Source: an uncultured delta proteobacterium (GTDB lineage Bacteria > Myxococcota_A > Polyangia > Fen-1088). Taken from it: a stretch of DNA of 64,000 bases. Position 1 is the first letter of the stretch, and every line of letters begins with the position of its first letter. A program made the position numbers and the translations under genes. Below, piece by piece: positions 1-64,000 of this stretch. The notes below the pieces were generated by a model. The model was not told where the DNA came from. It saw nothing but the letters and a program-made list of their open reading frames with translations, and made no database searches. Where the stretch lies: the NCBI GenBank assembly GCA_963737265.1, contig CAVTRY010000016.1, positions 64,001-128,000 on the forward strand, written 5' to 3'.

Positions 1-344
1 ACGTGCTCGCCGCGGACCGCGAAGATGAATCCGTGGCGCCGTACTACCAGCCACTGCATCCCGCTGTCCTGCGCCTGATCAGCTCACTTGCCGACGTCGC
101 CAGCCAAACCGGACGGCCGCTCACGATCTGCGGCGACATCGCGGGAGATCCTCTCTACACCGAGCTGCTCCTGGGGCTCGGTCTGCGCGCGCTCAGCGTG
201 GCGCCCGGAGAGATCCTGGGCGTCAAACATCGAATCCGCACCATCGAGCTGGGAGAGGCGCGGGCATTCGCCCGAACGGTGCTGGAGCTCGGATCCGCGG
301 CGGAGATCGAGAACCTGGTGGGGAATCGCCTCCCGCACCGGTGA
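1..344 (+). CDS. PEP-protein phosphotransferase (PTS enzyme I family), C-terminal part only
   Basis: LAADR..V..YYQPLHPAVLRLI, ICGDIAGDP and LLGLGL..LSV motifs of the PEP-utilising C-terminal domain; runs off the window start. ptsI versus ptsP cannot be distinguished. Confidence 0.9.
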   Translation, partial: VLAADREDESVAPYYQPLHPAVLRLISSLADVASQTGRPLTICGDIAGDPLYTELLLGLGLRALSVAPGEILGVKHRIRTIELGEARAFARTVLELGSAAEIENLVGNRLPHR

Positions 345-404
345 TCGTCGAGCCGTTCGAGCGGTCGTCGCAACAGGCGGACCGGCGGTGATTACCTTAC
401 GCGC

Positions 405-1472
405 GTGGAGGACGGGGGGGCACGGCGCCGGGCGCAGGTGGTCGTGACGGGCGCGGCGACGGCGCTCATCATCGCCGTCGGGTTACCGCTCTGGCGCCCG
501 TTGCTGGTCGCCGCGGTCCTGGCGGGCGCGCTGTCACCGCTCTACGAATCTGCGGTGCGGCGCCTGGGCGGCCGGCGCTCCTTCGGCGCCGGGTTGTTTA
601 CGGCCGCCACTGTCATCCTGATCCTGATTCCAATCGCGTTACTCGCGATCATTGCCGTGCGCGAGGCAACCCAGGCGGTCGGGCTCGTTCGCGACACCAT
701 CGCGTCCGAGGGGATCCGGGGCCTCATCGCGGAGGCGCCCGATCCGCTCGAGGGCTGGTTGCGGCGGTTGATGAAGCTGCTGCCGACCGAGAGCGGCCCC
801 GCGGCGTCACAGCTCGGTGCCGGCGGGCGCTGGGCGCTGGGCGCGCTGTCGGGCGCGCTGTCGGTGCTGGCCCAATTCGGAATCCGGTTCGTGTTGATGT
901 TGATCGCGCTCTTCTTCCTGCTGCGCGACGGCCCCGCGCTGGTCGACTGGTTCGTCGGCGCGACGCCGCTGGCGCCCGAGCGCGCGCGAGAGATGATGCG
1001 GGAGTTCCGGCTCGTCGCCCGTTCCGTGCTGGGCGCGAACTTCATCACCGCCGCGGCGCAGGCGGCCGTCGCCACGATCGGATTCGCCATCGCCCGCGCT
1101 CCGAGCCCGATCTTCTTCGGCCTGCTCTCCCTGTTCTCGTCGCTGATTCCGTCGGTCGGGACGGCGCTGGTGACGTTCCCCGTCGCCGGGCTGATGCTGC
1201 TGCTCGGTCACCCCTGGTCGGCCCTGTTCCTGGCCGTGTGGGCGGCGCTGGCGGTGGGCCTCGTCGACAATCTCCTGCGGCCGATGCTGATCCGTGGCCA
1301 GGGCCAGCTGAACGGCGCGCTGGTCTTCTTTGCGCTCATCGGCGCGATGAGCGCGTTCGGCGCCGAGGGCCTGTTCGTCGGACCGCTGGCGCTCGCCTTC
1401 TTCCTCGCCGTCGTGCGCACCAGGCGACGCCAGCGAGAGACGCCCGCCGGAGGGGCGATCGGGATCGGATGA
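405..1472 (+). CDS. AI-2E family transporter
   Basis: Multi-TM protein with LFFLLRDG, SLIPSVGT, VDNLLRP and FGAEGLFVGP motifs. Confidence 0.9.
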   Translation: MEDGGARRRAQVVVTGAATALIIAVGLPLWRPLLVAAVLAGALSPLYESAVRRLGGRRSFGAGLFTAATVILILIPIALLAIIAVREATQAVGLVRDTIASEGIRGLIAEAPDPLEGWLRRLMKLLPTESGPAASQLGAGGRWALGALSGALSVLAQFGIRFVLMLIALFFLLRDGPALVDWFVGATPLAPERAREMMREFRLVARSVLGANFITAAAQAAVATIGFAIARAPSPIFFGLLSLFSSLIPSVGTALVTFPVAGLMLLLGHPWSALFLAVWAALAVGLVDNLLRPMLIRGQGQLNGALVFFALIGAMSAFGAEGLFVGPLALAFFLAVVRTRRRQRETPAGGAIGIG

Positions 1473-1482
1473 CGGGCCCGGG

Positions 1483-2094
1483 TCACCTGCCGGTGCTCGT
1501 GCGCAGGCCGACGGCCACCGGCTCGGCGTAGGTCACCTCGACCCTGTCCCCGGGGCTGAGCGACCGCAAGCGCCGCCGCTCTGCCCGATCCTGGACCAGC
1601 AGAGTCTGTGGGCGCTTGTCTGGTGTCACGATCTGAAGCGCCCCCTTGTCGTTGTCGACCGCGGTCACGCGCGCCGCGGTGGTGATGAGCTGCGTGTCCG
1701 CCGCCGCGCCCAGGGCTGGGGCGTTGGCCCGCGTGGGTGCCTCTTGCTCTTGAGCGGCCGGGGCGTCGGCTGGAGCGAGAGACACGACGGAGGACATGTA
1801 GTAGTCGAGCTCGACCTGATCGCCCTTTTGGAGCTGCTCGAACCCCTCGACAGTGGGGGCGACCTTGACGGTCATCCGAGAGCCGCCAGGGCCTTGCACG
1901 ACCAAGGATCGGTTCGAGCGGTCGACCTTTTCGACCGAGAACGAAGCGGTGGTCGTCTCCTGTTGCTGCTCGGCCGACGACGATGGTTCTGCCGTCGCGG
2001 TCACCGAATTGTCGGCGTCGGCGTAGGCATCAGCGCCGACGGGAAAACCGACACCCAAACTCAACAGCGCCGCCATCACACTGGCCCCGCTCAT
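1483..2094 (-). CDS. Exported protein with two beta-rich repeats; paralog of 36940-37542
   Basis: GGAGG RBS before ATG 2094; signal-peptide-like N-terminus; two VxxVD..GDxVxxxY repeats. Confidence 0.75.
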   Translation of the reverse strand: MSGASVMAALLSLGVGFPVGADAYADADNSVTATAEPSSSAEQQQETTTASFSVEKVDRSNRSLVVQGPGGSRMTVKVAPTVEGFEQLQKGDQVELDYYMSSVVSLAPADAPAAQEQEAPTRANAPALGAAADTQLITTAARVTAVDNDKGALQIVTPDKRPQTLLVQDRAERRRLRSLSPGDRVEVTYAEPVAVGLRTSTGR

Positions 2095-2148
2095 GAGTGC
2101 CTCCGTTGTCAATATGTCCGCGGGCGGGTTTTCGGCAAGCAGAGGCGC

Positions 2149-2177
2149 AAATCGGCACAAATCGGCACAAATCGGCA
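2149..2177. repeat. Short tandem decamer AAATCGGCAC (about 3 copies) in a divergent intergenic region
   Basis: aaatcggcac aaatcggcac aaatcggca read directly. Confidence 0.6.
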
Positions 2178-2305
2178 ATCGATGGTCTGTGCGCGCTCGA
2201 GCTAGGGGGTTGACGAGATCCCGCCGGCTTCGTCAGACTGAGGCAAACCGACTGGGATCCGTGTCTAGGGGGGAGCGGGTTCCGAGGCCAAAAAGGCGAA
2301 ATGGA

Positions 2306-3976
2306 ATGACCCCTCTCAGTCTGCGCCAACGACCGCGGGTGCGCCTCGCGCCGCCCGACTTCGCGAATCCTCCCTCGCTCGACCCGCCGAGCGAAGGCGC
2401 GCGCCGTTCCCCTCGGCCGGGCGCCGCCCGTGAGCGGATTCTCCTGGTGGAAGACGACCGGAGCATCCGGGCCGCGCTGCAGGGGATTCTGGAGGACGAA
2501 GGTTACGCCGTCACGACGGCCGAGAACGGACGTCAGGCCCTGGAGCGGCTTCGATCGAGCCCGGTGCCCGAGCTCATCGTCCTCGATCTTCGAATGCCCG
2601 TCATGGACGGCTGGGAGTTCCGCGCCGCGCAGAAGCAGGACCCCGCGCTGGCGCGGATTCCGGTGCTGGCCGTGTCGGCCGACGGGAGCGCCAAGGCTGC
2701 GGCGATCGACGCGCAAGCCTACCTGCGCAAGCCGCTCGATACCGACGCGCTTCTCAACGCGATCGGCCGGATCCTGGGAGAGGCCGATCGGCAAAATCTG
2801 TTGCGGCGGCTCGAAGAGGCGGAGCGTTTTGCCGCGCTCGGCAGGCTGGCCGCGAGCGTCGGCCACGAGATCAACAACCCGCTCGCTTATGTCTCGATGA
2901 ATGTCGATCTCGCGGCCGCCCAGCTGGATCGGTTCCTCGGGCCAGACGTCAGGGGTGCCGTCTCCTCGGCCGGCCTGGCCAACCTTCCCGGCCTCTTCCG
3001 TGAATGTCGCGTGGGGCTCGACCGCATCCGCGACGTGGTCAAGGATCTGCAGCGGCTCTCCCGCCAGTCCGAAGTGACACGCGAAACGTTCTCCCTCAAT
3101 GATCTCCTGGACGAGTCGCTGGCGATGGCGAGAAATCAGGTCGCGCATCGTGCCCGGGTGCGCAAGCTCTACGGGGAAGTTCACGCGGTCGTCGGGGATC
3201 GCTCCGCCCTCGGGCAGGTTCTGCTCAACCTCATCCTGAACGCCGCCCAGGCGCTCCCCGAGGGGCAGGCCGACACGAACGAGATCACACTGCGGACCTC
3301 CACGGAGGGAGCGACGGTCACCGTCGAGGTCAGCGACACGGGCGCGGGAATCCCGCCCCAGGTGCTGCCGCACATCTTCGATCCCTTCTTCACGACGAAG
3401 CCAATCGGTGAGGGGACTGGGCTGGGGCTGGCCGTCTCTTGCCGCATCGTCGCCGACCACGGAGGTCGAATCGATGTCGAGAGCGACGTCGGTCGCGGCT
3501 CGGTCTTCCGGGTCATTCTTCCTCTCGTGCGACCCGAGGTCCCACAGACGCCCCGAGACGAGGACCAGGGCGCGCGAACCGAACGGGCGATCTCGCGCGC
3601 GCGGATCCTGGTGATCGACGACCAGCCGACCTTCGGCCGAACGATCTCGCGGGCGTTGACCGAGCACGACGTCACGGTGGTGGCAAGGGCGGTCGAGGCG
3701 TTCGCGCTGCTGACGGCAGGGGAGGAGTTTGACGTCATCCTCTGCGACCTCTTGATGCCCGAAATGGGGGGACGCGGCGTATTCGAGCGAATCAAGGCCG
3801 ACTGGCCGCATCTGGCCCCCCGAACGATCTTCATGACCGGCGGCGCGTTCACGCCCGAGTCGCGCCAGTTCCTCGAACGATCGCAGCAGACGGTTCTCAC
3901 CAAGCCTTTCTCTTTGGACGTGCTGCGGGCCGCTGTCTACGCGTTGATGGAAGACCGCACCGACGGTCCCAATTGA
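2306..3976 (+). CDS. Hybrid histidine kinase REC-HisKA-HATPase-REC
   Basis: ILLVEDD..DLRMP receiver; HEINNPL H-box; NAAQA, DTGAGI, FFTTK, GTGLGL; C-terminal receiver. Start uncertain (ORF is open from 2093). Confidence 0.92.
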   Translation: MTPLSLRQRPRVRLAPPDFANPPSLDPPSEGARRSPRPGAARERILLVEDDRSIRAALQGILEDEGYAVTTAENGRQALERLRSSPVPELIVLDLRMPVMDGWEFRAAQKQDPALARIPVLAVSADGSAKAAAIDAQAYLRKPLDTDALLNAIGRILGEADRQNLLRRLEEAERFAALGRLAASVGHEINNPLAYVSMNVDLAAAQLDRFLGPDVRGAVSSAGLANLPGLFRECRVGLDRIRDVVKDLQRLSRQSEVTRETFSLNDLLDESLAMARNQVAHRARVRKLYGEVHAVVGDRSALGQVLLNLILNAAQALPEGQADTNEITLRTSTEGATVTVEVSDTGAGIPPQVLPHIFDPFFTTKPIGEGTGLGLAVSCRIVADHGGRIDVESDVGRGSVFRVILPLVRPEVPQTPRDEDQGARTERAISRARILVIDDQPTFGRTISRALTEHDVTVVARAVEAFALLTAGEEFDVILCDLLMPEMGGRGVFERIKADWPHLAPRTIFMTGGAFTPESRQFLERSQQTVLTKPFSLDVLRAAVYALMEDRTDGPN

Positions 3977-5451
3977 TGAAGCGCGAGGCTTGGTCCGGGC
4001 TGGCGCGAGATCTGGATTGGGACTTCACCTACGTTCGGCAGGAAGAGGTCTTTCCGACCGCGGTGAGCGGGCGCCCCTGGCTTCCGCACGAAGAGTGGAA
4101 AGGGTGGGAGGAGCCCTACAAGACGACCTACGCAGACTACGTCGCCAACCAGAGCGAGAAGGAGCGCGCCCTCGGGGCTGTGCGCGCGGCGCTCGGTCGG
4201 ATCTCGGACTTCAAGCGGCTGCCCCGCACCTGGTTGAGCGCGCTCAAGCTCCACAATGCGACGCTGCCGCTGGCGGAGTTCGCGGCGGTGATTGGCAACC
4301 TGCGCGCCGCGCGCTTCGGCCGCACCGCCGCCTGGCGCACGGCGGCCAGCTTCGGGGCGCTCGACGAGCTTCGTCACACGCAGATTCCCCTTCTGCTCAT
4401 GCATCCGCTGGTCGCCTGGGACGAGCAGTTCGACTGGACGCATCGATTTTTTCACACCGACAACTGGGTGGCGATCGCGGCCCGCCACCTCACCGACGAG
4501 CTCCTGCTGGGGGCCGATCCGATCGAGTTCGCCGTGGGGACCAACTTCGTGTTCGAGACCGGCTTCACCAACCTGCAGTTCATCGGCCTGTCGGCGGTGG
4601 CGCACGACGTGGGGGATCGCCTGTTCGAGACCCTGCTCGGCAGCATTCAGAGCGACGAGGCGCGCCATGCCCAGATCGGCGGGCCGGTGTTGGCCAAGTT
4701 GGTCGAGAAGGATCCCGAGCGGGCCCAGCGCCTCGTCGACAAATGGTTCTGGCGGAGCTGGCAGCTGTTCGCGATCGTGACCGGCTTCGCGATGGACTAC
4801 CTCACGCCGCTCGCCGAGCGCGGAGCGTCGTTCAAGGAGTTCATGCAGGAGTGGGTGGTCGACCAATTCCTGCAAACGCTGCGCGCGTACGGGCTCGAGC
4901 GCCCCTGGTACTGGGAGACGTTCCTCGGCGCCCTCGAGCACTACCACCACATGGTCTACGCGAGCGCGTACACCTATCGGGCGTCGGTCTGGTTCGACCT
5001 CGTCGTGCCTGGGCCCGACGAGCGCGCCTGGCTGCGCGGCAAATATCCCGCCTCCTGGCCCTCGCTGGAGCCGGTCTGGGAGCAGATCACCGCGCGCTGG
5101 CGCGAGGCTGATCCAGGGAACGACTTCGCGGTGCACGGCGCCGCCATCGTCGGTTTTTGCGAGCTGTGTCAGCTGGTCCTTTGCGGCGGGACCCCCGCGC
5201 GGAACAGCGCGGTCGTCGCCGAGCATGGGGGGCGCCGGCGGATCTTCTGCTCGGAGCCCTGCCGCTGGATCTTCGAGAGCGAGCCCGAGCGCTACGCGGG
5301 GCACGCCGGGATCGTGCAACGGGTCCTCGCCGGGAAGGCGCCCGCCAACATCCTGGCGCTCTTGCGACAGACCTTCGGCCTCACCTACGACAGCTGGGGC
5401 AAGGACGCCTTCGGCGGCGAGTATCCCTGGCTGGTGCGGGAGCGACCATGA
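3976..5451 (+). CDS. tmoA: Soluble di-iron aromatic monooxygenase alpha subunit (TmoA/TouA-like, with C-terminal YHS-like region)
   Basis: Di-iron ligands LAEFAA, DELRH, FETGFTN, DEARH; WEEPYKTTY; FCSEPCRWIF. Confidence 0.9.
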   Translation: MKREAWSGLARDLDWDFTYVRQEEVFPTAVSGRPWLPHEEWKGWEEPYKTTYADYVANQSEKERALGAVRAALGRISDFKRLPRTWLSALKLHNATLPLAEFAAVIGNLRAARFGRTAAWRTAASFGALDELRHTQIPLLLMHPLVAWDEQFDWTHRFFHTDNWVAIAARHLTDELLLGADPIEFAVGTNFVFETGFTNLQFIGLSAVAHDVGDRLFETLLGSIQSDEARHAQIGGPVLAKLVEKDPERAQRLVDKWFWRSWQLFAIVTGFAMDYLTPLAERGASFKEFMQEWVVDQFLQTLRAYGLERPWYWETFLGALEHYHHMVYASAYTYRASVWFDLVVPGPDERAWLRGKYPASWPSLEPVWEQITARWREADPGNDFAVHGAAIVGFCELCQLVLCGGTPARNSAVVAEHGGRRRIFCSEPCRWIFESEPERYAGHAGIVQRVLAGKAPANILALLRQTFGLTYDSWGKDAFGGEYPWLVRERP

Positions 5452-5702
5452 CGGTGATGCCGCTCTACGGATTCGTGCAGGGGGACACGATGGGCGTCGT
5501 GGTGCTGGGACGGCTCGACGCCCCCGTCGCCCAGCTGGGCGCCGACCTCCTGCGCGCGGTGGGGGTGCGGATCAACCGCCAGGGGCCCTACCAGCTGCGG
5601 GCTGGCGCGCGCCGGCTCGATCCCGATGCCACCTTGCGGACAGAGGCGCTCGCGCCGCTCGACCGGATCGATCTCGTTTGGGACCAGGGAGCGTCCGCAT
5701 GA
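5448..5702 (+). CDS. tmoB: Monooxygenase gamma subunit (TmoB-like)
   Basis: 84 aa, PLYGFVQGD..PLDRIDL; ATGA overlap with the alpha subunit; canonical operon position. Confidence 0.8.
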   Translation: MTVMPLYGFVQGDTMGVVVLGRLDAPVAQLGADLLRAVGVRINRQGPYQLRAGARRLDPDATLRTEALAPLDRIDLVWDQGASA

Positions 5703-6010
5703 CCTTCAAGTCTGTTCTCCGGCAAGACGACCTCTGGATCGGCGAGATGACCGGAGTGAAGGTCGAGGGGTGCCCGGTCCTTCTGGTCAACGTCGAGGGG
5801 ACGGTGTGCGCCTACGAAGATCGCTGTCGCCACCTGGCCCGCCCCCTCAGCGAGGGAAAGCTCACCGGCAATCGGCTGGTCTGCGCGGCCCACGCCTGGG
5901 AGTACGACGCTTGCACGGGCCGCGGCATCAACCCCGACAACATGGCGCTCCGCCGCTACCCGGTCCGGATCGCCGACGGCGAAATTCTGGTGGATCTCGA
6001 TGCTGTCTGA
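5699..6010 (+). CDS. tmoC: Rieske ferredoxin (TmoC-like)
   Basis: CRH..CAAHAWEYD..TG.GINP Rieske motifs; ATGA overlap. Confidence 0.88.
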   Translation: MTFKSVLRQDDLWIGEMTGVKVEGCPVLLVNVEGTVCAYEDRCRHLARPLSEGKLTGNRLVCAAHAWEYDACTGRGINPDNMALRRYPVRIADGEILVDLDAV

Positions 6011-6299
6011 GCGTCTGGCCCCGAGCGAGGTCGGGCCGGTGCTGCTCTGCGGCCGCGTCTCGGACGCGATCGTCGCCGCCATCCGGCAGCAGAACGCCGG
6101 CGTGCGCCTGTCGCAGCGAGGCTCCTACCTGCGCGTCTCCGTCTCCACGCGGTGCGAGGTCCGCGCCGACGCCGTCGCCACGCTGCTGGGCGAGCCGTTC
6201 CGGATCCCGCAGGACCTCGAACGGGTCATGCCTTCGTTTCGCGGTCGGCTGTTCCTGTCGGAAGAGATGGCCGCCTGGGAGGCGAGCGCGCTGCCATGA
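6000..6299 (+). CDS. tmoD: Monooxygenase effector/coupling protein (TmoD/MmoB/DmpM family)
   Basis: VGPVL, RGSYLRV, LGEPFRIP.DLE..MPSFRGR. Confidence 0.85.
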   Translation: MLSERLAPSEVGPVLLCGRVSDAIVAAIRQQNAGVRLSQRGSYLRVSVSTRCEVRADAVATLLGEPFRIPQDLERVMPSFRGRLFLSEEMAAWEASALP

Positions 6300-7246
6300 A
6301 ACCTGCGCGCAAGACCTACTGGCACCTCGGTGCCGGGCGACGGTTGCCGTCGGACTACGAGATCGCCACGTCGCGGCTCCTCTATTACGTCGACCGCGGT
6401 GGATTCGCTGTCGATCTGCCGACCTCGGACTTCTACCGGCGCCATCAGACGGGGTCGTTGCTCGTCTCCGATCGCTGGGACGAGCTTTGCGATCCGCGCG
6501 CCACGACCTACACGAAGTATGTCGACATCGAACGAGAGCGGGAAGCCTATGTAGGCCGGCTGCTGACCACCATCGAGGAGTCGGACTACGATCGGGGGCT
6601 CCCCGGCGCCTGGCTCGGGACCCTGGGTGGCGCGCTCTCTCCGCTCCGTTTCCTCTGTCACGGCCTGCAGATGGTGGCGGCCTACATCGGACAGATGGCC
6701 CCGAGCGGACGCATCGCCGTCGCGGCGCTGTTCCAGTGCGGCGACGAGATCCGGCGCATTCAACGCTTCGCCTACCGGCTGGCGCTGCTCGCGCGGTGCA
6801 GCCCCGACCTCGGGACGGCAGGACGCGGCCTCTGGCAGTCCGATCCCCGCTGGCAGCCGTTGCGACGGGCGATCGAGCGACTGCTGGTCGCCTACGATTG
6901 GGGCGAGGCGTTCGTCGCCCTCAATGTCTGCCTCAAGCCGATGATCGACGACCTCTTCCTGGTTCAGTTGGCCGAGCTTGCGGAGCGCTCGCGCGACCAC
7001 CTGGACGCGCAGATCCTCCGCTCGCTGTTCGAGGACTCCGAGTGGCACGTCGCCTGGACGGAAGCGCTGCTGGCGCACGCCTACGCCGACCGGTCTGACA
7101 ACCGCGCCGTGGTCGCGGGTTGGATTGATGCTTGGGCGCCGACCGTCGAGGCGGCCGCCGTCGCCGCCGCCGCGCTCTTGGGGACGGAACGGCAATCGAC
7201 GGCCGCCGTCATCGGGCGACAAAAAGAGGGGGGTGCGTTTGGCTGA
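6296..7246 (+). CDS. tmoE: Monooxygenase beta subunit (TmoE-like)
   Basis: KTYWHL...RRLPSDYEI.TSRLLY, DPRATTYTKY, YDWGEAFVALN. Confidence 0.88.
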   Translation: MKPARKTYWHLGAGRRLPSDYEIATSRLLYYVDRGGFAVDLPTSDFYRRHQTGSLLVSDRWDELCDPRATTYTKYVDIEREREAYVGRLLTTIEESDYDRGLPGAWLGTLGGALSPLRFLCHGLQMVAAYIGQMAPSGRIAVAALFQCGDEIRRIQRFAYRLALLARCSPDLGTAGRGLWQSDPRWQPLRRAIERLLVAYDWGEAFVALNVCLKPMIDDLFLVQLAELAERSRDHLDAQILRSLFEDSEWHVAWTEALLAHAYADRSDNRAVVAGWIDAWAPTVEAAAVAAAALLGTERQSTAAVIGRQKEGGAFG

Positions 7247-8732
7247 CGGAGGGACGTTGCCGACGGCGTGGCGGGCGACCGCGTTCGAGCAGCTCGCCGA
7301 CGAGAGCTTGGACGGCGTCTGGGCCTGCGACCGCGAGCTCCGCTGTCTCTACTGGAACGCGACCATGGAGCGGCTCTCCGCCCTGCCGGCGGCGCGCGTC
7401 CTCGGCTATGGAATCAACGAGGTTCTCTCGCGGCTCGGCGACCGCGACGAGACGTCCTCGATCCGCGCCGTGCTCGAGGGAACGGCGGGCGTGTCGTCCG
7501 AGCGACGTGCCGCCACCCGCGAGGAGGCCCCGGGGACGTTCCGGACGCACTATCTGCCGATTCGTTCGGAGGTCGGGGAGGTGGTGGGCGTCGCCGCCAT
7601 GGTCCGAGACGTCACCGAAGAGGACCTGATCCGCCAGGCCCTGCGCGAGACCGACGCACGCTTCCGAAACATGGCGGACGCCTCGCCGGTGCTGCTCTGG
7701 ATGTCGAGATCCGACGGGCTCTGCACCTTCTTCAACCAAACGTGGCTGGCGTTTACCGGACGGACGATGGAAGAGGAATGGGGCGTCGGCTGGGCCGAGA
7801 ACGTCCACTTCGAGGACCTCGAGTCCTGCCTGGAGACCTACCGGGCGGCCTTCAACCAGCGGCGGCTGTTCGAGATGGAGTACCGCCTTCGCCGAAAGGA
7901 CGGTGCCTACCGCTGGATCCTCGACCGAGGGACGCCCCGCTACGTGCCGGACGGCCAGTTCGCGGGATACATCGGCTCGTGCGTCGACATCACGGAGCGC
8001 CGCGAGCTGGAGTCCGAGCTGCGCGGCGCCATCGAGGCGCGCGACGATTTTCTCTCCGTCGCCTCGCACGAGCTCGGGACGCCGCTCACGGCCCTCAAGC
8101 TGCACGTCGAACAGCTCCAGCGCACGCTCGGCCCCGCGCCTGCGGGCCCGGCCGGTCCGCGGTCGCTGGAGGGACGCGTCGAATCCATCGCCCAAGATGT
8201 CCAGCGCCTGGGGCATCTGGTGGAGACGCTGCTCGACAGCACGCGCCTGGCCGTCGGCGCCTGGAAGCCGCAAATAGAGCGCGTCGATCTCGGACAGCTG
8301 GTCGAACAGATTGTCGGAGAGCTCGCGCCCGTGGCGGAGGCGGCTGGATGCGCGGTGAAGCTTCGGAGCCAGGCCGGTCTGCTCGGACACTGGGATCGCG
8401 GCAGCCTGGAACAGACAGTGACCAACGTCCTCGGCAACGCTTTCAAGTTCGGCGCCGGCGCACCGGTCGAGATCGAGCTCGAGGGGGACGGCGCCTCGGC
8501 GACGGCGCGCATCCGCGACCACGGCGTCGGCCTTCCGGTGGAGCAGCACGAGGTGATCTTTCAGCGGTTCGGCCGGGCACCACACACGCGCGGTTACGGG
8601 GGCTTGGGTTTGGGGCTCTGGATCGCCCGTCAGTTTCTGGAGGCGATGGGCGGATCGATTCGCGTCAGGAGCACGGCCGGCGCCGGTGCGACGTTCGAGA
8701 TCGCGTTGCGCTGTGAGCCGGAGCGCTCATAG
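7239..8732 (+). CDS. PAS-PAS sensor histidine kinase
   Basis: PAS motifs (FNQTWLAFTG, EYRLRRKDGAYRWI); ASHELGTPL H-box; NAFKF, DHGVG, GLGLGL. TTG start behind a purine-rich RBS, overlapping the tmoE stop. Confidence 0.9.
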   Translation: MADGGTLPTAWRATAFEQLADESLDGVWACDRELRCLYWNATMERLSALPAARVLGYGINEVLSRLGDRDETSSIRAVLEGTAGVSSERRAATREEAPGTFRTHYLPIRSEVGEVVGVAAMVRDVTEEDLIRQALRETDARFRNMADASPVLLWMSRSDGLCTFFNQTWLAFTGRTMEEEWGVGWAENVHFEDLESCLETYRAAFNQRRLFEMEYRLRRKDGAYRWILDRGTPRYVPDGQFAGYIGSCVDITERRELESELRGAIEARDDFLSVASHELGTPLTALKLHVEQLQRTLGPAPAGPAGPRSLEGRVESIAQDVQRLGHLVETLLDSTRLAVGAWKPQIERVDLGQLVEQIVGELAPVAEAAGCAVKLRSQAGLLGHWDRGSLEQTVTNVLGNAFKFGAGAPVEIELEGDGASATARIRDHGVGLPVEQHEVIFQRFGRAPHTRGYGGLGLGLWIARQFLEAMGGSIRVRSTAGAGATFEIALRCEPERS

Positions 8733-8782
8733 GGACGGGCTCGCGGATCGAGATTGAGGGCTCTCGAACGCCGGTCGCTCAA

Positions 8783-8816
8783 GGTTTCGAAACCGCTTGG
8801 TGCAAGTTTCGAAACT
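8783..8816. promoter_or_regulatory. Pair of perfect 12-bp palindromes, candidate operator/enhancer
   Basis: GGTTTCGAAACC (8783-8794) and AGTTTCGAAACT (8805-8816), 22 bp apart, in an AT-richer intergenic region. Confidence 0.55.
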
Positions 8817-8930
8817 CGTTCCCAATGAGTGACCCAGAAGGTATCCAAAGTGCCAGTTTCCCTTGAGTCTCTCGAATTCGATGAACATTGATTCTTGAGC
8901 TAAACCAGCGTTCGTGAAACCATTTGGACC

Positions 8931-10094
8931 GTGGACGGGGCGATCGGGGCAAACGAACAGCCAACCGTCTTGGTTGTCGATGACGAGCCCTCCATCGCTC
9001 GAGCGACCGAGAGGGTCCTCACCAAAGAGGGCTACAGGGTCGCGATTGCGGCCGGGGGACTGCAGGCGATCGACCTGGCTCGTTCGACGAGGTTCGACGC
9101 GATCGTCAGCGATCTCGCCATGCCGGACATGGACGGGCGGGCCTTGCTGCGCGCCGTCCGAGCGTCGGATCTGGATGTCCCCTTCGTCTTTTTGACCGGC
9201 AGCCCGGACCTTCAAAGCGCGATCGAGGCGATCGAGTACGGGGCCTTCCGCTACCTCATCAAACCCGTTCCGATAGACGAGCTTGCCGACGTCGTGAACC
9301 GAGCGGTCCGATGGCATCGTTTCGCCGTCGCTCGGCGAGAGGCTGCGCCCGAGATCCAGGGTCGGCCGATCGGCGATCGTGCGGGTCTGGAGGTGCGCTT
9401 CGCGGCCGCCCTCGAGCGGCTCTGGATGGCCACGCAGCCGATCGTCTCGTGCGGTCAGCGATCCGTGCTGGCCTACGAGACGCTGGTTCGTACCGACGAG
9501 CCGACGTTCCGAGGCCCACCCGACCTGCTCGATGCCGCGGAGAGGCTGGGGAGGACCGCGGAGCTCGGGCGACGGATTCGTCGGTTGGTCGCCGACCTCA
9601 TACCGGCAGCGCCCCCGTCGGCGTTGATATTCGTCAATCTGCATCCCGCCGACCTCGAAGATGACGAGCTGTCTGCGAGGGATGGGGTACTCACTCCCTT
9701 TGCGAGCCGGGTGGTCCTGGAGATCACCGAACGGGCCGCCCTCGACGGCATCCGTGGTCTTCGTGATCGGGTGGAGCATCTTCGGGCGCTCGGGTTTCGG
9801 ATCGCCATCGATGATCTCGGCGCGGGCTACGCCGGGCTGTCGAGCTGTGCCGCTCTGGAACCGGACGTCATCAAGGCGGACATGTCGCTCGTGCGCGGGA
9901 TCGAGACCTCGCCGATTCGACAAAAATTGATGCGCGCGATCGTCGCGCTGTCGAACGACCTCGGCGTGCAGCTGATCGCCGAAGGGGTCGAAACAGCCGC
10001 GGAGCAGGACTGCGTCGCCGCGCTCGGCGCGCACGCCGTGCAGGGCTACTTCTTCGCGAGACCAGGTCGTGGGTTTCCTTCGATTGCAACCTGA
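8931..10094 (+). CDS. REC-EAL cyclic dinucleotide phosphodiesterase
   Basis: N-terminal receiver; YETLVR, FVNLHP, LEITER, DDLGAGYAGL, IKAD, AEGVET, QGYFFARP. Confidence 0.92.
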   Translation: MDGAIGANEQPTVLVVDDEPSIARATERVLTKEGYRVAIAAGGLQAIDLARSTRFDAIVSDLAMPDMDGRALLRAVRASDLDVPFVFLTGSPDLQSAIEAIEYGAFRYLIKPVPIDELADVVNRAVRWHRFAVARREAAPEIQGRPIGDRAGLEVRFAAALERLWMATQPIVSCGQRSVLAYETLVRTDEPTFRGPPDLLDAAERLGRTAELGRRIRRLVADLIPAAPPSALIFVNLHPADLEDDELSARDGVLTPFASRVVLEITERAALDGIRGLRDRVEHLRALGFRIAIDDLGAGYAGLSSCAALEPDVIKADMSLVRGIETSPIRQKLMRAIVALSNDLGVQLIAEGVETAAEQDCVAALGAHAVQGYFFARPGRGFPSIAT

Positions 10095-10148
10095 GAGAGG
10101 GGCGTGGATGGAGACCTTGGATGGTCGCGGGCGTGGACCCCGTGAAAC

Positions 10149-10433
10149 GTGAAGCCCTGCACCGGCCGGATGGTCGTCGCGACCTGGGTGGCAATCGCGG
10201 TCCTCACGGGGGCGACGGTCGCCATGTTGAAGTTGACGAACGTGCCCGGCGAGCAGCTCTACGATTCCGTCATCGATGGCGGGGGGGTGGAGGTCGCCGC
10301 CACCATCTTTGTGTGGTGGTCCGTTGTGACCTTCGCGTGCGGCGCCTCTCTCACCTGGGCTGCGTTGGCGTTGCGAGCTCGTGTCGTGGCGCGCCGACTG
10401 CAGCGCGACACCCGTGAGCCAGATGCGCGATGA
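10149..10433 (+). CDS. Small hypothetical membrane protein
   Basis: 94-aa ORF with two hydrophobic segments; no recognised motif. Confidence 0.45.
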   Translation: MKPCTGRMVVATWVAIAVLTGATVAMLKLTNVPGEQLYDSVIDGGGVEVAATIFVWWSVVTFACGASLTWAALALRARVVARRLQRDTREPDAR

Positions 10434-10452
10434 CCGGAGCGACGCTTCGCCC

Positions 10453-10560
10453 ATCGAGATGCCTAAGGACGAAGTCGATGCGATCGCTGCCTGGATGCGC
10501 TCGATGACGGGCGCGCCGGATCCCGCCTACATCGCGGCTCCCCGGCTGCCCCCGGGTTGA
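10453..10560 (+). pseudogene. 3' remnant of a cytochrome c peroxidase paralog
   Basis: Translates IEMPKDEVDAIAAWMRSMTGAPDPAYIAAPRLPPG*, matching the C-terminus of 12164-13186 (EEEVYAIADWMRSMTGEPDPDYIAAPELPPGG*). Confidence 0.8.
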
Positions 10561-10566
10561 GGACGG

Positions 10567-11958
10567 CTAGGTCTCGAAGTCGCGGGCACGAATCCCGAGG
10601 CTTTTCATCTTCACGTGCAGCGTCTTGAAATCCGTGCTGAGGCTGCGCGCGGCCTCGCTCTTGTTGCCTTGCGCTGCCCTCAGCGCCTCGCAGATCACTT
10701 GACGTTCCGCTTCGCGGGCCGCTCGATCGGCGACCTCCTTGAGCGTTTGGCCGGGCAATCTCGTCGCGATCGCTGCGGAGGCTGTTTCGACCACACCGAG
10801 ACATCTCTGGATCGTTGCGCGCTCCAGGAGCAAATCTTTTGATTCGAGAACCGCCTGCCGGATCACGTTGCGAAGCTCGCGGACGTTGCCTGGCCAGGAA
10901 TGACGCTTGAGGAAGTCCAGAGCTTCGGGCGCGATCCCCTGCATCGGATGGCGCAACTCGACGCTCACCTCGCGCATGAATCGCTCGGCGAGGTGAGCGA
11001 TGTCTTCGGGCCGATCCCGCAGCGGGGGAAGATGGATCGTGTACTGGGCGAGCCGGAAATACAGGTCTGAGCGAAACTGTCCTTCCTTGACGCGGGCCTG
11101 CAGATCGCTGTTCGTGGCCGCGATGAACCGCACGTCAATGGACGTTGGCTGGCTGGCTCCAACCACCTGGAGCTTCCGCGACTCGAGCACCCGGAGCAGC
11201 TTGGCCTGGAGACCGAGGGGGAGGTTGCCGATCTCGTCGAGAAACAGGGTGCCGCTTTCGGCGAGGTGAAAGTGTCCGGTCCTCCGCCGGTCAGCGCCCG
11301 TGAAGGCGCCCTTTTCATGTCCGAACAATTCGGATTCGAGAAGCGCCTCCGGGATGGCGCCGCAGTCGAGAGCGATGAACGGCTTCGTACGCCGTTCGCT
11401 TTCGCGGTGGAGCGCGCTGGCCACCAAGTCCTTGCCCGTTCCGGTCTCTCCCAGAACCAACACGGAGAAGTTCGTGGCGGCGACGGTCGTCACCTGTTCA
11501 ATGATTCGTCCGACGATCGGGCTCGGACCCATCAGCGTGTCCAGTCCCCCGGCGCCGGTCCGGCGCCGGAGCTCTTCGACCTCGCTCAAAAGGGCGCGCG
11601 CTTGCAGAGCACGCCCGACCACCAGACTGATCTCGGTTGAGTCGAATGGCTTGGTGAGATAGTCGACCGCTCCGAGTTGCATCGCGCGCACGGCCGTTTT
11701 GACGTCGTCACAGCCGGTGAGCATGACCACCGGAAGGCCGGGCTTGGCGACCTTCAGTCGCTCGAGCACCTGGATGCCGTCGAGCCTGGGAAGCTCGAGG
11801 TCCACGATGACGATGTCGGGTTCGCGGGCGGTCACCAGGGCAAGCCCGCCCTCACCGTCCTCGGCGGTCAACACCTCAAAACCCTCCTTGACGAAGATCG
11901 CCGTCAACAGCCGAAGAATGGCGGGATCATCGTCGACCGCCAGTAGCCGCCGACCCAT
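10567..11958 (-). CDS. Sigma-54-dependent response regulator (NtrC family)
   Basis: Receiver, GETGTGK, GAFTGA, LFLDEIG, WPGNVREL, C-terminal HTH. Confidence 0.95.
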   Translation of the reverse strand: MGRRLLAVDDDPAILRLLTAIFVKEGFEVLTAEDGEGGLALVTAREPDIVIVDLELPRLDGIQVLERLKVAKPGLPVVMLTGCDDVKTAVRAMQLGAVDYLTKPFDSTEISLVVGRALQARALLSEVEELRRRTGAGGLDTLMGPSPIVGRIIEQVTTVAATNFSVLVLGETGTGKDLVASALHRESERRTKPFIALDCGAIPEALLESELFGHEKGAFTGADRRRTGHFHLAESGTLFLDEIGNLPLGLQAKLLRVLESRKLQVVGASQPTSIDVRFIAATNSDLQARVKEGQFRSDLYFRLAQYTIHLPPLRDRPEDIAHLAERFMREVSVELRHPMQGIAPEALDFLKRHSWPGNVRELRNVIRQAVLESKDLLLERATIQRCLGVVETASAAIATRLPGQTLKEVADRAAREAERQVICEALRAAQGNKSEAARSLSTDFKTLHVKMKSLGIRARDFET

Positions 11959-12163
11959 GTCAACCTCGCCGACCACCGTAACAGACCGACGCGACCATCA
12001 CCAGCGATCGTCGGTCCAGACTGGTCTGGATCGAGGCGAGATCACCAGGACTGTGGCACGGGCTCCAGAGAGCGCGCGCCGACAAATGGCCACCGGCACG
12101 CACAATCCCCGCACTTCGGTCTGGTCTTTGGTGTCGGCACGCCGTTCGCAGTGGGCGAGAGGT

Positions 12164-13186
12164 ATGAGGGCTTGGTTCAAGAAGAGGTGGTGGGTTGGTG
12201 CGTACGCGCTCGCGCTCGCGCCATCGTTGGGATGTGCGGCAGGTCCGGCTCGAGCTCCGGCCCCGCCCAAGTACGTCGACGATGTCCCGCAGATGGTGGC
12301 GGATAGAGTTTCCCCCCCGCAGGACCCGAACCGGGTCGCGCTGGGACGGCTGCTGTTTCACGACCCTCGGCTTTCGAAGGGTCGCCAGGTCTCTTGCAAC
12401 AGCTGTCACGTCCTGACGAGGTTTGGCATCGACGGCCAGACGATCTCCACCGTTTGGGGGGCCCAGGCCGGCAGGCGCAATGTCCCGAGCATCTTCAACG
12501 CTGCCACGCACCTCGCCCAGTTCTGGGACGGTCGTGCTCTCACCGTGGAGGCGCAGGCTGGCGAGGCGATGACGAACCCGGTCGAGATGGCCATGCCCAA
12601 CGAGGAGGCAGTCGTCGACGCGATCTCCCGGGTACCCCGATACGTCGAGATGTTTCAGACGGCGTTTCCCGATGACAACCAGCCCATCTCAGTCCGAAAC
12701 GTCGGTGAGGCCATCGGCGCGTTCGAACGCGGCCTCGCGACCAAATCACGCTGGGACAAGTTCATAGCGGGCGACCACGCGGTGCTCACCTCGCAGGAGA
12801 AGCGAGGATTGAACGTGTTCATGCAACGCGGATGCATCGTGTGCCATGCGGGACCCCAGGTCGGCGGGACCAGCTTACAGAAGGTCGGCGCGGTGTTCCC
12901 TTGGCCGAACCAGACGGACAAGGGCCGCCTCGAAGTCACCCACTTCGAACCGGATCGAATGGTGTTCAAGGTGCCCTCCCTGAAGAACATCGCCGAGACC
13001 GGGCCGTACTTCCACGACGGTTCTACCTCGAGCCTCGAAGTGGCCATCAAGCTGATGGCGTTTCACCAGCTCGGGCTCGAGATCAGCGAGGAAGAGGTCT
13101 ACGCAATTGCCGATTGGATGCGTTCGATGACCGGGGAACCGGATCCGGACTATATCGCGGCTCCTGAGCTCCCCCCGGGAGGTTAG
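12164..13186 (+). CDS. Di-heme cytochrome c peroxidase (CcpA/MauG family), probable lipoprotein
   Basis: CNSCH and CIVCH heme motifs, GRRNVPS, QFWDGRA, NPVEM, FKVPSLKN, PYFHDG; lipobox-like SLGC. Confidence 0.92.
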   Translation: MRAWFKKRWWVGAYALALAPSLGCAAGPARAPAPPKYVDDVPQMVADRVSPPQDPNRVALGRLLFHDPRLSKGRQVSCNSCHVLTRFGIDGQTISTVWGAQAGRRNVPSIFNAATHLAQFWDGRALTVEAQAGEAMTNPVEMAMPNEEAVVDAISRVPRYVEMFQTAFPDDNQPISVRNVGEAIGAFERGLATKSRWDKFIAGDHAVLTSQEKRGLNVFMQRGCIVCHAGPQVGGTSLQKVGAVFPWPNQTDKGRLEVTHFEPDRMVFKVPSLKNIAETGPYFHDGSTSSLEVAIKLMAFHQLGLEISEEEVYAIADWMRSMTGEPDPDYIAAPELPPGG

Positions 13187-13245
13187 AGAGAGACAGTCGT
13201 TTGGGCTTGGCGAGGCGCGCGGCCGGACCGGTGTACACTCGACCT

Positions 13246-14625
13246 GTGGATACCTTGATCGTCGACGACGATCCCGCTGTTCGAGCGGTCTTGCGCAAGC
13301 TCCTGACCCGACGGGGCGACAATGTCCTCGAAGCGGAGGATGGGAGGCAAGCGATCGATCAGCTCGGCGCCCGGGCGGTCGATCTGGTCATCACGGACCT
13401 GCTCATGCCTCGTGCGAACGGGCTCGAGGTTTTGCGCCACGTGCGCGAAAGAAGACCGCAGATCCCCGTGATCATGCTGACCGCTGAAGGATCCATCCGG
13501 GACTGCGTCGAAGCCATGCGGGCCGGCGCATTCAATTTCCTGACCAAGCCGTTCCACACTGACGACCTCGAGGAGATCATCCGCCAGGCAACCTGCGCTC
13601 GGGGGCTACGACCCGCATCGGGTGCTGGCGCCTCGGGCCCGGCAACACCCGCCGAGCCTGGGCAGCCGCAGATCGCGCTGGTCGGCGAATCAAATGCTCT
13701 ACGGGCCGTCATCGACATGGTCGAACGGATCGCGGGAAGCGGTTCCACCGTGCTCATCACCGGAGAAAGCGGGACAGGCAAGGAGGTGGTCGCGCGGCTG
13801 CTTCACTATTCCTCGCCGCGGGTGGGGCAACCGTTCGTCGCCGTGAACTGCGGGGCTATTCCCGAAACCCTGATCGAAAGCGAGCTCTTCGGCCACGTCA
13901 AGGGGGCCTTCACCGGAGCCGTCGACTCGCGCCCGGGGCGGTTCGCCCAGGCCGACGGTGGAACGTTGTTTCTCGACGAGATCGGCGAGCTGGCGTTGCC
14001 CCTTCAGGTGCGCCTTCTGCGCGTCTTGCAGGAGCGGGTGATCACCCCAGTGGGTGACTCACGGGTCCGCGCGGTCGACGTCCGGATCATCGCCGCCACC
14101 AACCGCGACCTCGAGGGCATGGTCAAGGAGGGGAAATTTCGGCAGGACCTCTTCTATCGGCTGGAGGTCTTGCCCGTCAGGTTACCCGCTCTTCGCGAAC
14201 GTCGCGAAGACATCCCGCTTCTGGCCGCACATTTCCTCGAGTCGACGAACCAACGCTTGGGCCGCCAGATCGCCATATCCGAGGGCGCGCTGGCAGTCAT
14301 GCGGCTCTATGACTGGCCCGGCAACGTGCGCGAAATGGAAAATCTGTTCGAGCGTCTCGTCGTTCTTTCACGTGGAGGCGCGATCAGTGCCTCCGACCTG
14401 CCAGAGCGCATGCGCTCTGGCCCGGCTGCGGCACAGATCGCCGACGCTTCGGCGTCTCTTGCCCTCGGCGCCTTCAACCTCGTCGCGTCAATGGCGGCCA
14501 TCGAAAGTACGCTGATCGAACAGGCGATGCGGCAAGCGAGCGGCAATAAGACCCGTGCGGCGGAGCTTCTCGGCATCAGTCGGACGACCCTCCTCGACAA
14601 GTTGAAGCGGGGGAATGGCGATTGA
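13246..14625 (+). CDS. Sigma-54-dependent response regulator (NtrC family)
   Basis: Receiver, [41 protein letters not shown]. Confidence 0.95.
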
Positions 14626-14685
14626 ACATGCCCGGCCGCGCGAACAGATACCCCTGCATCAGATCACGGCCGCTGCCGGCGACGC

Positions 14686-16683
14686 TCAATGTCCCTCTCC
14701 CTGCGGAGGCAGTCGAATTCTTGTCGAGACATCCTCTCCGTCGAGGACCTCTCGAACCTTCCGGCTGAGCAGCGCGGGCGTGATCGGTTTTTGCACGAAC
14801 GCCACGCCCGTCTCGAGCACACCATGGCGGACGATGCTGTCGTCGGTGTATCCCGACATGCAGAGGACCTTCATGTCAGGCCGGGTCCTGCTCAACCGCT
14901 TGGCCAGCTCGGGACCGCTCATCTGCGGCATGACGACGTCCGTGAGCAGGAGATCGATTCCGCCGAGATGTCGTTCGCAGATGAGGAGCGCCTCTCCTGC
15001 GTTCTGCGCCGAGATCACTTGATACCCCTGCCGGCGCAGAATATTCATGGCGATCACACGCACCTGCTCCTCGTCTTCGACGAGCAGGATGGTCTCCGAA
15101 CCGCGAAGGGTGGCCGGAGCGATCGGCGGTCTCAGCACATCGACTTCGTCATCCACCCGCGGGAGATAGACCTTGAACGTCGTGCCTTTGTTGGGCTCGC
15201 TGTAGACCCAGATATTGCCGCCGCTCTGTTGGACAATCCCGAACACGGTCGAGAGTCCGAGGCCGGTTCCCTTCCCCATCTCTTTGGTCGTAAAAAACGG
15301 CTCGAAGATCCGCTTCTGCGTCTCGCGGTCCATTCCGATCCCAGTATCGGTCACGGCCAACATCACGTAGGGGCCGGTCTTGGTGGGCAGGTGGCCAAGG
15401 GCGTAGGAATCATCCAGGACGACGTTTCCGGTCTCGATGGTGAGCTTGCCGCCCTTCGGCATGGCGTCGCGCGCGTTCACGACCAGGTTGAGGATCACTT
15501 GCTCGATGTGGCTCGGATCGGCCTTGACCCTGCCAATCGATTTCGGAGGCAAGGAGACCAACTCGACGTCCTCACCGAGAATGCGCTGGAGCATCTTGTC
15601 CATCCCGGTCAGCACCTCATGCAGATCGAGGACCTTCGGCTCGACGACTTGCTGGCGGCTGAACATCAACAGCTGACGGGTGAGCCCCGCCGCCCGGGTG
15701 GCGGCTTTGCGGATCTCCTCGACGTCGGTTCGCAGGGGATCGGTGGGCTTGAGGTCCGCCAGAATGAAGTCTCCGTAACTGAGGATCACGGAGAGCACGT
15801 TGTTGAAGTCGTGTGCCACGCCGCCGGCCAAGCGGCCCACCGCTTCCATCTTCTGCGCCTGGCGCAGCTGCTCTTCGCTCTGGCGAAGCGCGTCTTCTGC
15901 CTGCCTTCGTCCGGCTTCCGCGCGCTTGCGTTCGGTCAGATCGGCGATGAACGCGATGGTCATCGGATACTCAAGCATCGCCACGCCAACCAGGATCGAA
16001 ACGCGGCTCCCGTCCTTGCGAAACGTTTCGGTTTCCCAGGGGGGGGCGACACCGGTTGTTCGCAGCTGGTCGACGGAGCGCGCACCCCGACCGCGGAACT
16101 CGTCCGGGGTGAGGTCCACCCACCGCACCGCGCCCTGGAGGATCTCCTCACGCGAGTAGCCGACAATGGCCAGATAGGCGTCGTTCGCTTCGAAGACCTG
16201 GCCGTGGACATCCGCGGTTACGATTCCGACGACGCCGGACTCCGAGAGCCTTCGAAACCGCGCCTCGCTCTCCCGCAAAGCTTTCTCGGCCAGCCGCCGG
16301 GCCGAGCGCTCCTTGGCCTCGCGAACCTCGCGTTCGATGGCCGGCAACAGTCGACCGAGCTTGTCCTTGAGGACGTAGTCGTGCGCTCCGGCGCGCATGG
16401 CCTCCACCGCGGTCTCTTCGCCAATCGTTCCCGACACGATGATGAACGGCAGGTCGATCCCGCTCTCTTTCAAGATCGCCAGCGCCGCCGGAGCGGTGAA
16501 CCTGGGCATCGACCAGTCCGAGGTGACGACGTCCCAGTTGCGTTGGAGCGCCGCGCGCATCGCCTCGGCCGTCTCGACCCGATCGAACTCGACGAGCTGT
16601 CCCGCGCGACGCAGCTCACCGACGACCAGCTTCGCGTCGGTCGCCGAATCCTCCACCATGAGAACGCGCAACGGGTTCGTCAT
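14686..16683 (-). CDS. Hybrid histidine kinase REC-PAS-HisKA-HATPase-REC
   Basis: AQKMEAVGRLAGGVAHDFNN, NARDAMP, FFTTK, GTGLGL; receivers at both ends. Confidence 0.93.
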   Translation of the reverse strand: MTNPLRVLMVEDSATDAKLVVGELRRAGQLVEFDRVETAEAMRAALQRNWDVVTSDWSMPRFTAPAALAILKESGIDLPFIIVSGTIGEETAVEAMRAGAHDYVLKDKLGRLLPAIEREVREAKERSARRLAEKALRESEARFRRLSESGVVGIVTADVHGQVFEANDAYLAIVGYSREEILQGAVRWVDLTPDEFRGRGARSVDQLRTTGVAPPWETETFRKDGSRVSILVGVAMLEYPMTIAFIADLTERKRAEAGRRQAEDALRQSEEQLRQAQKMEAVGRLAGGVAHDFNNVLSVILSYGDFILADLKPTDPLRTDVEEIRKAATRAAGLTRQLLMFSRQQVVEPKVLDLHEVLTGMDKMLQRILGEDVELVSLPPKSIGRVKADPSHIEQVILNLVVNARDAMPKGGKLTIETGNVVLDDSYALGHLPTKTGPYVMLAVTDTGIGMDRETQKRIFEPFFTTKEMGKGTGLGLSTVFGIVQQSGGNIWVYSEPNKGTTFKVYLPRVDDEVDVLRPPIAPATLRGSETILLVEDEEQVRVIAMNILRRQGYQVISAQNAGEALLICERHLGGIDLLLTDVVMPQMSGPELAKRLSRTRPDMKVLCMSGYTDDSIVRHGVLETGVAFVQKPITPALLSRKVREVLDGEDVSTRIRLPPQGEGH

Positions 16684-17129
16684 GGCGCAGGGCGGGGCGT
16701 CGGCGCCGGTTCGTTCAAGAGCAGCCAGAAGAGCCCCAACGTCTTGGCAGCTTCCACGAACGCCACGAACTCCACCGGTTTCCTCACGTAGGCGTTTGCG
16801 CCCAGGGTGTAGCTCTGCATGACATCCTCCTCCTCCTTGGAGGCCGTCAACACGATGACCGGCAAGAGGCGGGTGCGCTCGGCGGCGCGAATGCGGCGGA
16901 GAACCTCGAGGCCATCGATCCGCGGCAGGTTCAGGTCGAGCAAGACGACGGTGGGGAGCGCGTTCGGGTCGCGCCCCGCGTGCTTCCCGGTTCCGAAGAT
17001 GTAGTCGAGCGCGTCCGCCCCGTCGCGCACGACCACGACCTCGTTCGAGACGCCGCACTTCTTGAAGGCCAATACGGTCAGCTTTTCGTCGCTGGCGTTG
17101 TCCTCGACCAGCAGGATGACCTTGTTCAT
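16680..17129 (-). CDS. Single-domain response regulator (Rcp1-like)
   Basis: [32 protein letters not shown]. Confidence 0.93.
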
Positions 17130-20100
17130 GTCGTCGTCTCCGAGGCTCGTGCAGGAAGCGTGAAGTAGAAGGTGGCGCCGGCATCGACCACCCCTTCGGC
17201 CCAGGTTCGCCCCCCGTGTCGGCGGACGATCCGTTGCACCGTCGCGAGGCCGATCCCGGTGCCGGGGAACTCGGCCACCGTGTGAAGCCGTTGGAACGGG
17301 GCGAACAGCTTCCGGGCGAAGGCCATGTCGAATCCGGCGCCGTTGTCGCGCACGAAGAAGGCCGGAGCCCCGTCCTTCTCGATCGCGCCGAACTCGATGC
17401 GTGGCGCTGGGACCTTGGAGGTGAACTTCCAGGCGTTCCCGAGCAGGTTGTCCATGAGCGCCCGGGTCAGGACCGGGTCGGCGTGCGCGTCGAGATGATC
17501 CTGCACGACCATCACGACGGTCCGCTGCGGCTCGCTGGCGCGCAGCTGGGCGGCCGTCGCACGACAGAGCTCGGACAGGTCGACCGGCTCACGCCTCATC
17601 TCACTCCTGGTCACGCGCGACAGGGCCAGCAGCGAGTCGATGAGGGCAGCCATCTTGTGGGCGTTGAGGAGAATTTCCTGAAGCCAGTCCTTCCCCTCCT
17701 CGTCGAACTTGTCCCTGTAGGTGTCGAGGAGCAGCTGCGCGAAGCCGTTCATGCCCCGCAGCGGCGACCGCAGATCGTGAGCCACCGAGTAGCTGAACGT
17801 TTCGAGCTCGCGGCTGGCGTCCTCGGCGGCGTCCCTGGCGCGCGCCAGAGTCTCTTCGGCCCGTCGCCGGTCGGTGATGTCACGCGCGACCTTGGAGATG
17901 CCGACGATGCGGCCCGACTGGTCACGCACCGGAGAAATCGTGACGGAGACGTCGATCAATCGCCCATCCTTTCGCCGCCGTACCGTATCGAATCGCTCGA
18001 CCTCTCCCTTGGCGAGGTGATCCAGAATGACCGCCTCCTCGGACGTCCGATCCGGCGGAACGAGCACGGAGATGGGCGAGCCGACGATCTCCTCCGCCAA
18101 GTAGCCAAAGATCTGCTCGGCACCCCGGTTCCAGCTGGTGATCACACCCTCGAGAGTCTTACCGATGATAGCCTCCTCGGAAAACTCGACGATGGCCGCG
18201 AGACGGACCCGCTGTTGCTCGGCTCTCTTGCGCTCCGTGACGTCGCGAATCGCGGCCGACACGAGCAAGCCCTGCTCGGTCTCGAGCGGGCTCAAGCTGA
18301 CTTCGATCGGGAATTCGGCGCCGTCCTTGCGCCGCCCGTAAAGCTCCTGGCCGGCACCCATCGGGCGGACGCCCACTTTTTGAAAGTAGCCGGCCCGATG
18401 CGATGGGTGGGTCGGCCGAAAACGTTCCGGGATGAGGAGCTCGATTGGCTGGCCGACGATTTCGATGCGTGTGTACCCGAAGATCGCTTCGACCTGACCG
18501 TTCACCAGAGAAATGAGGCCGCTCTCATCGACGATGACCACCGCGTCGGGAGCCGCCTCGAGAAGCCCCCTGAACTTGGCGTCGGCCGCTCGTTCGTCGC
18601 GCAACCGGGAGATCGCCGCCTCGGCCTCCTTACGTTCCGTGAGATCGAGGACGAAGGAGATGCACTCCGTGCTTTCGCCGTCCAGCATGGTCGTACCGAC
18701 CAGAACGGGGACCCGCCGTCCGTCTTTGCGGAGATATTCTTTCTCGCGGAGGCTTGCCACACCCGTCGTCGTCAGTTGCTCGACGGCCCGGGCGTCCAAG
18801 TCCTTCCATTCTGGCGGCGTCAAATCCTTCCAAAGCGCTCCCCCAGAAAAGAGATCGTCCCGCGAATACCCCAAGAGCGCGAGGAGCGCGTCATTGATCT
18901 CGGAGATGTGCCCGTCGAGGTCGCTAACGACAACGCCGATGATCGACGACTCCGAGAGGCGGGCAAACCGACCCTTGGCCTGTCGAACGGCCTCAGTCGC
19001 CCTCTCCGCGGCGTCGCGCGCCGCCCGCTCAGCGGCGTAGGAGCGGGCGTTGGCGATGGCGAGCGCCGCGTGCTCGGCCACGCTCTGAACCAGATGAAGA
19101 TCGGCCTCCGTATATGGACGGTCCGAACCGCGGCGCATGAGACTTGCGACGCCGACAACCTTCCCTCGGCAGAGCAGCGGCAGCGTGATCGAGCTGCCGA
19201 CGCCCAGTCGCTCGAGGAGCGGCCGGTATCTGGGCTCACTCGACGCGGCAAAGTCAGAGGTGCTGATCGTCGGGGTGAGGAGCGGTTGTCCCGTCGCCGC
19301 CACTCGCCCAGAGACTCCCTCTCCCACGCGCTGGCGGCCCGACAGCATCACCTCCCGCGTTGCCGCCAGGAGCGCCGGATCTCGGTGATAGGCGGCGCCC
19401 GTTGACTCCAGCCATTCTCCGTCCTCGGCGACAGGCCTGATCACGCACATATCACCGACAAGCTCGCCGAGACGACGTGCCACCGCCTCCAGCAGGCGAT
19501 CCTGGTCGTAGGTCATCGCGGAAAACTCACGGGAGGCGTCGGCCAGGATCCGGAGACGCTCGGCCATCCGCGTTCTTTCCGCAGCTTCCAGCCGAGTCTC
19601 CGCGAGCAGGCGGGTATTCGAGATGGCGATGGCCGCCTGGCTGGCGAGGTTCTGCGCAAGGTCGAGATCGTGCTCGTCAAAGGGCGAGGCTTCTGGCCGA
19701 AAACGCACCAGGATGAGCTGTCCCAGGGATCGATCGTGAACGCGGAGTGGAACGATCAACACGCCGTGCGCCCCGATCCCGCGGATGAACGCGAAGTACC
19801 GTGCCGCGGTCGCGGGCGGGTGGGGGAACTGCCCGAAGTCGAGCACCGGGGCAAAAAATGGCTGGCCGGTTTCGAGAACTCGGCGTGTCACCGGGTGGTC
19901 CTCGAGGCGGAATGGTTCGAGGAGCGCCTCGCGAAGCCCGCCGAGAATGTCGGGATCGGTGTCGAACATGGCGGCCGGTCGAAGGCTCAGCCCATCGTCG
20001 GAGAGAAGCAGAACGACACATTGGTCTTTGATCACCTCGGCGGCTCGCCGAGCGACGGTGTCGAGTAGACGTTGCGAATCAGAGGCCGCCTCCGAGAACG

Positions 20101-20326
20101 CGCTCATTGTCTCAGAGAGAACGTGGAGACGTTCCTCGAGGCGCCGGCAAGTTGCGACCGTGCCTTCCAATGAATTCGCCGGCGCCTTCTCCTTTGAGGC
20201 GGGTGCGGACGGAGAATTCATTGCAGCGCCCGCGGTGTCACCGGACCACCGGACCGAGACTCGCGCACTGGCCGCGAAACCGACTTCACTCGTCCCGCCG
20301 CCCTTTTGTCTGCCAATGTCTCTCAC
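17126..20326 (-). CDS. GAF-GAF-PAS-PAS-PAS histidine kinase
   Basis: Two GAF-like and three PAS-like repeats; [14 protein letters not shown]-box, [19 protein letters not shown]. Alternative start at 20221. Confidence 0.92.
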
Positions 20327-20480
20327 TCTCCCCCCGTGTTCGACCTTTTAGGCCAACGCGTTTCCCACCGCGAACCGCCCGGCGCAGGCGGGCCTTTGGA
20401 ATTGTGGCGCTACATTAACATCTCTCGAAAGGTCCGGGACCGTTTTGCTCGCAGCTCATTGTCCAACGTGGCCTTGCCTT

Positions 20481-20552
20481 CCACTCTCGGGCCTCGGGCC
20501 ACTCTCGGGCCTCGGGCCACTCTCGGGCCTCGGGCAACTCTCGGGCCTCGGG
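20481..20552. repeat. 18-bp tandem repeat x4 (CCACTCTCGGGCCTCGGG)
   Basis: Three identical copies plus one single-mismatch copy. Confidence 0.9.
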
Positions 20553-20873
20553 CAGTGGTCGCGATCACATCTACTTCCTTCCGCGTCCGAGTCTTTGGGG
20601 ACCGGTCGGGCGACAATCTGCAGCGCAGGTGATCGTCGAGCCATTTCGCGAGCTCCGTCGGGACACCGTTGCCGACAGCACCGCATCAGTGGGCAGGGGT
20701 AGGCGGGAGGAACCGAGGGCATTCAATGGCGCCGTCGGTCCGCCGACGGTCGAACCACATGCGCGATGTCGCCACGCCGACGGCGGGCGATCCAAAGCTC
20801 GGAGGCGCGGGCGAATCCTCGCTGGCAGGAGGCTTGCTTTGTCCCTCGTCGTCACTTGGAAAGGGAGACGACG

Positions 20874-21665
20874 ATGGCGACAAAAAGCTGCGTGCTGATC
20901 ATGGGTCTCACTGGCGTCATGGCGATCGGCTGTGCCTCGATGCCCCTCCCGGGCGCCGAGGTGAGCCAGTTTGAGACCAGCGTCGCCACCGCCATGCACA
21001 TTGGCGTGTTCAAGGTTCGACCCGACAGCTATCACCGGGGCGCGTTCGGCATGCCCCAGGCCGAGGAGCACCTCTTGTTGGCCCTCGACCAGTTCGATCT
21101 CGCGAAGACCATGGCCTCCAAGGGCAACCCGAGGTCGCGTTTCCTGCTGGCGCGCGCGCAGTCGGACGTCGATCTGGCCCTCTGCCTCACGGACGAAGTG
21201 GCGGTTCGCTTGCAGGCGCTCGGTTTGAACACATTCCGACTCCAGTCACCGTTGGCGACCACTCTTTGTGAGGAGACCGGACTGAGGACTTACATCCGCA
21301 AGCCCAGCCCGAAGCCAGTGCCTCCCGTCGTCGCCGGTCCGACGAGCTCGCCTGCGACCCCGGTGCCCGGCATGTTGATGGAGGCACGCAGCTCTTTTGT
21401 CGCCTCGACCACCAGCCCGGCGGCTGGTCTGGCCACAAGTCATCTGGAAGAAGCAGGGGCGGCGCTGGAAAAGGCGAATCGGGAGTTCGCCGGAAGTGGC
21501 TACAGCGCCGCGTGCCAAGACTACTCCTACATCGCCGAGAACAAGGTGCAGCTGGCGGACATCGTGGCCCGCATCGAGTTGGAGCAAGAGATGCTCGGAG
21601 ACGTGAATCGACCGGTGCCTCCCCAGCATTTCCAAACCAATGAGCCCGTGGCCTTCGCGCGCTGA
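20874..21665 (+). CDS. Lipoprotein with two DUF4398-like helical domains
   Basis: Lipobox AIGC; HLLLALDQ..LLARAQSDVDLA and HLEEA..YSYIAENKVQLA segments separated by a Pro-rich linker. Confidence 0.6.
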   Translation: MATKSCVLIMGLTGVMAIGCASMPLPGAEVSQFETSVATAMHIGVFKVRPDSYHRGAFGMPQAEEHLLLALDQFDLAKTMASKGNPRSRFLLARAQSDVDLALCLTDEVAVRLQALGLNTFRLQSPLATTLCEETGLRTYIRKPSPKPVPPVVAGPTSSPATPVPGMLMEARSSFVASTTSPAAGLATSHLEEAGAALEKANREFAGSGYSAACQDYSYIAENKVQLADIVARIELEQEMLGDVNRPVPPQHFQTNEPVAFAR

Positions 21666-21901
21666 CGTTGGATTTCAGACGCACCTGACCAAACCCGCCC
21701 GACCGACGTAGGAGTTTCCGCGGGTCGGAGCCGACGTTGAAGGGAAAACCTTACGGGTCTACCGGGGAATCCTGCGTGGTCGTGGTGCGCGATAGCCGAT
21801 ACCTTGCTCGCGCGCCAAGGCGGTCACCTCGGTCATCGCGAGTTGCGCACAGGAATCGAGGAAAATTGAAGTCCCAAAGCCAGTCTCCTGTCGACCTCGC
21901 A

Positions 21902-22204
21902 ATGGACCTGCCGCCGGCGCGCGAACGCCCAGTGCCACTCTCGGTACGCATCGGAATAGCCAGGGAATTGCTGATTGCTCTGACAGAGGCGACCCGCTCG
22001 GGCCAGCGTCACCTCATGTGCCGCGTGTTGGACATCCTCCGAGGCGACATCCTTCAACCGACCGTCCGACTGACCCCACCGCAAGTTGCCGCGGTCATGG
22101 CGGCCGTGACGGAGCTCCAGCACGAAGCAGCGCGGGCCGCGCCTGACATCGCTCTGTTCTCCGCCCGCGCCAGGCTCGTCATCGACGTCCTCATGATCGC
22201 GTAG
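21902..22204 (+). CDS. Hypothetical protein
   Basis: About 100-aa ORF with protein-like composition; no motif. Confidence 0.4.
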   Translation: MDLPPARERPVPLSVRIGIARELLIALTEATRSGQRHLMCRVLDILRGDILQPTVRLTPPQVAAVMAAVTELQHEAARAAPDIALFSARARLVIDVLMIA

Positions 22205-22787
22205 GCGCGCGCGGGGGGCGGCGCCTACAGTGGGGCCCTCGGGGGGCGGCCGACCTGGCGGACGTGGATGAAGTGCACCAGCACGCTCACCCCCGCTCCA
22301 AACACGAGGGTGTGGATTGCAATCGTGCTCACGTGGAGCACGAAGAACGCCAGTATCCAGCCGAGAGCGAGAAAAGCGGCCAGTGCGATGAGCACCAGGG
22401 ATCCTCCGTAGGCCTGAGGTAATCACCGAACGCCTCTGCCGCAAGCGTCTTGGCGATCCTACGGCCCGAGGTGTGTTGCGGCCCCAGACGACGGCAAAGG
22501 CCGTTGCGAAAATACGGATCATCCCTAGGTTGGGGCATGAGCACACCTCGGGAGACGAGCTGGGGCCTGAAGATTGCCGAAATGGGCAACGGCAGGCGAG
22601 CGGGAATCATCGGGACGGCCGCGGTCGGACTCGTAGCTCTGGTGGGGCTCATGGTCGTCGGATTCCGCGGCAGGCACATCGGGCGAAATGCCGCTGCGCT
22701 GACGACGCCCCTCGTGGGGCACATCGAGTCCGAAGTGCCGCGCCCTGCAGCCGCCCGACCTCCCCTCTAGCCAAAGGTCCCACCTCG

Positions 22788-23222
22788 ATGAGAATAACCA
22801 GGGTGAAGGACGTCATGACAGACGTCGTCGAGACGTTGCAGGTCGGGGACACGCTCGCTCTTGCGCGGCGCCAGATCGAGCGCGGACGAATTCATCACTT
22901 GCCCGTCGTCGACGCCGACGAGCATGTCATCGGCCTCCTCACCTACCACCGGATCTTGGAGGCGTGGATCGGTCAAGGCCAGCCGGACACGAAGCCCGTC
23001 GGTCAGGTCGCTGGAGACATTTTCATCGAGACGGTCATGGAGAAGGATGTCCTCACGGTGGACGCGGAGACCAGCGCGGCGGAAGCGGCAGGGTTACTCA
23101 ACACCAACAAGTTCGGCAGTCTTCCGGTGACAAGAAACGAAAAACTCGTTGGCATCGTCACGGCGGGAGACTTCATGCGCGTCGCGCTTCGATATTTGGA
23201 CAGAGAGCTGCACGAGCCGTGA
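22788..23222 (+). CDS. Tandem CBS-domain protein
   Basis: VKDVMT, IHHLPVVD..VIGLLT, GSLPVT..LVGIVT. Confidence 0.9.
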   Translation: MRITRVKDVMTDVVETLQVGDTLALARRQIERGRIHHLPVVDADEHVIGLLTYHRILEAWIGQGQPDTKPVGQVAGDIFIETVMEKDVLTVDAETSAAEAAGLLNTNKFGSLPVTRNEKLVGIVTAGDFMRVALRYLDRELHEP

Positions 23223-23266
23223 GACTCCGAAAAACTCCCCGGCAGGTCAGCAAGCGGGCCCGCGCG

Positions 23267-23536
23267 TCATAGCCTCCGCGGGGTGCCGCGCCTGATCAGC
23301 CTGAGCACCAGCAGGAGGACGACCGCACCCACGAAGGCGACGAAGATGGTCGCGACCACGCCGTGAAACGGTGTCCCGATGTGTGCCGTGCGGAAAATCA
23401 GCCCGCCGAGGAACGAGCCGACGATGCCGATGACGATGTCGCCGGCCACCCCCAGCCCGCCGCCCACGACCGCCGATGCCAGCCAGCCGGCGATGAGGCC
23501 GACGACCAACCAGATCATAAAGGTTTCTCCGCTCAT
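23267..23536 (-). CDS. GlsB/YeaQ/YmgE (transglycosylase-associated) membrane protein
   Basis: WLVVGLIAGWLA..GDIVIGIVGSFLGG..AFVGAVVLL. Confidence 0.92.
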   Translation of the reverse strand: MSGETFMIWLVVGLIAGWLASAVVGGGLGVAGDIVIGIVGSFLGGLIFRTAHIGTPFHGVVATIFVAFVGAVVLLLVLRLIRRGTPRRL

Positions 23537-23665
23537 GATTTTCCTCCGAGCACCTAGCGTGGGTACGAATTGTCGCCGAGCAAAGCCCTCGTCGCACAAG
23601 TGGATGCGCTCGGCCTCACTTTGTCGAACGAACGCGGGCTCTTAGGCGGCTTGAGCCTTTGTGCT

Positions 23666-24541
23666 TTATTTGGCAATGACCGCTGATGCCCTGGCGAAGG
23701 CGAGGAGGCGCTCCCCCAGCCGGGCTGGGTCGTCGAGGTGCGGGGAGTGACCGAACCCCGCCGGCTCCTCGACGATCGCGTGCTGGGGCAGATGGCGTCG
23801 GAAGTAGGCGAGCGCGCTCGGCGGGAGAAGGCGTTCCGACTGGCCCCACAAGAGGAGAATCGGCATCTGCAGTGCGCTCAGGCTGTCGGGCATGGGCAGG
23901 TTGTCGAGCGTCGCAGAGTCCACGACGTCGCGGACGGCAGCGCCCTTCATGATGTCCTGCAGTCCAGGTGCGAGCGCTGCCAGGTACCAAGGGGCACGGT
24001 GGTAGAGGCGACCCAGCAGGCGCCGGGCGTCGGCGGCAGAATCGATTCTGAACGCGTCGAGGAGCTCGTCCCATTCGCTCGGCGAGGTCCGGGCCCCGGC
24101 GGGGGAGATGAGGGCGAGCGCCACCAGCCGCCCGGGACGTTCCACCGCGTACCGGAGGGCGAGGGCGCCACCGAGGGAGCTCCCCACCAGGATCATCGGC
24201 TCGGAGACCAGACTGTCGAGCAGCTCCGACACGGCACCAAACAACCGCTCGGGGGTCAGCCGGCCGGAGGGAGTCTCGCTGAACCCGTGCCCCGGCAGAT
24301 CAGGCGCGACCAAGCGACCCGCCTCGGGAAGCATGCGGATGAGAAGCGGTCCGAAAGCCGAGGCCGTCGAGCCGAGCCCGTGCAACAGGACGACCGTCGG
24401 TAGCGCGGCCGGTCCCCGCGCTTCGTACACCTGGAGCGCACCGGCTTCGGTCGGTGCCGTGAGGCTCCTGAAGCCGCGGCGGTTCAGCACGAAGCGGGCT
24501 CCGTGCTGGACCAGCGAAAATAGACTCAGTTTCCTACCCAT
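23666..24541 (-). CDS. Alpha/beta hydrolase (lipase/esterase-like)
   Basis: LLHGLG, DLPGHG, GSSLGG nucleophile elbow, GHSPH. Confidence 0.9.
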   Translation of the reverse strand: MGRKLSLFSLVQHGARFVLNRRGFRSLTAPTEAGALQVYEARGPAALPTVVLLHGLGSTASAFGPLLIRMLPEAGRLVAPDLPGHGFSETPSGRLTPERLFGAVSELLDSLVSEPMILVGSSLGGALALRYAVERPGRLVALALISPAGARTSPSEWDELLDAFRIDSAADARRLLGRLYHRAPWYLAALAPGLQDIMKGAAVRDVVDSATLDNLPMPDSLSALQMPILLLWGQSERLLPPSALAYFRRHLPQHAIVEEPAGFGHSPHLDDPARLGERLLAFARASAVIAK

Positions 24542-24548
24542 GGCTTGC

Positions 24549-25967
24549 CTATCCGCGACGAAGCTCGTCGATTGCGACTTGGAACGCCACCACGAGCTCT
24601 TCGGGGCAGTCGATCACCGCGCTGTCTGTCAGGACGCCCAGGCGGATCGCTCCTGCGTATCCAAAGAGAGTGATGCTGAGGCCGATGGTGGCCGCCGCCG
24701 GCGCCCAGATGACGACGGCGCCGAGCGGCTGCCCGGCGATGGACAACGGCATCTTCGGACCGGCCAAGCTGCTGACGACGAGACTCGCCCGGCGCGCCCC
24801 CCAGCGCATCGCCCGACGTTCGATGCCCGGGGCCACGCTGCCGGCCACCCTCATGAGACTGCTGGCGATCCCCGACTGCCCACTCGACCGCAGGACCGCC
24901 ATGTCGCGCGCGATGGTCGCGAGCCGCGCCTGTGGATCGTCGGCGGCGGCGGGGAGAGATACGAACACGGAAGCGTAGTGGTTCCCCAGCTCGGTGGCGG
25001 ATGCTGTCGAAGGCGCCGCCACCGGCAAGAGCGCGTGGACCGATCGCGGGACCTCCCCATGCTCCCGCGCGTAACGATCGAGGGCTCCGGCCACGCCCGC
25101 CAGCAGCACGTCGACCAGGTGATACCCCCCGGCTGCCGCGATCGCCTTGAGGGCGTCGAGCGGGATCGCGTCCGACCAAGCGACGCATTTGCGGCCATCG
25201 AGAGGACGGCGCAGCAAGCTGACCGGATCGCCTGACAGCGTGAAGAGCCGAAGCAGGCCGGCGAGCTGTCCAAAGAAGCGATGAGCTCGCTTCGGTTCGG
25301 AGGAGTTTCGGATCGGCGAGGGTTCTTGTTTCACCCCGGAGCCTTCGGCCGAGCTTTCGTCCGAGCCTTCGGCCGAGCCTTTGTCCGAGCCTTTGTCCGA
25401 GCCTTCGTCCGAGCCTTCGTCCGAGCCTTTGTCGGCCAGCTGCTCGAGAAGGGCGACCAGCGCCCGCCCGTCGGCGATGCAGTGGTGGATTCTCACCAGG
25501 AGCGCCGAGCCGCGCGGAAGGAGATCGACCACCTCGAAGGTCCAGGGGGATTCCTCGGGCGGCAGCGGCGCATTGAGCCGCTCGGTGACCAGACCGATCA
25601 AGGTCTTTGCGTCGACGGGCCCCGATGGATTCAGCCGGCGGACGTGCTCGTGGAGGTCGAAGGCAGCGTCGTCGAGCCAGCGGGGCGCGCCAAACCGATG
25701 CGTGGACTCCACCACGTGCTGACGGAAGCGCCGATGCGGGATCAGCTTGTCCCGAACCATCGCCTCCAGCGCCTCGAGAGTCAGCTGCCGATCGAAGAGC
25801 AGCAGCGCGCCGATGACCATGGAGTTCGTCGGCGTACCCATGTGCCAGCGCGCGGCGTCCGCACGCGACAGCTGCTCGGTTGCTGAGGCGCTTCGACCGT
25901 TAATCGTCTGACTTCTTCCCGCCTTCCGTGGACCGCGATCCGAGCGGCAGCTCCAGCGAAAAGACAC
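24549..25967 (-). CDS. Wax ester synthase/diacylglycerol acyltransferase (WS/DGAT)
   Basis: LSRADAAR, FDLHEHV, catalytic HHCIADG, LGNH. True start is probably downstream of 25967. Confidence 0.88.
   Translation of the reverse strand: MSFRWSCRSDRGPRKAGRSQTINGRSASATEQLSRADAARWHMGTPTNSMVIGALLLFDRQLTLEALEAMVRDKLIPHRRFRQHVVESTHRFGAPRWLDDAAFDLHEHVRRLNPSGPVDAKTLIGLVTERLNAPLPPEESPWTFEVVDLLPRGSALLVRIHHCIADGRALVALLEQLADKGSDEGSDEGSDKGSDKGSAEGSDESSAEGSGVKQEPSPIRNSSEPKRAHRFFGQLAGLLRLFTLSGDPVSLLRRPLDGRKCVAWSDAIPLDALKAIAAAGGYHLVDVLLAGVAGALDRYAREHGEVPRSVHALLPVAAPSTASATELGNHYASVFVSLPAAADDPQARLATIARDMAVLRSSGQSGIASSLMRVAGSVAPGIERRAMRWGARRASLVVSSLAGPKMPLSIAGQPLGAVVIWAPAAATIGLSITLFGYAGAIRLGVLTDSAVIDCPEELVVAFQVAIDELRRG
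25339..25434. repeat. In-frame 12-bp tandem repeat x8 inside WS/DGAT
   Basis: GAGCCTTYGKCC-type units encoding GSDE/GSDK/GSAE on the minus strand. Confidence 0.9.
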
Positions 25968-26237
25968 AACCCGCCTACGGTAAGCACTGATTCCATCGAA
26001 CGGTTCGCTCCGAGACAGGATTGAAGCCGCTCGTGACCCCGGGCGTCAGTGTCGCCGGTAGGTCAAAGACCAAGGCAGGTCAAAGAAGTTGGGCAGGCCT
26101 GCCGATCGTGACTACGTTCGAGCGCATTCGGGGGCGGACCGTCTCGGTTGGGCCGGCTGCACTCGGGCGGCCATGCGTGATGCCGCCCTGCGAGATGCAT
26201 CGGCGCGCGTGACCGCACGAGGCGAAGGGTTGGCGGT

Positions 26238-27755
26238 ATGGAGACGGTGGAAACGGAACAACGACTGGCGGGCGAAAGGGGAAATCTCGAGCGACTGGTC
26301 GGCGAGGTCGGACGGGGCGGCCGTGCCCTCGTTGGCGAGGCCACCCGTGCTCTGGTCAGGCGCTTCGGTGATCGGGGGTCGTTCGTTCTGGTCGACGACC
26401 GCGCCCGCGTCGTGCTGTCGACGGACGCGCCCAGCCTGAGTGACCTGCGCATCGATCTCGCTCGTTATCCGGAGATCACCGCGTCCCTCGAGAGCCACGA
26501 GATCGTGTGCATCGAGGATGTGCGACGATCGACCACGCTGGAGCCGGTCGCGAATCTCCTGCCGAATCACCTGGGCGCTGTGGTGGTGATTCCGCTGGTG
26601 GCCGGGCCACGCTGTCTGGGCGTCATCGTGGTTCGGTCGGAGCGGCCGCGCGAAGTCCTTCAGACTGACGTTGTGGCGGCGCGTTTCGAGGGTCGACTGC
26701 TGGCGACTTTGCTCGAGCTCCAATTCGGAAACGACCTCAGCAACGAGCTAAAGCTGGTGCCCGGGGCGCCAGTGGGCCTCGTCCCGCTGGCCACCCGGCC
26801 TGCGCCGCTGCCGATCGGCAAAAGGCGGCGAATTGTCGTGGCCGAGGACGACCTCGACCAGGGAGCAACGATCGAAGACCTTCTGATCGCCGAAGGCTTC
26901 GATGTGGTGCTGACCCAGAACGGCGAGGAGCTCCTGCAGGAGGTTCAGCGCGCCCCACCTGATCTCATCCTGCTCGACGGACACATGCCGGTTCTCAACG
27001 GCTTCCACGCCGCCGAAAGCCTTCACGCCGATCCCCGAACCTCCAGTGTTCCCATCCTCTTCCTCTCGGCGGCCGAAGACCTGCTGTTCCGCCTCCGGGA
27101 GCTGAAACCCGACACGATCGATTTCTTGCGGAAGCCGTACGCTCCCGCAGAGCTGCTGGAGCGTATCGAACGAGCCCTGAACCGGGGGCTGGTGTACGAA
27201 GAGCTGCGCGCGGAGGCGGAAGTCGATGCCCTGACGGGGCTCAGCAACGCGCGCGCGCTGCTCAGAAGCCTGACCGTCGAGCAGTCCCGCATCTCGAGGT
27301 ACGGTGCCACGTCAGTCGTCGTCATGATGGACGTCGACAAGCTCAAGACCATCAATGATCGCCATGGGCACGTCGTGGGGAGCCGGATCCTCCAGGCCAT
27401 CGGAGCGCTGCTGCGCGGGATGATTCGCGAGACTGATCTCGCGGCCCGCTATGGGGGCGACGAATTCGTGGTCATCCTCGCGCACTCGAGCACCGCTGAA
27501 GGGTGCGCGTTCGCCGAGCGCTTCCTCGGCCAGATCCGTCAGCTCTGGCCGGAGGGGATCGATGTCTCCATGAGCATCGGGATCGCTTCCCTGGGGGGAT
27601 CGGACGATCAATCGAGCGACGTGCTCCTCGCCAACGCGGACGCGGCGGCCTATCGGGCCAAACGACTGGGTGGGAACCGCGCCTGCGTCTTCGACAGCGA
27701 GCTCGACGTGATGATGCCGCTCGGCCGCCAGCAGGGTGCGGAAGGTGCCGCTTGA
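26238..27755 (+). CDS. GAF-REC-GGDEF dinucleotide cyclase with Hypr-type Ser
   Basis: DALTGL, DVDKLKTINDRHGHVVGS, RETD I-site, RYGGDEF. Confidence 0.9.
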   Translation: METVETEQRLAGERGNLERLVGEVGRGGRALVGEATRALVRRFGDRGSFVLVDDRARVVLSTDAPSLSDLRIDLARYPEITASLESHEIVCIEDVRRSTTLEPVANLLPNHLGAVVVIPLVAGPRCLGVIVVRSERPREVLQTDVVAARFEGRLLATLLELQFGNDLSNELKLVPGAPVGLVPLATRPAPLPIGKRRRIVVAEDDLDQGATIEDLLIAEGFDVVLTQNGEELLQEVQRAPPDLILLDGHMPVLNGFHAAESLHADPRTSSVPILFLSAAEDLLFRLRELKPDTIDFLRKPYAPAELLERIERALNRGLVYEELRAEAEVDALTGLSNARALLRSLTVEQSRISRYGATSVVVMMDVDKLKTINDRHGHVVGSRILQAIGALLRGMIRETDLAARYGGDEFVVILAHSSTAEGCAFAERFLGQIRQLWPEGIDVSMSIGIASLGGSDDQSSDVLLANADAAAYRAKRLGGNRACVFDSELDVMMPLGRQQGAEGAA

Positions 27756-27826
27756 TGCACGGAGGCCGACAGCACTGAGGACAATCGGCGCACGCGGGGC
27801 GAGATTCCGCTTAGATTCGGAGCGGC

Positions 27827-29354
27827 GTGAACGATCCAGAGGTGGTGGTGATTGGCTCTGGGCCAAACGGTCTCTGTGCCGCCAACAGCATGGCCCGCCG
27901 GGGCTTTCGGGTGCTGGTGCTCGAAGCGAACCCGCGCCGGGCCGGCGGCGCGCTCGGAACCGAGGAGCTGACGCTGCCCGGGTTCCGGCACGATGTCGGG
28001 GCGGGATTCTTTCCGTTCGCCGCCAGCAGCCCGGCCTTCATCGAGCTGGATCTGCCGGGTGTCGGCGTCGACTGGCGCCGCGCCACCTACGAGAGCTGCC
28101 ATCCCGCGCTCGACGGCAGCGTGGCTGTCATTGGCCGCGCCGACGCGACCGGGACGGCGCCGTTCGGCAGTCCGCGCGACGCCCGGGCGTTCGCGGATTC
28201 TGGCGCGCTTTCACGCCGGCATCGAACGCGAGCTGCTGGCGGTGCTCCTGGGCCCGTTTCCGTCGCTCCGGCCCCTGCTGCGCCTGGGCCTCGGCAACTT
28301 GTTGAAGGTCGCGCGCCTGCTCGCTGGCAGCCCGCGCCGGCTGGCGTGTCGCCTGTTCGAGAGCGAGGCGGCGCGGCGCGTGTTGCCCGGCCTTGGGATG
28401 CACGTCGACGTCGGGCCCGACGACACGCTGGGCGCGGCACTCGGCTACGTGCTCGCCCTGACCGCGACCACCGGGGGCTTCGCCGTCCCCGCCGGAGGCG
28501 CGCAGCGGGTGGTCGAGGCGATGACGGCGCGACTCGCCGAGCGCGGCGGTACGGTGCGCCTCGGCGCGCGCGTGGCCCGGATCATCGTTCGCGGCAGGCG
28601 CGCGTGCGCTGTCCAGCTCGACGACGGCACCGAGATCGCGGCGCCGCGGGCGATCCTGGCGGACACCTCGGCGGCGGCGCTGCTGCTGTCCATGCTGGAC
28701 CCGCGCGACGTGCCGTCATGGGTGCGCGCGTTCATGTCCCGGTTTCCGCAGGGGTGGGGCACCTTCAAGGTCGACTGGGCGCTCTCGGGTGCGGTTCCCT
28801 GGCAGGTCGAGGCCGCCAGCGGCAGCGCGGTGGTGCATGCGGGCGAGAGCCTCGACGATCTGGCGCGGTTCACCCGCGAAGTCCGGGCGGGCCGTCTCCC
28901 GGAGCGGCCCTATCTGGTGATCGGTCAGCAAGCGCTCGCGGATCCGAGCCGCGCGCCGCCGGGGAAACAGACACTCTACACGTATACGCACGTGCCCTCG
29001 GTCGTCGAGGAGGGCTGGGCCAACGCGCGCGAGCGGTTCGCCGACGCAATCGAGCGGCGCATCGAGGAGCTGGCGCCGGGATTTCGCGCCCGGATTCTGG
29101 GACGGCATCTGACGGCACCACCGGAGCTCGAAGCCGGCAACGCCAACCTGGTGGGTGGGGACCTCGGCGGCGGTTCGAATGCCTGGCACAGGCAGCTGCT
29201 GTTTCGACCGCTGTTTCCTTACTTTCGCTACCGCATGCCGGTCGCGGGCCTCTACCTCTGCTCGAGCTATGCGCACCCGGGCGCAGGCGTTCACGGGATG
29301 TGTGGCGCCAACGCGGCGGACATCGCGGCGCGCGATGCGGAACGCCGCCGCTAG
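27827..29354 (+). pseudogene. Phytoene-dehydrogenase-like FAD oxidoreductase with a single frameshift near 28199 (real or sequencing error)
   Basis: VIGSGPNGL N-terminus in one frame; NLVGGDLGGG, YLCSS and PGAGVHGMCG in another; one extra base in GCGGATTCTG. Confidence 0.8.
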
Positions 29355-29417
29355 GCTGCACCGCGGCCTGAACCGGCGATGACCGCCGCCGAGCGCAGCT
29401 GGCGGAGATCGATCGGG

Positions 29418-31154
29418 CTAGGAAGAGGCCGTGGCCGAGCGGTCGGCGAGGCCCTCCGGATGTTCCGTCACGCTGGGCTCGCTCGCTTGGAACGGGCGCG
29501 AGTCTGAAGGCAGGTCGATGATGAAGGTCGTGCCCGCTTCTTCGCTGCTCTCGCCGATGCTGACCCGGCCGCCGTGCGCCTCGGCGCACGCCCGAACCAA
29601 CGCCAGCCCCAGCCCCCATCCTGTTCCGGACCCTTCTCGAAGCCTCGAATAGAGGTCGAAGAGGCGACCCCACTTTTCGGGCGGGATTGGGTCCCCGTAG
29701 TTGTGAACGGACGCTCGGACGCCGTCCGGGGTTCGCTCGATCCGGGTGGTGATGGGGCGGTCCGACGCGCCATACTTCACCGCGTTCGTGCCGAGATTCC
29801 ACAACGCCCGGTGGAGCTCCTGGCGGCTCCAGATCCCGACAGCCTCGTCGCTCTTTGCCAGCTGGAACCGGTCGCCGTGGGTGGCGGAGAGCTCTTCGAT
29901 GACCTCCTGCGCGACGGCGCCCAGATCGCAGCGGTCGAGCCGGAGTGGGAGGCGCTGTCCCCCGCGGACGCGGCTGACGTCGAGGAGATCGTGGATCATC
30001 CGATCCATGCGATCCAGGCTGCGCTCGATCCGGCCGGCGAGGCTTCGTTTCTCATCGAGCGGATCCGCCCGGCGGATCAGCAGCGCGGAGCTCATCTTGG
30101 CGGTGGAGAGAGGGCCGCGAAGATCGTGCGCCAAGATGGATACGAATCGCTCCCGCAGCTCGCGCTCGATTCCGAGCTCCTCGACCTGCTGCCGAAGATC
30201 GGTATAGAGCTTGGCGTTGTCGAGGTGAAGGGTCAGCCGGTCGCCCAGCGCCTGCAGTCGCCTCAACTCCCGCGTGGTCAAGGAGCGATCGTCGTGGAGC
30301 CCGATGTACAGAACGCCGAACAACGTGTGATGCGGCGGAAGCCGGATGGCTTGCAGCGATTGGATGCCGTGTTGCCGAAGCGAGTCGGTCAGCGTCAGCT
30401 TGATCGCCTCGGCCTCCGCGTCGTTCGTCCGCTCTGCCCACAGCTCCATCGAGGTCGCGAGCCGCTCGACTTCTTCGCTGGCGACCCCCGCGGAGGCCGC
30501 GGCGATGAGACGCTCCGTCTGCGGCTCGTACAAGACGAGGGCGGCACTCCGCGCGCCCATGGCCTCCAGGATCAATACCAGCAATTCCTCGAGACGCGCT
30601 TTGATGGGCGCTTCGGGTGCGCGGAGCGCCTCGTCGGCGACGGTCTGAAGCAGGCGCATGTATCGCTTCTCGTGATCACTCTCGGCCAGATCGACCGTGC
30701 GCGAACCCACTTGGCTCTCCAATGCCTGGCTGTATTTGTCGAGATAGTCGCCGTACGCCTTGAGCCGCAACAGGTTCCTGACCCGCATAGACAGCTCGGC
30801 GCGATTCACCGGTTTGGTCAGAAAGTCCTCGGCGCCTGCTGCCAGCCCGTGCATCATGGCGTCGCGATCGTGGAGCGCGGTCACCATGATGATCGGGATC
30901 TGCTTGGTGGCGGGGTTGCCTTTGATCTTTTCCGCCACCTGGTAGCCGTCCATACCGGGCATCATGACGTCGAGCAGGATGAGGTCTGGCGGTTGCAGGG
31001 CCACCATGCCGATGGCCTCCTCGCCGCTCGCGGCCATGAGGAGGACAAAGCCCTCCGGCCCGAGCATGACCTCCAGCAGCTCTCTGTTGTGCCGCTCGTC
31101 GTCGACGATCAGGATGCACGCTGGGCGGTCGGCGATGTCGGCCATCGGGTTCAT
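29418..31154 (-). CDS. REC-GAF-histidine kinase
   Basis: Receiver, LAHDLRGPL, NAVKY, GWGLGL. Confidence 0.92.
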   Translation of the reverse strand: MNPMADIADRPACILIVDDERHNRELLEVMLGPEGFVLLMAASGEEAIGMVALQPPDLILLDVMMPGMDGYQVAEKIKGNPATKQIPIIMVTALHDRDAMMHGLAAGAEDFLTKPVNRAELSMRVRNLLRLKAYGDYLDKYSQALESQVGSRTVDLAESDHEKRYMRLLQTVADEALRAPEAPIKARLEELLVLILEAMGARSAALVLYEPQTERLIAAASAGVASEEVERLATSMELWAERTNDAEAEAIKLTLTDSLRQHGIQSLQAIRLPPHHTLFGVLYIGLHDDRSLTTRELRRLQALGDRLTLHLDNAKLYTDLRQQVEELGIERELRERFVSILAHDLRGPLSTAKMSSALLIRRADPLDEKRSLAGRIERSLDRMDRMIHDLLDVSRVRGGQRLPLRLDRCDLGAVAQEVIEELSATHGDRFQLAKSDEAVGIWSRQELHRALWNLGTNAVKYGASDRPITTRIERTPDGVRASVHNYGDPIPPEKWGRLFDLYSRLREGSGTGWGLGLALVRACAEAHGGRVSIGESSEEAGTTFIIDLPSDSRPFQASEPSVTEHPEGLADRSATASS

Positions 31155-31519
31155 GCCCGGACCAACTGAGCCGCGACGGTCGTCAGAAAGTCCTGGTAGC
31201 GCATCGGCTTGGCGATGTAGCCATCACAACCGGCGGTTCGAATGCGCGCTTCGTCGCCCTTCATCGCCAGGGCGGTCAGCGCGATCACCGGAATGTCGCG
31301 CGTCGCCGGGTCCCCCTTGAGCAGCACGGTGGCCTGGAGGCCGTCCATGCCCGGAAGCTGAATGTCCATCAAGATGAGCTCGGGTTGCTCTTGGCGCGCC
31401 AGCGCCAGCCCCGCCTCGGCATCCGTCGCGCTGAGCACGGAATGCCCCGCCGATTTCAGCAGAAATGTCGCCAACGTCATGTTGGTGGCGTTGTCCTCGA
31501 CGATCAGGACTTTGGCCAT
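31151..31519 (-). CDS. Single-domain response regulator (DivK-like)
   Basis: VLIVEDN, MDIQLPGMDG, AGCDGYIAKP. Confidence 0.93.
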   Translation of the reverse strand: MAKVLIVEDNATNMTLATFLLKSAGHSVLSATDAEAGLALARQEQPELILMDIQLPGMDGLQATVLLKGDPATRDIPVIALTALAMKGDEARIRTAGCDGYIAKPMRYQDFLTTVAAQLVRA

Positions 31520-31520
31520 G

Positions 31521-34022
31521 TCAGCCGATCAACTGGCGACGCGACATGGCCCGCCGCACTTCGGCGGCGATGCGGTCGCTGTGGAACTCGGCCTTCTCCA
31601 CGATGGTCGTTACGTAGCCATTGAGCCGGGTGCGGTCTTCGGCCGTGACCTGTTTGGCGGTGACCACCATGATCGGAATGCGGGCCGTATCGGGCTGTCG
31701 GTTGAGCGCCTCGACCACGTCGAAGCCGCTCACCTCCGGCATCATCAGGTCGAGCACGATCAAGTCCGGGAGCTCCCGGCGCGCGGTATCGATGGCCTCC
31801 CGGCCGCCAAAAGCGCGCAGCACCGTGCTTCCCAAGGTCGGCAGGTAGGCGGCAATCAGCTCCACCGCCTTGGGATCGTCGTCGACCACCAGGACTTTGA
31901 GCGTCTGACCCTGCGCGACGGGGACCAGGCCGAGCTCCCGGAGCGACTCGTAGAGCTCCTGGCGTGAAATCGGCTTCTGCATGACCGCCGCGGCGCCGAA
32001 GGCGAAGCCCTTGTTGCGATCCGCCACGATCGAAATGATCACCACCGGAATGCGCCCAAGCGCCGGCACCTGCTTGAGGCGATTGAGAAGCTCCCAGCCG
32101 TCCATGTTGGGCAGCGTGATGTCGAGGGTGATGAGCGACAGCGGTTGCTGCACCGCCAGCACCATCGCCGCCTCGGCGGAGGCGGCGTGCAGCACCTTGA
32201 AGCCCTGCGCCTCCAGCTGGACGCGGATCAAGTCGGCGGACTTGAAGTCGTCCTCCACCACCAGCGCCGTGCGCACGCCGGCCCGCGCCTCGATGAAGGG
32301 AATGGCCGGCACCTTGACCGACGTGCGCACCCCCTCTTCCGGCGCCCGGAGCGGCAGCCAGACGGTGAAGCAGGAGCCCTGGCCCACGGCGCTCTCCACC
32401 GCCACCGCGCCGCCGTGCAGCTCGGCGAGCAGCTTGACCATGGCCAACCCCAGCCCGGTTCCCTCGTATTTTCGTGCCAGGCCGCTGTCGATCTGGCTAA
32501 ACGGCTTGAACAGGTGCTCGAGCCCCTCGGGAGAGATGCCAATGCCGCTGTCGCTGACGCTGATCTTGAGGAACTCGGCAAACTCATTGTCGGCCAAGGG
32601 GAAGATCCGCCCCACCCATTCGCCCGAGAGGCGGCCGACCTCGGCGCGCGGGACGCGGCCGACCCGCAGGGTCACCTGGCCGCCCTCGACGGTGAACTTG
32701 ACGGCGTTGGAGAGCAAGTTGTAGGCGATCTGCTTGACCTTGCGCGTATCCGCCTGAAAGGACCCCAGCTCTCGAGCGGCGTCGACGCTGAGGCGGATGT
32801 GCCGGGCGGCAGCTTTCTCCCGGATGATGGAGAGGCTGTTCGAGAACAGGGTCGACACCTGCACCGATTCCAGATCGAGCGTCATCGTGCCGGCTTCGAC
32901 CTTGGACAGGTCGAGGATGTCGTTGATGAGCGACAGCAGATGGTTGCCGCTGCTGAAGATGTCACCGATGAACCCCCGCTGTTGATCGGTCAGATCCCCC
33001 ATCAGGCCGTCGCGCAGGACCTCCGAGAAGCCGATGATGGCGTTCAGCGGCGTCCGCAGCTCGTGGGACATGTTGGCCATGAATTCCGACTTCATGCGGC
33101 TCGAGGCTTCCAGCTCGACGTTCTTCTGATGCAGCGTCTGCTCGTAGCGCTTCAGCTCCGTCATGTCGCGCGCGGCGGCGAACACCCCCTGTAACTTCCG
33201 GTCGCGATCGTGAAAGGTGGTCGCGTTGTAAGAGACGGTCGTCTCCTTGCCATCGCGGGCCCGCGCGGTGAGCTCGTAGTTCGTGACCTTGCCTTCGGCC
33301 AGCACCCGGTTGATTCCCGCCTCGGCCCGAGTCGAATCGGTGAAGTAATTCTTGAACGGCGCCCCGATCAGCTCATCCCGCGTGCAGCCGGTGAGGGCCT
33401 CCGTCTGCTTGTTGACGTCGGTGATGATCCCGCGCGGATCGGTCGCCATCAGGGCGTCGATGTTGGACTCGATGAGCGAGCGCGTATAAAAGTTCTGGTC
33501 GCGCAGCCGTTGATCGAGCTTCTGCCGCTCTTCCTCGACCTGCTTGCGCGCGGTGTTGTCGGTGCCGATGAGCAGATAGCCGATGATGATGTCCTGCGCG
33601 TCTCGCAGCGCCGTGATGGAGACCACCGCCGGAAATCGGCTGCCATCCTTCCGAAAGTAGGTCAGCTCGTAGATGTCCTCGATTCCGCGCGAGGCCTTGA
33701 AGACCAGGGCTTCGAAGCCCGGCGCAATCGGCGTTCCCAGCTCGGCGCTCAGCGCCTTGGCACGCGCGATCACCTCCTCCGGGTCTGAAATGTCGGCTGG
33801 CGTGATCTTGTTGATCACCTCGGCGGCGGTGTACCCGAGCATCCGCTCGGCGCCCACGTTGAAGATCTGGATGACGCCCTTCGCGTCGGTGGCGATACTG
33901 GAAAAATTGGCGCTGCTCAAGATCGCACTCTGCAGCGCGCCCGTTCTGAGGAGAGCCTCCGTGTGGCGGACGTCCAGGTTCAGGTCGGCCACATCCAAGG
34001 CAGAGTCGTTGGCGATCGGCAT
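31521..34022 (-). CDS. PAS-PAS hybrid histidine kinase with two receiver domains
   Basis: MSHELRTPLN, NAVKFT, DSGIGI, GTGLGL, two C-terminal receivers. Confidence 0.94.
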   Translation of the reverse strand: MPIANDSALDVADLNLDVRHTEALLRTGALQSAILSSANFSSIATDAKGVIQIFNVGAERMLGYTAAEVINKITPADISDPEEVIARAKALSAELGTPIAPGFEALVFKASRGIEDIYELTYFRKDGSRFPAVVSITALRDAQDIIIGYLLIGTDNTARKQVEEERQKLDQRLRDQNFYTRSLIESNIDALMATDPRGIITDVNKQTEALTGCTRDELIGAPFKNYFTDSTRAEAGINRVLAEGKVTNYELTARARDGKETTVSYNATTFHDRDRKLQGVFAAARDMTELKRYEQTLHQKNVELEASSRMKSEFMANMSHELRTPLNAIIGFSEVLRDGLMGDLTDQQRGFIGDIFSSGNHLLSLINDILDLSKVEAGTMTLDLESVQVSTLFSNSLSIIREKAAARHIRLSVDAARELGSFQADTRKVKQIAYNLLSNAVKFTVEGGQVTLRVGRVPRAEVGRLSGEWVGRIFPLADNEFAEFLKISVSDSGIGISPEGLEHLFKPFSQIDSGLARKYEGTGLGLAMVKLLAELHGGAVAVESAVGQGSCFTVWLPLRAPEEGVRTSVKVPAIPFIEARAGVRTALVVEDDFKSADLIRVQLEAQGFKVLHAASAEAAMVLAVQQPLSLITLDITLPNMDGWELLNRLKQVPALGRIPVVIISIVADRNKGFAFGAAAVMQKPISRQELYESLRELGLVPVAQGQTLKVLVVDDDPKAVELIAAYLPTLGSTVLRAFGGREAIDTARRELPDLIVLDLMMPEVSGFDVVEALNRQPDTARIPIMVVTAKQVTAEDRTRLNGYVTTIVEKAEFHSDRIAAEVRRAMSRRQLIG

Positions 34023-34275
34023 GCGTCCTTGCTATGAGCGGCGACGGTAGAGATGCCGGACCATCCTTGGCTGCCCGACGAAACAGCACCCAGCGCCGCT
34101 GCTCAAAATGGTTACTGAGGCGACGTGCGTGTTCCCGGCCCGATCCATAGCGCCAGCGCGACCTTGGTAATGTCCGGAGGATCCCCGGCGCCGTGTAGTG
34201 GTTTCCCCGAGTTCATCGTGGGCGCTTCGCTGGTGTCGCGGGTGGGGGTGGGAACGTCGTCGCGGGAGGCCGTAC

Positions 34276-35205
34276 TCACGCTTCTGCAGCAATCGGGCGG
34301 GTGTGTGAAGGACGCGATCCCGCCGCCGCGGGGGTGTCGGGGACGATTTCGGGAGTGAGGGCTTCTGGCGGCACGCGGCGCAGGTCCCACACCAGCCCGA
34401 CCGCGGCGAGCAACCGGAGGACGTAGTAGGTGACGTCGACCTCCCACCAGCGAAACCCCTGTCGGGCCGAGCTTTGATAGTGGTGGTGGTTGTTGTGCCA
34501 GCCCTCGCCGGTCGTCAGCAGCGCGAGCGCCAGGCTGTTGCGGGAGTCATCGGTCGTGGCGTAACGCCGACGGCCGAGCATGTGGGCGAGCGAGTTGATG
34601 GCGAACGTGCCGTGCCAGAGCAACACCGTCGAGACGAAGAAGCCCCAGACGAGACCGTGCAGGCCGCCGAGCGCCAGGCAGGCGAGCGCGTAGACCAGCG
34701 CCGGCAGCAGCTGGACCGCCTTGCGATTCAGGAAGCGAAGCTCCGGGTACCTGGCCAGGTCCGCGACCAGGTCCATGCGGGTGCCGTTGTTGCCGGGGCC
34801 GAGGATCCAGCCGACGTGCGCGTACCAGAAGCCGCGCTGCTGTGCCGAGTGGACATCCTGGGGCGTGTCCGAGTGCTTGTGGTGCCAGCGATGATGGCTG
34901 GCCCACCACAGCACCCCCTTTTGGGCGGCGCTTTGCGCGCCAAGCGCGAGCAGGAACTGAAACGCCCGCGACGTCTTGAACGAGCGGTGCGAAAAATAGC
35001 GATGGTACCCCGCGGTCACCACGACCATTCGGACGAAGTAGGCGGCGACGGCCAAGGCCAAGCCGCTCCATGACGGCCCGCAATAGATGACTCCCGCGAG
35101 AGCCGTCAGGTGAACTCCCCAGAACGGCGCGGCGCCCCTGCTGAAGTAGAGACGGCGGGCAGGGACCCTGCTGGGTGCCGAGGGACGACCGGCTTTGACA
35201 GGCAC
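34276..35205 (-). CDS. Delta-9-type fatty acid desaturase
   Basis: His boxes HRYFSH, HRWHH, GEGWHNNHH. Confidence 0.93.
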   Translation of the reverse strand: MPVKAGRPSAPSRVPARRLYFSRGAAPFWGVHLTALAGVIYCGPSWSGLALAVAAYFVRMVVVTAGYHRYFSHRSFKTSRAFQFLLALGAQSAAQKGVLWWASHHRWHHKHSDTPQDVHSAQQRGFWYAHVGWILGPGNNGTRMDLVADLARYPELRFLNRKAVQLLPALVYALACLALGGLHGLVWGFFVSTVLLWHGTFAINSLAHMLGRRRYATTDDSRNSLALALLTTGEGWHNNHHHYQSSARQGFRWWEVDVTYYVLRLLAAVGLVWDLRRVPPEALTPEIVPDTPAAAGSRPSHTRPIAAEA

Positions 35206-35487
35206 CTATTCTTTGTAACGGTCGGTGCGTCACCGAAAGGCCAGCTCTCGGTCACAATCCCGACAGGCGCGACCGTGGGGGGCGCAGCGAAAAGGGCGTT
35301 CCTGGAGCGTGCGATGCCCTGGCCCCCGATTTGGCAGTTGCCACCAGTAAGGCGGTCGCCGTCGGGCCATGCGCTCCGCCCTTGACGCCCGCCGGCCCAG
35401 CGACACCTTGCCACTTGGCGCGACTTCGGATCAGCTCGGCGCCACCAAGCACTATCGACGGACAAGATCGACACGATCGAAAGGAAG

Positions 35488-36639
35488 GTGCGCATGCCGA
35501 CAGACGGTCGAGGAGGCAACGAGCCGGATCTCCGGCGTATCGGCATTCATCCTGATTTTTGGTATCCGCTGGTCCGATCGGGGGACTTGCGGCCGGGTCA
35601 CACCTGCCTGACGACCTTCGCTGGTCAGCCGATCGTCCTGGCGCGCGCCGAGACGGGCCAGGTCTTTGCGCTGGATGACCGCTGCGCGCACCGCCAGTTT
35701 CCGCTGCACAAGGGCGTCGTCTGCGGCGAGATGCTGAGGTGCGCCTACCACGCCTGGACGTACCGGCAGGACGGGCAGATCGCGGCGGTGCCGTACTTGC
35801 CGAAGGGGGCGGCGCGCCCGGCCGGCGTCAGGAGCTATCCTTGCCGCGAGGCCTACGGTCACCTGTTCGTTTTTCCCGGCGAGCGCGAGAAGGCCGCGCA
35901 GGTTCCGCTCCCGGAGCTGTCGGGCTACCAGGCGCCGAACACCCGCACCATGGCTTTCTGGCGCAAGGTCGCCTGTCACTACTCGTTCATGCACGAGAAC
36001 CTGATGGACATGAACCATCAGTTCCTGCACCGAGGGATCATGGGCACCATCAAGCCGACGCTGCTGGGATTCGATCGCGGGCCTGACTGGGTCGAGGCGC
36101 GCTATCGGTTCCAGAGCGCGGCCGGCAAACCCGCGCGGGGTGCCCGGCTGCTTTTGGCGGGCGGAGGCGACGTCGCACCCTCATCCAGCAACGGGCACGG
36201 CGCGGCCGGCGCCGATCTGATGACCATCCGCACCGTCTATCCTTATCAGATCTTGAGCCTGTTTCGCGGCGGGGCCTCGCACCCGTCATTCAATCTGTGG
36301 GCGGCATATGTTCCTGTCGATCGTGAGCAGCGAGCCAACATCAGCATGGGTTTGCTGACCATCGAAAAGCCGTCGGTTCCCGGTTTGATCGGCCTGTTTT
36401 GGCCGATGATCCGTCGTTTCGCAGAGGCGGTGTTCACCGAGGACCGGGCGGCGGTGGAGGCCGAGCAGCAGGCCTACGACCAGCAACGAGGCGACCGCAA
36501 CCAAGAGATCAATCCGGTGATCATTGCGCTGCGCGAGGTGCTGATTCGAAATGGCCTGCCGCTCGCGAACGAACAGGTCGGGCATCTGGCAGTGTCCAGC
36601 GCCGAGCTCAGCGCGGCCGAGGCGAACGGCGTCCGTTAG
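35488..36639 (+). CDS. Rieske non-heme iron oxygenase alpha subunit (VanA-like class)
   Basis: CAH..CAYH Rieske ligands; ENLMDMNHQFLH and ED mononuclear iron motifs. Confidence 0.9.
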   Translation: MRMPTDGRGGNEPDLRRIGIHPDFWYPLVRSGDLRPGHTCLTTFAGQPIVLARAETGQVFALDDRCAHRQFPLHKGVVCGEMLRCAYHAWTYRQDGQIAAVPYLPKGAARPAGVRSYPCREAYGHLFVFPGEREKAAQVPLPELSGYQAPNTRTMAFWRKVACHYSFMHENLMDMNHQFLHRGIMGTIKPTLLGFDRGPDWVEARYRFQSAAGKPARGARLLLAGGGDVAPSSSNGHGAAGADLMTIRTVYPYQILSLFRGGASHPSFNLWAAYVPVDREQRANISMGLLTIEKPSVPGLIGLFWPMIRRFAEAVFTEDRAAVEAEQQAYDQQRGDRNQEINPVIIALREVLIRNGLPLANEQVGHLAVSSAELSAAEANGVR

Positions 36640-36939
36640 CCAGTTCATCGGGCAGATGCGCCGGTCGGGATCGCTCGGCTCATCGGCGTCGCGCTCGGGC
36701 CGCGGCAGGGTCGAGTTTGAACGTCGCGGCGGTGATGTTTAGTTTCGATCCAAGGCACGGACGCTCGCTTCGCGAGCCACATGATGAGGACCCGTATGCA
36801 TGGGCTCACGCCCGAAGTGAGCCCGACATTTGTGTGCGGTGATCCGATTTGCGCCTCCGCCTCACGCCGCGCTCAGTTTGGAAATCCGAATCCGTGACCA
36901 ATCTTCATATCGGAACACTCAACTCGAACGGGGTGCACA

Positions 36940-37542
36940 ATGAAGAACCAGATCAAGAAGGGGATGTTGCTGGCGACCATGGGTGGAGGCGCGCTGGCGC
37001 TTGCTCTCTCCGGGTCGCCCGCTTTCGCGGAGAGCGGAGCCGATCAGGCCGGAATGCCGGTGGCAGGGGGGTCTGCGACGACGCACGGGTCGGGGACCGT
37101 GACCGCGATCGACAAGAGCACGCGCACCGTGACCCTGAAGACCGACTCGGGGGACATTCGCTCGTACCAGGTGTCGAGCGACGTGCAGGGATTCGACAAG
37201 CTCAAGAAGGGTGACAAGGTCGACGTCGACTACACCGAGTCGATCGCGATCGCGATGCTGCCGAAGGGGAGCAAGCTGTCGGCGAGCGAGCAGGCGGCGG
37301 CGACGAAGATGGGCGAGGGTGCGGGCGCGGCTGGCCGGCAGGTCACCGTTTCGGCGAAGGTCATCAGCGTCGATACAGCAAACAACACCGTCACCCTCAA
37401 GGGGCCGAAGGGCAACGTGGAGACCGTGGAGGTGAAGGATCCGGACAATCAAGCGAAGCTGCCGAGCCTCAAGGCGGGTCAGGTGATGCAGTTCACCTAC
37501 ACCGAGGCGGTGGCGGTGTCGGTCACACCGAAGGGCAAGTAG
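36940..37542 (+). CDS. Exported protein with two beta-rich repeats; paralog of 1483-2094
   Basis: Signal peptide ending AFA; repeats VTAIDK..LKKGDKVDVDYTE and VISVDT..LKAGQVMQFTYTE. Confidence 0.85.
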   Translation: MKNQIKKGMLLATMGGGALALALSGSPAFAESGADQAGMPVAGGSATTHGSGTVTAIDKSTRTVTLKTDSGDIRSYQVSSDVQGFDKLKKGDKVDVDYTESIAIAMLPKGSKLSASEQAAATKMGEGAGAAGRQVTVSAKVISVDTANNTVTLKGPKGNVETVEVKDPDNQAKLPSLKAGQVMQFTYTEAVAVSVTPKGK

Positions 37543-37564
37543 CGACGGTTCGGTCGAGACGCGA

Positions 37565-37597
37565 GCGGGGCGCTCCACGGGGCGCCCCGTTTTTTTG
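37565..37597 (+). terminator. Rho-independent terminator
   Basis: GCGGGGCGCTCC-AC-GGGGCGCCCCGT hairpin followed by a T run, 23 bp after the stop codon. Confidence 0.85.
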
Positions 37598-37652
37598 TTT
37601 TGTTTGTAGTTGTAGGTCAGCAGCGTGAAGCCACACGGGTGGCCCCGCTTTG

Positions 37653-38798
37653 TCATGGCTGTTGCGCCGGGGCCCCCGCGTCGTCGCCGACCCACGCCTT
37701 GAGCAAGGTGTACGTCACCGCCAACAGCACCGGCCCCACGAACAGCCCGATCGTTCCGAACGACGCCAGGCCGCCGATGACCCCAGCGAGCGTCACCAGC
37801 ACGGGGAGGTCCCCCCCCTTCTTGAGCAGCGCCGGCCGCAGGATGTTGTTGATGAGCTCGGTCGCGACGGACCAGAGGATCAAGAATATCCCCCAGCCCA
37901 CACCCTTCGAGGCGAAGGCCCAGATCACCACCAGCGCGAGGATCGGAATCGGCCCTATCTGCGAGGCGCACAGGGCAAACATCGCCACCGTGAGCGCCGC
38001 TGCGGCCGGCACCCGAGCGATGGCCAGCCCGATACCGGCGAACGCCGCCTGTGCCAGTGCGGTCAGCACCACGCCGAGCGCGACCGTGCGGATCGTTCCG
38101 CCGACGAGGTCGACCGTCTGATCGCCGTACTTGCCCGCCACCCGCCTGGCGAACGCCCTGACGCCGGCCACCGCTTGCTCACCGCGCGCGAACATCACGG
38201 CCTGGATGGCCACGGTCAGCGCGAACTCGAGCAGGAATGAGCCGAAGCCGCCGAACTCCTGGCCGAGCCAGGCGGCGATGCCTCGGATATGGGTCTCGGC
38301 CTTGGCGACGAGCGCCGGCACGCCCGCGGCGGCGGCGCTGCTCCAGGTCGCGGCGGCCTTGCCGCCCACGAGCGGCAGCTTGGCGAGCCAGGCCGGGGCG
38401 GGCGGGATGTGATAGTGGGGCACGCTCGACAGGAAGGCTTTGATCCGCTCCATGTTCTGCACGAGGGCGATGACCATGGCCGCCAAGGGGACGAAGACGA
38501 TGGCAAGCAGCCCCAGCGTCATCACCGTGATCGAAAGCGACCGCTTCCCCCAGAGCCCCTTCTGCAGGCGGACCATCAACGGCCAGGTGGCGACCGCCAG
38601 AAAGGTGGCCCAGACGATTGCGCCGAGGAACGGCTTCAGGATCCAGAACGGCGCCGCGATCAGGAGGGCGATCAGCAACACAGCGATGACCGTGCGCGTG
38701 AGATCGGGGCCGCGGGGCTCGGGCTGGGGGCGCGAGCCCGCGGATGGGGGCGTGGTCTGATTGGCCGGTGCGTCGCGCACCCTCGCCCGGTGTTTCAT
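37653..38798 (-). CDS. ydiK: AI-2E family transporter (YdiK-like)
   Basis: DLTRT, PFLGAIVWA..ATWP, PPAPAWL..LPLVG, QIGP, NNILRP, GVIGGL..FG.IGLFVGP. Confidence 0.85.
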   Translation of the reverse strand: MKHRARVRDAPANQTTPPSAGSRPQPEPRGPDLTRTVIAVLLIALLIAAPFWILKPFLGAIVWATFLAVATWPLMVRLQKGLWGKRSLSITVMTLGLLAIVFVPLAAMVIALVQNMERIKAFLSSVPHYHIPPAPAWLAKLPLVGGKAAATWSSAAAAGVPALVAKAETHIRGIAAWLGQEFGGFGSFLLEFALTVAIQAVMFARGEQAVAGVRAFARRVAGKYGDQTVDLVGGTIRTVALGVVLTALAQAAFAGIGLAIARVPAAAALTVAMFALCASQIGPIPILALVVIWAFASKGVGWGIFLILWSVATELINNILRPALLKKGGDLPVLVTLAGVIGGLASFGTIGLFVGPVLLAVTYTLLKAWVGDDAGAPAQQP

Positions 38799-38895
38799 CG
38801 CTTGTTCTCTTCTCGCCTGCGACGCTGGAGCGTTCGCGGGGCGCCGGGGCCAATCTAGGTCCAGGGCTCGTCGCGGGAGATCGGGCGCCGCCTGA

Positions 38896-40782
38896 ATGTC
38901 GCCCGCCGAGAATCCGGCTTGGAGCCAGCCACGACCGTCGTTGCGATCGTTCGGTCGCGCCACTCTGGTACCATCGCCCACCGTGCGGCGGTGGCTCGGC
39001 TCTCGGTGGATCGGGCTCTGCGCGGCAGCGCTGGCGGTCGCCTTGACCCTCCCGTCGCTGGGCAATGGGCTCGGCATCGACGACCACCTCTACCGCGCGC
39101 GGGTTCTGGGCGGCTGGGATGCTGTCCGCTCGACAGCCGACCTGTTTTCATTCGCCGATCCGGGCCGCCCCGCTGACGTGCGCCAGGAAATGGAGAGCGG
39201 CGAGCTCTCCTGGTGGGCGGCGCCGCACTTGCGCTGGCGTTTCCTGCGGCCGCTGCCCGCGCTGCTCCACCATCTCGAATTCCGGCTGTTCGGTCGCGGC
39301 GGGCTGGCGCTCATGCACCTCGAAAGCGTGCTCTGGATGGCGGCCGTCGCCGCCGCTGCAGCGATGCTGTTTCGACGAATGCTCGCACCCTTGTGGATTG
39401 CCGGCCTGGCGGCGGTTCTCTACGCGATAGACGACGCACACGGTTTCGGAGTCGGGTGGCTGGCCAGCCGCTGCACGCTGATGGGGACGTTCTTCGCCAT
39501 CACGTCGCTCATCGCGCACGATCGCTGGCGCAGGAACGGATGGCGGCTTGGTGCGATCCTGGCGCCCGGCGCGCTGCTGGTCGCGCTGCTCTGTACGGAA
39601 GAGTCGGTCGCGGTCGTCGGCTATCTCCTGGCCCACCTGCTGGTGCTCGACGACGCGCCGATGCGACGCCGGATTCGGGCCCTCGCCCCCTACGCGGCGA
39701 CCATCGGCGGCTGGTACCTCTTCCGGCGAGCCCTCGGCTACGGCACCGTCGGTCCAGGTTCTTACACGGATGCCTTCAGTCAGCCGCTGACGTTCAGCGT
39801 GCAGACGCTGGCGCGCATCCCCATCTACGTTCACAGCCAGCTGGGAGCTCTGCCGGCGGATCTGTGGGAGGTGTACTTCGTTCGCCGGGGACTTGGCTGG
39901 GTCATGGTGAGCGCTGGCGTGGCCTTCATGGTCATCATCGGCGCCGGGCTGGGCCGCCTGGTGCTGCGGGACTGGGTGGCTCGGTTCTGGGCGATCGGGG
40001 GCGGCCTCGCGCTGGTCCCGATCTGCGGGGCACATCCGAACGATCGCCATCTCTTCATCGTGGGGCTCGGCGGAGCGGCGTTGGTCGCGCGTTACCTGGC
40101 CGCCTGGGCCGACCGCCGCGCGCCCCAACAGGCTTGCTTGCTCCCCCGGCGAGGCGCCAGCGTACTGGCCGGTTTCTTCGTCCTGGTCCACGTGGTGGTC
40201 GCGCCGATCGCCCTGCCGATCCGGGCTCGGATTCCAGGCGACCTCCATCGAAGTCTCGATCGCATCGACGCGCGAATGCCGCACGACGATGGGCTGGTCG
40301 CGCAAGATCTGGTTCTGGTCAACGTTCCTTTCAAATACCTGTGCAACCTGCCCAGCGTCGTTCGACGTTCCAATGGCGGTCCCTCGCCGGCGCACTGGCG
40401 TTGTCTGGGCGTCTCTTCAGACGACGTGACCGTGAGGAGAGAGGATGACCGGACGTTGGTCCTCGTCCCGTCGGGCGGGTACCTCCGGAGCTTCGAGGAC
40501 ACCAACGTCAGAGCACGCGGAATCCCGTTCGCGCCGGGCGACCGAGTCAGTCTGCCCGGGTTCGAGGTCGCAGTCCGACGTGTCACCTCCGACGGGCGCC
40601 CCCAAGAGGTCGCCTACCGGTTCGATCGATCGCTGGAGGATGCTTCGTTGCGTTGGCTCATCTGGCAGGACGATGCCTATCGACCGTTCGCACCGCCGCC
40701 GCCGGGCCACGCCGTCTCTCTGCATGCCCAGCACTTCGCCTGGGCGGATCTCCTGAGACCCGAGCGGGAGAAATCGCCGTGA
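38896..40782 (+). CDS. Polytopic membrane protein, GT-C/ArnT-like architecture
   Basis: DD after the first TM segment, FLRPL, many TM segments, (K/T)EES motif, soluble C-terminal domain; family is an inference. Confidence 0.55.
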   Translation: MSPAENPAWSQPRPSLRSFGRATLVPSPTVRRWLGSRWIGLCAAALAVALTLPSLGNGLGIDDHLYRARVLGGWDAVRSTADLFSFADPGRPADVRQEMESGELSWWAAPHLRWRFLRPLPALLHHLEFRLFGRGGLALMHLESVLWMAAVAAAAAMLFRRMLAPLWIAGLAAVLYAIDDAHGFGVGWLASRCTLMGTFFAITSLIAHDRWRRNGWRLGAILAPGALLVALLCTEESVAVVGYLLAHLLVLDDAPMRRRIRALAPYAATIGGWYLFRRALGYGTVGPGSYTDAFSQPLTFSVQTLARIPIYVHSQLGALPADLWEVYFVRRGLGWVMVSAGVAFMVIIGAGLGRLVLRDWVARFWAIGGGLALVPICGAHPNDRHLFIVGLGGAALVARYLAAWADRRAPQQACLLPRRGASVLAGFFVLVHVVVAPIALPIRARIPGDLHRSLDRIDARMPHDDGLVAQDLVLVNVPFKYLCNLPSVVRRSNGGPSPAHWRCLGVSSDDVTVRREDDRTLVLVPSGGYLRSFEDTNVRARGIPFAPGDRVSLPGFEVAVRRVTSDGRPQEVAYRFDRSLEDASLRWLIWQDDAYRPFAPPPPGHAVSLHAQHFAWADLLRPEREKSP

Positions 40783-41381
40783 TTGGGCGGGCGACGAAGG
40801 AGCGAACGGTCGGTCTTCTCTTGCTGTTGCTGATGGCGGCGCACACCGTGACTCACCCAGATCGCGGAGCCTGGGTGTTGCTTTCAGCTTGCGACGTGGC
40901 CACCCTCGCGACGGCCATCGGTCTCGGGGCCGGATGGCCGAGGGCCGTCGCGGTGGCCTTTCTCTTCCAGATCTCGATCGGTCTTCCGGCCTTCTTCGTC
41001 GGCCTGGCGACGCATACCTACACACCCAACCTCACGTCGGTCGCGATCCATCTGTTGCCCCCTTTGGCGGGAGGGTGGGCCGTTCGCCGAACGGGTCTGC
41101 CACCTCACGCGTTGGCCGCCGCTCTTCTGGTCTATCTTCTCGTCGTCGTCGCGAGCTTCTTGTTCTCTCCACCCGCGCTCAACGTCAACCTCGTCTTCAC
41201 CGTATGGCCCCCGATTCGCCGGTTGGCCTCCGGGCGCCTGGCGGGGCTGCTCCTCTTCCACGGGGTCGGCCCGCTGATCCTGCTTTCCGTCGGAGAGGCC
41301 GCGCTGCGCCGCGGGTTTCCGGGCACGCTCAGTTCGATACCGGCTCCATCACACGCGCCCCTTCGAGATAGGTCTGGATGA
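40779..41381 (+). CDS. Hypothetical membrane protein
   Basis: GTGA overlap with the previous gene; about 6 hydrophobic segments. Confidence 0.65.
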   Translation: MIGRATKERTVGLLLLLLMAAHTVTHPDRGAWVLLSACDVATLATAIGLGAGWPRAVAVAFLFQISIGLPAFFVGLATHTYTPNLTSVAIHLLPPLAGGWAVRRTGLPPHALAAALLVYLLVVVASFLFSPPALNVNLVFTVWPPIRRLASGRLAGLLLFHGVGPLILLSVGEAALRRGFPGTLSSIPAPSHAPLRDRSG

Positions 41382-42084
41382 CAGACTGAATGTGGGGAAG
41401 CTCTTCGAGCTTCCGAATCCCGGCGATCTCCTCGTCGGTCAGATCGGGGTGCCAGAACTGAAGGAAGACGTTGTATCGGACCTGCGCGCTGCGGTTCCAG
41501 ACCTCGTGCTCGAAGGAGTCGTCGAAGAGGCTGCAGGTCCCCTGTTGCTGGGCCCGGATCTCTCTCGCCACGCGCATCTCGACCCCTTGCGGGATCACCA
41601 GGCCGAAATGGCAGGTCAGCTGGGTGTTGGTGGCGCCGCAGTGGGCGGGAATGTGTGTCCCGGGCAGGAGGCGCGAGACGAATACGGTGCCCGATCGCCG
41701 CGGCACCGCGTCCACCAGCTCCATGAGGCGCGGGAACATACGGACATTGTCGTCCCATCGGTGGCCTCGATAGTCGAGGTAGAGGACGTGCCATTCGCCG
41801 GCATCCGCGCGCTCGTGCAAGATCGGACCGACGTAGTTTCGGAACGTGATCTTCTGCTGCGAAAGGAAAGCGTCGAGCTCTGCTCTGATCGCAGGGTACT
41901 CGTCTTGTAGACGGGTGAGAGAGGGGAAGGCAGCGGCGTCGTGCCACGGCCGCGCCGGCAGATCGGGCAGGTAGAACCGGGGACGTTGCAGTGGGTCCTC
42001 GGGCGGGAAGAGCGGCGGCTCCCCGGCCTGATCCCGGCGGAGCACCTCGGGCAGATTTTCGAACAGCTTCAGCAACCTCTTCAT
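41329..42084 (-). CDS. Aspartyl/asparaginyl beta-hydroxylase-domain Fe/2OG enzyme (LpxO-related superfamily)
   Basis: SRLLPGTHIPAHCG, CHFGL, FDDSFEHEVWN. Confidence 0.9.
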   Translation of the reverse strand: MKRLLKLFENLPEVLRRDQAGEPPLFPPEDPLQRPRFYLPDLPARPWHDAAAFPSLTRLQDEYPAIRAELDAFLSQQKITFRNYVGPILHERADAGEWHVLYLDYRGHRWDDNVRMFPRLMELVDAVPRRSGTVFVSRLLPGTHIPAHCGATNTQLTCHFGLVIPQGVEMRVAREIRAQQQGTCSLFDDSFEHEVWNRSAQVRYNVFLQFWHPDLTDEEIAGIRKLEELPHIQSVIQTYLEGARVMEPVSN

Positions 42085-42862
42085 GCCCGCAAATCATACA
42101 ATGCGCGTGCCAGGAACAGCCATGGTGGTGCTCATCGTGATTGGAGTCGCGTTGGCGATGTTCGTCGCCGAACGCGCCCGGCCCGGAAGGGTCTGGCCGA
42201 ACGTGTCCGGTTGGTGGGCGCGCGCGGCACTGGCGAATGGACTTCAGATTGCGGCGGTCTTTCTGGCGGGTGTGACCTGGGAGCCTTGGTTCCGGCGCCA
42301 TCGCCTGCTCTCGCTCCGCGAGCTTGGGTTCGGAACAGAGGTCATCGTCGGCTACCTCGTGAACGCGGTCACGCTCTACTGGACGCACCGCGCGCGACAC
42401 GAGATCGCCCTTCTCTGGCGCTGGCTGCACCAACTCCACCACAGTCCTTCGCGGGTCGAGATCCTCACCGCGTTCTACAAACACCCGCTCGAGATCTGCG
42501 CGGAGTCCATTCTCGCCGCCGCGATCCTGTACCTCGGCCTGGGCCTCGCGCCGCGGGCCGTGCTCGTCATCTCCGTGGTGAGCGGCTCGCTGGGCCTCTT
42601 CTATCACTGGAACGTGGCGACGCCGCGGTGGCTCGGCTACATCGTGCAGCGACCCGAGAGCCACTGCATTCACCACCAGCAGGGCGTCCACGCCTACAAC
42701 TACTCGGAGCTGCCGCTCCTCGACATGATCTTCGGGACCTTTCGAAACCCGCCGACCTTCAGCGGTGTGTGCGGCTTCGACACCGGCCGCGAGGAACGGT
42801 TTGTCGCACTCTTGCTCGGGCAGGACGTGAACGCGGAACGGACCGTCAGCCCTAAATCGTGA
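42083..42862 (+). CDS. Sterol desaturase/fatty acid hydroxylase family protein
   Basis: His boxes HRARH, HQLHHS, HCIHH; HPLE; DMIFGTF. Confidence 0.9.
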   Translation: MPANHTMRVPGTAMVVLIVIGVALAMFVAERARPGRVWPNVSGWWARAALANGLQIAAVFLAGVTWEPWFRRHRLLSLRELGFGTEVIVGYLVNAVTLYWTHRARHEIALLWRWLHQLHHSPSRVEILTAFYKHPLEICAESILAAAILYLGLGLAPRAVLVISVVSGSLGLFYHWNVATPRWLGYIVQRPESHCIHHQQGVHAYNYSELPLLDMIFGTFRNPPTFSGVCGFDTGREERFVALLLGQDVNAERTVSPKS

Positions 42863-43817
42863 GGACGATCTTGCCGAACGTCCGCCGACTGGCCAGAAGG
42901 TCGTGTGCCCGGCGAATCTCCTGCAAGGCAAGGACCTGGCCCACCTGGGGGCGGACGGAGCCGTCCGCCAGCCAGGTCCAGAGGCGCGTCGCGAGAGCGG
43001 AGGCCAGCTCGGCCCGCTCGAGCAGGGAACGGAGGTGGAAGCCCAGCACCCCGCGCGACCGGTGCAAGAGCTTCAGGGGGTCGATGGTCACGCGCTCGCC
43101 GCTGGAGATGCCGACCAGGATCTGCCGACCGAAGGAGCCGAGGAGCGCAAAGGTTCTCTGGGAGACGACCCCCCCGATGGAGTCGATTGCAAGGTCGAGC
43201 CCCCGATCGTTCGAGAGCTTCCGCACCTCGGCGTCGAACACGTCGTAGCCGCACACGATTTCGGCACCGAGCGCCGTCACGCGGTCGATTTTCTCGGGGC
43301 TTGAAACCGTCGCGACCACGCGGAGACCGAGACAGCGTGCAACCTGAACGGCCATTGTGCCGAGGGCGCCAGCCCCGGCGTGCACGAGCGCCGTCTCACC
43401 CTCGACAGCGTGGCCCGAGACGATCAGCGCACCTCCCGCGGTGAGGAGCGATACGGCGACCGCCGCGCCACTCGGAGCTGGGACAGCGTCGGGCAGCGGG
43501 AAGCAAGCCGAGGCGGGCACCACGGCTCGTTCCGCGGCCAGTCCGGTCACAGCAATCGCGCAAACGCGGGTGCCGAGCGGCGGCGCGCCGACGCCAGGAC
43601 CGTGAGCGGCGACAATTCCTTCCGCTTCCTGGCCCGCGATGAACGGCGGACGCGGACCACCCGGGTATTGCCCCGCGCGCTGAAGCAGATCCGACCAGTT
43701 GAGCCCCAAGGCCGTCACATTGAGGAGCAACTCCCCAGGGCCAGGTACAGGTTCCGGAACGTCGACCAGCTCCAGAACCTCCGGCCCACCGAAGCCGATC
43801 ACGCGAACGGCTTTCAC
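42852..43817 (-). CDS. MDR-family NADPH:quinone/enoyl reductase-like oxidoreductase
   Basis: FGGPEVL, GQEAEG, HAGAGALG, GKIVL. Confidence 0.9.
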   Translation of the reverse strand: MKAVRVIGFGGPEVLELVDVPEPVPGPGELLLNVTALGLNWSDLLQRAGQYPGGPRPPFIAGQEAEGIVAAHGPGVGAPPLGTRVCAIAVTGLAAERAVVPASACFPLPDAVPAPSGAAVAVSLLTAGGALIVSGHAVEGETALVHAGAGALGTMAVQVARCLGLRVVATVSSPEKIDRVTALGAEIVCGYDVFDAEVRKLSNDRGLDLAIDSIGGVVSQRTFALLGSFGRQILVGISSGERVTIDPLKLLHRSRGVLGFHLRSLLERAELASALATRLWTWLADGSVRPQVGQVLALQEIRRAHDLLASRRTFGKIVLTI

Positions 43818-44890
43818 TTGTCCCTCGCAATTCGACGGGCCACGAAGGCCGCATCGCGGCCAATTCCCCGGAGGTAGGGAGACGCGAGCGTGCGAACGAA
43901 GCGGGTCCCCAGAAGATAAAGGCGTGGCGTTCGCGTGCTCTCGCAGCGACGCGCGCGCGGCCACCCATCGCGGTCACGCTCGACGAGATCGCCGAGGTGC
44001 TCTGTGCGGTGAATGAAGCCGGTGGCGAAGACGAGGAGATCGGGTTTAAGCGACCGGGCGGGACCGCCGGCTTTGTCCGGGCTCAGCTGCACGGCCTCGG
44101 CGTCGTAGCGCGCCACCGCAGGGAGGCGCTCGATGGCCCCGGCGCGAATGGCCCGCGGCACCGCAAAGCCGAACATGCCGTCCTTGGGCGCCACCCAGGG
44201 ACCGATCGGACGCGCGGGAAGATGCTCCGGCAGCCAGGAGAGGTAGTGCACGTCGAGTCCCAGTATTCGGCTTGGTATTGCCCGCAGCGGTGAGCGCAGC
44301 GAGATCGAGGCTCGCCCATCTGGCCGGTGCGTCCGCAACCAAATCCCCAACACCTCCGCCGCGGAAGCGCCGCCGCCCACGACGAGCATCCGCTCGGCCG
44401 TCGAGATACGATCGGCGCGCGCGTCGACGCTGTGAATCCAGGGAAGCCGGCTGGTGGCTGGAGCAAAGTCAGGGGGCAGCTTGGGCGCGCTCACGATCCC
44501 GGTGGCATTGACGACGTGGGAGGCCGGCAGCGACCGCGCTGCAGCACCCACGCGCGCATGAACCACGAATCCCTCAGCCGTGCGCTCGACCCCGGTCGCT
44601 TCGGCCCCGGTGATGACCTCGATCGCGTTTTCAGTGCGGTACGCGTCCAGGGCGTCCAAGAACTGACCGAAGGTGGGATAGGCCGGTTTGCCGACATCGA
44701 GGCGCATTCCGGGCAGTCGAGACAGCCGAGCTGGCGAGAACAGCTTCATCTCCGGATCGACCCGGCGCAGCCCGGCGGCGGCGCTGCCGCCGCGTTCCAG
44801 CAACGAACAGGAGATCCCACGCTTGGTGAGGGAGACGGCCGCCGCGAGGCCTGCCGGACCCGCGCCGATGATCACCACGTGCGCTTTCAC
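43814..44890 (-). CDS. FAD/NAD(P)-dependent oxidoreductase (flavin monooxygenase-like)
   Basis: IIGAGPAGL, NATG, VVGGGASA, FATGF; GTGA overlaps with both neighbours. Confidence 0.85.
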   Translation of the reverse strand: MKAHVVIIGAGPAGLAAAVSLTKRGISCSLLERGGSAAAGLRRVDPEMKLFSPARLSRLPGMRLDVGKPAYPTFGQFLDALDAYRTENAIEVITGAEATGVERTAEGFVVHARVGAAARSLPASHVVNATGIVSAPKLPPDFAPATSRLPWIHSVDARADRISTAERMLVVGGGASAAEVLGIWLRTHRPDGRASISLRSPLRAIPSRILGLDVHYLSWLPEHLPARPIGPWVAPKDGMFGFAVPRAIRAGAIERLPAVARYDAEAVQLSPDKAGGPARSLKPDLLVFATGFIHRTEHLGDLVERDRDGWPRARRCESTRTPRLYLLGTRFVRTLASPYLRGIGRDAAFVARRIARDK

Positions 44891-45363
44891 GTCAGGGCAC
44901 GCGCCTTCCAGGCCGCCAGGCGCTCGCGATAGCGGCGGATAGCCTCGGCCCAGGTGGCGTCCGCCTCGCGAAGAGCCATCACCAGCTCGGCGCGACAGAG
45001 CATCTCGCCACCTTCTCGGGCGAGCGACGTCGCCACGGCGACGCTGGACGGCTCGGCGCGCTTCACCCGAGCTGAGATCACCAGCCGGGCCGGCAAAACC
45101 GCCGGTTGGAGAAAGGCGGCGTGGCGAACGAGGCCGAGGAATGCCCAGCGTGGGGTGGCGTGACGGAGCGCGGTCACCTCCTCCGCCAGTGGCCCCGCGA
45201 TCTGGGCGCACAGCTCGATCTGAAGGGAGCCCGGGAGAACCGGAGCGCCCACGAAGTGGTCGGCCAAAAAAGGGAAGGAGGGGTGATCGATCGGGATGGT
45301 CGCGCGTCCCGACGCTGCGCCGGCAGCGGCGTCAACCGTCAGCGATTCCATCAGCTCGAACAT
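44887..45363 (-). CDS. FabZ/FabA-like hot-dog dehydratase
   Basis: DHFVGAPVLPGSLQIE with catalytic His/Glu. Confidence 0.85.
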   Translation of the reverse strand: MFELMESLTVDAAAGAASGRATIPIDHPSFPFLADHFVGAPVLPGSLQIELCAQIAGPLAEEVTALRHATPRWAFLGLVRHAAFLQPAVLPARLVISARVKRAEPSSVAVATSLAREGGEMLCRAELVMALREADATWAEAIRRYRERLAAWKARALT

Positions 45364-45776
45364 GCACGCCGCGTTTCCACAAGGAGATGGTCGACCAGGC
45401 GACCGATTGCCCCGACCGTGCAGTATCTCGGCAAGGTGGCTACGTCGATCTGGGCGGGAAACAGCTCGCCGGGCGTGTCGGGCAAGAGCGCCATCAAACG
45501 TTGGCGACCGAGCGGCAGCAAGGCGCCGTCCTGGGCAAACTCATCGTCCGGGAGATCGCCGCGCGCCAGCCGATAGAGGGTCCCCTCGGCGATCACCACG
45601 CCGAAGGTGTCTTCCACCCTGAAGAGAAAATCGAGCAAATCCATCGACGTGAATGCCAGGTCGTTGAACAGCAGTTGGGTGGGCTCGATGGCCGCGCTGT
45701 CTGGCCTGGCTTGGGTCTCGCGCACGATCTGTGCGACACGATCAAACGTCGACGACCCTCCGGTTCCGCCGTTCAT
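45351..45776 (-). CDS. Extended acyl carrier protein (about 45-aa insertion)
   Basis: L.NDLAFTSMDLLD...RVEDTFGV..TVGAI ACP pattern; 141 aa. Confidence 0.78.
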   Translation of the reverse strand: MNGGTGGSSTFDRVAQIVRETQARPDSAAIEPTQLLFNDLAFTSMDLLDFLFRVEDTFGVVIAEGTLYRLARGDLPDDEFAQDGALLPLGRQRLMALLPDTPGELFPAQIDVATLPRYCTVGAIGRLVDHLLVETRRACSS

Positions 45777-46939
45777 GAGGCGCCCTCCGGCGGCGGTGAA
45801 ACGATGAGCGCTGCATTCTGGCCGCCCATTCCGAACGAAGACGAGAGCACGGCACGTGTCCGGGTGGAACGAGGCCGGGCGAGGACGTGATCGAGCGCGC
45901 AGTCCTCGTCGGGCTCGGTCAGGTTACAGGTGGGCGGCACGATCCCCGTTCGGCAGGTCTCAATGGCCACCGCGGCCTCCAAGGCCCCGGCGGCGGCCAT
46001 CGCGTGCCCGATCGCGCCCTTGACGCTGGAGACGGGGGTCTGTCGCCAGGTGTCAGCGAAGACCCTTCGCAAGGCGGCGGCTTCGGCGGGATCGCCGGCG
46101 CGTGTACCGGTGCCGTGCGCATTCACCACGTCGACCTCGGCCGCGGCGCATCCGGCGTCCTCCAGGGTTCGGCGCAGGCACAGCTCGGCGCCCAGGCCGT
46201 CGAGGGGAGGGCGATTGAGGTCGTGAGCGTCCTGGCTGACCCCGAAACCGCGCAACTCGGCGAGCGGCTCTGCCCCGCGGGCACGCGCGCCAGCGAGCGT
46301 CTCGAGGACCAGCGCGGCGCCCCCTTCGCCGAGCGCCACCCCGCGGCGCCGCCGATCAAATGGGCGGCAGGCAGTCGTCGGATCCTCCCCCGCCTGGTCG
46401 AGCGCGAGGGCCTGGAGCCAGGCGAAACCGAAAATGTAGAAGGGCGTCAGCATGGCTGTCGCGCCCCCCGCCACGCAGATCGCCACCCGGCCACTGCGGA
46501 CGAGATGGAACGCCTCCCCAATCGCGTGGGTCGCGGAGGCGCAGGCGGCGGCGATCATTCGCCGGGGATGGGCGAACCGCCCGGCCAACACCGAGAAGCA
46601 GGCGCCCGACGATCGCTCGACCGGACCGTCCGGACCTGGCCCCGAGGTGTCGAGTCCCGTCGACCACAAGAAGCCAGCTCGCTCCGGACTGATTCGAGCG
46701 TGAGCCAGCGCATCGTCGATGGGACGTCGGCTCATCTCGACGTCTCTCGCCGGGAGATCCCAGGGCAGCAGGTCGACGCCGCCGCCGACGGTGACGGGCA
46801 GGCCTGCGGTCACGAAGCGAGGCACCTGTCGGATCGCTGAGCGTCCCGCCACCAAGCCAGCCCACAGCTCGTCGACTGTCCCTCCAAACGGAGAGATCAC
46901 GCCCAGGCCCGTCACGACGACCCGCGCCCCCTCGCTCAT
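45773..46939 (-). CDS. Beta-ketoacyl-ACP synthase (FabF-like)
   Basis: VVVTGLG, AACASA, PFD..R.G..LGEG, HGTGT, KGAIGH, SSSFGMGG. Confidence 0.93.
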   Translation of the reverse strand: MSEGARVVVTGLGVISPFGGTVDELWAGLVAGRSAIRQVPRFVTAGLPVTVGGGVDLLPWDLPARDVEMSRRPIDDALAHARISPERAGFLWSTGLDTSGPGPDGPVERSSGACFSVLAGRFAHPRRMIAAACASATHAIGEAFHLVRSGRVAICVAGGATAMLTPFYIFGFAWLQALALDQAGEDPTTACRPFDRRRRGVALGEGGAALVLETLAGARARGAEPLAELRGFGVSQDAHDLNRPPLDGLGAELCLRRTLEDAGCAAAEVDVVNAHGTGTRAGDPAEAAALRRVFADTWRQTPVSSVKGAIGHAMAAAGALEAAVAIETCRTGIVPPTCNLTEPDEDCALDHVLARPRSTRTRAVLSSSFGMGGQNAALIVSPPPEGAS

Positions 46940-47673
46940 GCGACCTCGGAAATGATCGACACGTGATCGAAGCCGTCACCGTCGTCGACCGGGACGTCGT
47001 AGACATGTCGGCCGCGCGGGCAGACCGCGAGGGTGGCCAGCCAGTGGAGGAGTCCCTGCGCCGCGTGGAGGTGGGGGGCCCGCGCGCGTTCGTCGGACAA
47101 CCGCCTTCGATCGACGGCCACCAACCGGACTGTCCGACCGGCGGTGCCGAGGGGCCTCGGATCAGAGGAGAACAAAAGAGCGACGCCCGCACCGGTTCGC
47201 CCGGTCTCGTCCTGATCTCCCGCCAGGATCAAGGTCTCGACAGCCGCTCGGCCTTGCCTGCGCTCGAGGACGAATTCGAGCGCGCACCAACTCTGCCCTG
47301 GCGCGCCGCCCAGGCCCAGAAAAGGTGCCCGGTTCCCGAGCGCGATGGCCAGCGACGACAGAGCCAGGTTGTCGATCGCGTGGAGCGTGTAGGTCGGGTT
47401 CACCCGCACCGCGCTCGCGCGACCGGTTTCATGCAGCGCCCTTTCGAACTGGAGGGTGGCCCGCCAAAGCTCCGGTGAGCCGGGACGGCAGGGAGAGAGC
47501 GACACCAGCGCGACCTGGGTCTTGTCCCTGGCGGCGGATGCGGCGGTGTGGGCAGCGGCGAGGGCCAGCTTGACCGGCAGATTGAAGCGCCGGAAATCGC
47601 GCCCGAGATCGACCGCCGCCGCATCGAGCGCGGACGCATCGTGTGCTTCGGCGACACAAACGATGAAGCTCAC
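46936..47673 (-). CDS. Truncated ketosynthase-like partner (chain-length-factor-like)
   Basis: RRFN...KLAL and NPTYTLHAIDN resemble the KS N-terminal domain; no catalytic Cys/His; coupled to the KS gene. Confidence 0.55.
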   Translation of the reverse strand: MSFIVCVAEAHDASALDAAAVDLGRDFRRFNLPVKLALAAAHTAASAARDKTQVALVSLSPCRPGSPELWRATLQFERALHETGRASAVRVNPTYTLHAIDNLALSSLAIALGNRAPFLGLGGAPGQSWCALEFVLERRQGRAAVETLILAGDQDETGRTGAGVALLFSSDPRPLGTAGRTVRLVAVDRRRLSDERARAPHLHAAQGLLHWLATLAVCPRGRHVYDVPVDDGDGFDHVSIISEVA

Positions 47674-48290
47674 GCCTCCTCCGCCCAGGCCAGCGCGAAG
47701 TTCTCTGTCTCGGCGAGGGTGACGGTCGCGCCTGCGCCGAGGCCGGAAATCTGCGCGGTGCCGGCGTCGAGGTGCGACAACCCGAGGTGCGCGTCGAGCA
47801 GGGAGGCGATCCCCAGCCCGCGAAGCTTGAGGACGCACTCGAGCGCTGCCCAGGTGGCGCAGGGTGAAAGCGGCGCACCGCTGCCACCGCCGATGCCATC
47901 GCCGATGCCATCGATCGACAGGCGACCCAGCAGCCGGCGAACGCGATCGTCGTGGCGGGCATCGCACAGATCGATCGCCACGCGCCCCCGCTCTCCTTTG
48001 CGACGGGTCGTCGCCACGGCGACCCAGGCGCCGTCGTGCGACAGCGAGATGGCCAGATCCGGCCGCCCGAGCGCTCTGGGCGCGCCGTCCGAAGCACTGA
48101 CGACGCTCACCGACCTGGCGTCGTCACCGAGCAAGCGACAAAGGGCCCGACGGGCCGCCACGCGCCCCGCGATCCATTCCGTCCTCCGTCGGGTCCCGAA
48201 GCACGCCTCGGCCAGACAGCGGCGTTCGGGGCCTGTCAGAAGATCCTCTCGCCCGTCGAGCCCTTCACGGTCGAAGACGGTGACCAGCAT
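47670..48290 (-). CDS. 4'-phosphopantetheinyl transferase family protein
   Basis: RRTEWIAGR.AAR, ISLSHD, VAIDL, WAALECVLK. Confidence 0.82.
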   Translation of the reverse strand: MLVTVFDREGLDGREDLLTGPERRCLAEACFGTRRRTEWIAGRVAARRALCRLLGDDARSVSVVSASDGAPRALGRPDLAISLSHDGAWVAVATTRRKGERGRVAIDLCDARHDDRVRRLLGRLSIDGIGDGIGGGSGAPLSPCATWAALECVLKLRGLGIASLLDAHLGLSHLDAGTAQISGLGAGATVTLAETENFALAWAEEA

Positions 48291-48292
48291 CT

Positions 48293-48562
48293 TCAGGTGG
48301 TCTCCAGGGCGGCGTCGATCATCGTCGCCAGCCTGCGCAGGGTCACCCCCCCCACCACCGCTTTGGCGAGCATCTCTTTGGTCACCCGCATGTGATAGCG
48401 ATCTTCGATCGCCACGACCACGCCCAGGACGATGACCGACGAGAAGGGGACTACGGAGTCGAGAGGCTGGTCCTCGGGGCAGGTCTCGACGGGCAAGGCC
48501 AGCGTCGAATCCGGCGCCGCGGCGACGACGAGCTTGCGCAGATCATCGATGGCGACCGGCAT
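48293..48562 (-). CDS. Acyl carrier protein
   Basis: 89 aa; PL....FSSVIVL..VVAIEDRY..TLRRLA..I pattern; position in the cluster. Confidence 0.72.
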   Translation of the reverse strand: MPVAIDDLRKLVVAAAPDSTLALPVETCPEDQPLDSVVPFSSVIVLGVVVAIEDRYHMRVTKEMLAKAVVGGVTLRRLATMIDAALETT

Positions 48563-48566
48563 GGCG

Positions 48567-50159
48567 TCAGGAGACGACAGGCAGGCGGATCTTGCCGGAT
48601 GCGTCCGGGGGGCCGCTCGAATCGAGACGCACGGGTGCCGGCGACAGCGGCTCCGCTTGCGGGAAGAAACGCTCGTCTTTGTGGCGGTAGAGGTTGTTGT
48701 ACGAGCACCCGGGCATGAGGCGGCCGTCGGGCATCACGTAGTGGGTGCAGCACTTCTTGAGCCGGGCCACGTCCAGGTCGTAGCCGTCCATGAAGGCGTG
48801 GATGAAGATCGCCTTCGAGCGCGCCTCGGTCCGGCGCTCGATGTCAGACGCGGAGAGGGGATTCTTGGAGGTGAAGGTGTCCTTGAGGAAGCCCTTGAGG
48901 GAGTCCAGGATGACGTCCGAGTTTTCCCCGACCTTGGTCGCCGACCAGAGGTTGGTGATGGACGTCAGAATCATCTTCTCCAGCTGGTCGTCGGTGCGCA
49001 GGATCGCTTGGTTCGCCATGGCGTCGAGGTACTGGCGGATGTCGACGAACTCCGGCAATGGCAGGTAGCTCCCGTCGTTCATCCGGAACAGATAGGTCGC
49101 CGTGTAGCAGCTCGGGTGCGAGCAGGGGACCGGATGAAAGTGGCTCTTCTTCAGCCATCCCGTGCCTCTCTCAATCAAGTCATGGACCTCGGGCATCGTG
49201 AGGCGATGTCCAGCTGGGGTGGCGTGAAAGCCATCGCCGCCGTCGCCGGTGTGGGCCATCGGCTGGATGACGATGCTGGAGCATTGCCGGAGCTCGACAC
49301 CGAAGTTCACCAGATCGCCCAGCTCGTCCGAGTTGTCCCCCTTCGACACGGTCGGGACGAGCACGGTCGGGATGTCCAGCTCGCGAATCACGTCGATGGC
49401 CTTCATCTTCATGTCGATGAGCTCGACGCCGCGGAGCTTGGGGTAGACGTTCGGGCGGAGGGTGTCGAACTGCAGGGAGGCGTAGGCGCCGCTCGCCTTG
49501 AAGCGCTCGGCGAAGACCGGATCGTTGGCGATCCGGCGTCCGTGCGTGGAGACCAGGACGCGGCGCACCCTGCCGGCGTGGGGACCACGCAGGATGTAGT
49601 CGACGAAGTCGAAGAACTGCGGGTGCAACGTGGGCTCGCCGCCCGACAAGAAGATGGTCGCCAGCTCGCCCTCCTTCTCGATGAGCAGATCGACGCCACG
49701 TTTGAAGTGCTCGAACGAGATTGAATACTGCTGCTGGTTCCGGACGATGCAGATCGGGCAGGTCAGGTCGCACTTGTCGTTGATCTCGAAGATCGGCGAG
49801 CAGGTGTGCTGAAGGTGGTCCTCGCAGAGCCCGCAATCGAGAGGGCAGCCGTGCTCGACCTTGGTGGCAAAGCCCAGAGGCAACGTCCCCGGCTTGGTGT
49901 AGGTCAGCGACTTGACGTAGTAGTCGGCGTCGGAAGAGATGAGGACGTCGAAGTACCCGTGCGCGGTGCACTTCTTCTGCATGAACACCTGGCCACCCCG
50001 AAGGACGATGTGGGCGTCGATCACCTTCCGGCAAGACGGGCAAATCGACCGCGTGAATCCGAAGAAGGCGCTGTCGCGATCCCGTTTGCTAGGTACCGGT
50101 TCCATCGGCAAACGTTGAAGCAACTCTTGCGCCGTGTCTACTGCCCTGTCCGGGCGCAC
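48567..50159 (-). CDS. Radical SAM protein of the MJ0619/tetraether synthase (Tes, GDGT-MAS) family
   Basis: TRSICPSC..KKCTAHG, GCPLDCGLCEDH.QHTC, CDLTCPIC, SGGEPTLHP, LQFD, PCSHPSC, FMD.Y..D..RLKKCC.HY..PDGR..P.C.YN. Alternative start at 50105. Confidence 0.88.
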   Translation of the reverse strand: MRPDRAVDTAQELLQRLPMEPVPSKRDRDSAFFGFTRSICPSCRKVIDAHIVLRGGQVFMQKKCTAHGYFDVLISSDADYYVKSLTYTKPGTLPLGFATKVEHGCPLDCGLCEDHLQHTCSPIFEINDKCDLTCPICIVRNQQQYSISFEHFKRGVDLLIEKEGELATIFLSGGEPTLHPQFFDFVDYILRGPHAGRVRRVLVSTHGRRIANDPVFAERFKASGAYASLQFDTLRPNVYPKLRGVELIDMKMKAIDVIRELDIPTVLVPTVSKGDNSDELGDLVNFGVELRQCSSIVIQPMAHTGDGGDGFHATPAGHRLTMPEVHDLIERGTGWLKKSHFHPVPCSHPSCYTATYLFRMNDGSYLPLPEFVDIRQYLDAMANQAILRTDDQLEKMILTSITNLWSATKVGENSDVILDSLKGFLKDTFTSKNPLSASDIERRTEARSKAIFIHAFMDGYDLDVARLKKCCTHYVMPDGRLMPGCSYNNLYRHKDERFFPQAEPLSPAPVRLDSSGPPDASGKIRLPVVS

Positions 50160-50218
50160 GGTGACCGCCCAAAATCGGACAGATGGGACGGACAGATCGG
50201 ACGCTTCCTGTCAGCAAT

Positions 50219-50620
50219 TCACCGAGCTCGCGTCCCCATGAGCCGATTGAGCCTCGGAGCCGCGAAAACCGCCACGCCAGCCAGAGCCACCCCGGCAGCG
50301 ACGTCGGTCACATAATGCATGCGCAGGTAGATCGTCGAAACGTAGAGGCCAAGTCCGACGGGGAGCATCACCAGGAAGACCGCCCGCCGAAACCGGTAAG
50401 CGAAGACGAGCGCCACGGTCATGTGAGCCGCGTGCAGTGAAGGGAAACAATCGCGCGCGACCCCGCGGAAGTCGTCGACAGCCTTGAGGAATACCGGGGA
50501 ATATCCGCCGCCCGGAAGGCGCGTCGGGAAGAGGTCGGCTTGGAAGACGTACGGGCCAACCGCAGGCACGAGCAGGTATCCAACGAAACCGAGGACCGCC
50601 GTGAGAGAGCCCGCCGCGGC
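50219..50620 (-). CDS. PAP2-family (Aur1/IPC-synthase-like) membrane protein; 5' part missing at the junction
   Basis: GYLLVPAVGP, DCFPSLH, STIYLRMHYVTD. Confidence 0.85.
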   Translation of the reverse strand, partial: AAAGSLTAVLGFVGYLLVPAVGPYVFQADLFPTRLPGGGYSPVFLKAVDDFRGVARDCFPSLHAAHMTVALVFAYRFRRAVFLVMLPVGLGLYVSTIYLRMHYVTDVAAGVALAGVAVFAAPRLNRLMGTRAR

Positions 50621-51942
50621 GGCAAATTTTCCGCCAGGAGCGACGCATATTGAGAGAGCGTGTTGTCATTGACGCGCACGGACTTGCGGCGTGTTTTTGT
50701 AAACCAGCCCCGTGACGGCCAATGCCGCCAGGACAAACACGCCGGCGACAATGAAGGGATTCAAAAATTGAAGCGGCGACGGCGGCGGCGGCGGTTGCGA
50801 GCGGTTGAAGGCCTTTTTGCCAAACACCAGCAGAAAATATCCGCTGTAGTAACCCACGCTCAACGCGATGAGATAGTAAAACGTCAGTCCAAAACCTTTT
50901 TCGCGGGGGCTGAATGGCGGATCAAACATCAGCCAAACGCAGATCAAAAAGAATGATCGCATGCACCACGTGAAACATGAAACTCGCCAGCGCCATGCCC
51001 ATCCGGCTGCTGTCGCCAAAGGACGACTGCCAGCGAATGGCCAGCACGAACAACGGCATCAGGTAAGCCAGTAACAACAACAAGCATCTCAAAATATTGT
51101 TGCGGGTGAATGCACGAGAGAAAATAAAACTTCAGCACGTTATACTGCGGAGCCAGGCTGGATTTCAACGCCAGCCACCAGAACGCACCCGGTATTTTGC
51201 CGGAAACCACCGCCCACGTCGGCAGCAGCAAGGCCAGCGACATCCCCGCCAGACCGCACAACACCATCCATTGGAGAAAACGCAGATTGAAAAAGTTCAG
51301 CCCGCGAATCCAGATGATCGCGGCAATGAACACCGGCAAAAATCCCACCATCGCCCAGTTCTCCGCCATCCCCGCGCCATAGACGGCCGCGGCCAGATAC
51401 AAACGCCCCGCCCGTTCATCCAGCCGGTATTCCAGCAACAACCAGATCACGAATGCGAACAGCAACAGGTCAAACATTTCACCCGTGAAATTCGTCGCGT
51501 GCTCCCAGAACGTCAGTTGCAGACCGCAAACCGCCACCGCCAGAACCGGCGGCAGCCACGCGCTGCCAATCGTCAGAAATGAAAAATCGCTGCGCTCGCG
51601 CCGGCGTTGCGCGTCCGTGCGGTCGTGCGGCAGCAACGCGACCGAACGCGCCAGCAAGCCGAGCGTCACCGCCGCGCACACGGCGGAAAAAACATTCAAC
51701 GCGATGGGAACCTGCGCCGCCGGCAGCCAGCGGAAGGGATAGGTGACGAGAAACAGAAGCGGATTGACCAGTTCCGGCTGCCACGTCCAGCCGGAAATTT
51801 TGGCCACCGCCTCCAGGTTGGGCAGCGACACCCAGCGGTTCAGGGTAAACCCATAAACCGCCAGCGCCGCCGCCGCCAGCAGCCAGGGCAGAAAGCGCGG
51901 AACAAAATTCTTCCGCGGATCAATGCGTGTTTCCGTCGTCAT
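50621..51942 (-). pseudogene. DUF2723-like membrane protein with two frameshifts (about 51075 and 50950), 3' end cut at the junction
   Basis: NVFSAVCAA, TFWEHAT, YGAGMAENW. The reading continues LLAYLMPLFVLAIRW..FGD, then ICVWLMFDPPFSPR, in shifted frames. Confidence 0.6.
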
Positions 51943-53209
51943 TGGGCTGGCCCAGTTGAACCCATGTTTTGCCGCTTGGCAAGACTACTTTGCCCGGCGC
52001 GCACGTCCGCCACGCATTCCACGTGCTGTGTTTGCGGAAACATGTCCAGCGGCGTGACGCGCCTTAATTCAAAGACACCGTCGCCGCATAAAATGTTCAA
52101 GTCCCGCGCCATCGTCGCCGGATGGCACGAGACATAAACAATTTGCGCCGGCTTCATTTCACGCAGGAATTGCAGCGTCCGCGGCAGACAACCCTTGCGC
52201 GGCGGGTCAAGAATGACCGCCGTCGTTTGCGGCGGAAAGCGCTTCAGCATCTCCGGCAAAACCTCCTCGACGGTCGCGGCGATGAACCGGCCGTTGCCGA
52301 CGTTGCGCGCCGCCGCGTTGCGCCGCGCCGATTGGATGGCGCGCTGGTCGTATTCAACCCCGACAAACGATTCAACCGCGTCCGCCAGTTCGATGCTGAA
52401 AAACCCGACGCCGCAATACAAATCCACCAGATGCCGCGCGCCGCCCGCGCGCAAAAATTCGCGGACGGTTTCAACCAGCTTCGGCAGCAGGAAAAAATTG
52501 TTCTGGAAAAACGAGTCCGGCGGCACGTCCCAGTTTTCCGGCGGAATCCGCAGCACGACCTTGATGCCGCCCTTCGGCGGCGGGTTTTGGCGGACGCGCC
52601 GGATTTCCTGATTGAGCGCCGGCTCGGCGATTTTGCATTCCTCGATGTCTTCGACCAGACCGCAGTCCCAGCGCACGAAGCCGATGTTCAGTTTTTGCTC
52701 CGGCTTGTTCCACTGGCTGCGGATCATGATGCGATTGCGGTAACCATACGGTTGCGGACAGGGCACGACCGGCCCGACCAGGTCGGGGGGAAATTTGCCG
52801 ACGCGCTCGAACAGATCGGCGATTTGCTTTTGTTTGAGCCGCAACTGCGCCGCGTACTCCACGTGCTGATACTGGCAGCCGCCGCACGCGCCAAAGTAGC
52901 GGCAGGCCGGTTCGACGCGTTCCGGTGACGGTTGCACGACGCGCAACAGCCTGGCGCGGGCAAAATTTTTTTTCACCTCCCTGATTTCCACGGCGACGAC
53001 TTCGCCCACCAGCACAAACGGCACGAACACAACAAAGGAGTCGAGAGTCGAAAGTCGAGGGTCGAGGGCGCTGGCGCCAGTCGGGAGAAGGTTCTGCCTT
53101 CGACTCCCGACTCTCGTCGCTCGGCACACTTGACGCGCCCGACGCCTTCGCCGCCGAACGCGATGTCGTGAATCGTCAAGGTGAACTGGTCGCCGATTTT
53201 GAGGGGCAC
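51939..53209 (-). CDS. rlmD: TRAM-domain RNA m5U methyltransferase (RlmD/TrmA family), frameshifted by an inserted repeat near the 5' end
   Basis: DIAFGGEGVGR, C..FG.CGGCQYQH, FFQNN, DLYCGVG, DPPRKG, YVSC, DMFPQT.HVE. Confidence 0.88.
53039..53116. repeat. Heptamer-repeat inverted element inside rlmD
   Basis: AGTCGAG-AGTCGAA-AGTCGAG-GGTCGAG arm and complementary TCGACTCCCGACTCTCG arm. Confidence 0.75.
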
Positions 53210-53311
53210 GCGGAGAGATTAGGTGACCGGTGACCGGTGACAAGCGGCAAGAGAAAATAAACCCGCGTCAAAATTCAAAATTCGTCGCCCGTCGCCCGCC
53301 GTCATTCTTTT

Positions 53312-53510
53312 TCAGCCGGCGGGCTTGCTTTTTTCCGCGATGGCTTGGGAGAAGATGGCGAGCACTTCGGCGCGGGACACGGACCCGACGAGCCGTTTTT
53401 CCTCCGGGCTGTTGACCACGGGCACGTTGCGCAGTTCGTTTTCCAGCACGATCGGCAGCGCGTCGAGCAACCGTTGGCCGGGCGTGAGGAATTTTGGCGG
53501 CGGCCGCATC
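53312..53510 (-). CDS. C-terminal CBS-domain fragment (possibly of a ClC channel), 5' end cut at the junction
   Basis: MRPPP..LTPGQRLLDAL..NVPVVN..RLVGSV. Confidence 0.6.
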
Positions 53511-55252
53511 GCCGCATCGTGAAAGAGGTGCAAGGCGAAGACACCGTGGAAAGCGCCTTCGACCTGCTCGGCCTGCGCAGCCGCATGAAGACCAGCAAGG
53601 GGCACGTGCTGGAGATCGAGCGCAACCTCGTCGGCGACGTAGTGGGCATGAAGGCCGGCGGCGGCCCGGTTGCACCAGGTAGCGCGCCCGCCGCGCAGGC
53701 CGCCCTGCCACCCTGGGAAGCCCGCTTCACCCGCGATCAGCTTGGTCTAGAGGTCGAGCGCACCTTGCCCGGCGGCGTGCGAGCCCGCTGGGAGCGCGAC
53801 AGCGTCGGCCGCCCCGTCAAGCACGAGATCTGGTCTGGCACCACGATGGTGTCCGCCCAGTCCTACACCTGGGAGCCCAACGACCGTCTCAAGATGATCA
53901 TCGATGCCCTCAAGGGCCCCGTGCAGTACCGCCACGACGGCCTGGGCAACCTGATCGGCGCAGCCTACGCCGACGACAAGATCGACCTGCGCATGCCCGA
54001 CGCCGTCGGCAACCTGTTCAAGACCACCGACAAGAAAGACCGCAAGTACGGCCCCGCCGGCCAACTGCTGGAATCGCGCGGCCCCGACGGCGTCACGAAG
54101 TACGAGTACGACCCCGAAGGCAACCTAGCCAAGAAGATCCTGCCCGACGGCGGCGAGTGGAAATACGAGTGGAGCGGCGCCGGCATGCTGGCCAAGGTCA
54201 TCCGCCCCGACGGCAAGACGGTAGAATTCGGCTACGACGCCCTCGGCCGCCGGGTCTGGAAGAAATACGGCGCCAAGACCACCAAGTGGATCTGGGACGG
54301 CAACGTCCCCGTGCACGAATGGGTCGAGGTGGATCCGTCCGTGGAAGCCCCGCCGTCGCAGCAAGAAGCCGTGGAATGGGAAACCGGGCTGACCGCCCGC
54401 AAATTCATGCTGACCAAGCGCTTCGCGCAAGGTCCCCCCTTGTCCGATCCCCTCTCCCACTGGGAGAGGGCTAGGGTGAGGGAAAATGCGACGGGAACAG
54501 CCGCCGCCCCCATCACCTGGGTTTTCGAGCCCGAGTCTTTCGCCCCCCTCGCCAAACTGACCGCCACCGAGCGCTTCGGCATCGTCACCGACCACCTCGG
54601 CACACCCACCGCGATGATCGACGAGCGGGGGAAGACGGTGTGGGGTGCGGACATCGGTGTGTACGGCGACTTGCGAAACGTCGTCGGTGAGAAGGCGGCG
54701 TGTCCGTTTAGGTGGCCCGGGCAGTACGAGGACGAAGAGACGGGGCTGTATTACAACCGGTTCCGGTATTACGACCCGGGGGCAGGGGAGTATGCCAGCC
54801 AGGATCCGATTGGGTTGCGCGGAGGATTTCACTTCGCATCGTATGCGAACGATCCTCTGACGCTCACGGACCCATTGGGTCTGAGCTGCTTGCCACCTGA
54901 TCCTGAGGTTGCCGATGCAATTGCATCGGGACGCCCCATCGTCGTGGTTGGCAGACGCATGTCACGCGTTGATCCCGTTCGCGATGCACTTCGCGCGGCA
55001 GGTGCAAACGTGGAGACATATGAGCCCCGCATTTTCCGTTCCACACCGGCCGCGGTCAATCCGAAGGACGTCAAGGCAAATCGACAATGGATAAGGTATT
55101 GGGCCAAGGACAAGAAGGCGCTTGTCGTTGATATAGGCCATGATCCGAAAGCTCCAGCCGACTCCTCACCGTTCTACGACGTCGAACGGCGAAGCTTGTA
55201 CAACAACTGGAAGGGTGATGTTGACGTTGTTCAATTCGATCCAGGGTTCTGA
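53511..55252 (+). CDS. Rhs protein copy 1 (5'-truncated) with C-terminal toxin domain
   Basis: YD repeats, RWPGQYEDEETGLYYNRFRYYDP, DPIGL..DPLGL, then an approximately 110-aa lower-GC tip. Confidence 0.92.
54449..54482. repeat. BoxC-like palindromic element in frame within the Rhs core (second copy at 58492-58525)
   Basis: CCCCTCTCCCACTGGGAGAGGGCTAGGGTGAGGG; 10-bp inverted repeat. Confidence 0.7.
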
Positions 55253-55254
55253 AC

Positions 55255-55761
55255 ATGAGCGATGATATGCTGACCCAGATCAAGAGGCGCTTCGGTGACT
55301 CTGTCGAGTCAAGTTTCTCCTTTCTCGAAACTGACTTTGCTTTCTCCAAGTGCGGGCTTCAAGAGCTTGACCTCTCTGACATACGCGATGCCACCCTACA
55401 CTGCCGCTTTCTTCTCGCGACGATTCAAATTGAGGTGAGATTGGGCCTCGCCATCCTTCAGCCGGGCGTGTACATTCGGCAATTTCGACACTCAGCTGAA
55501 TGCTCCGTGGATGCGGCAACTACAGTGATTGTACTGGAGCAGTTTGCGCTATCCCGTCGGCTCATTCTGAAGCCACCTCTGCCATGGATGCACACATTGA
55601 CCTTCTATGATGAGGCTGCAAAGTCCTATCGACGCTTCGCCAAGAACATGTCTTTGCACCTTGAGGAGGCAGTTCGGTATCTCGGAGGGTTACTTTTTGC
55701 CCTAACCCCTGAGCTTCTGGCAGAGCTGCACGTGGTTCTGACCAAGGGCAGTTCGCGTTGA
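55255..55761 (+). CDS. Putative immunity protein 1
   Basis: Starts 2 bp after the toxin stop; lower GC; homologous to 55926-56399 and 59301-59771. Confidence 0.75.
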   Translation: MSDDMLTQIKRRFGDSVESSFSFLETDFAFSKCGLQELDLSDIRDATLHCRFLLATIQIEVRLGLAILQPGVYIRQFRHSAECSVDAATTVIVLEQFALSRRLILKPPLPWMHTLTFYDEAAKSYRRFAKNMSLHLEEAVRYLGGLLFALTPELLAELHVVLTKGSSR

Positions 55762-55785
55762 CACCACCATTCGCGCGCCGCATGA

Positions 55786-55923
55786 GGAGCACTGGTTGTT
55801 GACATCGGCGACAATCCCAATCCGAAGGTAGGCCCATCTCCATTCTACGACCTAGAAAAGCGCAGCCTCTACAACAACTGGGCGGGAGATGCGGACGTAG
55901 TAAAGCATGATCCAGGCTTTTAG
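55786..55923 (+). pseudogene. Orphan toxin-tip fragment
   Basis: GALVVDIGDNPNPKVGPSPFYDLEKRSLYNNWAGDADVVKHDPGF*, homologous to both Rhs tips; no start codon. Confidence 0.85.
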
Positions 55924-55925
55924 AG

Positions 55926-56399
55926 ATGAAATCGACATCATCAGTAGACTTGGCGCCGCTACGCAAAAGGTTTTCCAGTTCAATCGAGAACCACTTCCGA
56001 CCCGCACTCGAACGGATTGGGTATTGCTACTGTGGAATCTCTATTGTGGATGCGGATGACCCGCGAGAGACAGGCCTAGTAGCGCGATTCATTCGCGGGC
56101 AGATTGCCATCACCGTTGGCATTCATTCCGTGGCCCTAACAGTATTGGTGGCAAGGAACGAGTACCCCGCAGCTGCCACCTGCGACGAATCCCAGCCACC
56201 GATTCGAGTCATTTCGCTCGAAAGCATCGCCAGCCCTGCGCCCGCAAAGGTTATCTTTCCAAGTTGGTTGCGGCACAGGTCCTTGTCCGAAGAGGCGATG
56301 GCCTCTTTCGCGAGGTTCTGGCGAAAAATGGACAGTCATTTCGATGAAGCCTTTGAGTACCTGGCCAAGCGAGCATGTCAAACGCCCGACTTCCTATGA
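55926..56399 (+). CDS. Putative immunity protein 2
   Basis: Starts 2 bp after the orphan tip; LRKRF..IE.HF..CGI..RE..RFIR..EEA.ASF.RF..M..HFDEAF.YL. Confidence 0.78.
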   Translation: MKSTSSVDLAPLRKRFSSSIENHFRPALERIGYCYCGISIVDADDPRETGLVARFIRGQIAITVGIHSVALTVLVARNEYPAAATCDESQPPIRVISLESIASPAPAKVIFPSWLRHRSLSEEAMASFARFWRKMDSHFDEAFEYLAKRACQTPDFL

Positions 56400-56405
56400 T
56401 TTCCC

Positions 56406-56637
56406 CTGGGGTGGTGCCGACCGAAGGTAATTTCTGTCGCCACCGCTGTCCGGAAACCGCGCGTGGGTGGTGTGCGTGGGTGGTGCGGGTGGTGCGCTTG
56501 GGTGGTGCGCTTGGGTGGTGCCAGAGTTTTCCTGGTGAACATCTCCCCGCGCTTGGGTGGTTCCAGAGTTTTCCTGGTGAACATCCCAACATCCCCGACC
56601 GAAGGTAATTTCTGTCGCCACCGCTGTCCGGAAACCG
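56406..56637. repeat. REP-like/transposon-end repeat cluster 1
   Basis: 43-bp direct repeat at 56417-56459 and 56595-56637; 36-bp unit at 56508 and 56550; about 7 GGGTGGT motifs. Confidence 0.85.
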
Positions 56638-56670
56638 GACAATCTCGGCGTCATGAAGTAGCATTTCGCC

Positions 56671-59289
56671 GTGCCACTGGCGACTTCCGCGTTCCTGCTG
56701 CTCTTGACGTCGAGCGGTGTTGCCCTGGCATGCCCCGAGAACGCGGGGACTGTGCCCGCGCCCGAGGCCGAGGCCTTCGTCGAGTACATCCGCTACGACT
56801 ACTCGCCCGAGGGCGACCTGGTCGCCACCACCGATGTCCTTGGGCGCGCCGCCAGCCTCAGCGCGGCCAAGCGCATGGTCGGCTTCACCGACCCGGCCAG
56901 CGGACAGACGACGCTGGAATACGACCGCCAGGGGTTGCTGGTCGGGATGCGCATGCCGAACGGGGCGCAGACGCGCTGGCGCTACGACCGCCTCGGCCGC
57001 TGCATCGAGGCCATCGACACCAAGGGCAACCGCGAGCGGCGCGAATTCGATCTGGCCGGCCACATCCTGCGCGTCGACGTCCCCGACGGCAACGTGCGCA
57101 AGCTCGGCTACGATGCCGAAGGCAACGTGGTGGCGGTCAAGGACCAGCACTACGACGTGAGGTTCGCCTACCAGGGCATGGGCCGCCTGGCCTCGCGCAC
57201 GCAAGAAGGCACCACGGTCGCGTTCGAGTACGACAGCGAAGAATCATTGGTGGCCATCCACAACGAAGCCGGCGCCGTGTACCGCTTCACCCTGGACAAG
57301 GCCGGCAACGTCAAGGAAGAGAGCGGCTTCGACGGACTTCTGCGCAAATACGGCCGCGACAAGGCCGGCCGCGTGCTGACCGTCGAGCGGCCCGACGAGC
57401 GCGCGACTGAGTACAGCTACGACACCGGCGGCCGCGTGGTCGCGGTCAAGTACAGCGACGGCACAGGTGAAGAGTACGGCTACCGCCCCGACGGTGCCTT
57501 GATGGCGGCGATCAATGCCGCCGCCGCGGTCAAATTCGAGCGCGATGCCCTGGGCCGCATCGTGAAGGAAGTTCAAGGCGAAGACACCGTGGAAAGCGCC
57601 TTCGACCTGCTCGGCCTGCGCAGCCGCATGAAGACCAGCAAGGGGCACGTGCTGGAGATCGCGCGCAACCTCGTCGGCGACGTAGTGGGCATGAAGGCCG
57701 GCGGCGGCCCGTTGGCACCAGGTAGCGCGTCCGCCGCGCAGGCCGCCCTGCCGCCTTGGGAAGCCCGCTTCACCCGCGATCAGCTTGGTCTAGAGGTCGA
57801 GCGCACCTTGCCCGGCGGCGTGCGAGCCCGCTGGGAGCGCGACAGCGTCGGCCGCCCCGTCAAGCACGAGATCTGGTCCGGCACCACGATAGTGTCCGCC
57901 CAGTCCTACACCTGGGAGCCGAACGACCGCCTCAAGATGATCGTCGACGCCCTGCGCGGCCCCGTGCAGTACCGCCACGACGGCCTGGGCAACCTGATCG
58001 GTGCGGCCTACGCCGACGACAAGATCGACCTGCGCATGCCCGACGCCGTCGGCAACCTGTTCAAGACCACCGACAAGAAAGACCGCAAGTACGGCCCCGC
58101 CGGCCAGCTATCGGAATCGCGCGGCCCCGACGGCGTCACGAAGTACGAATACGACCCCGAAGGCAACCTAGCCAAGAAGATCCTGCCCGACGGCGGCGAG
58201 TGGAAATACGAGTGGAGCGGCGCCGGCATGCTGGCCAAGGTCATCCGCCCCGACGGCAAGACGGTAGAATTCGGCTACGACGCCCTCGGCCGCCGGGTCT
58301 GGAAGAAATACGGCGCCAAGACCACCAAGTGGATCTGGGACGGCAACGTCCCCGTGCATGAATGGGTCGAGGTGGATCCGTCCGTGGCAGCTCCGCCATC
58401 GCAGCAAGAAGCCGTGGAATGGGAAACCGGGCTGACCGCCCGCAAATTCATGCTGACCAAGCGCTTCGCGCAAGGTCCCCCCTTGTCCGATCCCCTCTCC
58501 CACTGGGAGAGGGCTAGGGTGAGGGAAAATGCGACGGGAACAGCCGCCGCCCCCATCACCTGGGTTTTCGAGCCCGAGTCTTTCGCCCCCCTCGCCAAAC
58601 TGACCGCCACCGAGCGCTTCGGCATCGTCACCGACCACCTCGGCACACCCACCGCGATGATCGACGAGCGGGGGAAGACGGTGTGGGGTGCGGACATCGG
58701 TGTGTACGGCGACTTGCGAAACGTCGTCGGTGAGAAGGCGGCGTGTCCGTTTAGGTGGCCCGGGCAGTACGAGGACGAAGAGACGGGGCTGTATTACAAC
58801 CGGTTCCGGTATTACGACCCGGGGGCAGGGGAGTATGCCAGCCAGGATCCGATTGGGTTGCGCGGAGGATTTCACTTCGCATCGTATGCGAACGATCCTC
58901 TGACGCTCACGGACCCATTGGGTCTGAGCTGCTTGCCACCTGATCCTGAGGTTGCCGATGCAATTGCATCGGGACGCCCCATCGTCGTGGTTGGCAGACG
59001 CATGTCACGCGTTGATCCCGTTCGCGATGCACTTCGCGCGGCAGGTGCAAACGTGAAGACATATGAGCCCCGCAATTTCCGTTCCAAGACCTCCTTGGAC
59101 CCGAAGGACGTGGAGGCAAATCGAGAGTGGATCAGGTATTGGTCCAAGAAGAAGGGAGCATTGGTCGTTGACATAGGAAATGATCCCGACCCCACAACCA
59201 CACCGTCGGCATTCTATGAAGTCGAAAAGAGGAGTCTCGGAAGCTGGGCTCCTGATGTCGACGTCGTGAAATTCAATCCGGGATTCTAG
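56671..59289 (+). CDS. Rhs protein copy 2, internally deleted relative to copy 3, with a variant toxin tip
   Basis: Near-identical core to copy 1 at a 4043-bp offset; lacks segments equivalent to about 60870-61753 and 61858-62432. Confidence 0.9.
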   Translation: MPLATSAFLLLLTSSGVALACPENAGTVPAPEAEAFVEYIRYDYSPEGDLVATTDVLGRAASLSAAKRMVGFTDPASGQTTLEYDRQGLLVGMRMPNGAQTRWRYDRLGRCIEAIDTKGNRERREFDLAGHILRVDVPDGNVRKLGYDAEGNVVAVKDQHYDVRFAYQGMGRLASRTQEGTTVAFEYDSEESLVAIHNEAGAVYRFTLDKAGNVKEESGFDGLLRKYGRDKAGRVLTVERPDERATEYSYDTGGRVVAVKYSDGTGEEYGYRPDGALMAAINAAAAVKFERDALGRIVKEVQGEDTVESAFDLLGLRSRMKTSKGHVLEIARNLVGDVVGMKAGGGPLAPGSASAAQAALPPWEARFTRDQLGLEVERTLPGGVRARWERDSVGRPVKHEIWSGTTIVSAQSYTWEPNDRLKMIVDALRGPVQYRHDGLGNLIGAAYADDKIDLRMPDAVGNLFKTTDKKDRKYGPAGQLSESRGPDGVTKYEYDPEGNLAKKILPDGGEWKYEWSGAGMLAKVIRPDGKTVEFGYDALGRRVWKKYGAKTTKWIWDGNVPVHEWVEVDPSVAAPPSQQEAVEWETGLTARKFMLTKRFAQGPPLSDPLSHWERARVRENATGTAAAPITWVFEPESFAPLAKLTATERFGIVTDHLGTPTAMIDERGKTVWGADIGVYGDLRNVVGEKAACPFRWPGQYEDEETGLYYNRFRYYDPGAGEYASQDPIGLRGGFHFASYANDPLTLTDPLGLSCLPPDPEVADAIASGRPIVVVGRRMSRVDPVRDALRAAGANVKTYEPRNFRSKTSLDPKDVEANREWIRYWSKKKGALVVDIGNDPDPTTTPSAFYEVEKRSLGSWAPDVDVVKFNPGF

Positions 59290-59300
59290 GGATGTGATAC

Positions 59301-59771
59301 GTGGGCTCGCCTATGGATGAATTGGAAAAACTGCGCGAAAGGTTCGCAATCGCAATCGAGCGCCATTTCACGCCCATCCTGGTAGGGATGGGATACTCTC
59401 AATGCGGTATCGTTCTCCTAGAGGTAGAAGAAAGGCGCGATACCGCGTTACGAACCCGCTTCATCCGCGACCGCGTCGCCATCGAAGTTGGCATTCTGTG
59501 CGTCGGTTTAACCGTGCGCGTGACGCGCAGTGAGTTTCTCACGCAGGCAACATGCGATTCTCATCAGCGGCCTTTTCGAGGAGTAAGTCTCGAACAAATC
59601 CCATCGGCAGGTACTCAGGCCTCTCGACCCCTTCGATGGATGCGACACCCGACTCTTGAAGAAGAGGCACTTGCATCGTTCACTAGGTTTGAACGAAACA
59701 TGAACGCCCATTTTGATGAGGCGTTTGCCTATCTAGCCGAACGGGCCAAGTCCACGCCCGGATTTCTTTGA
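59301..59771 (+). CDS. Putative immunity protein 3
   Basis: Follows the copy 2 tip; clear homolog of immunity protein 2. Confidence 0.78.
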   Translation: MGSPMDELEKLRERFAIAIERHFTPILVGMGYSQCGIVLLEVEERRDTALRTRFIRDRVAIEVGILCVGLTVRVTRSEFLTQATCDSHQRPFRGVSLEQIPSAGTQASRPLRWMRHPTLEEEALASFTRFERNMNAHFDEAFAYLAERAKSTPGFL

Positions 59772-59813
59772 CCATGGGTCCACTTTCCGTGTCTGAGTCG
59801 ATTCCTATTGCAT

Positions 59814-59918
59814 CCCCAACCGAAGTTGCATTTTGTCGCTTGGGTGGTGCCAGGGTCTTTCTGAAAACGGGACGAACGCTTGGGTGGTGCCAGGGTCTTT
59901 CTGACAACGGGACGAACG
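59814..59918. repeat. REP-like/transposon-end repeat cluster 2
   Basis: 40-bp tandem unit CGCTTGGGTGGTGCCAGGGTCTTTCTGA(A/C)AACGGGACGAA x2, preceded by a variant of the CCGAAG..TGTC motif of cluster 1. Confidence 0.85.
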
Positions 59919-60129
59919 GCGTCCGAGATCGCCAGCGTTCGAGCGGATAGCGGACAAGGGCGAGGGTCAGGACGGCGGTTTTGTCGTGAAACCTGGCGGT
60001 TTCGAGCTGTCCAGGGCCAAGAGCGAGGCGGCGGAAGAGTGAGCCTCCATGCGCCGGCACACGCCGGACAGACCTGTTCCTTCTCTGCCGGCGGTCCAGT
60101 CCAATCACCACGAATCGAGACCTGCCCCG

Positions 60130-60460
60130 TCAGGCCGGTGCGTTGAACGGCAAGGCCGGCGGGAAAGCCCCGAGGGGAAACATCTCCCTGATCTCGCGGG
60201 CGCGGTCGCGCAGGCGCAGGGCTCCGGCGCGGAATGCGTCGACGAAGGCACGGTAGCGGATACGGAATTCCTGCTCCGTCGAGTCGTCGCTTGCGTGGAC
60301 GAAAGGTGCCGGGCTGCGATCGGTGGTTGTGGGCTTTGCGTGCGGATCTTGGGCGAGGATGGCGGCGACACCCATGGGAGACCGCCCCTTCTCCTTGTTT
60401 TCGGCCTCGGCCGTGGCCTGGATCTCGCCGACGATGCGGCGGCACTCGGCCTCACCACGT
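60130..60460 (-). mobile_element. C-terminal remnant of a RAYT-like (Y1) transposase
   Basis: MGVAAILAQDPH..RSPAPFVHA..YRAFVDAFR..FPLGAFPPALPF resembles the tail of long myxobacterial/acidobacterial RAYT-like proteins (recalled, not searched); no HUH domain present. Confidence 0.55.
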
Positions 60461-60790
60461 GGGGAGCCGGCCAGCTTTGCTGGCCGCGTACCATCGCGGG
60501 AAGGTTTGGAAACACTCCTAGGGTTTCCAAGTCAGAATCGGTCGGCGGTCAGGTGTTCCAGGCAGGGCAATGGAGTGAGCTCGAACGTCGAAGGTGGTCG
60601 CGAACTGCGACGGGAACACGGTCTCGCCACGCTGGCGGGTAAGAAACTCGGCGCTCCTGTCGAACCAGGTGCCACGCAGAATCTCGCCGGAGTGGCTGCG
60701 GCATGCCGGACTATCGGCAAGGGAAGGCGCAAAGTTGCCCCCGCCGACCTGACCCCGGACAACCTCCGCGTTCTGAAGTAGCATCTCGCC

Positions 60791-63700
60791 GTGCCTGTGG
60801 CGACGACCTCGATCCTGCTGCTCGTGGCGTTGAGCGCTGCTGCCCCGGCACGCCCCGAGAACGAAAGGACTGGCGCCGTCATGGGGCTCGTGGGAGCGGC
60901 CACGGCACCCAATGCCCTGGCCGCCGGCATGGCCGCGGCGCAGACCGCCGTCGATACCGCCAAGATGGCCGTCGCCGCCCTGATGGGAAAAGATCCGGGC
61001 ACGCCCCCGTGTATCGGCGCGATCTTGATGGGCACGCCCACCGTGCTCATCGGCGGCATTCCGCTGCCGCCCATCGAAAACTACGCGCGCGCCTTCTTCA
61101 TGAAGCTGAACGGGCCGCTGGCCAGGGCCCTCCACAGCATCATCGGCAAGGTGCTGGGCAAGGGGCGAGCGGCCAACTTTTTCCACGCCCTGACGTGCCA
61201 CTTCACCGGCCACCCGGTGGACGTGGCCTCTGGGCGCATGCTGACTTCGGAAGAAGAGCTGCGCCTGCCGGGGCCGATTCCCTTCGTGTGGAAGCACCAG
61301 TACGCCACCAGTTGGTCGGAACGCAACGGTCCGCTCGGCTGGGGCTGGAGCCACAGCTACGACATGGCGGTGTGGGGCGAGGCCGGCAAGCTGGTGTACC
61401 AGGCCGAAGACGGCCGCGAGATCGAGTTCGATCGGGAGCCCGAGCCGCGCGACCGCATGCCGTGGCTGAAAGCGAACGAGCGCTGGGATCGCTTCAATCA
61501 CCTGATCCTGCGCGAGCTGCGCGACGGCACGTGGGAGGTCGAGAGCCTGGATGGTCTGGTGCGCGTCTTCGCGCCCATGCAAGGCGACCGCATTCGCCCC
61601 GGCCGGGCGCGCCTGGTATCCATCCGCGACCGCTTCGACCACAAGATGACGTTCGGCTACGACCCCATCGGCAACCTGGCCATCATCGTGGACAGCGCCG
61701 GCCGCACCATCCGCGTGGAAAGCGACCAGGCTGGCCGGGTCGCGCGTGTGCTGGTGCCCGCGCCCGAGGCCGAGGCCGAGGCCTTCGTCGAATACCTGCG
61801 CTACGACTACTCGCCCGAGGGCGACCTTGTGGCCGCCACCGATGTCCTTGGGCGCGCCATGCGCATGGGCTACGAGCGCCACCTCATGGTCAAGGAAACC
61901 AAGCGCGGCGGTTTGTCCTTCCACTTCGCCTACGAAGGCCGCGGCAACGACGCCCGCTGCATAGCGACCTGGGGCGACGGCGGCATCTACAAGCGCAGGC
62001 TCGTCTACGACACCAACAACCACACCACCATCGTCACCGACTCGCGCGGCGCGGACACCATCTACCGGATGAACGCCGACAACGCGGTGGTGTCGGTCAC
62101 CGACGCGTTGGGCGCCGTGACCAAGTACGAATTCGACGACTGTTACAACAAGATCTCCGAAACCGATCCACTCGACCACACCACCAGGTGGGCTTTCGAC
62201 GAGCGGGGCAATTGCACCAAGGTCGTGCATCCCGACGGCGCCGAGATCTCCCTCTTCTACGACGAACGCAATGCCGTGGTTCGCGCCGTCGACGCCATCA
62301 AGGGCGAGTGGCATTGGGAATACGGCCGCAGTGGCCGCTTGCTGGCGCGCATGGATCCCTTAAGACGGGTCAGTCGCTTCGATTGGAAGTCCGAGGCCGA
62401 GCTGATGGGGCAGACCGGGCGGGTCGGTGCCGGCCTCAGCGCGGCCAAGCGCATGGTTGGCTTCACCGATCCGGCCGGTGGACAGACGACGCTGGAATAC
62501 GACCGCCAGGGGTTGCTGGTCGGGATGCGCATGCCGAACGGGGCGCAGACGCGCTGGCGCTACGACCGCCTCGGCCGCTGCATCGAGGCCGTCGATACCA
62601 AGGGCAACCGCGAGCGGCGCGAATTCGATCTTGCCGGCCACATCCTGCGCGTCGACGTCCCCGACGGCAACGTGCGCAAGCTCAGCTACGATGCCGAGGG
62701 CAACGTTATCGCGGTCAAGGACCAGCACTACGACGTGAGGTTCGCCTACCAGGGCATGGGCCGTCTGGCCTCGCGCACGCAAGAAGGCACCACGGTCGCG
62801 TTCGAGTACGACAGCGAGGAATCATTGGTGGCCATCCACAACGAAGCCGGCGCGGTCTATCGCTTCACTCTCGACAAGGCCGGCAACGTCAAGGAAGAGA
62901 GCGGCTTCGACGGACTTCTGCGCAAGTACGGCCGCGACAAGGCCGGGCGCGTGCTGACCGTCGAGCGGCCCGACGAGCGCACGACTGAATACAGCTACGA
63001 CACCGGCGGCCGCGTGGTCGCGGTCAAGTACAGCGACGGCACAGGCGAAGAGTACAGCTACCGCATCGACGGTGCCCTCGTGGAGGCGACCAATGCGGCC
63101 GCCACGGTCAAGTTCGAGCGCGATGTCCTGGGCCGCATCGTAAAGGAAAGTCAGGGGGAAGACACCGTGGAAAGCGCCTTCGACCTGCTCGGCCTGCGCA
63201 GCCGCATGAAGACCAGCAAGGGGCACGTGCTGGAAATCGAGCGCAATCTTGTCGGCGACGTGGTGGGCATGAAGGCCGGCGGCGGCCCGGTGGCACCGGG
63301 TGGCGCGCCCGCCGCGCAGGCCGCCCTGCCGCCTTGGGAAGCCCGCTTCACCCGCGATCAGCTTGGTCTAGAGGTCGAGCGCACCTTGCCCGGCGGCGTG
63401 CGCGCCCGCTGGGAGCGCGACAGCGTCGGCCGCCCCGTCAAGCACGAGATCTGGTCCGGCGGCACCGTGGTGTCCGCCCAGTCCTACACCTGGGAGCCCA
63501 ACGACCGCCTCAAGATGATCATCGATGCCCTCAAGGGCCCCGTGCAGTACCGTCACGATGGCCTGGGCAACCTGATCGGCGCAGCCTACGCCGACGACAA
63601 GATCGACCTGCGCATGCCCGACGCTGTCGGCAACCTGTTCAAGACCCCCGACAAGAAAGACCGCAAGTACGGCCCCGCCGGCCAGCTATTGGAATCGCGG

Positions 63701-64000
63701 GGCGCCGACGGCGTCACGAAGTACGAATACGACCCCGAAGGCAATCTCGCCAAGAAGATCCTGCCCGACGGCGGCGCGTGGAAATACGAGTGGAACGGCG
63801 CCGGCATGCTGGCCAAGGTCATCCGCCCCGACGGCAAGACGGTAGAATTCGGCTACGACGCCCTCGGCCGCCGGGTCTGGAAGAAATACGGCGCCAAGAC
63901 CACCAAGTGGATCTGGGACGGCAACGTGCCCGTGCACGAATGGGTCGAGGTGGATCCGTCCGTGGAAGCACCGCCGTCGCAGCAAGAAGCCGTGGAGTGG
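60791..64000 (+). CDS. Rhs protein copy 3 (partial PAAR-like tail, DUF6531-like domain, YD repeats); runs off the window end
   Basis: In-frame read from GTG 60791: MGTPTVLIGG, GHPVDVASG..GPLGWGWSHSYD, YD repeats matching copies 1 and 2. Absent from the ORF track, presumably because it has no stop codon in the window. Confidence 0.88.
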   Translation, partial: MPVATTSILLLVALSAAAPARPENERTGAVMGLVGAATAPNALAAGMAAAQTAVDTAKMAVAALMGKDPGTPPCIGAILMGTPTVLIGGIPLPPIENYARAFFMKLNGPLARALHSIIGKVLGKGRAANFFHALTCHFTGHPVDVASGRMLTSEEELRLPGPIPFVWKHQYATSWSERNGPLGWGWSHSYDMAVWGEAGKLVYQAEDGREIEFDREPEPRDRMPWLKANERWDRFNHLILRELRDGTWEVESLDGLVRVFAPMQGDRIRPGRARLVSIRDRFDHKMTFGYDPIGNLAIIVDSAGRTIRVESDQAGRVARVLVPAPEAEAEAFVEYLRYDYSPEGDLVAATDVLGRAMRMGYERHLMVKETKRGGLSFHFAYEGRGNDARCIATWGDGGIYKRRLVYDTNNHTTIVTDSRGADTIYRMNADNAVVSVTDALGAVTKYEFDDCYNKISETDPLDHTTRWAFDERGNCTKVVHPDGAEISLFYDERNAVVRAVDAIKGEWHWEYGRSGRLLARMDPLRRVSRFDWKSEAELMGQTGRVGAGLSAAKRMVGFTDPAGGQTTLEYDRQGLLVGMRMPNGAQTRWRYDRLGRCIEAVDTKGNRERREFDLAGHILRVDVPDGNVRKLSYDAEGNVIAVKDQHYDVRFAYQGMGRLASRTQEGTTVAFEYDSEESLVAIHNEAGAVYRFTLDKAGNVKEESGFDGLLRKYGRDKAGRVLTVERPDERTTEYSYDTGGRVVAVKYSDGTGEEYSYRIDGALVEATNAAATVKFERDVLGRIVKESQGEDTVESAFDLLGLRSRMKTSKGHVLEIERNLVGDVVGMKAGGGPVAPGGAPAAQAALPPWEARFTRDQLGLEVERTLPGGVRARWERDSVGRPVKHEIWSGGTVVSAQSYTWEPNDRLKMIIDALKGPVQYRHDGLGNLIGAAYADDKIDLRMPDAVGNLFKTPDKKDRKYGPAGQLLESRGADGVTKYEYDPEGNLAKKILPDGGAWKYEWNGAGMLAKVIRPDGKTVEFGYDALGRRVWKKYGAKTTKWIWDGNVPVHEWVEVDPSVEAPPSQQEAVEW

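Follow-up and report, generated by a model that had tools for sequence, protein, structure and literature searches.

The window, as we call the whole 64 kb stretch of DNA analysed here, carries a run of seven genes coding in turn for a hybrid histidine kinase, the five components of a monooxygenase (alpha, gamma, Rieske, effector and beta) and a PAS sensor kinase (Table 1). Gene calls are our own GC3-based picks rather than an annotation. Direct reading of the sequence bears out the overlapping kinase-tmoABCDE-like-kinase block described in an initial annotation of this DNA, as all seven genes overlap successively by 1-14 nt. Specifically, at the TGATG junction (3974-3978) the hybrid kinase TGA (3974-3976) and the alpha ATG (3976-3978) have 1 nt in common, an ATGA is common to alpha and gamma at 5448-5451, to gamma and the Rieske gene at 5699-5702 and to the effector and beta genes at 6296-6299, and the effector ATG at 6000 is 11 nt ahead of the Rieske stop (6008-6010). 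The PAS kinase has two start options, GTG 7233 and TTG 7239, both upstream of the beta stop (7244-7246) with an overlap of 14 or 8 nt, respectively; ahead of them, 7224-7232 is occupied by the purine run AAGAGGGGG. For the hybrid kinase the ATG at 2306 is a more likely start than 2093, since homolog alignments begin at residue ~70. Homologous hybrid kinases end at alpha, or 1-2 nt before it, in loci L003-L009. As L003-L007 show the 1-nt overlap of kinase and alpha again, chance was rejected as the source of the translational coupling. A scan with the sigma54 promoter consensus gave four matches (<=1 mismatch) versus 3.9 expected, none of them upstream of the operon, and sigma70 and terminator scans of positions 1400-10600 gave sites no commoner than in shuffles.

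Table 1. Genes and domains of the monooxygenase-kinase locus, with other features of the window.
Feature	Coordinates	Strand	Basis and remarks
Hybrid histidine kinase (REC-HisKA-HATPase-REC)	2093..3976	+	Pfam; longest ORF from 2093
SDIMO hydroxylase alpha, TmoA-like, 491 aa	3976..5451	+	Pfam Phenol_Hydrox 213 bits + YHS
Hydroxylase gamma, TmoB-like, 84 aa	5448..5702	+	Pfam TmoB 24.5 bits, slightly below the cut-off of 25
Rieske [2Fe-2S] ferredoxin, TmoC-like, 103 aa	5699..6010	+	Pfam Rieske 64 bits
Effector/coupling protein, MmoB/DmpM family, TmoD-like, 99 aa	6000..6299	+	Pfam MmoB_DmpM 59.5 bits
Hydroxylase beta, TmoE-like, 316 aa	6296..7246	+	Pfam Phenol_Hydrox 189 bits
PAS-A/PAS-B/HisKA/HATPase sensor kinase, 497 aa	7239..8732	+	Pfam PAS-PAS-HisKA-HATPase; occupies the classical tmoF slot
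PAS-B, clade-defining sensor domain, kinase residues 133-262	7635..8024	+	Conserved C162, H190, C197, C248
REC-EAL response regulator, c-di-GMP phosphodiesterase type	8931..10094	+	Pfam; 199 nt past the PAS kinase
Two NtrC-type receiver-sigma54 activators	10567-11976 and 13201-14625		2-6 kb downstream in the window
VanA-type Rieske oxygenase	35488-36639		Pfam; ~30 kb from the operon
Flavin monooxygenase	43817-45211		Pfam; ~30 kb from the operon

Bit scores of alpha fall from 389 with the solved T4MO TmoA and 368 with ToMO to 172 with phenol hydroxylase and 66 with MMOH. More than 1,200 alpha homologs were obtained at E<=1e-20, the best 120 of which, those listed, are 67-90% identical to the window alpha, and 168 genome loci encode a relative, with identity within the clade of 58-90%. 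When alpha was placed in an SDIMO phylogeny, as the initial annotation had proposed, all kinase-linked alphas fell together with bootstrap 100, and the classical toluene/alkene enzymes made up their sister group. In the 55-row tree this split has bootstrap 100 and SH-aLRT 100. The six named references of group 1 are nearest to the clade, as its sister, whereas DmpN and other distant representatives stand apart; identity with named plasmid-borne members does not exceed 42%. The loci carry MAG labels of Myxococcota, Bdellovibrionota, Fibrobacterota, Planctomycetota, Acidobacteriota, Actinomycetota, Elusimicrobiota, Melainabacteria and Pseudomonadota, a spread that binning errors may inflate since every locus comes from MAGs. 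Among same-class genomes, alpha is present in 9 of 151. Our literature search found no description of kinase-linked, reductase-less SDIMOs and no biochemistry of any clade member, and the word 'kinase' does not occur in the main text of a 2025 SDIMO review (PMC11825192).

We took group 1 'TMO' SDIMOs as defined by Yang, Kertesz and Coleman 2025 (PMC11825192, section 3.1). A carboxylate-bridged di-iron site with two E...ExxH motifs, a feature of this group, is present in the window alpha, where all six ligands (E101, E131, H134, E194, E228 and H231) are intact as initially described. These ligands are kept in 78/78 clade alphas, as are the T201/N202 equivalents. Just before the first ligand alpha reads ATLPLAE versus GAIAVGE in the solved T4MO TmoA chain, so the departure from the toluene enzyme that had been noted for TLPLAE is real, and the differing pocket is conserved across the clade. 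Relative to T4MO it carries I100L, G103A, Q141P and L192T, with position F176 variable. The clade pocket is almost invariant (L97 in 77, P138 in 78 and T189 in 73 of the 78 alphas), whereas that of the references varies, and this near-invariance fits a single fixed physiological substrate. A Cys4 motif in the C-terminal YHS domain of alpha is found in 78/78 clade members, is absent from the T4MO chain and is complete in 3/6 references. As for the other components, the Rieske ligands C43, H45, C62 and H65 are invariant in 74 sequences, and among the 73 loci with alpha and beta the effector is present in all, the Rieske gene in 71 (it is missing from L018 and L073) and gamma in 71 (by tblastn). 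The order alpha, gamma, ferredoxin, coupling protein, beta is found in the window and in 71/73 of these loci, with L037 and L058 rearranged. This clade-wide retention of ligands, Rieske protein, effector and gamma indicates that the turnover machinery is under selection, beyond a role as a binding scaffold. Judged by its sequence, the locus appears to encode a catalytically competent TMO-type (group 1) SDIMO. At 1e-5 no NCBIfam model matches alpha, gamma, effector or beta.

The same order of alpha, gamma, Rieske ferredoxin, effector and beta genes is found in TmoABCDEF of Pseudomonas mendocina KR1 and in TouABCDEF. However, these operons have a sixth gene for a reductase (NADH oxidoreductase), where the window operon has the PAS kinase instead. 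No TmoF-type reductase is encoded in the 64 kb window; Pfam analysis of its 41 other gene calls revealed no Fer2/FAD_binding_6/NAD_binding_1 reductase and no ring-cleavage dioxygenase, in agreement with the initial annotation. A reductase is present in 6/6 named reference operons but within 10 kb in 0/80 homologous loci (tblastn, six reductase queries), and Pfam detected none in 120 downstream ORFs (a scan run without two long ORFs, L026:15234-19829 and L016:14676-17783) or in 75 upstream ORFs. The window's own genome, which is 99.5% complete, also has no Fer2-FAD-NAD three-domain fusion of the TmoF type, so any reductase must act in trans, as had been allowed for at the outset, and electrons would be supplied by a reductase encoded elsewhere. 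Contig C23 carries the genome's best GR-type match, which fuses Rieske, Pyr_redox_2 and Reductase_C domains. It is found in 7/9 SDIMO genomes, but also in 21/142 others (E<=1e-60; 14 of the 21 over most of the length), and it mostly tracks one family (13/17), so that it is a candidate rather than an established trans partner. Contig C13 carries an FNR-like module without Fer2.

Kinase linkage of the monooxygenase holds across the clade. Homologs that generally carried tmoF and catabolic genes without such linkage would have refuted the initial annotation, but the outcome favours it: tmoF was found in 0/80 loci, and of the 70 loci with enough flank 68 have the PAS kinase immediately behind beta, the remaining two having it upstream in divergent orientation. 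Conservation within this kinase is concentrated in PAS-B, with a mean of 0.75 versus 0.36-0.39 for the kinase core. The mean pairwise identity of PAS-B (0.63) compares with 0.65 for the catalytic subunit, and the kinase core type has been exchanged at least four times on the alpha tree. Thus, the enzyme is tied to the PAS-B sensor domain and not to any one transmitter. Of the 151 same-class genomes, exactly the nine that have alpha also have PAS-B at >=225 bits, on the same contig as alpha. Four residues stand out in PAS-B, namely C162 (71/72), H190 (70/72), C197 (65/72) and C248 (69/72), none of which is present in a generic PAS domain from the same window. The AF2 model of PAS-B (pLDDT 95) places them in B-beta, before and in F-alpha and in I-beta, elements that wall the cofactor pocket in the PAS domains of LOV, FixL and NifL. 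Three Cys and one His are therefore predicted to line the PAS-B pocket, a prediction that draws on model secondary structure and the known LOV/FixL pockets rather than on measured distances. A LOV-type flavin PAS was considered for PAS-B and rejected, as the flavin-binding motif is absent from the consensus. A Foldseek search of the model against the PDB returned generic PAS/LOV/NifL/FixL/AhR matches at 15-24% identity, with no clue to a cofactor, and comparison of the PAS kinase with solved chains returned kinase cores and generic PAS domains, with no MmoS among 56 matches. In NCBIfam the kinase has some likeness to the 'EpsF' model, but its 225 bits fall well short of the cut-off of 900.

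The initial picture of a monooxygenase set between two kinases stands for the window's own subclade (L003-L009) and for a small number of loci besides; in the rest, the hybrid kinase is downstream or missing. Flanking neighbours are receivers, hybrid kinases and GGDEF/EAL proteins, and c-di-GMP enzymes are present in some loci, the window locus among them. The REC-EAL regulator of the window is a possible output of the kinase. Its gene is not conserved at the downstream position in the nearest relatives, and downstream genes differ among L003-L009. A receiver with a DNA-binding output was found in one of the 195 flanking ORFs scanned, in locus L070, where a receiver-sigma54 activator lies upstream. 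No conserved catabolic neighbour genes were found among the 80 loci (195 flanking ORFs scanned), and unlike TmoABCDEF/TouABCDEF the window operon has no catabolic neighbours beside it. The window's own genome gave no match to catechol 2,3-dioxygenase and a single weak intradiol-domain match.

We propose that the SDIMO and a sensor kinase dedicated to it act together as a single unit that feeds a phosphorelay, a reading that we put at nearly an even chance of being right. The operon would be expressed as one translationally coupled block from hybrid kinase to PAS kinase, with a reductase from another locus passing electrons to the hydroxylase by way of the operon's Rieske ferredoxin, and with the hydroxylase oxygenating one specific small substrate, the same throughout the clade. 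PAS-B would then detect a consequence of turnover, most likely an oxygenated or electrophilic product, or alternatively a redox change. The kinase would pass phosphate into a relay of receivers comprising the REC-kinase-REC hybrid, single receivers and receiver-EAL/GGDEF enzymes, and the output would be cell signalling (c-di-GMP in some loci, the window included) beyond a catabolic pathway alone. We infer enzyme activity, the trans reductase, the signal read by PAS-B, the direction of phosphotransfer and the physiological output from gene context and sequence conservation; the readings 'non-catabolic' and 'O2/redox sensing or signal synthesis' in the initial annotation were likewise drawn from gene context. 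A fuller version, which we think possible but on the doubtful side, treats the SDIMO as a 'receptor enzyme', that is, the catalytic front end of a two-component sensor. Here a small molecule that is otherwise chemically silent, be it a hydrocarbon, O2 itself or an aromatic like indole, would be detected only after turnover. The Cys-lined PAS-B that has replaced the reductase would read the product, or the electron drain through the Rieske protein, and in soil predators and other uncultured bacteria the signal would drive the phosphorelay and the turnover of c-di-GMP.

Several known systems share parts of this design. In Methylococcus capsulatus Bath, MmoS and MmoQ (with MmoR) are encoded downstream of the sMMO operon, which they are believed to link to a cellular signal (PMC7994243). 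There too a PAS-containing kinase and a receiver adjoin an SDIMO operon, and tandem PAS domains are common to MmoS and the window kinase; however, the sMMO system retains its reductase, MmoC, and the role proposed for MmoS is in the copper switch, as a regulator of mmo expression. The PAS-A domain of MmoS binds FAD, whereas PAS-B has no recognisable flavin motif. For several hydrocarbon monooxygenases the inducer is an oxygenated product of the enzyme (an epoxide or alcohol in alkene and alkane monooxygenases; PMC8784404). In such systems a monooxygenase turns an inert hydrocarbon into a sensed molecule, as proposed for the window locus, but the sensors are transcription regulators of catabolic clusters, whereas the window sensor is an in-operon kinase with a proposed feed into a multi-kinase/c-di-GMP network. 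ArcB reads redox state via two PAS cysteines (PMC11620690). PAS-B resembles it in having conserved PAS cysteines, differs in their pattern (three Cys plus His) and, as far as was seen, is like it in sequence only to the extent of the PAS fold. ArcB is membrane-anchored and quinone-linked. Kinases of the aromatic-sensing TodS/TmoS type have seven domains in a double-kinase layout (PAS-HK-REC-PAS-HK), and their partner is a DNA-binding regulator of the TodT type (PMC4321377, PMC4861429). In contrast, the downstream kinase here is PAS-PAS-HisKA-HATPase only, and the 195 flanking ORFs include no TodT-type regulator.

SDIMOs are regarded as serving the catabolism of hydrocarbons and pollutants, and metagenome surveys count their genes as biodegradation potential. 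Some surveys do so only where the full tmoABCDEF set is present (PMC13603553), and a recent review takes aromatics to be what uncharacterised group 1 enzymes oxidise (PMC11825192, section 3.1). A large clade that has shed the reductase, fixed its pocket and bound its fate to one sensor domain is at odds with the catabolic picture, and this arrangement, common to the whole uncultured clade, suggests signalling rather than a food pathway. If the proposal is true, SDIMOs would gain a new role as a signal input, PAS-B would define a PAS subfamily that is new and whose Cys/His pocket can be tested, there would be reason against counting clade genes as toluene degradation, and the locus would offer a ready-made design for an enzyme-coupled biosensor.

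A serious rival, which we rate as less likely than our proposal, sees here a monooxygenase of the ordinary kind, whether catabolic, co-metabolic or detoxifying, that has a two-component system for its own regulation. The PAS kinase would sense substrate or product and switch only operon transcription through a DNA-binding regulator whose gene lies at another site, with a housekeeping reductase serving the enzyme. Sensor genes do adjoin catabolic operons, as with MmoS/MmoQ downstream of the sMMO operon (PMC7994243), the GAF kinase and LuxR regulator beside smoABCD and the sensor/regulator pair beside the etn genes (PMC8784404). Receiver-sigma54 activators are encoded in the window and upstream in L070, and a kinase co-transcribed with the enzyme is equally expected of a self-regulating catabolic operon. 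The characterised-type operon of R. koreensis, which has a different, GR-type reductase, further indicates that reductases are exchangeable. Yet all of the 80 loci, spread over many phyla, are without the reductase that high-flux catabolic SDIMOs retain (6/6 references). The partners found are hybrid kinases and c-di-GMP enzymes, a receiver with a DNA-binding output occurs just once among 195 flanking ORFs, and the sigma54 matches are at chance level with none upstream of the operon. Nor are conserved catabolic genes found beside the operon in the 80 loci, and a meta-cleavage dioxygenase is missing from the window's own genome.

Two further readings give PAS-B another part to play. One, which we consider improbable, has PAS-B holding a metal, haem or redox thiols through its three Cys and one His and exchanging electrons with, or reading, the Rieske protein, so that the kinase took over the lost reductase's partner role and the di-iron enzyme became an O2- or substrate-dependent electron sink. 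It would account for the kinase standing exactly in the tmoF slot and for four residues that are kept in 65-71 of 72 sequences, are absent from the generic window PAS and, in a confident model, fall on elements that form cofactor-pocket walls in other PAS domains; redox sensing by the two PAS cysteines of ArcB offers a parallel (PMC11620690). However, the Rieske gene is missing from two SDIMO loci, neither the sequence nor the generic Foldseek matches allow a cofactor to be assigned, and stand-alone PAS-B kinases keep the same residues with no Rieske or SDIMO gene nearby. The other reading, which we regard as very improbable, is biosynthetic, with the enzyme making a ligand or chromophore needed by PAS-B, or a diffusible signal molecule. 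Haem oxygenase BphO does make the chromophore for bacteriophytochrome kinases, and strict co-inheritance of enzyme and sensor together with a uniform pocket, suggestive of one endogenous substrate, would agree with such a role. Against it, a five-component enzyme is a costly route to a cofactor, no other conserved biosynthetic genes are nearby, and the stand-alone kinases again occur in genomes without such an enzyme. These PAS-B-like kinases, with the same Cys/His pattern and no SDIMO, were found in five genomes and as a second copy in a sixth, indicating that PAS-B can function without the enzyme.

The monooxygenase genes lie within a block of eight genes on the + strand of the window (2093-10094), whose junctions and Pfam domains are compiled in the table together with the conserved residues discussed below. 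Because the G+C content of the window is 62-70%, the gene calls, which are our own, were made by third-position G+C. The gene junctions described in the initial annotation were confirmed when read directly from the sequence. Among the 41 other gene calls of the window, Pfam detected neither a ferredoxin-NAD reductase nor a ring-cleavage enzyme, which bears out the earlier statement that the window lacks both, and the window outside of the operon proved very rich in signaling genes.

Features of the monooxygenase gene block, conserved residues of its clade and a reductase-like fusion elsewhere in the genome
Feature	Position	Strand	Details
REC-HisKA-HATPase-REC hybrid kinase	2093-3976	+	first gene of block
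Hybrid kinase/alpha junction	3974-3978		TGATG
TmoA-like alpha subunit		+	Phenol_Hydrox 213 bits, plus YHS
TmoB-like gamma subunit		+	24.5 bits, below cut-off of 25
Rieske ferredoxin		+	after gamma
MmoB/DmpM effector		+	after Rieske ferredoxin
Beta subunit		+	after effector; Phenol_Hydrox 189 bits
ATGA overlaps	5448-5451, 5699-5702, 6296-6299
Rieske/effector overlap	6000-6010		11 nt
AAGAGGGGG	7224-7232		before PAS kinase start
PAS kinase start	TTG 7239 or GTG 7233		both precede beta stop (7244-7246)
PAS-PAS-HisKA-HATPase kinase	7239-8732	+	after beta
REC-EAL protein		+	199 nt past PAS kinase
Alpha pocket	L97		TmoA I100; clade 77/78
Alpha pocket	A100		TmoA G103; clade 74/78
Alpha pocket	P138		TmoA Q141; clade 78/78
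Alpha pocket	L177		TmoA I180; clade 74/78
Alpha pocket	T189		TmoA L192; clade 73/78
Alpha pocket	F193		clade 78/78
Alpha pocket	F202		clade 78/78
PAS-B	C162		71/72; start of B-beta
PAS-B	H190		70/72; just before F-alpha
PAS-B	C197		65/72; in F-alpha
PAS-B	C248		69/72; in I-beta
Rieske + Pyr_redox_2 + Reductase_C fusion, 552 aa	C23:269096-270751 (L096:5097-6752)	minus	beside outer-membrane efflux genes

More than 1,200 homologs of the alpha subunit were found at E<=1e-20, the best 120 of which are 67-90% identical to it and, where named, are called 'toluene monooxygenase system protein A' or 'YHS domain-containing protein' in Polyangia MAGs. A scan using one genome per species gave 168 loci, of which the best 80 (58-90% identity) were kept; all comparison loci are MAG contigs, whose phylum labels may contain binning errors. 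Among these best 80 the alpha-to-beta gene order is preserved. The beta gene is detectable at 73 of the 80 loci, with at least 800 nt beyond it at 70, and a homolog of the downstream kinase is present on the same strand as beta at 68 of these 70. The kinase starts within 800 nt of the beta end in 66 loci and overlaps beta in L003 and L004. At the other two of the 70 (L069 and L071, from Acidobacteriaceae), a kinase with three PAS_3 domains is encoded upstream in divergent orientation. Two loci (L037, L058) are rearranged to effector-beta-kinase ... alpha-gamma-Rieske, with beta still adjoining the kinase. Note that the Rieske gene is absent between gamma and effector in L018 and L073, and that some clade alpha subunits (P0026, P0037 and P0096, 591-603 aa) are fused to a TmoB-like gamma, with Pfam PF06234 on the same protein.

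No reductase domain was found by Pfam in 120 downstream and 75 upstream ORFs (two long downstream ORFs left out), and the six reference reductases gave no match to any of the 80 loci (tblastn, E<=1e-3). As a control, a reductase is present in all six named group 1 plasmid operons. It is of the Fer2 type and directly follows beta in five of them, namely those of Xanthobacter Py2, Mycobacterium ELW1, Paraburkholderia aromaticivorans, Xanthobacter dioxanivorans (where the reductase gene is incomplete in its record) and Thermomicrobium roseum, and in Rhodococcus koreensis a GR-type reductase gene follows the Rieske gene. The initial annotation described a reductase-less operon coupled to a kinase, and the homologs surveyed share both properties. 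The portion of a 2025 SDIMO review that treats group 1 gives its operons as six genes including the reductase, and describes subgroups A and B as uncharacterized MAG enzymes with plausibly aromatic substrates (PMC11825192); the word 'kinase' is absent from the available text of that review. A 2026 MAG survey, according to its accessible part, took only complete tmoABCDEF operons (PMC13603553). Our literature search found no description of a kinase-linked, reductase-less SDIMO clade.

Phylogenetic analysis of the alpha subunit places the kinase-linked enzymes in a clade of their own that is sister to the reductase-bearing group 1 references. Specifically, a tree of 95 rows unites 78 kinase-linked alphas and two database representatives in one group (SH-aLRT 99), with the six references and three other representatives as the sister group (SH-aLRT 93). 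A second tree with a fuller search, built from 55 rows (43 of the 78 kinase-linked alphas, six references, five representatives and DmpN as outgroup), recovers this split at bootstrap 100 / SH-aLRT 100. The window alpha is at most 42% identical to the named plasmid enzymes. Its di-iron ligands, called intact in the initial annotation, are so across the clade, as all six are kept in 78 of 78 sequences along with the equivalents of T201 and N202. When numbered against the solved TmoA chain, the pocket residues of the 78 alphas are almost uniform, and most of these positions differ among the six references. The YHS-domain cysteines C395, C398, C425 and C429 are invariant in the clade, unlike in the T4MO chain, which does not have this Cys4 set; it is complete in three of the six references. 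Phenol hydroxylase has a Cys4 zinc site. In G059, one of the genomes with a kinase-linked operon, there is another SDIMO-like locus that is more reduced (L097, C21:11000-30000), with an alpha-like gene (8319-9764, 44% identical) and a beta-like gene (10459-11382) and no other SDIMO subunits; Pfam found no Rieske, MmoB or reductase domain there. The genes directly upstream of these two encode a DJ-1/PfpI protein, a single receiver and, in one frame, two kinase cores together with a receiver.

Conservation of the downstream kinase is concentrated in its second PAS domain, PAS-B (kinase residues 140-255), where the mean frequency of the commonest residue across 72 kinases is 0.75, as compared to 0.36 for the phospho-acceptor domain and 0.39 for the ATPase domain. 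The first PAS domain scores 0.20 by the same measure, a value pulled down by the many kinases that have no such domain. The kinase core itself varies by locus, being HisKA in some, HisKA_2 in others and HisKA_3 in one, with at least four changes on the alpha tree (43 scored rows). PAS-B sequences share a mean pairwise identity of 0.63 and alpha sequences one of 0.65, and the two are correlated (r = 0.52). These sequence patterns indicate that a monooxygenase with one fixed pocket is passed on together with one specific sensor domain, whose transmitter can be exchanged. Four residues of PAS-B, three cysteines and one histidine, are highly conserved, with structural elements assigned from a predicted model (pLDDT 95); a generic PAS domain from the same window has none of the four. 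The region of B-beta, F-alpha and I-beta walls the cofactor pocket in LOV, FixL and NifL structures. In NCBIfam, the PAS-B kinase shows a resemblance to 'EpsF', although its 225 bits fall well short of the cut-off of that model.

We analyzed co-occurrence of enzyme and sensor with alpha and PAS-B profiles in a sample of the same class (151 genomes). Nine genomes match the alpha profile, and PAS-B matches of at least 225 bits occur in exactly these nine, on the same contig and about 2 kb from alpha in eight of them (0.1 kb in G086, whose alpha match is partial). Weaker PAS-B-like domains, scoring 160-192 bits, form a second tier and are part of stand-alone PAS-HisKA-HATPase kinases 360-460 aa long. 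Five genomes that lack the enzyme have such a kinase, and G086 has one as an additional copy (loci L090-L095; genomes G058, G049, G033, G096, G025 and G086). These have no SDIMO gene within 8 kb and no common neighbor, and the Cys/His pattern is kept in them (C30 in 4/5, the other three residues in 5/5). Such kinases, by retaining this pattern, indicate that PAS-B is a PAS subfamily in its own right, one branch of which appears locked to the monooxygenase.

The hybrid kinase is a more variable partner. In L003-L009 its end coincides with the alpha start or precedes it by 1-2 nt. A homolog is located upstream in L073 and L076 and, in 18 further loci, on the downstream side of the PAS-B kinase, so that the hybrid kinase is adjacent in at least 27 of the 80 loci overall. 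Bracketing of the enzyme by two kinases, as initially annotated, thus holds for the window, L003-L009 and a few other loci, and at the rest the hybrid kinase is downstream or absent. The second gene after the PAS-B kinase encodes a single receiver in eight loci and a receiver-GGDEF/EAL protein in L023, L025, L032 and L072, with REC-EAL in the window; a receiver with a DNA-binding output was found in only one of 195 flanking ORFs (L070). The window also encodes a 505-aa GAF-REC-GGDEF protein (26238-27755, +) that matches in size and architecture the gene one past the PAS-B kinase in L023 and L025, and which may be a displaced output of the same pathway. It lies in an unusually dense signaling block (10567-34022) where two NtrC-type receiver-sigma54 activators flank a di-heme cytochrome c peroxidase/MauG gene, and which also contains two PAS hybrid kinases, a GAF-GAF-PAS-PAS kinase of 1066 aa, a REC-GAF kinase and a single receiver.

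Because selection maintains its ligands as well as the ferredoxin and the effector, the enzyme has every appearance of competence, and it would depend on a reductase encoded elsewhere. This Phenol_Hydrox locus is the only one in the assembly (6.55 Mb, 25 contigs, 99.5% complete, 7.6% contamination), no frame of which combines NAD_binding_1, Fer2 and FAD_binding_6. The single FAD_binding_6 domain is on contig C13, beside NAD_binding_1 in a frame of 247 aa that lacks Fer2. With five Fer2-FNR and one GR-type reductase from named operons as tblastn queries, the only matches were this C13 module (26-30% identity) and a GR-type match on contig C23 (35% identity over 353 aa). A C23-type fusion is present in seven of the nine SDIMO-carrying genomes of the class sample. 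We consider it a possible electron donor and nothing more, since it is also found in 21 of the 142 genomes without an SDIMO (in 14 over most of its length) and mostly tracks one genome family whether or not an SDIMO is present. Catechol 2,3-dioxygenase had no match in this genome, and there was one weak intradiol-domain match.

The reading that we favor, though at somewhat less than even confidence, is that enzyme and sensor constitute a module in which PAS-B would detect a consequence of enzyme turnover and its kinase would feed a phosphorelay. For other hydrocarbon monooxygenases, the molecule seen by the sensor is known to be the enzyme's own product (PMC8784404). In the main rival reading, control of its own operon is all that the kinase does, a role proposed for MmoS and MmoQ, which adjoin sMMO (PMC7994243). 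This is a serious but less likely account of the present loci, given that they have no conserved DNA-binding regulator or conserved catabolic gene and that the reductase has been lost universally across those surveyed. A bolder variant of the module, in which the kinase took the slot of the reductase and the Rieske protein is redox-coupled directly to the PAS-B Cys/His center, seems improbable, as an obligatory protein partner is hard to reconcile with stand-alone PAS-B kinases. A biosynthetic role of the enzyme ranks least likely, and we give it very little credence.

Several other loci of the window were also noted. A lipid-modification-like cluster (41329-50569) encodes an Asp/Asn beta-hydroxylase, a fatty acid hydroxylase, a zinc alcohol dehydrogenase, a flavin monooxygenase, a ketoacyl synthase, a phosphopantetheinyl transferase, a radical SAM protein with an HMPTM zinc ribbon and PAP2, and a membrane fatty acid desaturase and a VanA-type Rieske oxygenase are located at 34276-36639. 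Finally, three consecutive RHS/YD-repeat proteins of 635, 872 and >1069 aa (53345-64000, +), the third of which has a DUF6531 domain and extends past the window end, form a row with a layout typical of polymorphic toxin loci.

Follow-up and report, generated by a model that had tools for sequence, protein, structure and literature searches.

A conserved nine-gene operon in the window, the 64,000-nt stretch of DNA analyzed here, encodes a radical SAM enzyme of the Tes/GDGT-MAS family, related to the archaeal enzyme that couples two lipid tails, beside carrier proteins, condensing enzymes and reducing enzymes. The cluster is best explained as an independent type II FAS/PKS-like line, ACP-dependent and fully reducing, that is coupled to the Tes-like enzyme, by which this soil bacterium probably makes an undescribed modified lipid.

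Organization of the operon

Analysis with Pfam, NCBIfam and start codons defined an operon of nine genes at 42852-50105, all on the minus strand. These genes and their neighbors are as follows.

50219..50614, minus strand: 3′ fragment of a PAP2_3 phosphotransferase or phosphatase gene, last 131 codons (Pfam PAP2_3 positions 80-188/190)
48567..50105, minus strand: Tes/GDGT-MAS-family radical SAM enzyme (rSAM), 512 aa (Pfam Zn_ribbon_HMPTM and Radical_SAM)
48293..48562, minus strand: ACP1, divergent ACP-like protein, 89 aa (weak profile matches)
47670..48290, minus strand: 4′-phosphopantetheinyl transferase (PPTase; Pfam 4PPT_N, E 5e-7)
46936..47673, minus strand: short CLF-like protein, 245 aa, thiolase fold (predicted fold)
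45773..46939, minus strand: FabF-like beta-ketoacyl synthase (KS; Pfam ketoacyl-synt N and C)
45351..45776, minus strand: ACP2, extended ACP, 141 aa (Pfam PP-binding, E 3e-4)
44887..45363, minus strand: FabZ/FabA-like hot-dog dehydratase (DH; Pfam FabA, E 9.6e-8)
43814..44890, minus strand: small class-B flavin monooxygenase (FMO), 358 aa from the GTG at 44890 (Pfam Pyr_redox_3)
42852..43817, minus strand: MDR-family NAD(P)H oxidoreductase (MDR; Pfam ADH_N and ADH_zinc_N)
42083..42862, plus strand: FA_hydroxylase-family membrane di-iron enzyme, OlsE-like (Pfam FA_hydroxylase, E 1.6e-26)
41329..42084, minus strand: Asp/Asn beta-hydroxylase-family dioxygenase, OlsC/LpxO-like acyl 2-hydroxylase (Pfam Asp_Arg_Hydrox, E 2.7e-41)
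38896..40782, plus strand: 628-aa protein, no family assigned, forming the left boundary of the block in common with the related genome G067

By start-codon analysis, adjacent genes overlap by 4 nt at the PPTase/CLF, CLF/KS, KS/ACP2 and FMO/MDR junctions, the CLF-like gene thus overlapping both of its neighbors; the DH/FMO junction is a 4-nt overlap if the GTG at 44890 is the FMO start. Gaps of 4 and 2 nt separate rSAM from ACP1 and ACP1 from the PPTase gene, respectively, and no frameshift or stop interrupts any of the nine genes. The first-pass annotation had described a run of overlapping or abutting genes on the minus strand, which holds for the nine genes from rSAM to MDR but not for PAP2, truncated at the 5′ junction. 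Its gene identities stood for rSAM, PPTase, KS, ACP2, DH, the flavin enzyme and MDR by Pfam or NCBIfam, whereas ACP1 and the CLF-like protein have no match in either database and are assigned from weak profiles and a predicted fold. As the gene order is kept in related loci and the genes are under purifying selection, the operon is more than a chance grouping.

A distinct radical SAM enzyme of the Tes/GDGT-MAS family

The rSAM open reading frame was listed from a GTG at 50159, but its homologues begin at the ATG at 50105, giving a protein of 512 aa. In this numbering, the alignment confirmed the full Cys layout of the MJ0619 family: a rubredoxin-type site (C22-x2-C25-x20-C46-x2-H49), an N-terminal cluster (C87/C91/C94 and H97), the radical SAM motif (C112-x3-C116-x2-C119) and C-terminal cysteines C328, C333, C452, C453 and C467. 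The ligand columns are invariant, and the motifs agree with the metal ligands of GDGT-MAS (PMC9433317; this and the other papers cited here are drawn on in excerpt). The protein matched the GDGT-MAS structure 7TOL over its whole length (E 7e-58, 28% identity). Its AF2 model (pLDDT 88.2) retrieved 7TOM/7TOL in Foldseek with TM-scores of 0.76-0.79, while the next radical SAM enzyme reached 0.37.

The Tyr aligned with Tyr459 of GDGT-MAS is kept, and His occupies the position of Met439. In the excerpts of PMC9433317, Met439 is conserved in 1000 archaeal homologues and the M439A variant keeps robust activity. C328 is an additional conserved Cys, replaced by Ser in GDGT-MAS. Against NCBIfam, rSAM scored 273.6 bits with Tes (NF045702; cut-off 450) and 277.9 bits with TrsS (cut-off 490), a radical SAM (seleno)protein of the same family, going by its NCBIfam name, that scores as high as Tes; a preprint on selenoproteins in organometallic biochemistry, going by its abstract, does not mention TrsS by name. 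The score below the Tes cut-off means that function cannot be transferred by equivalence, and the presence of TrsS means that lipid C-C coupling is not the sole chemistry in this family. For the earlier placement in the Tes family the outcome is mixed: rSAM has the four-domain fold and the ligand layout, but it falls short of the Tes cut-off, lacks the Met439 residue and forms a clade apart from the stand-alone bacterial Tes homologues. Four C-terminal positions read H/H/H/Y in its clade versus mostly F/Q/E/F-or-I in the stand-alone clade. We regard rSAM as the member of a separate, bacterial subfamily within the Tes/GDGT-MAS family.

Carrier proteins and condensing enzymes

ACP1 matched no Pfam or NCBIfam model. 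The best PDB matches of its profile are ACPs, at an E-value of only 0.04, and hhalign aligned it with ACP2 (E 3.6e-4, probability 37%). Its PFSS motif is invariant, and Ser42 in the alignment falls on the phosphopantetheine serine; these features weakly suggest that ACP1 is an ACP. ACP2 carries Ser44 within an FTSMD motif and a C-terminal extension of ~60 aa, which is kept in nine relatives, and scored under the cut-offs of the NCBIfam ACP models. The PPTase is variable among relatives: tblastn detected the gene in L007 and G067 alone, and in L002 and L010 the available space is too small for it.

The KS has the residues Cys133, His275 and His312 and scored 316 bits with NCBIfam fabF (cut-off 493.75). 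It is closer to FabF (PDB 1J3N, 229 bits, residues 121-379 only) than to the ishigamide KS (165 bits). The CLF-like protein lacks a Cys at the KS active-site position. It matched neither Pfam nor PDB sequences, nor any NCBIfam model at E<=0.01, and its family is small, with 104 representatives at E<=0.001 among 1.84 billion. Foldseek searches with its AF2 model (pLDDT 90.8) retrieved condensing enzymes, including the ishigamide CLF and the aryl-polyene CLF ApeC (6qsp_B; TM 0.56/0.58).

Reducing enzymes and lipid-modifying neighbors

The DH scored 34 bits with NCBIfam fabZ, under the cut-off; the His of its DHFVG motif and the Glu of its IELCAQ motif are the putative catalytic pair, as in FabZ. 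MDR scored 242 bits with the NCBIfam PIG3-type quinone oxidoreductase (cut-off 296.8); its PDB matches include the quinone oxidoreductase 1IYZ (154.6 bits) and the enoyl reductase domain of a fatty acid synthase (2CF2_D, 137.9 bits), and it is probably a trans enoyl reductase. FMO matched the ArsO-type NCBIfam model at 99.5 bits (cut-off 425) and, over its full length, 4USR, 4USQ and 4A9W, all deposited in the PDB as monooxygenases. It is variable in relatives, being absent from L002 and L010.

The OlsE-like gene is convergent with the end of the operon (NCBIfam OlsE 64.8 bits, cut-off 475). It lies inside the G067-shared block (94% amino acid identity) and also adjoins the cluster in L010 (60%). 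The OlsC/LpxO-like protein (NCBIfam OlsC 92 bits, cut-off 450; LpxO 49.7 bits) is 96% identical to its G067 and 68% to its L010 counterpart. In the window, G067 and L010 alike, the two hydroxylase genes are next to the cluster. The 628-aa protein matched no Pfam or NCBIfam model and is 88% identical to that of G067 (dN/dS 0.14). In the Atlas, the clusters nearest to it consist of hypothetical proteins from Myxococcota; in one such cluster 11% of the members carry PMT_2, which serves as a lead only.

Conservation and distribution

We compared 12 close loci (73-79% identity). ACP1 lies directly downstream of rSAM in all 11 loci with downstream DNA and in G067; KS and the CLF-like gene are present in 8/8 loci with at least 3 kb downstream, and MDR in the five that are long enough as well as in G067, which keeps the whole gene order. 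An SDR/KR gene, which heads the operon in relatives, is found upstream in nine of the ten close loci with upstream DNA. The proposed synteny of rSAM homologues with ACP and KS genes is thus borne out by the close loci and G067. A more distant locus in Bacteriovoracaceae (rSAM 50% identical) has an enoyl reductase (ER) of the FabI type, KRs, DH, CLF-like protein, KS and extended ACP beside rSAM.

In a tree of 80 rSAM rows, the clade of the window comprises 14 rows (SH-aLRT 99), with KS in ten loci, the other four being short contigs. KS is present in 14 of the 19 rows of a second group (Myxococcota and others) and in 0/47 loci of the stand-alone bacterial Tes homologues. Compared with G067, rSAM has a dN/dS of 0.06 and the rest of the operon values of 0.09-0.23, and all 13 genes of the shared block fall within 0.06-0.23. 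Only 2 of 89 genomes in the host's family, and none of 12 other genomes in its genus, carry the rSAM clade of the window. The cluster is thus rare and is not a core membrane pathway.

Proposed pathway and alternative explanations

In the pathway that we propose, PPTase would prime both carrier proteins, and KS with its short CLF-like partner would extend the chain on ACP2. The cluster KR, the FabZ-like DH and the MDR enoyl reductase would yield a saturated or largely saturated acyl-ACP, housekeeping FabG standing in for the KR that is absent from the assembly. The rSAM, encoded beside ACP1, would take hydrogen from an unactivated sp3 carbon of the chain; its C-terminal auxiliary cluster would hold the radical intermediate, as in GDGT-MAS, and a new bond would form, most likely C-C by tail coupling or ring closure. 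FMO would finish the envelope lipid, joined in the myxobacterial version by the two hydroxylases (OlsC-like and OlsE-like) and by a head-group enzyme of the PAP2_3 type. On balance we believe that a dedicated reducing assembly line makes a chain tailored by the Tes-like enzyme; that this enzyme specifically forms a C-C bond is a more tentative proposal. Our best reading is that a saturated chain of an envelope lipid is tailored by radical chemistry while bound to a carrier.

Unlikely, though the strongest competitor, is that rSAM neither couples nor cyclizes the carrier-bound chain through a C-C bond but modifies it by a different radical reaction, for example sulfur insertion, methylation, desaturation or one of the hydroxylation type. 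GDGT-MAS itself passes through an intermediate with a C-S bond to a cluster sulfide, and MJ0619 was first annotated as a methylase (both in the excerpts of PMC9433317); the different function of TrsS and the His at the Met439 position point the same way. Against this, the operon in the window contains no sulfur-donor, methyl-carrier or B12 gene, the host genome lacks the B12 radical SAM enzyme of the cluster type found in acidobacterial relatives (best match 36% identity), and the C-terminal cluster ligands are all kept, together with the Tyr aligned with Tyr459.

We consider it somewhat less probable that rSAM is an ordinary bacterial Tes homologue that couples the tails of finished phospholipids into membrane-spanning lipids of the diabolic-acid/brGDGT type, the FAS-like genes supplying a special fatty acid or being unrelated neighbors. 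The fold and ligands are those of GDGT-MAS; according to the excerpts of PMC9433317, that enzyme binds entire phospholipids and, when isolated, carried phospholipids of E. coli. Bacterial Tes homologues were proposed for brGDGTs by Zeng et al. (PMC8941075, in excerpt), and rSAM is the only Tes-family gene in its genome. However, the genes are tightly coupled in translation and rSAM keeps its place next to ACP1, KS and CLF, which speaks against unrelated neighbors; the stand-alone homologues sit in a clade of their own and differ from the clade of the window at the four C-terminal positions; and a cluster in 2 of 89 family genomes would be odd for a membrane-architecture trait.

The 5′ end of the operon raises a further explanation. 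The PAP2 domain in the window (50219-50569) covers profile positions 80-188/190 of PAP2_3 and corresponds to residues 186-317 of an intact 317-aa gene in G067 (92% identical), and homology to G067 stops at 50614/50615, inside PAP2. A contig of the public run X1 is identical to the window up to 50615 and then runs into an intact PAP2; beyond the junction, 27/30 bases match G067 and 8/30 the window. The 5′ end of the operon in the window thus reflects either an assembly join or a rearrangement, and a join is no less likely than a genuine truncation. PAP2 had been counted among the operon genes, but it is a 3′ fragment here and is not a conserved cluster member, since among the cluster loci only the window and G067 have it. 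The operon head, namely the cluster SDR/KR and the N-terminal half (first 185 codons) of PAP2, is missing from the host assembly, and presumably the promoter as well, so that the copy as assembled may not be expressed or complete. We nevertheless regard it as improbable that this copy is a dead remnant, a 5′-truncated operon without promoter, KR and intact PAP2: the loss of homology at 50614 and the missing head would fit, but the nine uninterrupted genes, their dN/dS and the X1 contig speak against it.

This operon resembles aryl-polyene clusters in that a KS/CLF pair occurs with two carrier proteins and a hot-dog DH, and ApeC is the best size-matched structural match of the CLF-like model; a variant aryl-polyene or pigment-type type II PKS that makes a polyene, with rSAM as an accessory, is nevertheless very improbable, since the TM-scores are only moderate, the conserved MDR enoyl reductase and the FabI-type ER in Bacteriovoracaceae point to saturated chains, and Pfam found no adenylating enzyme, ammonia lyase, LolA-like protein, MMPL exporter or glycosyl/acyltransferase in the operon.

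Comparison with known systems

The first-pass annotation knew of no characterized cluster with this combination, and we likewise found no paper describing such a pathway in the literature covered, partly as excerpts. Among known enzymes, GDGT-MAS/Tes (MJ0619; 7TOL, 7TOM) shares with rSAM the four domains, rubredoxin-type site, Cys3 + His cluster, CX3CX2C motif, Cys-rich C-terminal domain and Tyr459. The rSAM differs in its 273.6 bits against a cut-off of 450, Met439 replaced by His, the extra C328, and its bacterial ACP/KS operon, whereas the archaeal gene lies with isoprenoid lipid genes. The stand-alone bacterial Tes homologues of Chloroflexota, Actinomycetota, Terriglobia and others, which are proposed but unconfirmed brGDGT enzymes in the excerpts of PMC8941075 and PMC11868695, have the same superfamily and ligand layout at 33-38% identity; they too fall under the Tes cut-off (306-343 bits in the 5 of 47 scanned). 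In contrast, rSAM lies in a separate, KS-linked clade with other C-terminal residues. The multi-Tes FAS-like clusters of clade B (Myxococcota and others) likewise place a Tes-like enzyme beside KS, DH and ACP and have the H/H/H/Y residues, but contain two or three Tes-like genes per locus in another order, with 37-42% identity and, in L026, a class-III aminotransferase.

Cispentacin AmcF (NF058662) is the only model aligning with the whole KS (residues 7-380), at 217.6 bits against a cut-off of 325; the other enzymes that we presume to belong to Amc-type clusters are not among the Pfam matches of the operon, and the CLF-like protein has no NCBIfam match. ApeO/ApeC (6QSP) and ishigamide Iga11/Iga12 (6KXD-F) likewise pair a KS with a catalytically dead thiolase-fold partner, and ApeC (238 aa) is near the CLF-like protein in size and among its top structural matches. 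Unlike in these systems, the CLF-like protein shows no detectable sequence similarity to them (TM only 0.56-0.58), the KS is closer to FabF and the operon includes an enoyl reductase. Mss, which synthesizes membrane-spanning lipids in Thermotoga, is a radical SAM enzyme as well; it joins the tails of two fatty acyl chains and is only remotely related to Tes (PMC13159169, in excerpt); by this description it may be a functional analogue of rSAM.

Cluster I of anammox ladderane synthesis encodes amxACP, amxFabZ, an amxFabF2/FabFmut heterodimer and radical SAM enzymes, according to the excerpts of bioRxiv 10.64898/2026.05.19.726425 and PMC13459092. Its inactive partner is a full-length FabF homologue, compared with 245 aa here, and its radical SAM enzyme is B12-dependent and not Tes-like; the window has no B12 radical SAM enzyme and its host is not an anammox bacterium. 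The B12 enzyme of the acidobacterial relatives matched the ladderane-type model TIGR04072 weakly (75.7 bits, cut-off 360). Both systems, on these excerpts, bring together an ACP of their own, a variant of FabZ, a KS whose partner is inactive and a radical SAM enzyme.

Gene organization of the operon

Pfam and NCBIfam searches together with start-codon analysis identified nine genes on the minus strand at 42852-50105, and neighboring genes overlap by 4 nt or are separated by gaps of 2-4 nt. The G+C content of the window is about 66%.

Genes of the operon, listed from its 5′ end.
48567-50105, minus: rSAM, radical SAM protein of 512 aa resembling the archaeal tetraether synthase; homologues start at the ATG at 50105
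48293-48562, minus: ACP1, small ACP-like protein
47670-48290, minus: PPTase
46936-47673, minus: CLF-like protein, 245 aa
45773-46939, minus: KS, FabF-like
45351-45776, minus: ACP2, 141 aa
44887-45363, minus: DH, FabZ-like
43814-44890, minus: FMO, flavin monooxygenase
42852-43817, minus: MDR, oxidoreductase

The first-pass annotation gave this gene order correctly, and its description was largely right, except that the PAP2 gene at the head of the operon is truncated and the KR is missing.

Conservation of the operon in relatives

We scanned species-representative genomes, obtained 80 loci with rSAM homologues and compared the proteins of the window with all of them. A tree of 80 rSAM rows (quick IQ-TREE search, SH-aLRT support, midpoint-rooted) included 80 of 81 sequences, one having been lost to the <400-aa filter or dropped by the builder. 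The tree consists of bacterial rows only; where rSAM stands with respect to archaeal Tes was judged from HMM scores and a pairwise alignment with the 7TOL structure. Clade A (14 rows, support 99) contains the window, 12 close loci with 73-79% identity and a Bacteriovoracaceae locus with 50% identity. The close loci are mostly labeled Pyrinomonadaceae or Acidobacteriota, with one each of Deltaproteobacteria, Thermoanaerobaculia and Candidatus Parabeggiatoa. The ACP/KS neighborhood implied by the first-pass annotation is indeed conserved among the close loci.

Conservation of operon genes among the 12 close loci.
ACP1 directly after rSAM: 11/11 loci with downstream DNA
KS and CLF-like: 8/8 loci with at least 3 kb downstream
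SDR/KR upstream: 9/10 loci with upstream DNA, the exception being L003
MDR: 5/5 loci that are long enough

The FMO, PPTase and PAP2 genes are variable among the relatives. The acidobacterial versions add a B12-binding radical SAM gene (7 loci), a second KR, a weakly matching condensation-domain protein and an extra KS-like gene, of none of which a close copy was found in the window's genome. The B12-binding radical SAM gene is inserted between ACP1 and PPTase at 11908-13230 of locus L007, with orthologues in the acidobacterial and Parabeggiatoa loci L004-L009 and L012. Its product matches the MJ_1487 family weakly (101.9 bits; cut-off 251) and scores 75.7 bits (cut-off 360) with the ladderane-linked 'lipid biosynthesis B12-binding/radical SAM' model. 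In the Bacteriovoracaceae locus, rSAM is accompanied by a FabI-type ER, KRs, DH, CLF-like protein, KS, extended ACP and GDSL hydrolase.

Clade B (19 rows) is mostly from Myxococcota and has a KS in 14 loci. Two of its loci were annotated, and each contains two or three Tes-like genes. One of these, L015 (6298-11395), combines three Tes-like radical SAM genes and one KS in a single cluster. The other, L026, has two (5-1708 and 9962-11746) in one cluster along with two KS genes, a KS-like gene, a class-III aminotransferase and a CMD-family protein. Clade C comprises 47 rows from Chloroflexota, Actinomycetota, Terriglobia and others, and none of the 47 loci has a KS. Thus, the ketosynthase linkage is a property of particular clades and not a chance neighborhood.

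The radical SAM protein has the architecture of GDGT-MAS

According to Pfam, rSAM has an N-terminal HMPTM zinc-ribbon and a radical SAM core. Its only sequence relative of solved structure is GDGT-MAS, the archaeal tetraether synthase Tes (MJ0619; PDB 7TOL and 7TOM), which aligned end to end (7TOL; E = 7e-58). A model of rSAM built on 51 sequences (pLDDT 88.2) has the same four-domain fold, matching 7TOM/7TOL in Foldseek with TM 0.76-0.79 over 507-509 columns (E = 2.6e-41), while the next radical SAM enzymes reached a TM of only about 0.37, over the core alone.

GDGT-MAS contains a rubredoxin-type site, an N-terminal [4Fe-4S] cluster with C73, C77, C80 and a His as its ligands, and a CX3CX2C motif (excerpts of PMC9433317). 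In rSAM, numbered on the 512-aa protein, C22-x2-C25-x20-C46-x2-H49 aligns to C9-X2-C12-X20-C33-X2-H36 of the rubredoxin-type site; all four columns are conserved in the window's clade, and in part of the other clades Cys takes the place of the His. The rSAM sequences GCPLDCGLCEDH and CDLTCPIC align to the N-terminal cluster (three Cys and a His) and the CX3CX2C motif, whose columns are invariant in 80/80 rows. The full Cys layout of the MJ0619 family, previously read from the sequence, is therefore confirmed by the 7TOL alignment for the rubredoxin, N-terminal cluster and CX3CX2C ligands.

Met439 of GDGT-MAS is a labile ligand of the C-terminal cluster that is reported to be completely conserved in 1000 archaeal homologues; Tyr459 is reported to be conserved with it, and the M439A variant to stay active (excerpts of PMC9433317). 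At the Met439 position, in an ungapped stretch beside the FMD motif, rSAM has His436 (His454 when the ORF is numbered from the GTG at 50159). This column is His in 32/33 rows of clades A and B, the remaining row having a gap, and Gln in 41 of the 47 rows of clade C. Tyr459 is retained, with CCTHY of rSAM lying opposite CCIHY of the 7TOL chain in the alignment; this column is also Tyr in 32/33 rows of clades A and B (one gap) and has a different main residue in clade C. Residues 330/436/455/456 are H/H/H/Y in the KS-linked clades and mostly F/Q/E/F-or-I in the stand-alone homologues, which at the level of the alignment is a simple signature separating the two groups.

With the NCBIfam equivalog models, rSAM scored 273.6 bits for Tes (NF045702; cut-off 450) and 277.9 bits for TrsS, another radical SAM family of the same superfamily (NF045646; cut-off 490), and is thus equally far from both. 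All 10 bacterial relatives scanned were also below both cut-offs, with Tes scores of 256-343 bits. Since the ligands and fold are kept and the equivalog cut-offs are missed, rSAM is a superfamily member with GDGT-MAS architecture and not a Tes equivalog. The earlier placement in the Tes family holds for the GDGT-MAS fold, the ligand layout and Tyr459, but not for the Tes cut-off or Met439. Helix amphipathicity, computed as a proxy for the second lipid pocket, gave unremarkable values that were not decisive.

Carrier proteins and ketosynthase partner

The labels 'ACP' for the gene at 48293 and 'CLF-like' for that at 46936 had no Pfam or NCBIfam match at E≤0.01; ACP1 gained weak profile matches, and the CLF-like protein gained fold matches. 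For ACP1, a PFSS motif is invariant in 12 orthologues, and the profile of these orthologues retrieved ACP structures only at E = 0.04 from PDB, with Ser42 on the attachment Ser. In hhalign, ACP1 matched ACP2 with E = 3.6e-4 and a probability of 37%. A complex prediction of rSAM with ACP1 returned a score of 0.00, which is uninformative in either direction. In ACP2, about 60 residues with an LPRYCTVGA block extend the C-terminus; this extension is conserved and also occurs in the Bacteriovoracaceae version.

The KS is nearest to FabF, but only from residue 121 onward. Cys133, His275 and His312 lie within AACAS, NAHGTGT and IGHAM, which we take, from what is known of FabF, to be the Cys-His-His catalytic triad. 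No CLF matched the CLF-like protein at the sequence level: among 10 family members scanned with Pfam, only that of L014 had a match, a weak one to ketoacyl-synt, and the family profile found only chance-level matches in PDB. Since sequence-level searches failed, its identification needed fold prediction. An AlphaFold model built on 52 sequences (pLDDT 90.8) matched thiolase-fold condensing enzymes in Foldseek, including the aryl-polyene CLF ApeC (6qsp_B; TM 0.56/0.58) and the ishigamide CLF, and DNLALSS occupies the conserved block of the family without a Cys. The model supports the thiolase fold, and the protein would be a putative heterodimer partner, without the active-site Cys, of the adjacent KS. 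The family is small, with 104 representatives at E≤0.001 among 1.84 billion.

The PAP2 gene and the junction at 50615

The genome G067, which belongs to the window's family but to another genus, shares 38947-50614 as an 11.7-kb block of 88% nucleotide identity (contig C8, 262154-273782). There, an SDR/KR gene heads the operon, and an intact 317-aa PAP2_3 gene lies between it and rSAM. The PAP2 gene assigned to the operon head by the first-pass annotation is present as a fragment: the ORF at 50219-50569 matches the C-terminal half of the PAP2_3 profile only, corresponding to residues 186-317 of the G067 protein. Neither the N-terminal half of PAP2 nor a cluster-type SDR was found in the window's own assembly.

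The public sequencing runs X1-X3 are of low depth, and stretches that they leave uncovered are uninformative. In X1, the operon is spanned by contigs with exactly the window's sequence, and one contig follows the window to 50615 before continuing with 230 bases that do not fit it. The first 30 bases past 50615 match G067 at 27/30 positions and the window at 8/30, and translate to the PAP2 residues preceding the shared part. Therefore, an intact PAP2 form exists with the window's own sequence, and what lies at 50615 is either a join made in assembly or a rearrangement at the strain level. The G+C content drops to 0.58-0.63 to the right of the junction. The sequence to its left is common to G067 and contigs of runs X1-X3. 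An in-frame TGA at 50666-50668 was considered as the interruption of PAP2 and rejected, since homology to the intact gene already ends at 50614.

At 50616-51942, a gene for a TMEM260-like (DUF2723-type) membrane protein reads in three frames. The frame changes at 50676 and 51078, and at each of these two positions RNA-run contigs that are 90-95% alike lack a single base; the window therefore probably contains single-base insertion errors or real frameshifts in this gene. RNA run X13 covers no more of the operon than one 150-nt bin, where the matches have loose ends to the left and right; because it matches the TMEM260-like region at only 90-95% likeness, these matches come from other organisms. 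A gene for an RHS-repeat protein is located at 53345-55252 on the plus strand.

Distribution and selection

The operon is real, conserved and uncharacterized. Purifying selection acts on each of the 13 genes in the block common to the window and G067, with a dN/dS of 0.06 for rSAM and ≤0.23 for the others. In the window's family, 8/89 genomes have any rSAM match at E≤1e-20, and a member of the same clade occurs in G067 only (97% identity); at this threshold, 0/12 other genomes of the window's genus have a match. The next relatives of the window and G067 rSAMs are in Acidobacteriota. The 88% block shared across genera, the 0/12 congeners and the close relatives in Acidobacteriota suggest an accessory cluster that moves horizontally. 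The 90%-identity cluster of rSAM has one member named Polyangia bacterium. The nearest Atlas clusters of a 628-aa unknown protein encoded in the shared block are mostly from Myxococcota, which serves as a lead only.

Predicted product and chemistry

The shared block also contains an FA_hydroxylase-family gene, which is OlsE-like at 64.8 bits, far below the cut-off, and an OlsC/LpxO-like Asp/Asn-hydroxylase-family gene; both hydroxylases adjoin the cluster in locus L010 as well. Phosphoinositol dihydroceramide synthase is a weak match for the intact PAP2 of G067 (30.9 bits). MDR is similar to quinone oxidoreductases as well as to the ER domain of a fatty acid synthase, and FMO has full-length matches to small bacterial flavin monooxygenases. 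Together with the FabF-like KS, these genes favor a lipid over an aromatic polyketide as the predicted product. Just outside the shared block are further lipid- or aromatic-oxidizing genes: the one at 34276-35205 on the minus strand encodes a fatty acid desaturase, and the one at 35488-36639 on the plus strand a Rieske/VanA-type oxygenase.

The conserved core of KR, KS/CLF-like, ACP2, DH and MDR amounts to a complete reducing elongation cycle, so that a saturated chain on the cluster's own carrier is expected. The special feature conserved in the cluster is the pair of rSAM and ACP1. By analogy with GDGT-MAS, rSAM would take a hydrogen off an unactivated carbon in a hydrophobic chain, and its C-terminal cluster would trap the radical before the bond is formed (excerpts of PMC9433317). 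We take carbon-carbon bond formation on a carrier-bound chain, as an inference, to be the most likely of the candidate reactions. The earlier proposal that rSAM may act on acyl chains to give a new lipid is a plausible hypothesis. Alternatively, rSAM may perform sulfur insertion or other tailoring, or may act on finished phospholipids. Synthesis of iso-diabolic acid by the cluster was considered, given its close relatives in Pyrinomonadaceae, and set aside: the cluster has a patchy distribution and the window's genome is probably Myxococcota. We consider it rather unlikely that rSAM welds the unactivated tail carbons of two saturated chains bound to ACP1 and ACP2, or supplied by two turns of the line, into an alpha,omega-bifunctional (bola-type) or macrocyclic acyl chain at a pre-lipid stage.

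Comparison with known systems

Aryl-polyene clusters are marked by an adenylating enzyme, a LolA-like protein, an MMPL protein and acyl/glycosyltransferases. Pfam found none of these hallmark tailoring and export genes in the operon or the regions flanking it. Ladderane Cluster I combines a B12-dependent radical SAM enzyme with a full-length FabF-like inactive partner, whereas the window's operon is without a B12-binding radical SAM gene and its CLF-like partner has 245 aa. The best match in the window's genome to the B12-binding radical SAM protein of the relatives is 36% identical and located elsewhere.

Surveys count genomic 'Tes homologues' as potential for membrane-spanning brGDGT lipids, which serve as climate proxies. 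At least two clades of bacterial 'Tes homologues' sit inside dedicated ACP/ketosynthase operons. These KS-linked homologues differ from the stand-alone clade at positions in the C-terminal domain and probably have another function. As a caveat for gene surveys, they need testing before being taken as brGDGT markers.

The claim that no characterized cluster is known to have this combination of rSAM and ACP/KS genes stood within the literature covered. Full-text searches turned up no Tes-like enzyme described as part of a KS/ACP cluster, although supplementary tables may list these proteins among 'Tes homologues'. The excerpts of PMC8941075, PMC13159169, PMC11868695, PMC13459092, PMC9433317 and a 2026 ladderane preprint are silent on such a cluster. 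No bacterial relative of the archaeal tetraether synthase is known to have an assigned function, and PMC11868695 (2025) still describes the activity as unconfirmed.

With 9-11 genes, the cluster is compact and tractable, could show whether Tes-type sp3 C-H chemistry acts on carrier-bound chains, and could reveal a new lipid or polyketide scaffold. GDGT-MAS has two hydrophobic lipid pockets and couples lipid chains tail to tail by a C-C bond. If rSAM did join the tails of carrier-bound chains, this would be the first sp3-sp3 coupling on ACP-bound substrates, and bacteria would have a way of making spanning or cyclic lipids that depends neither on Mss nor on archaeal Tes, which acts on finished lipids.
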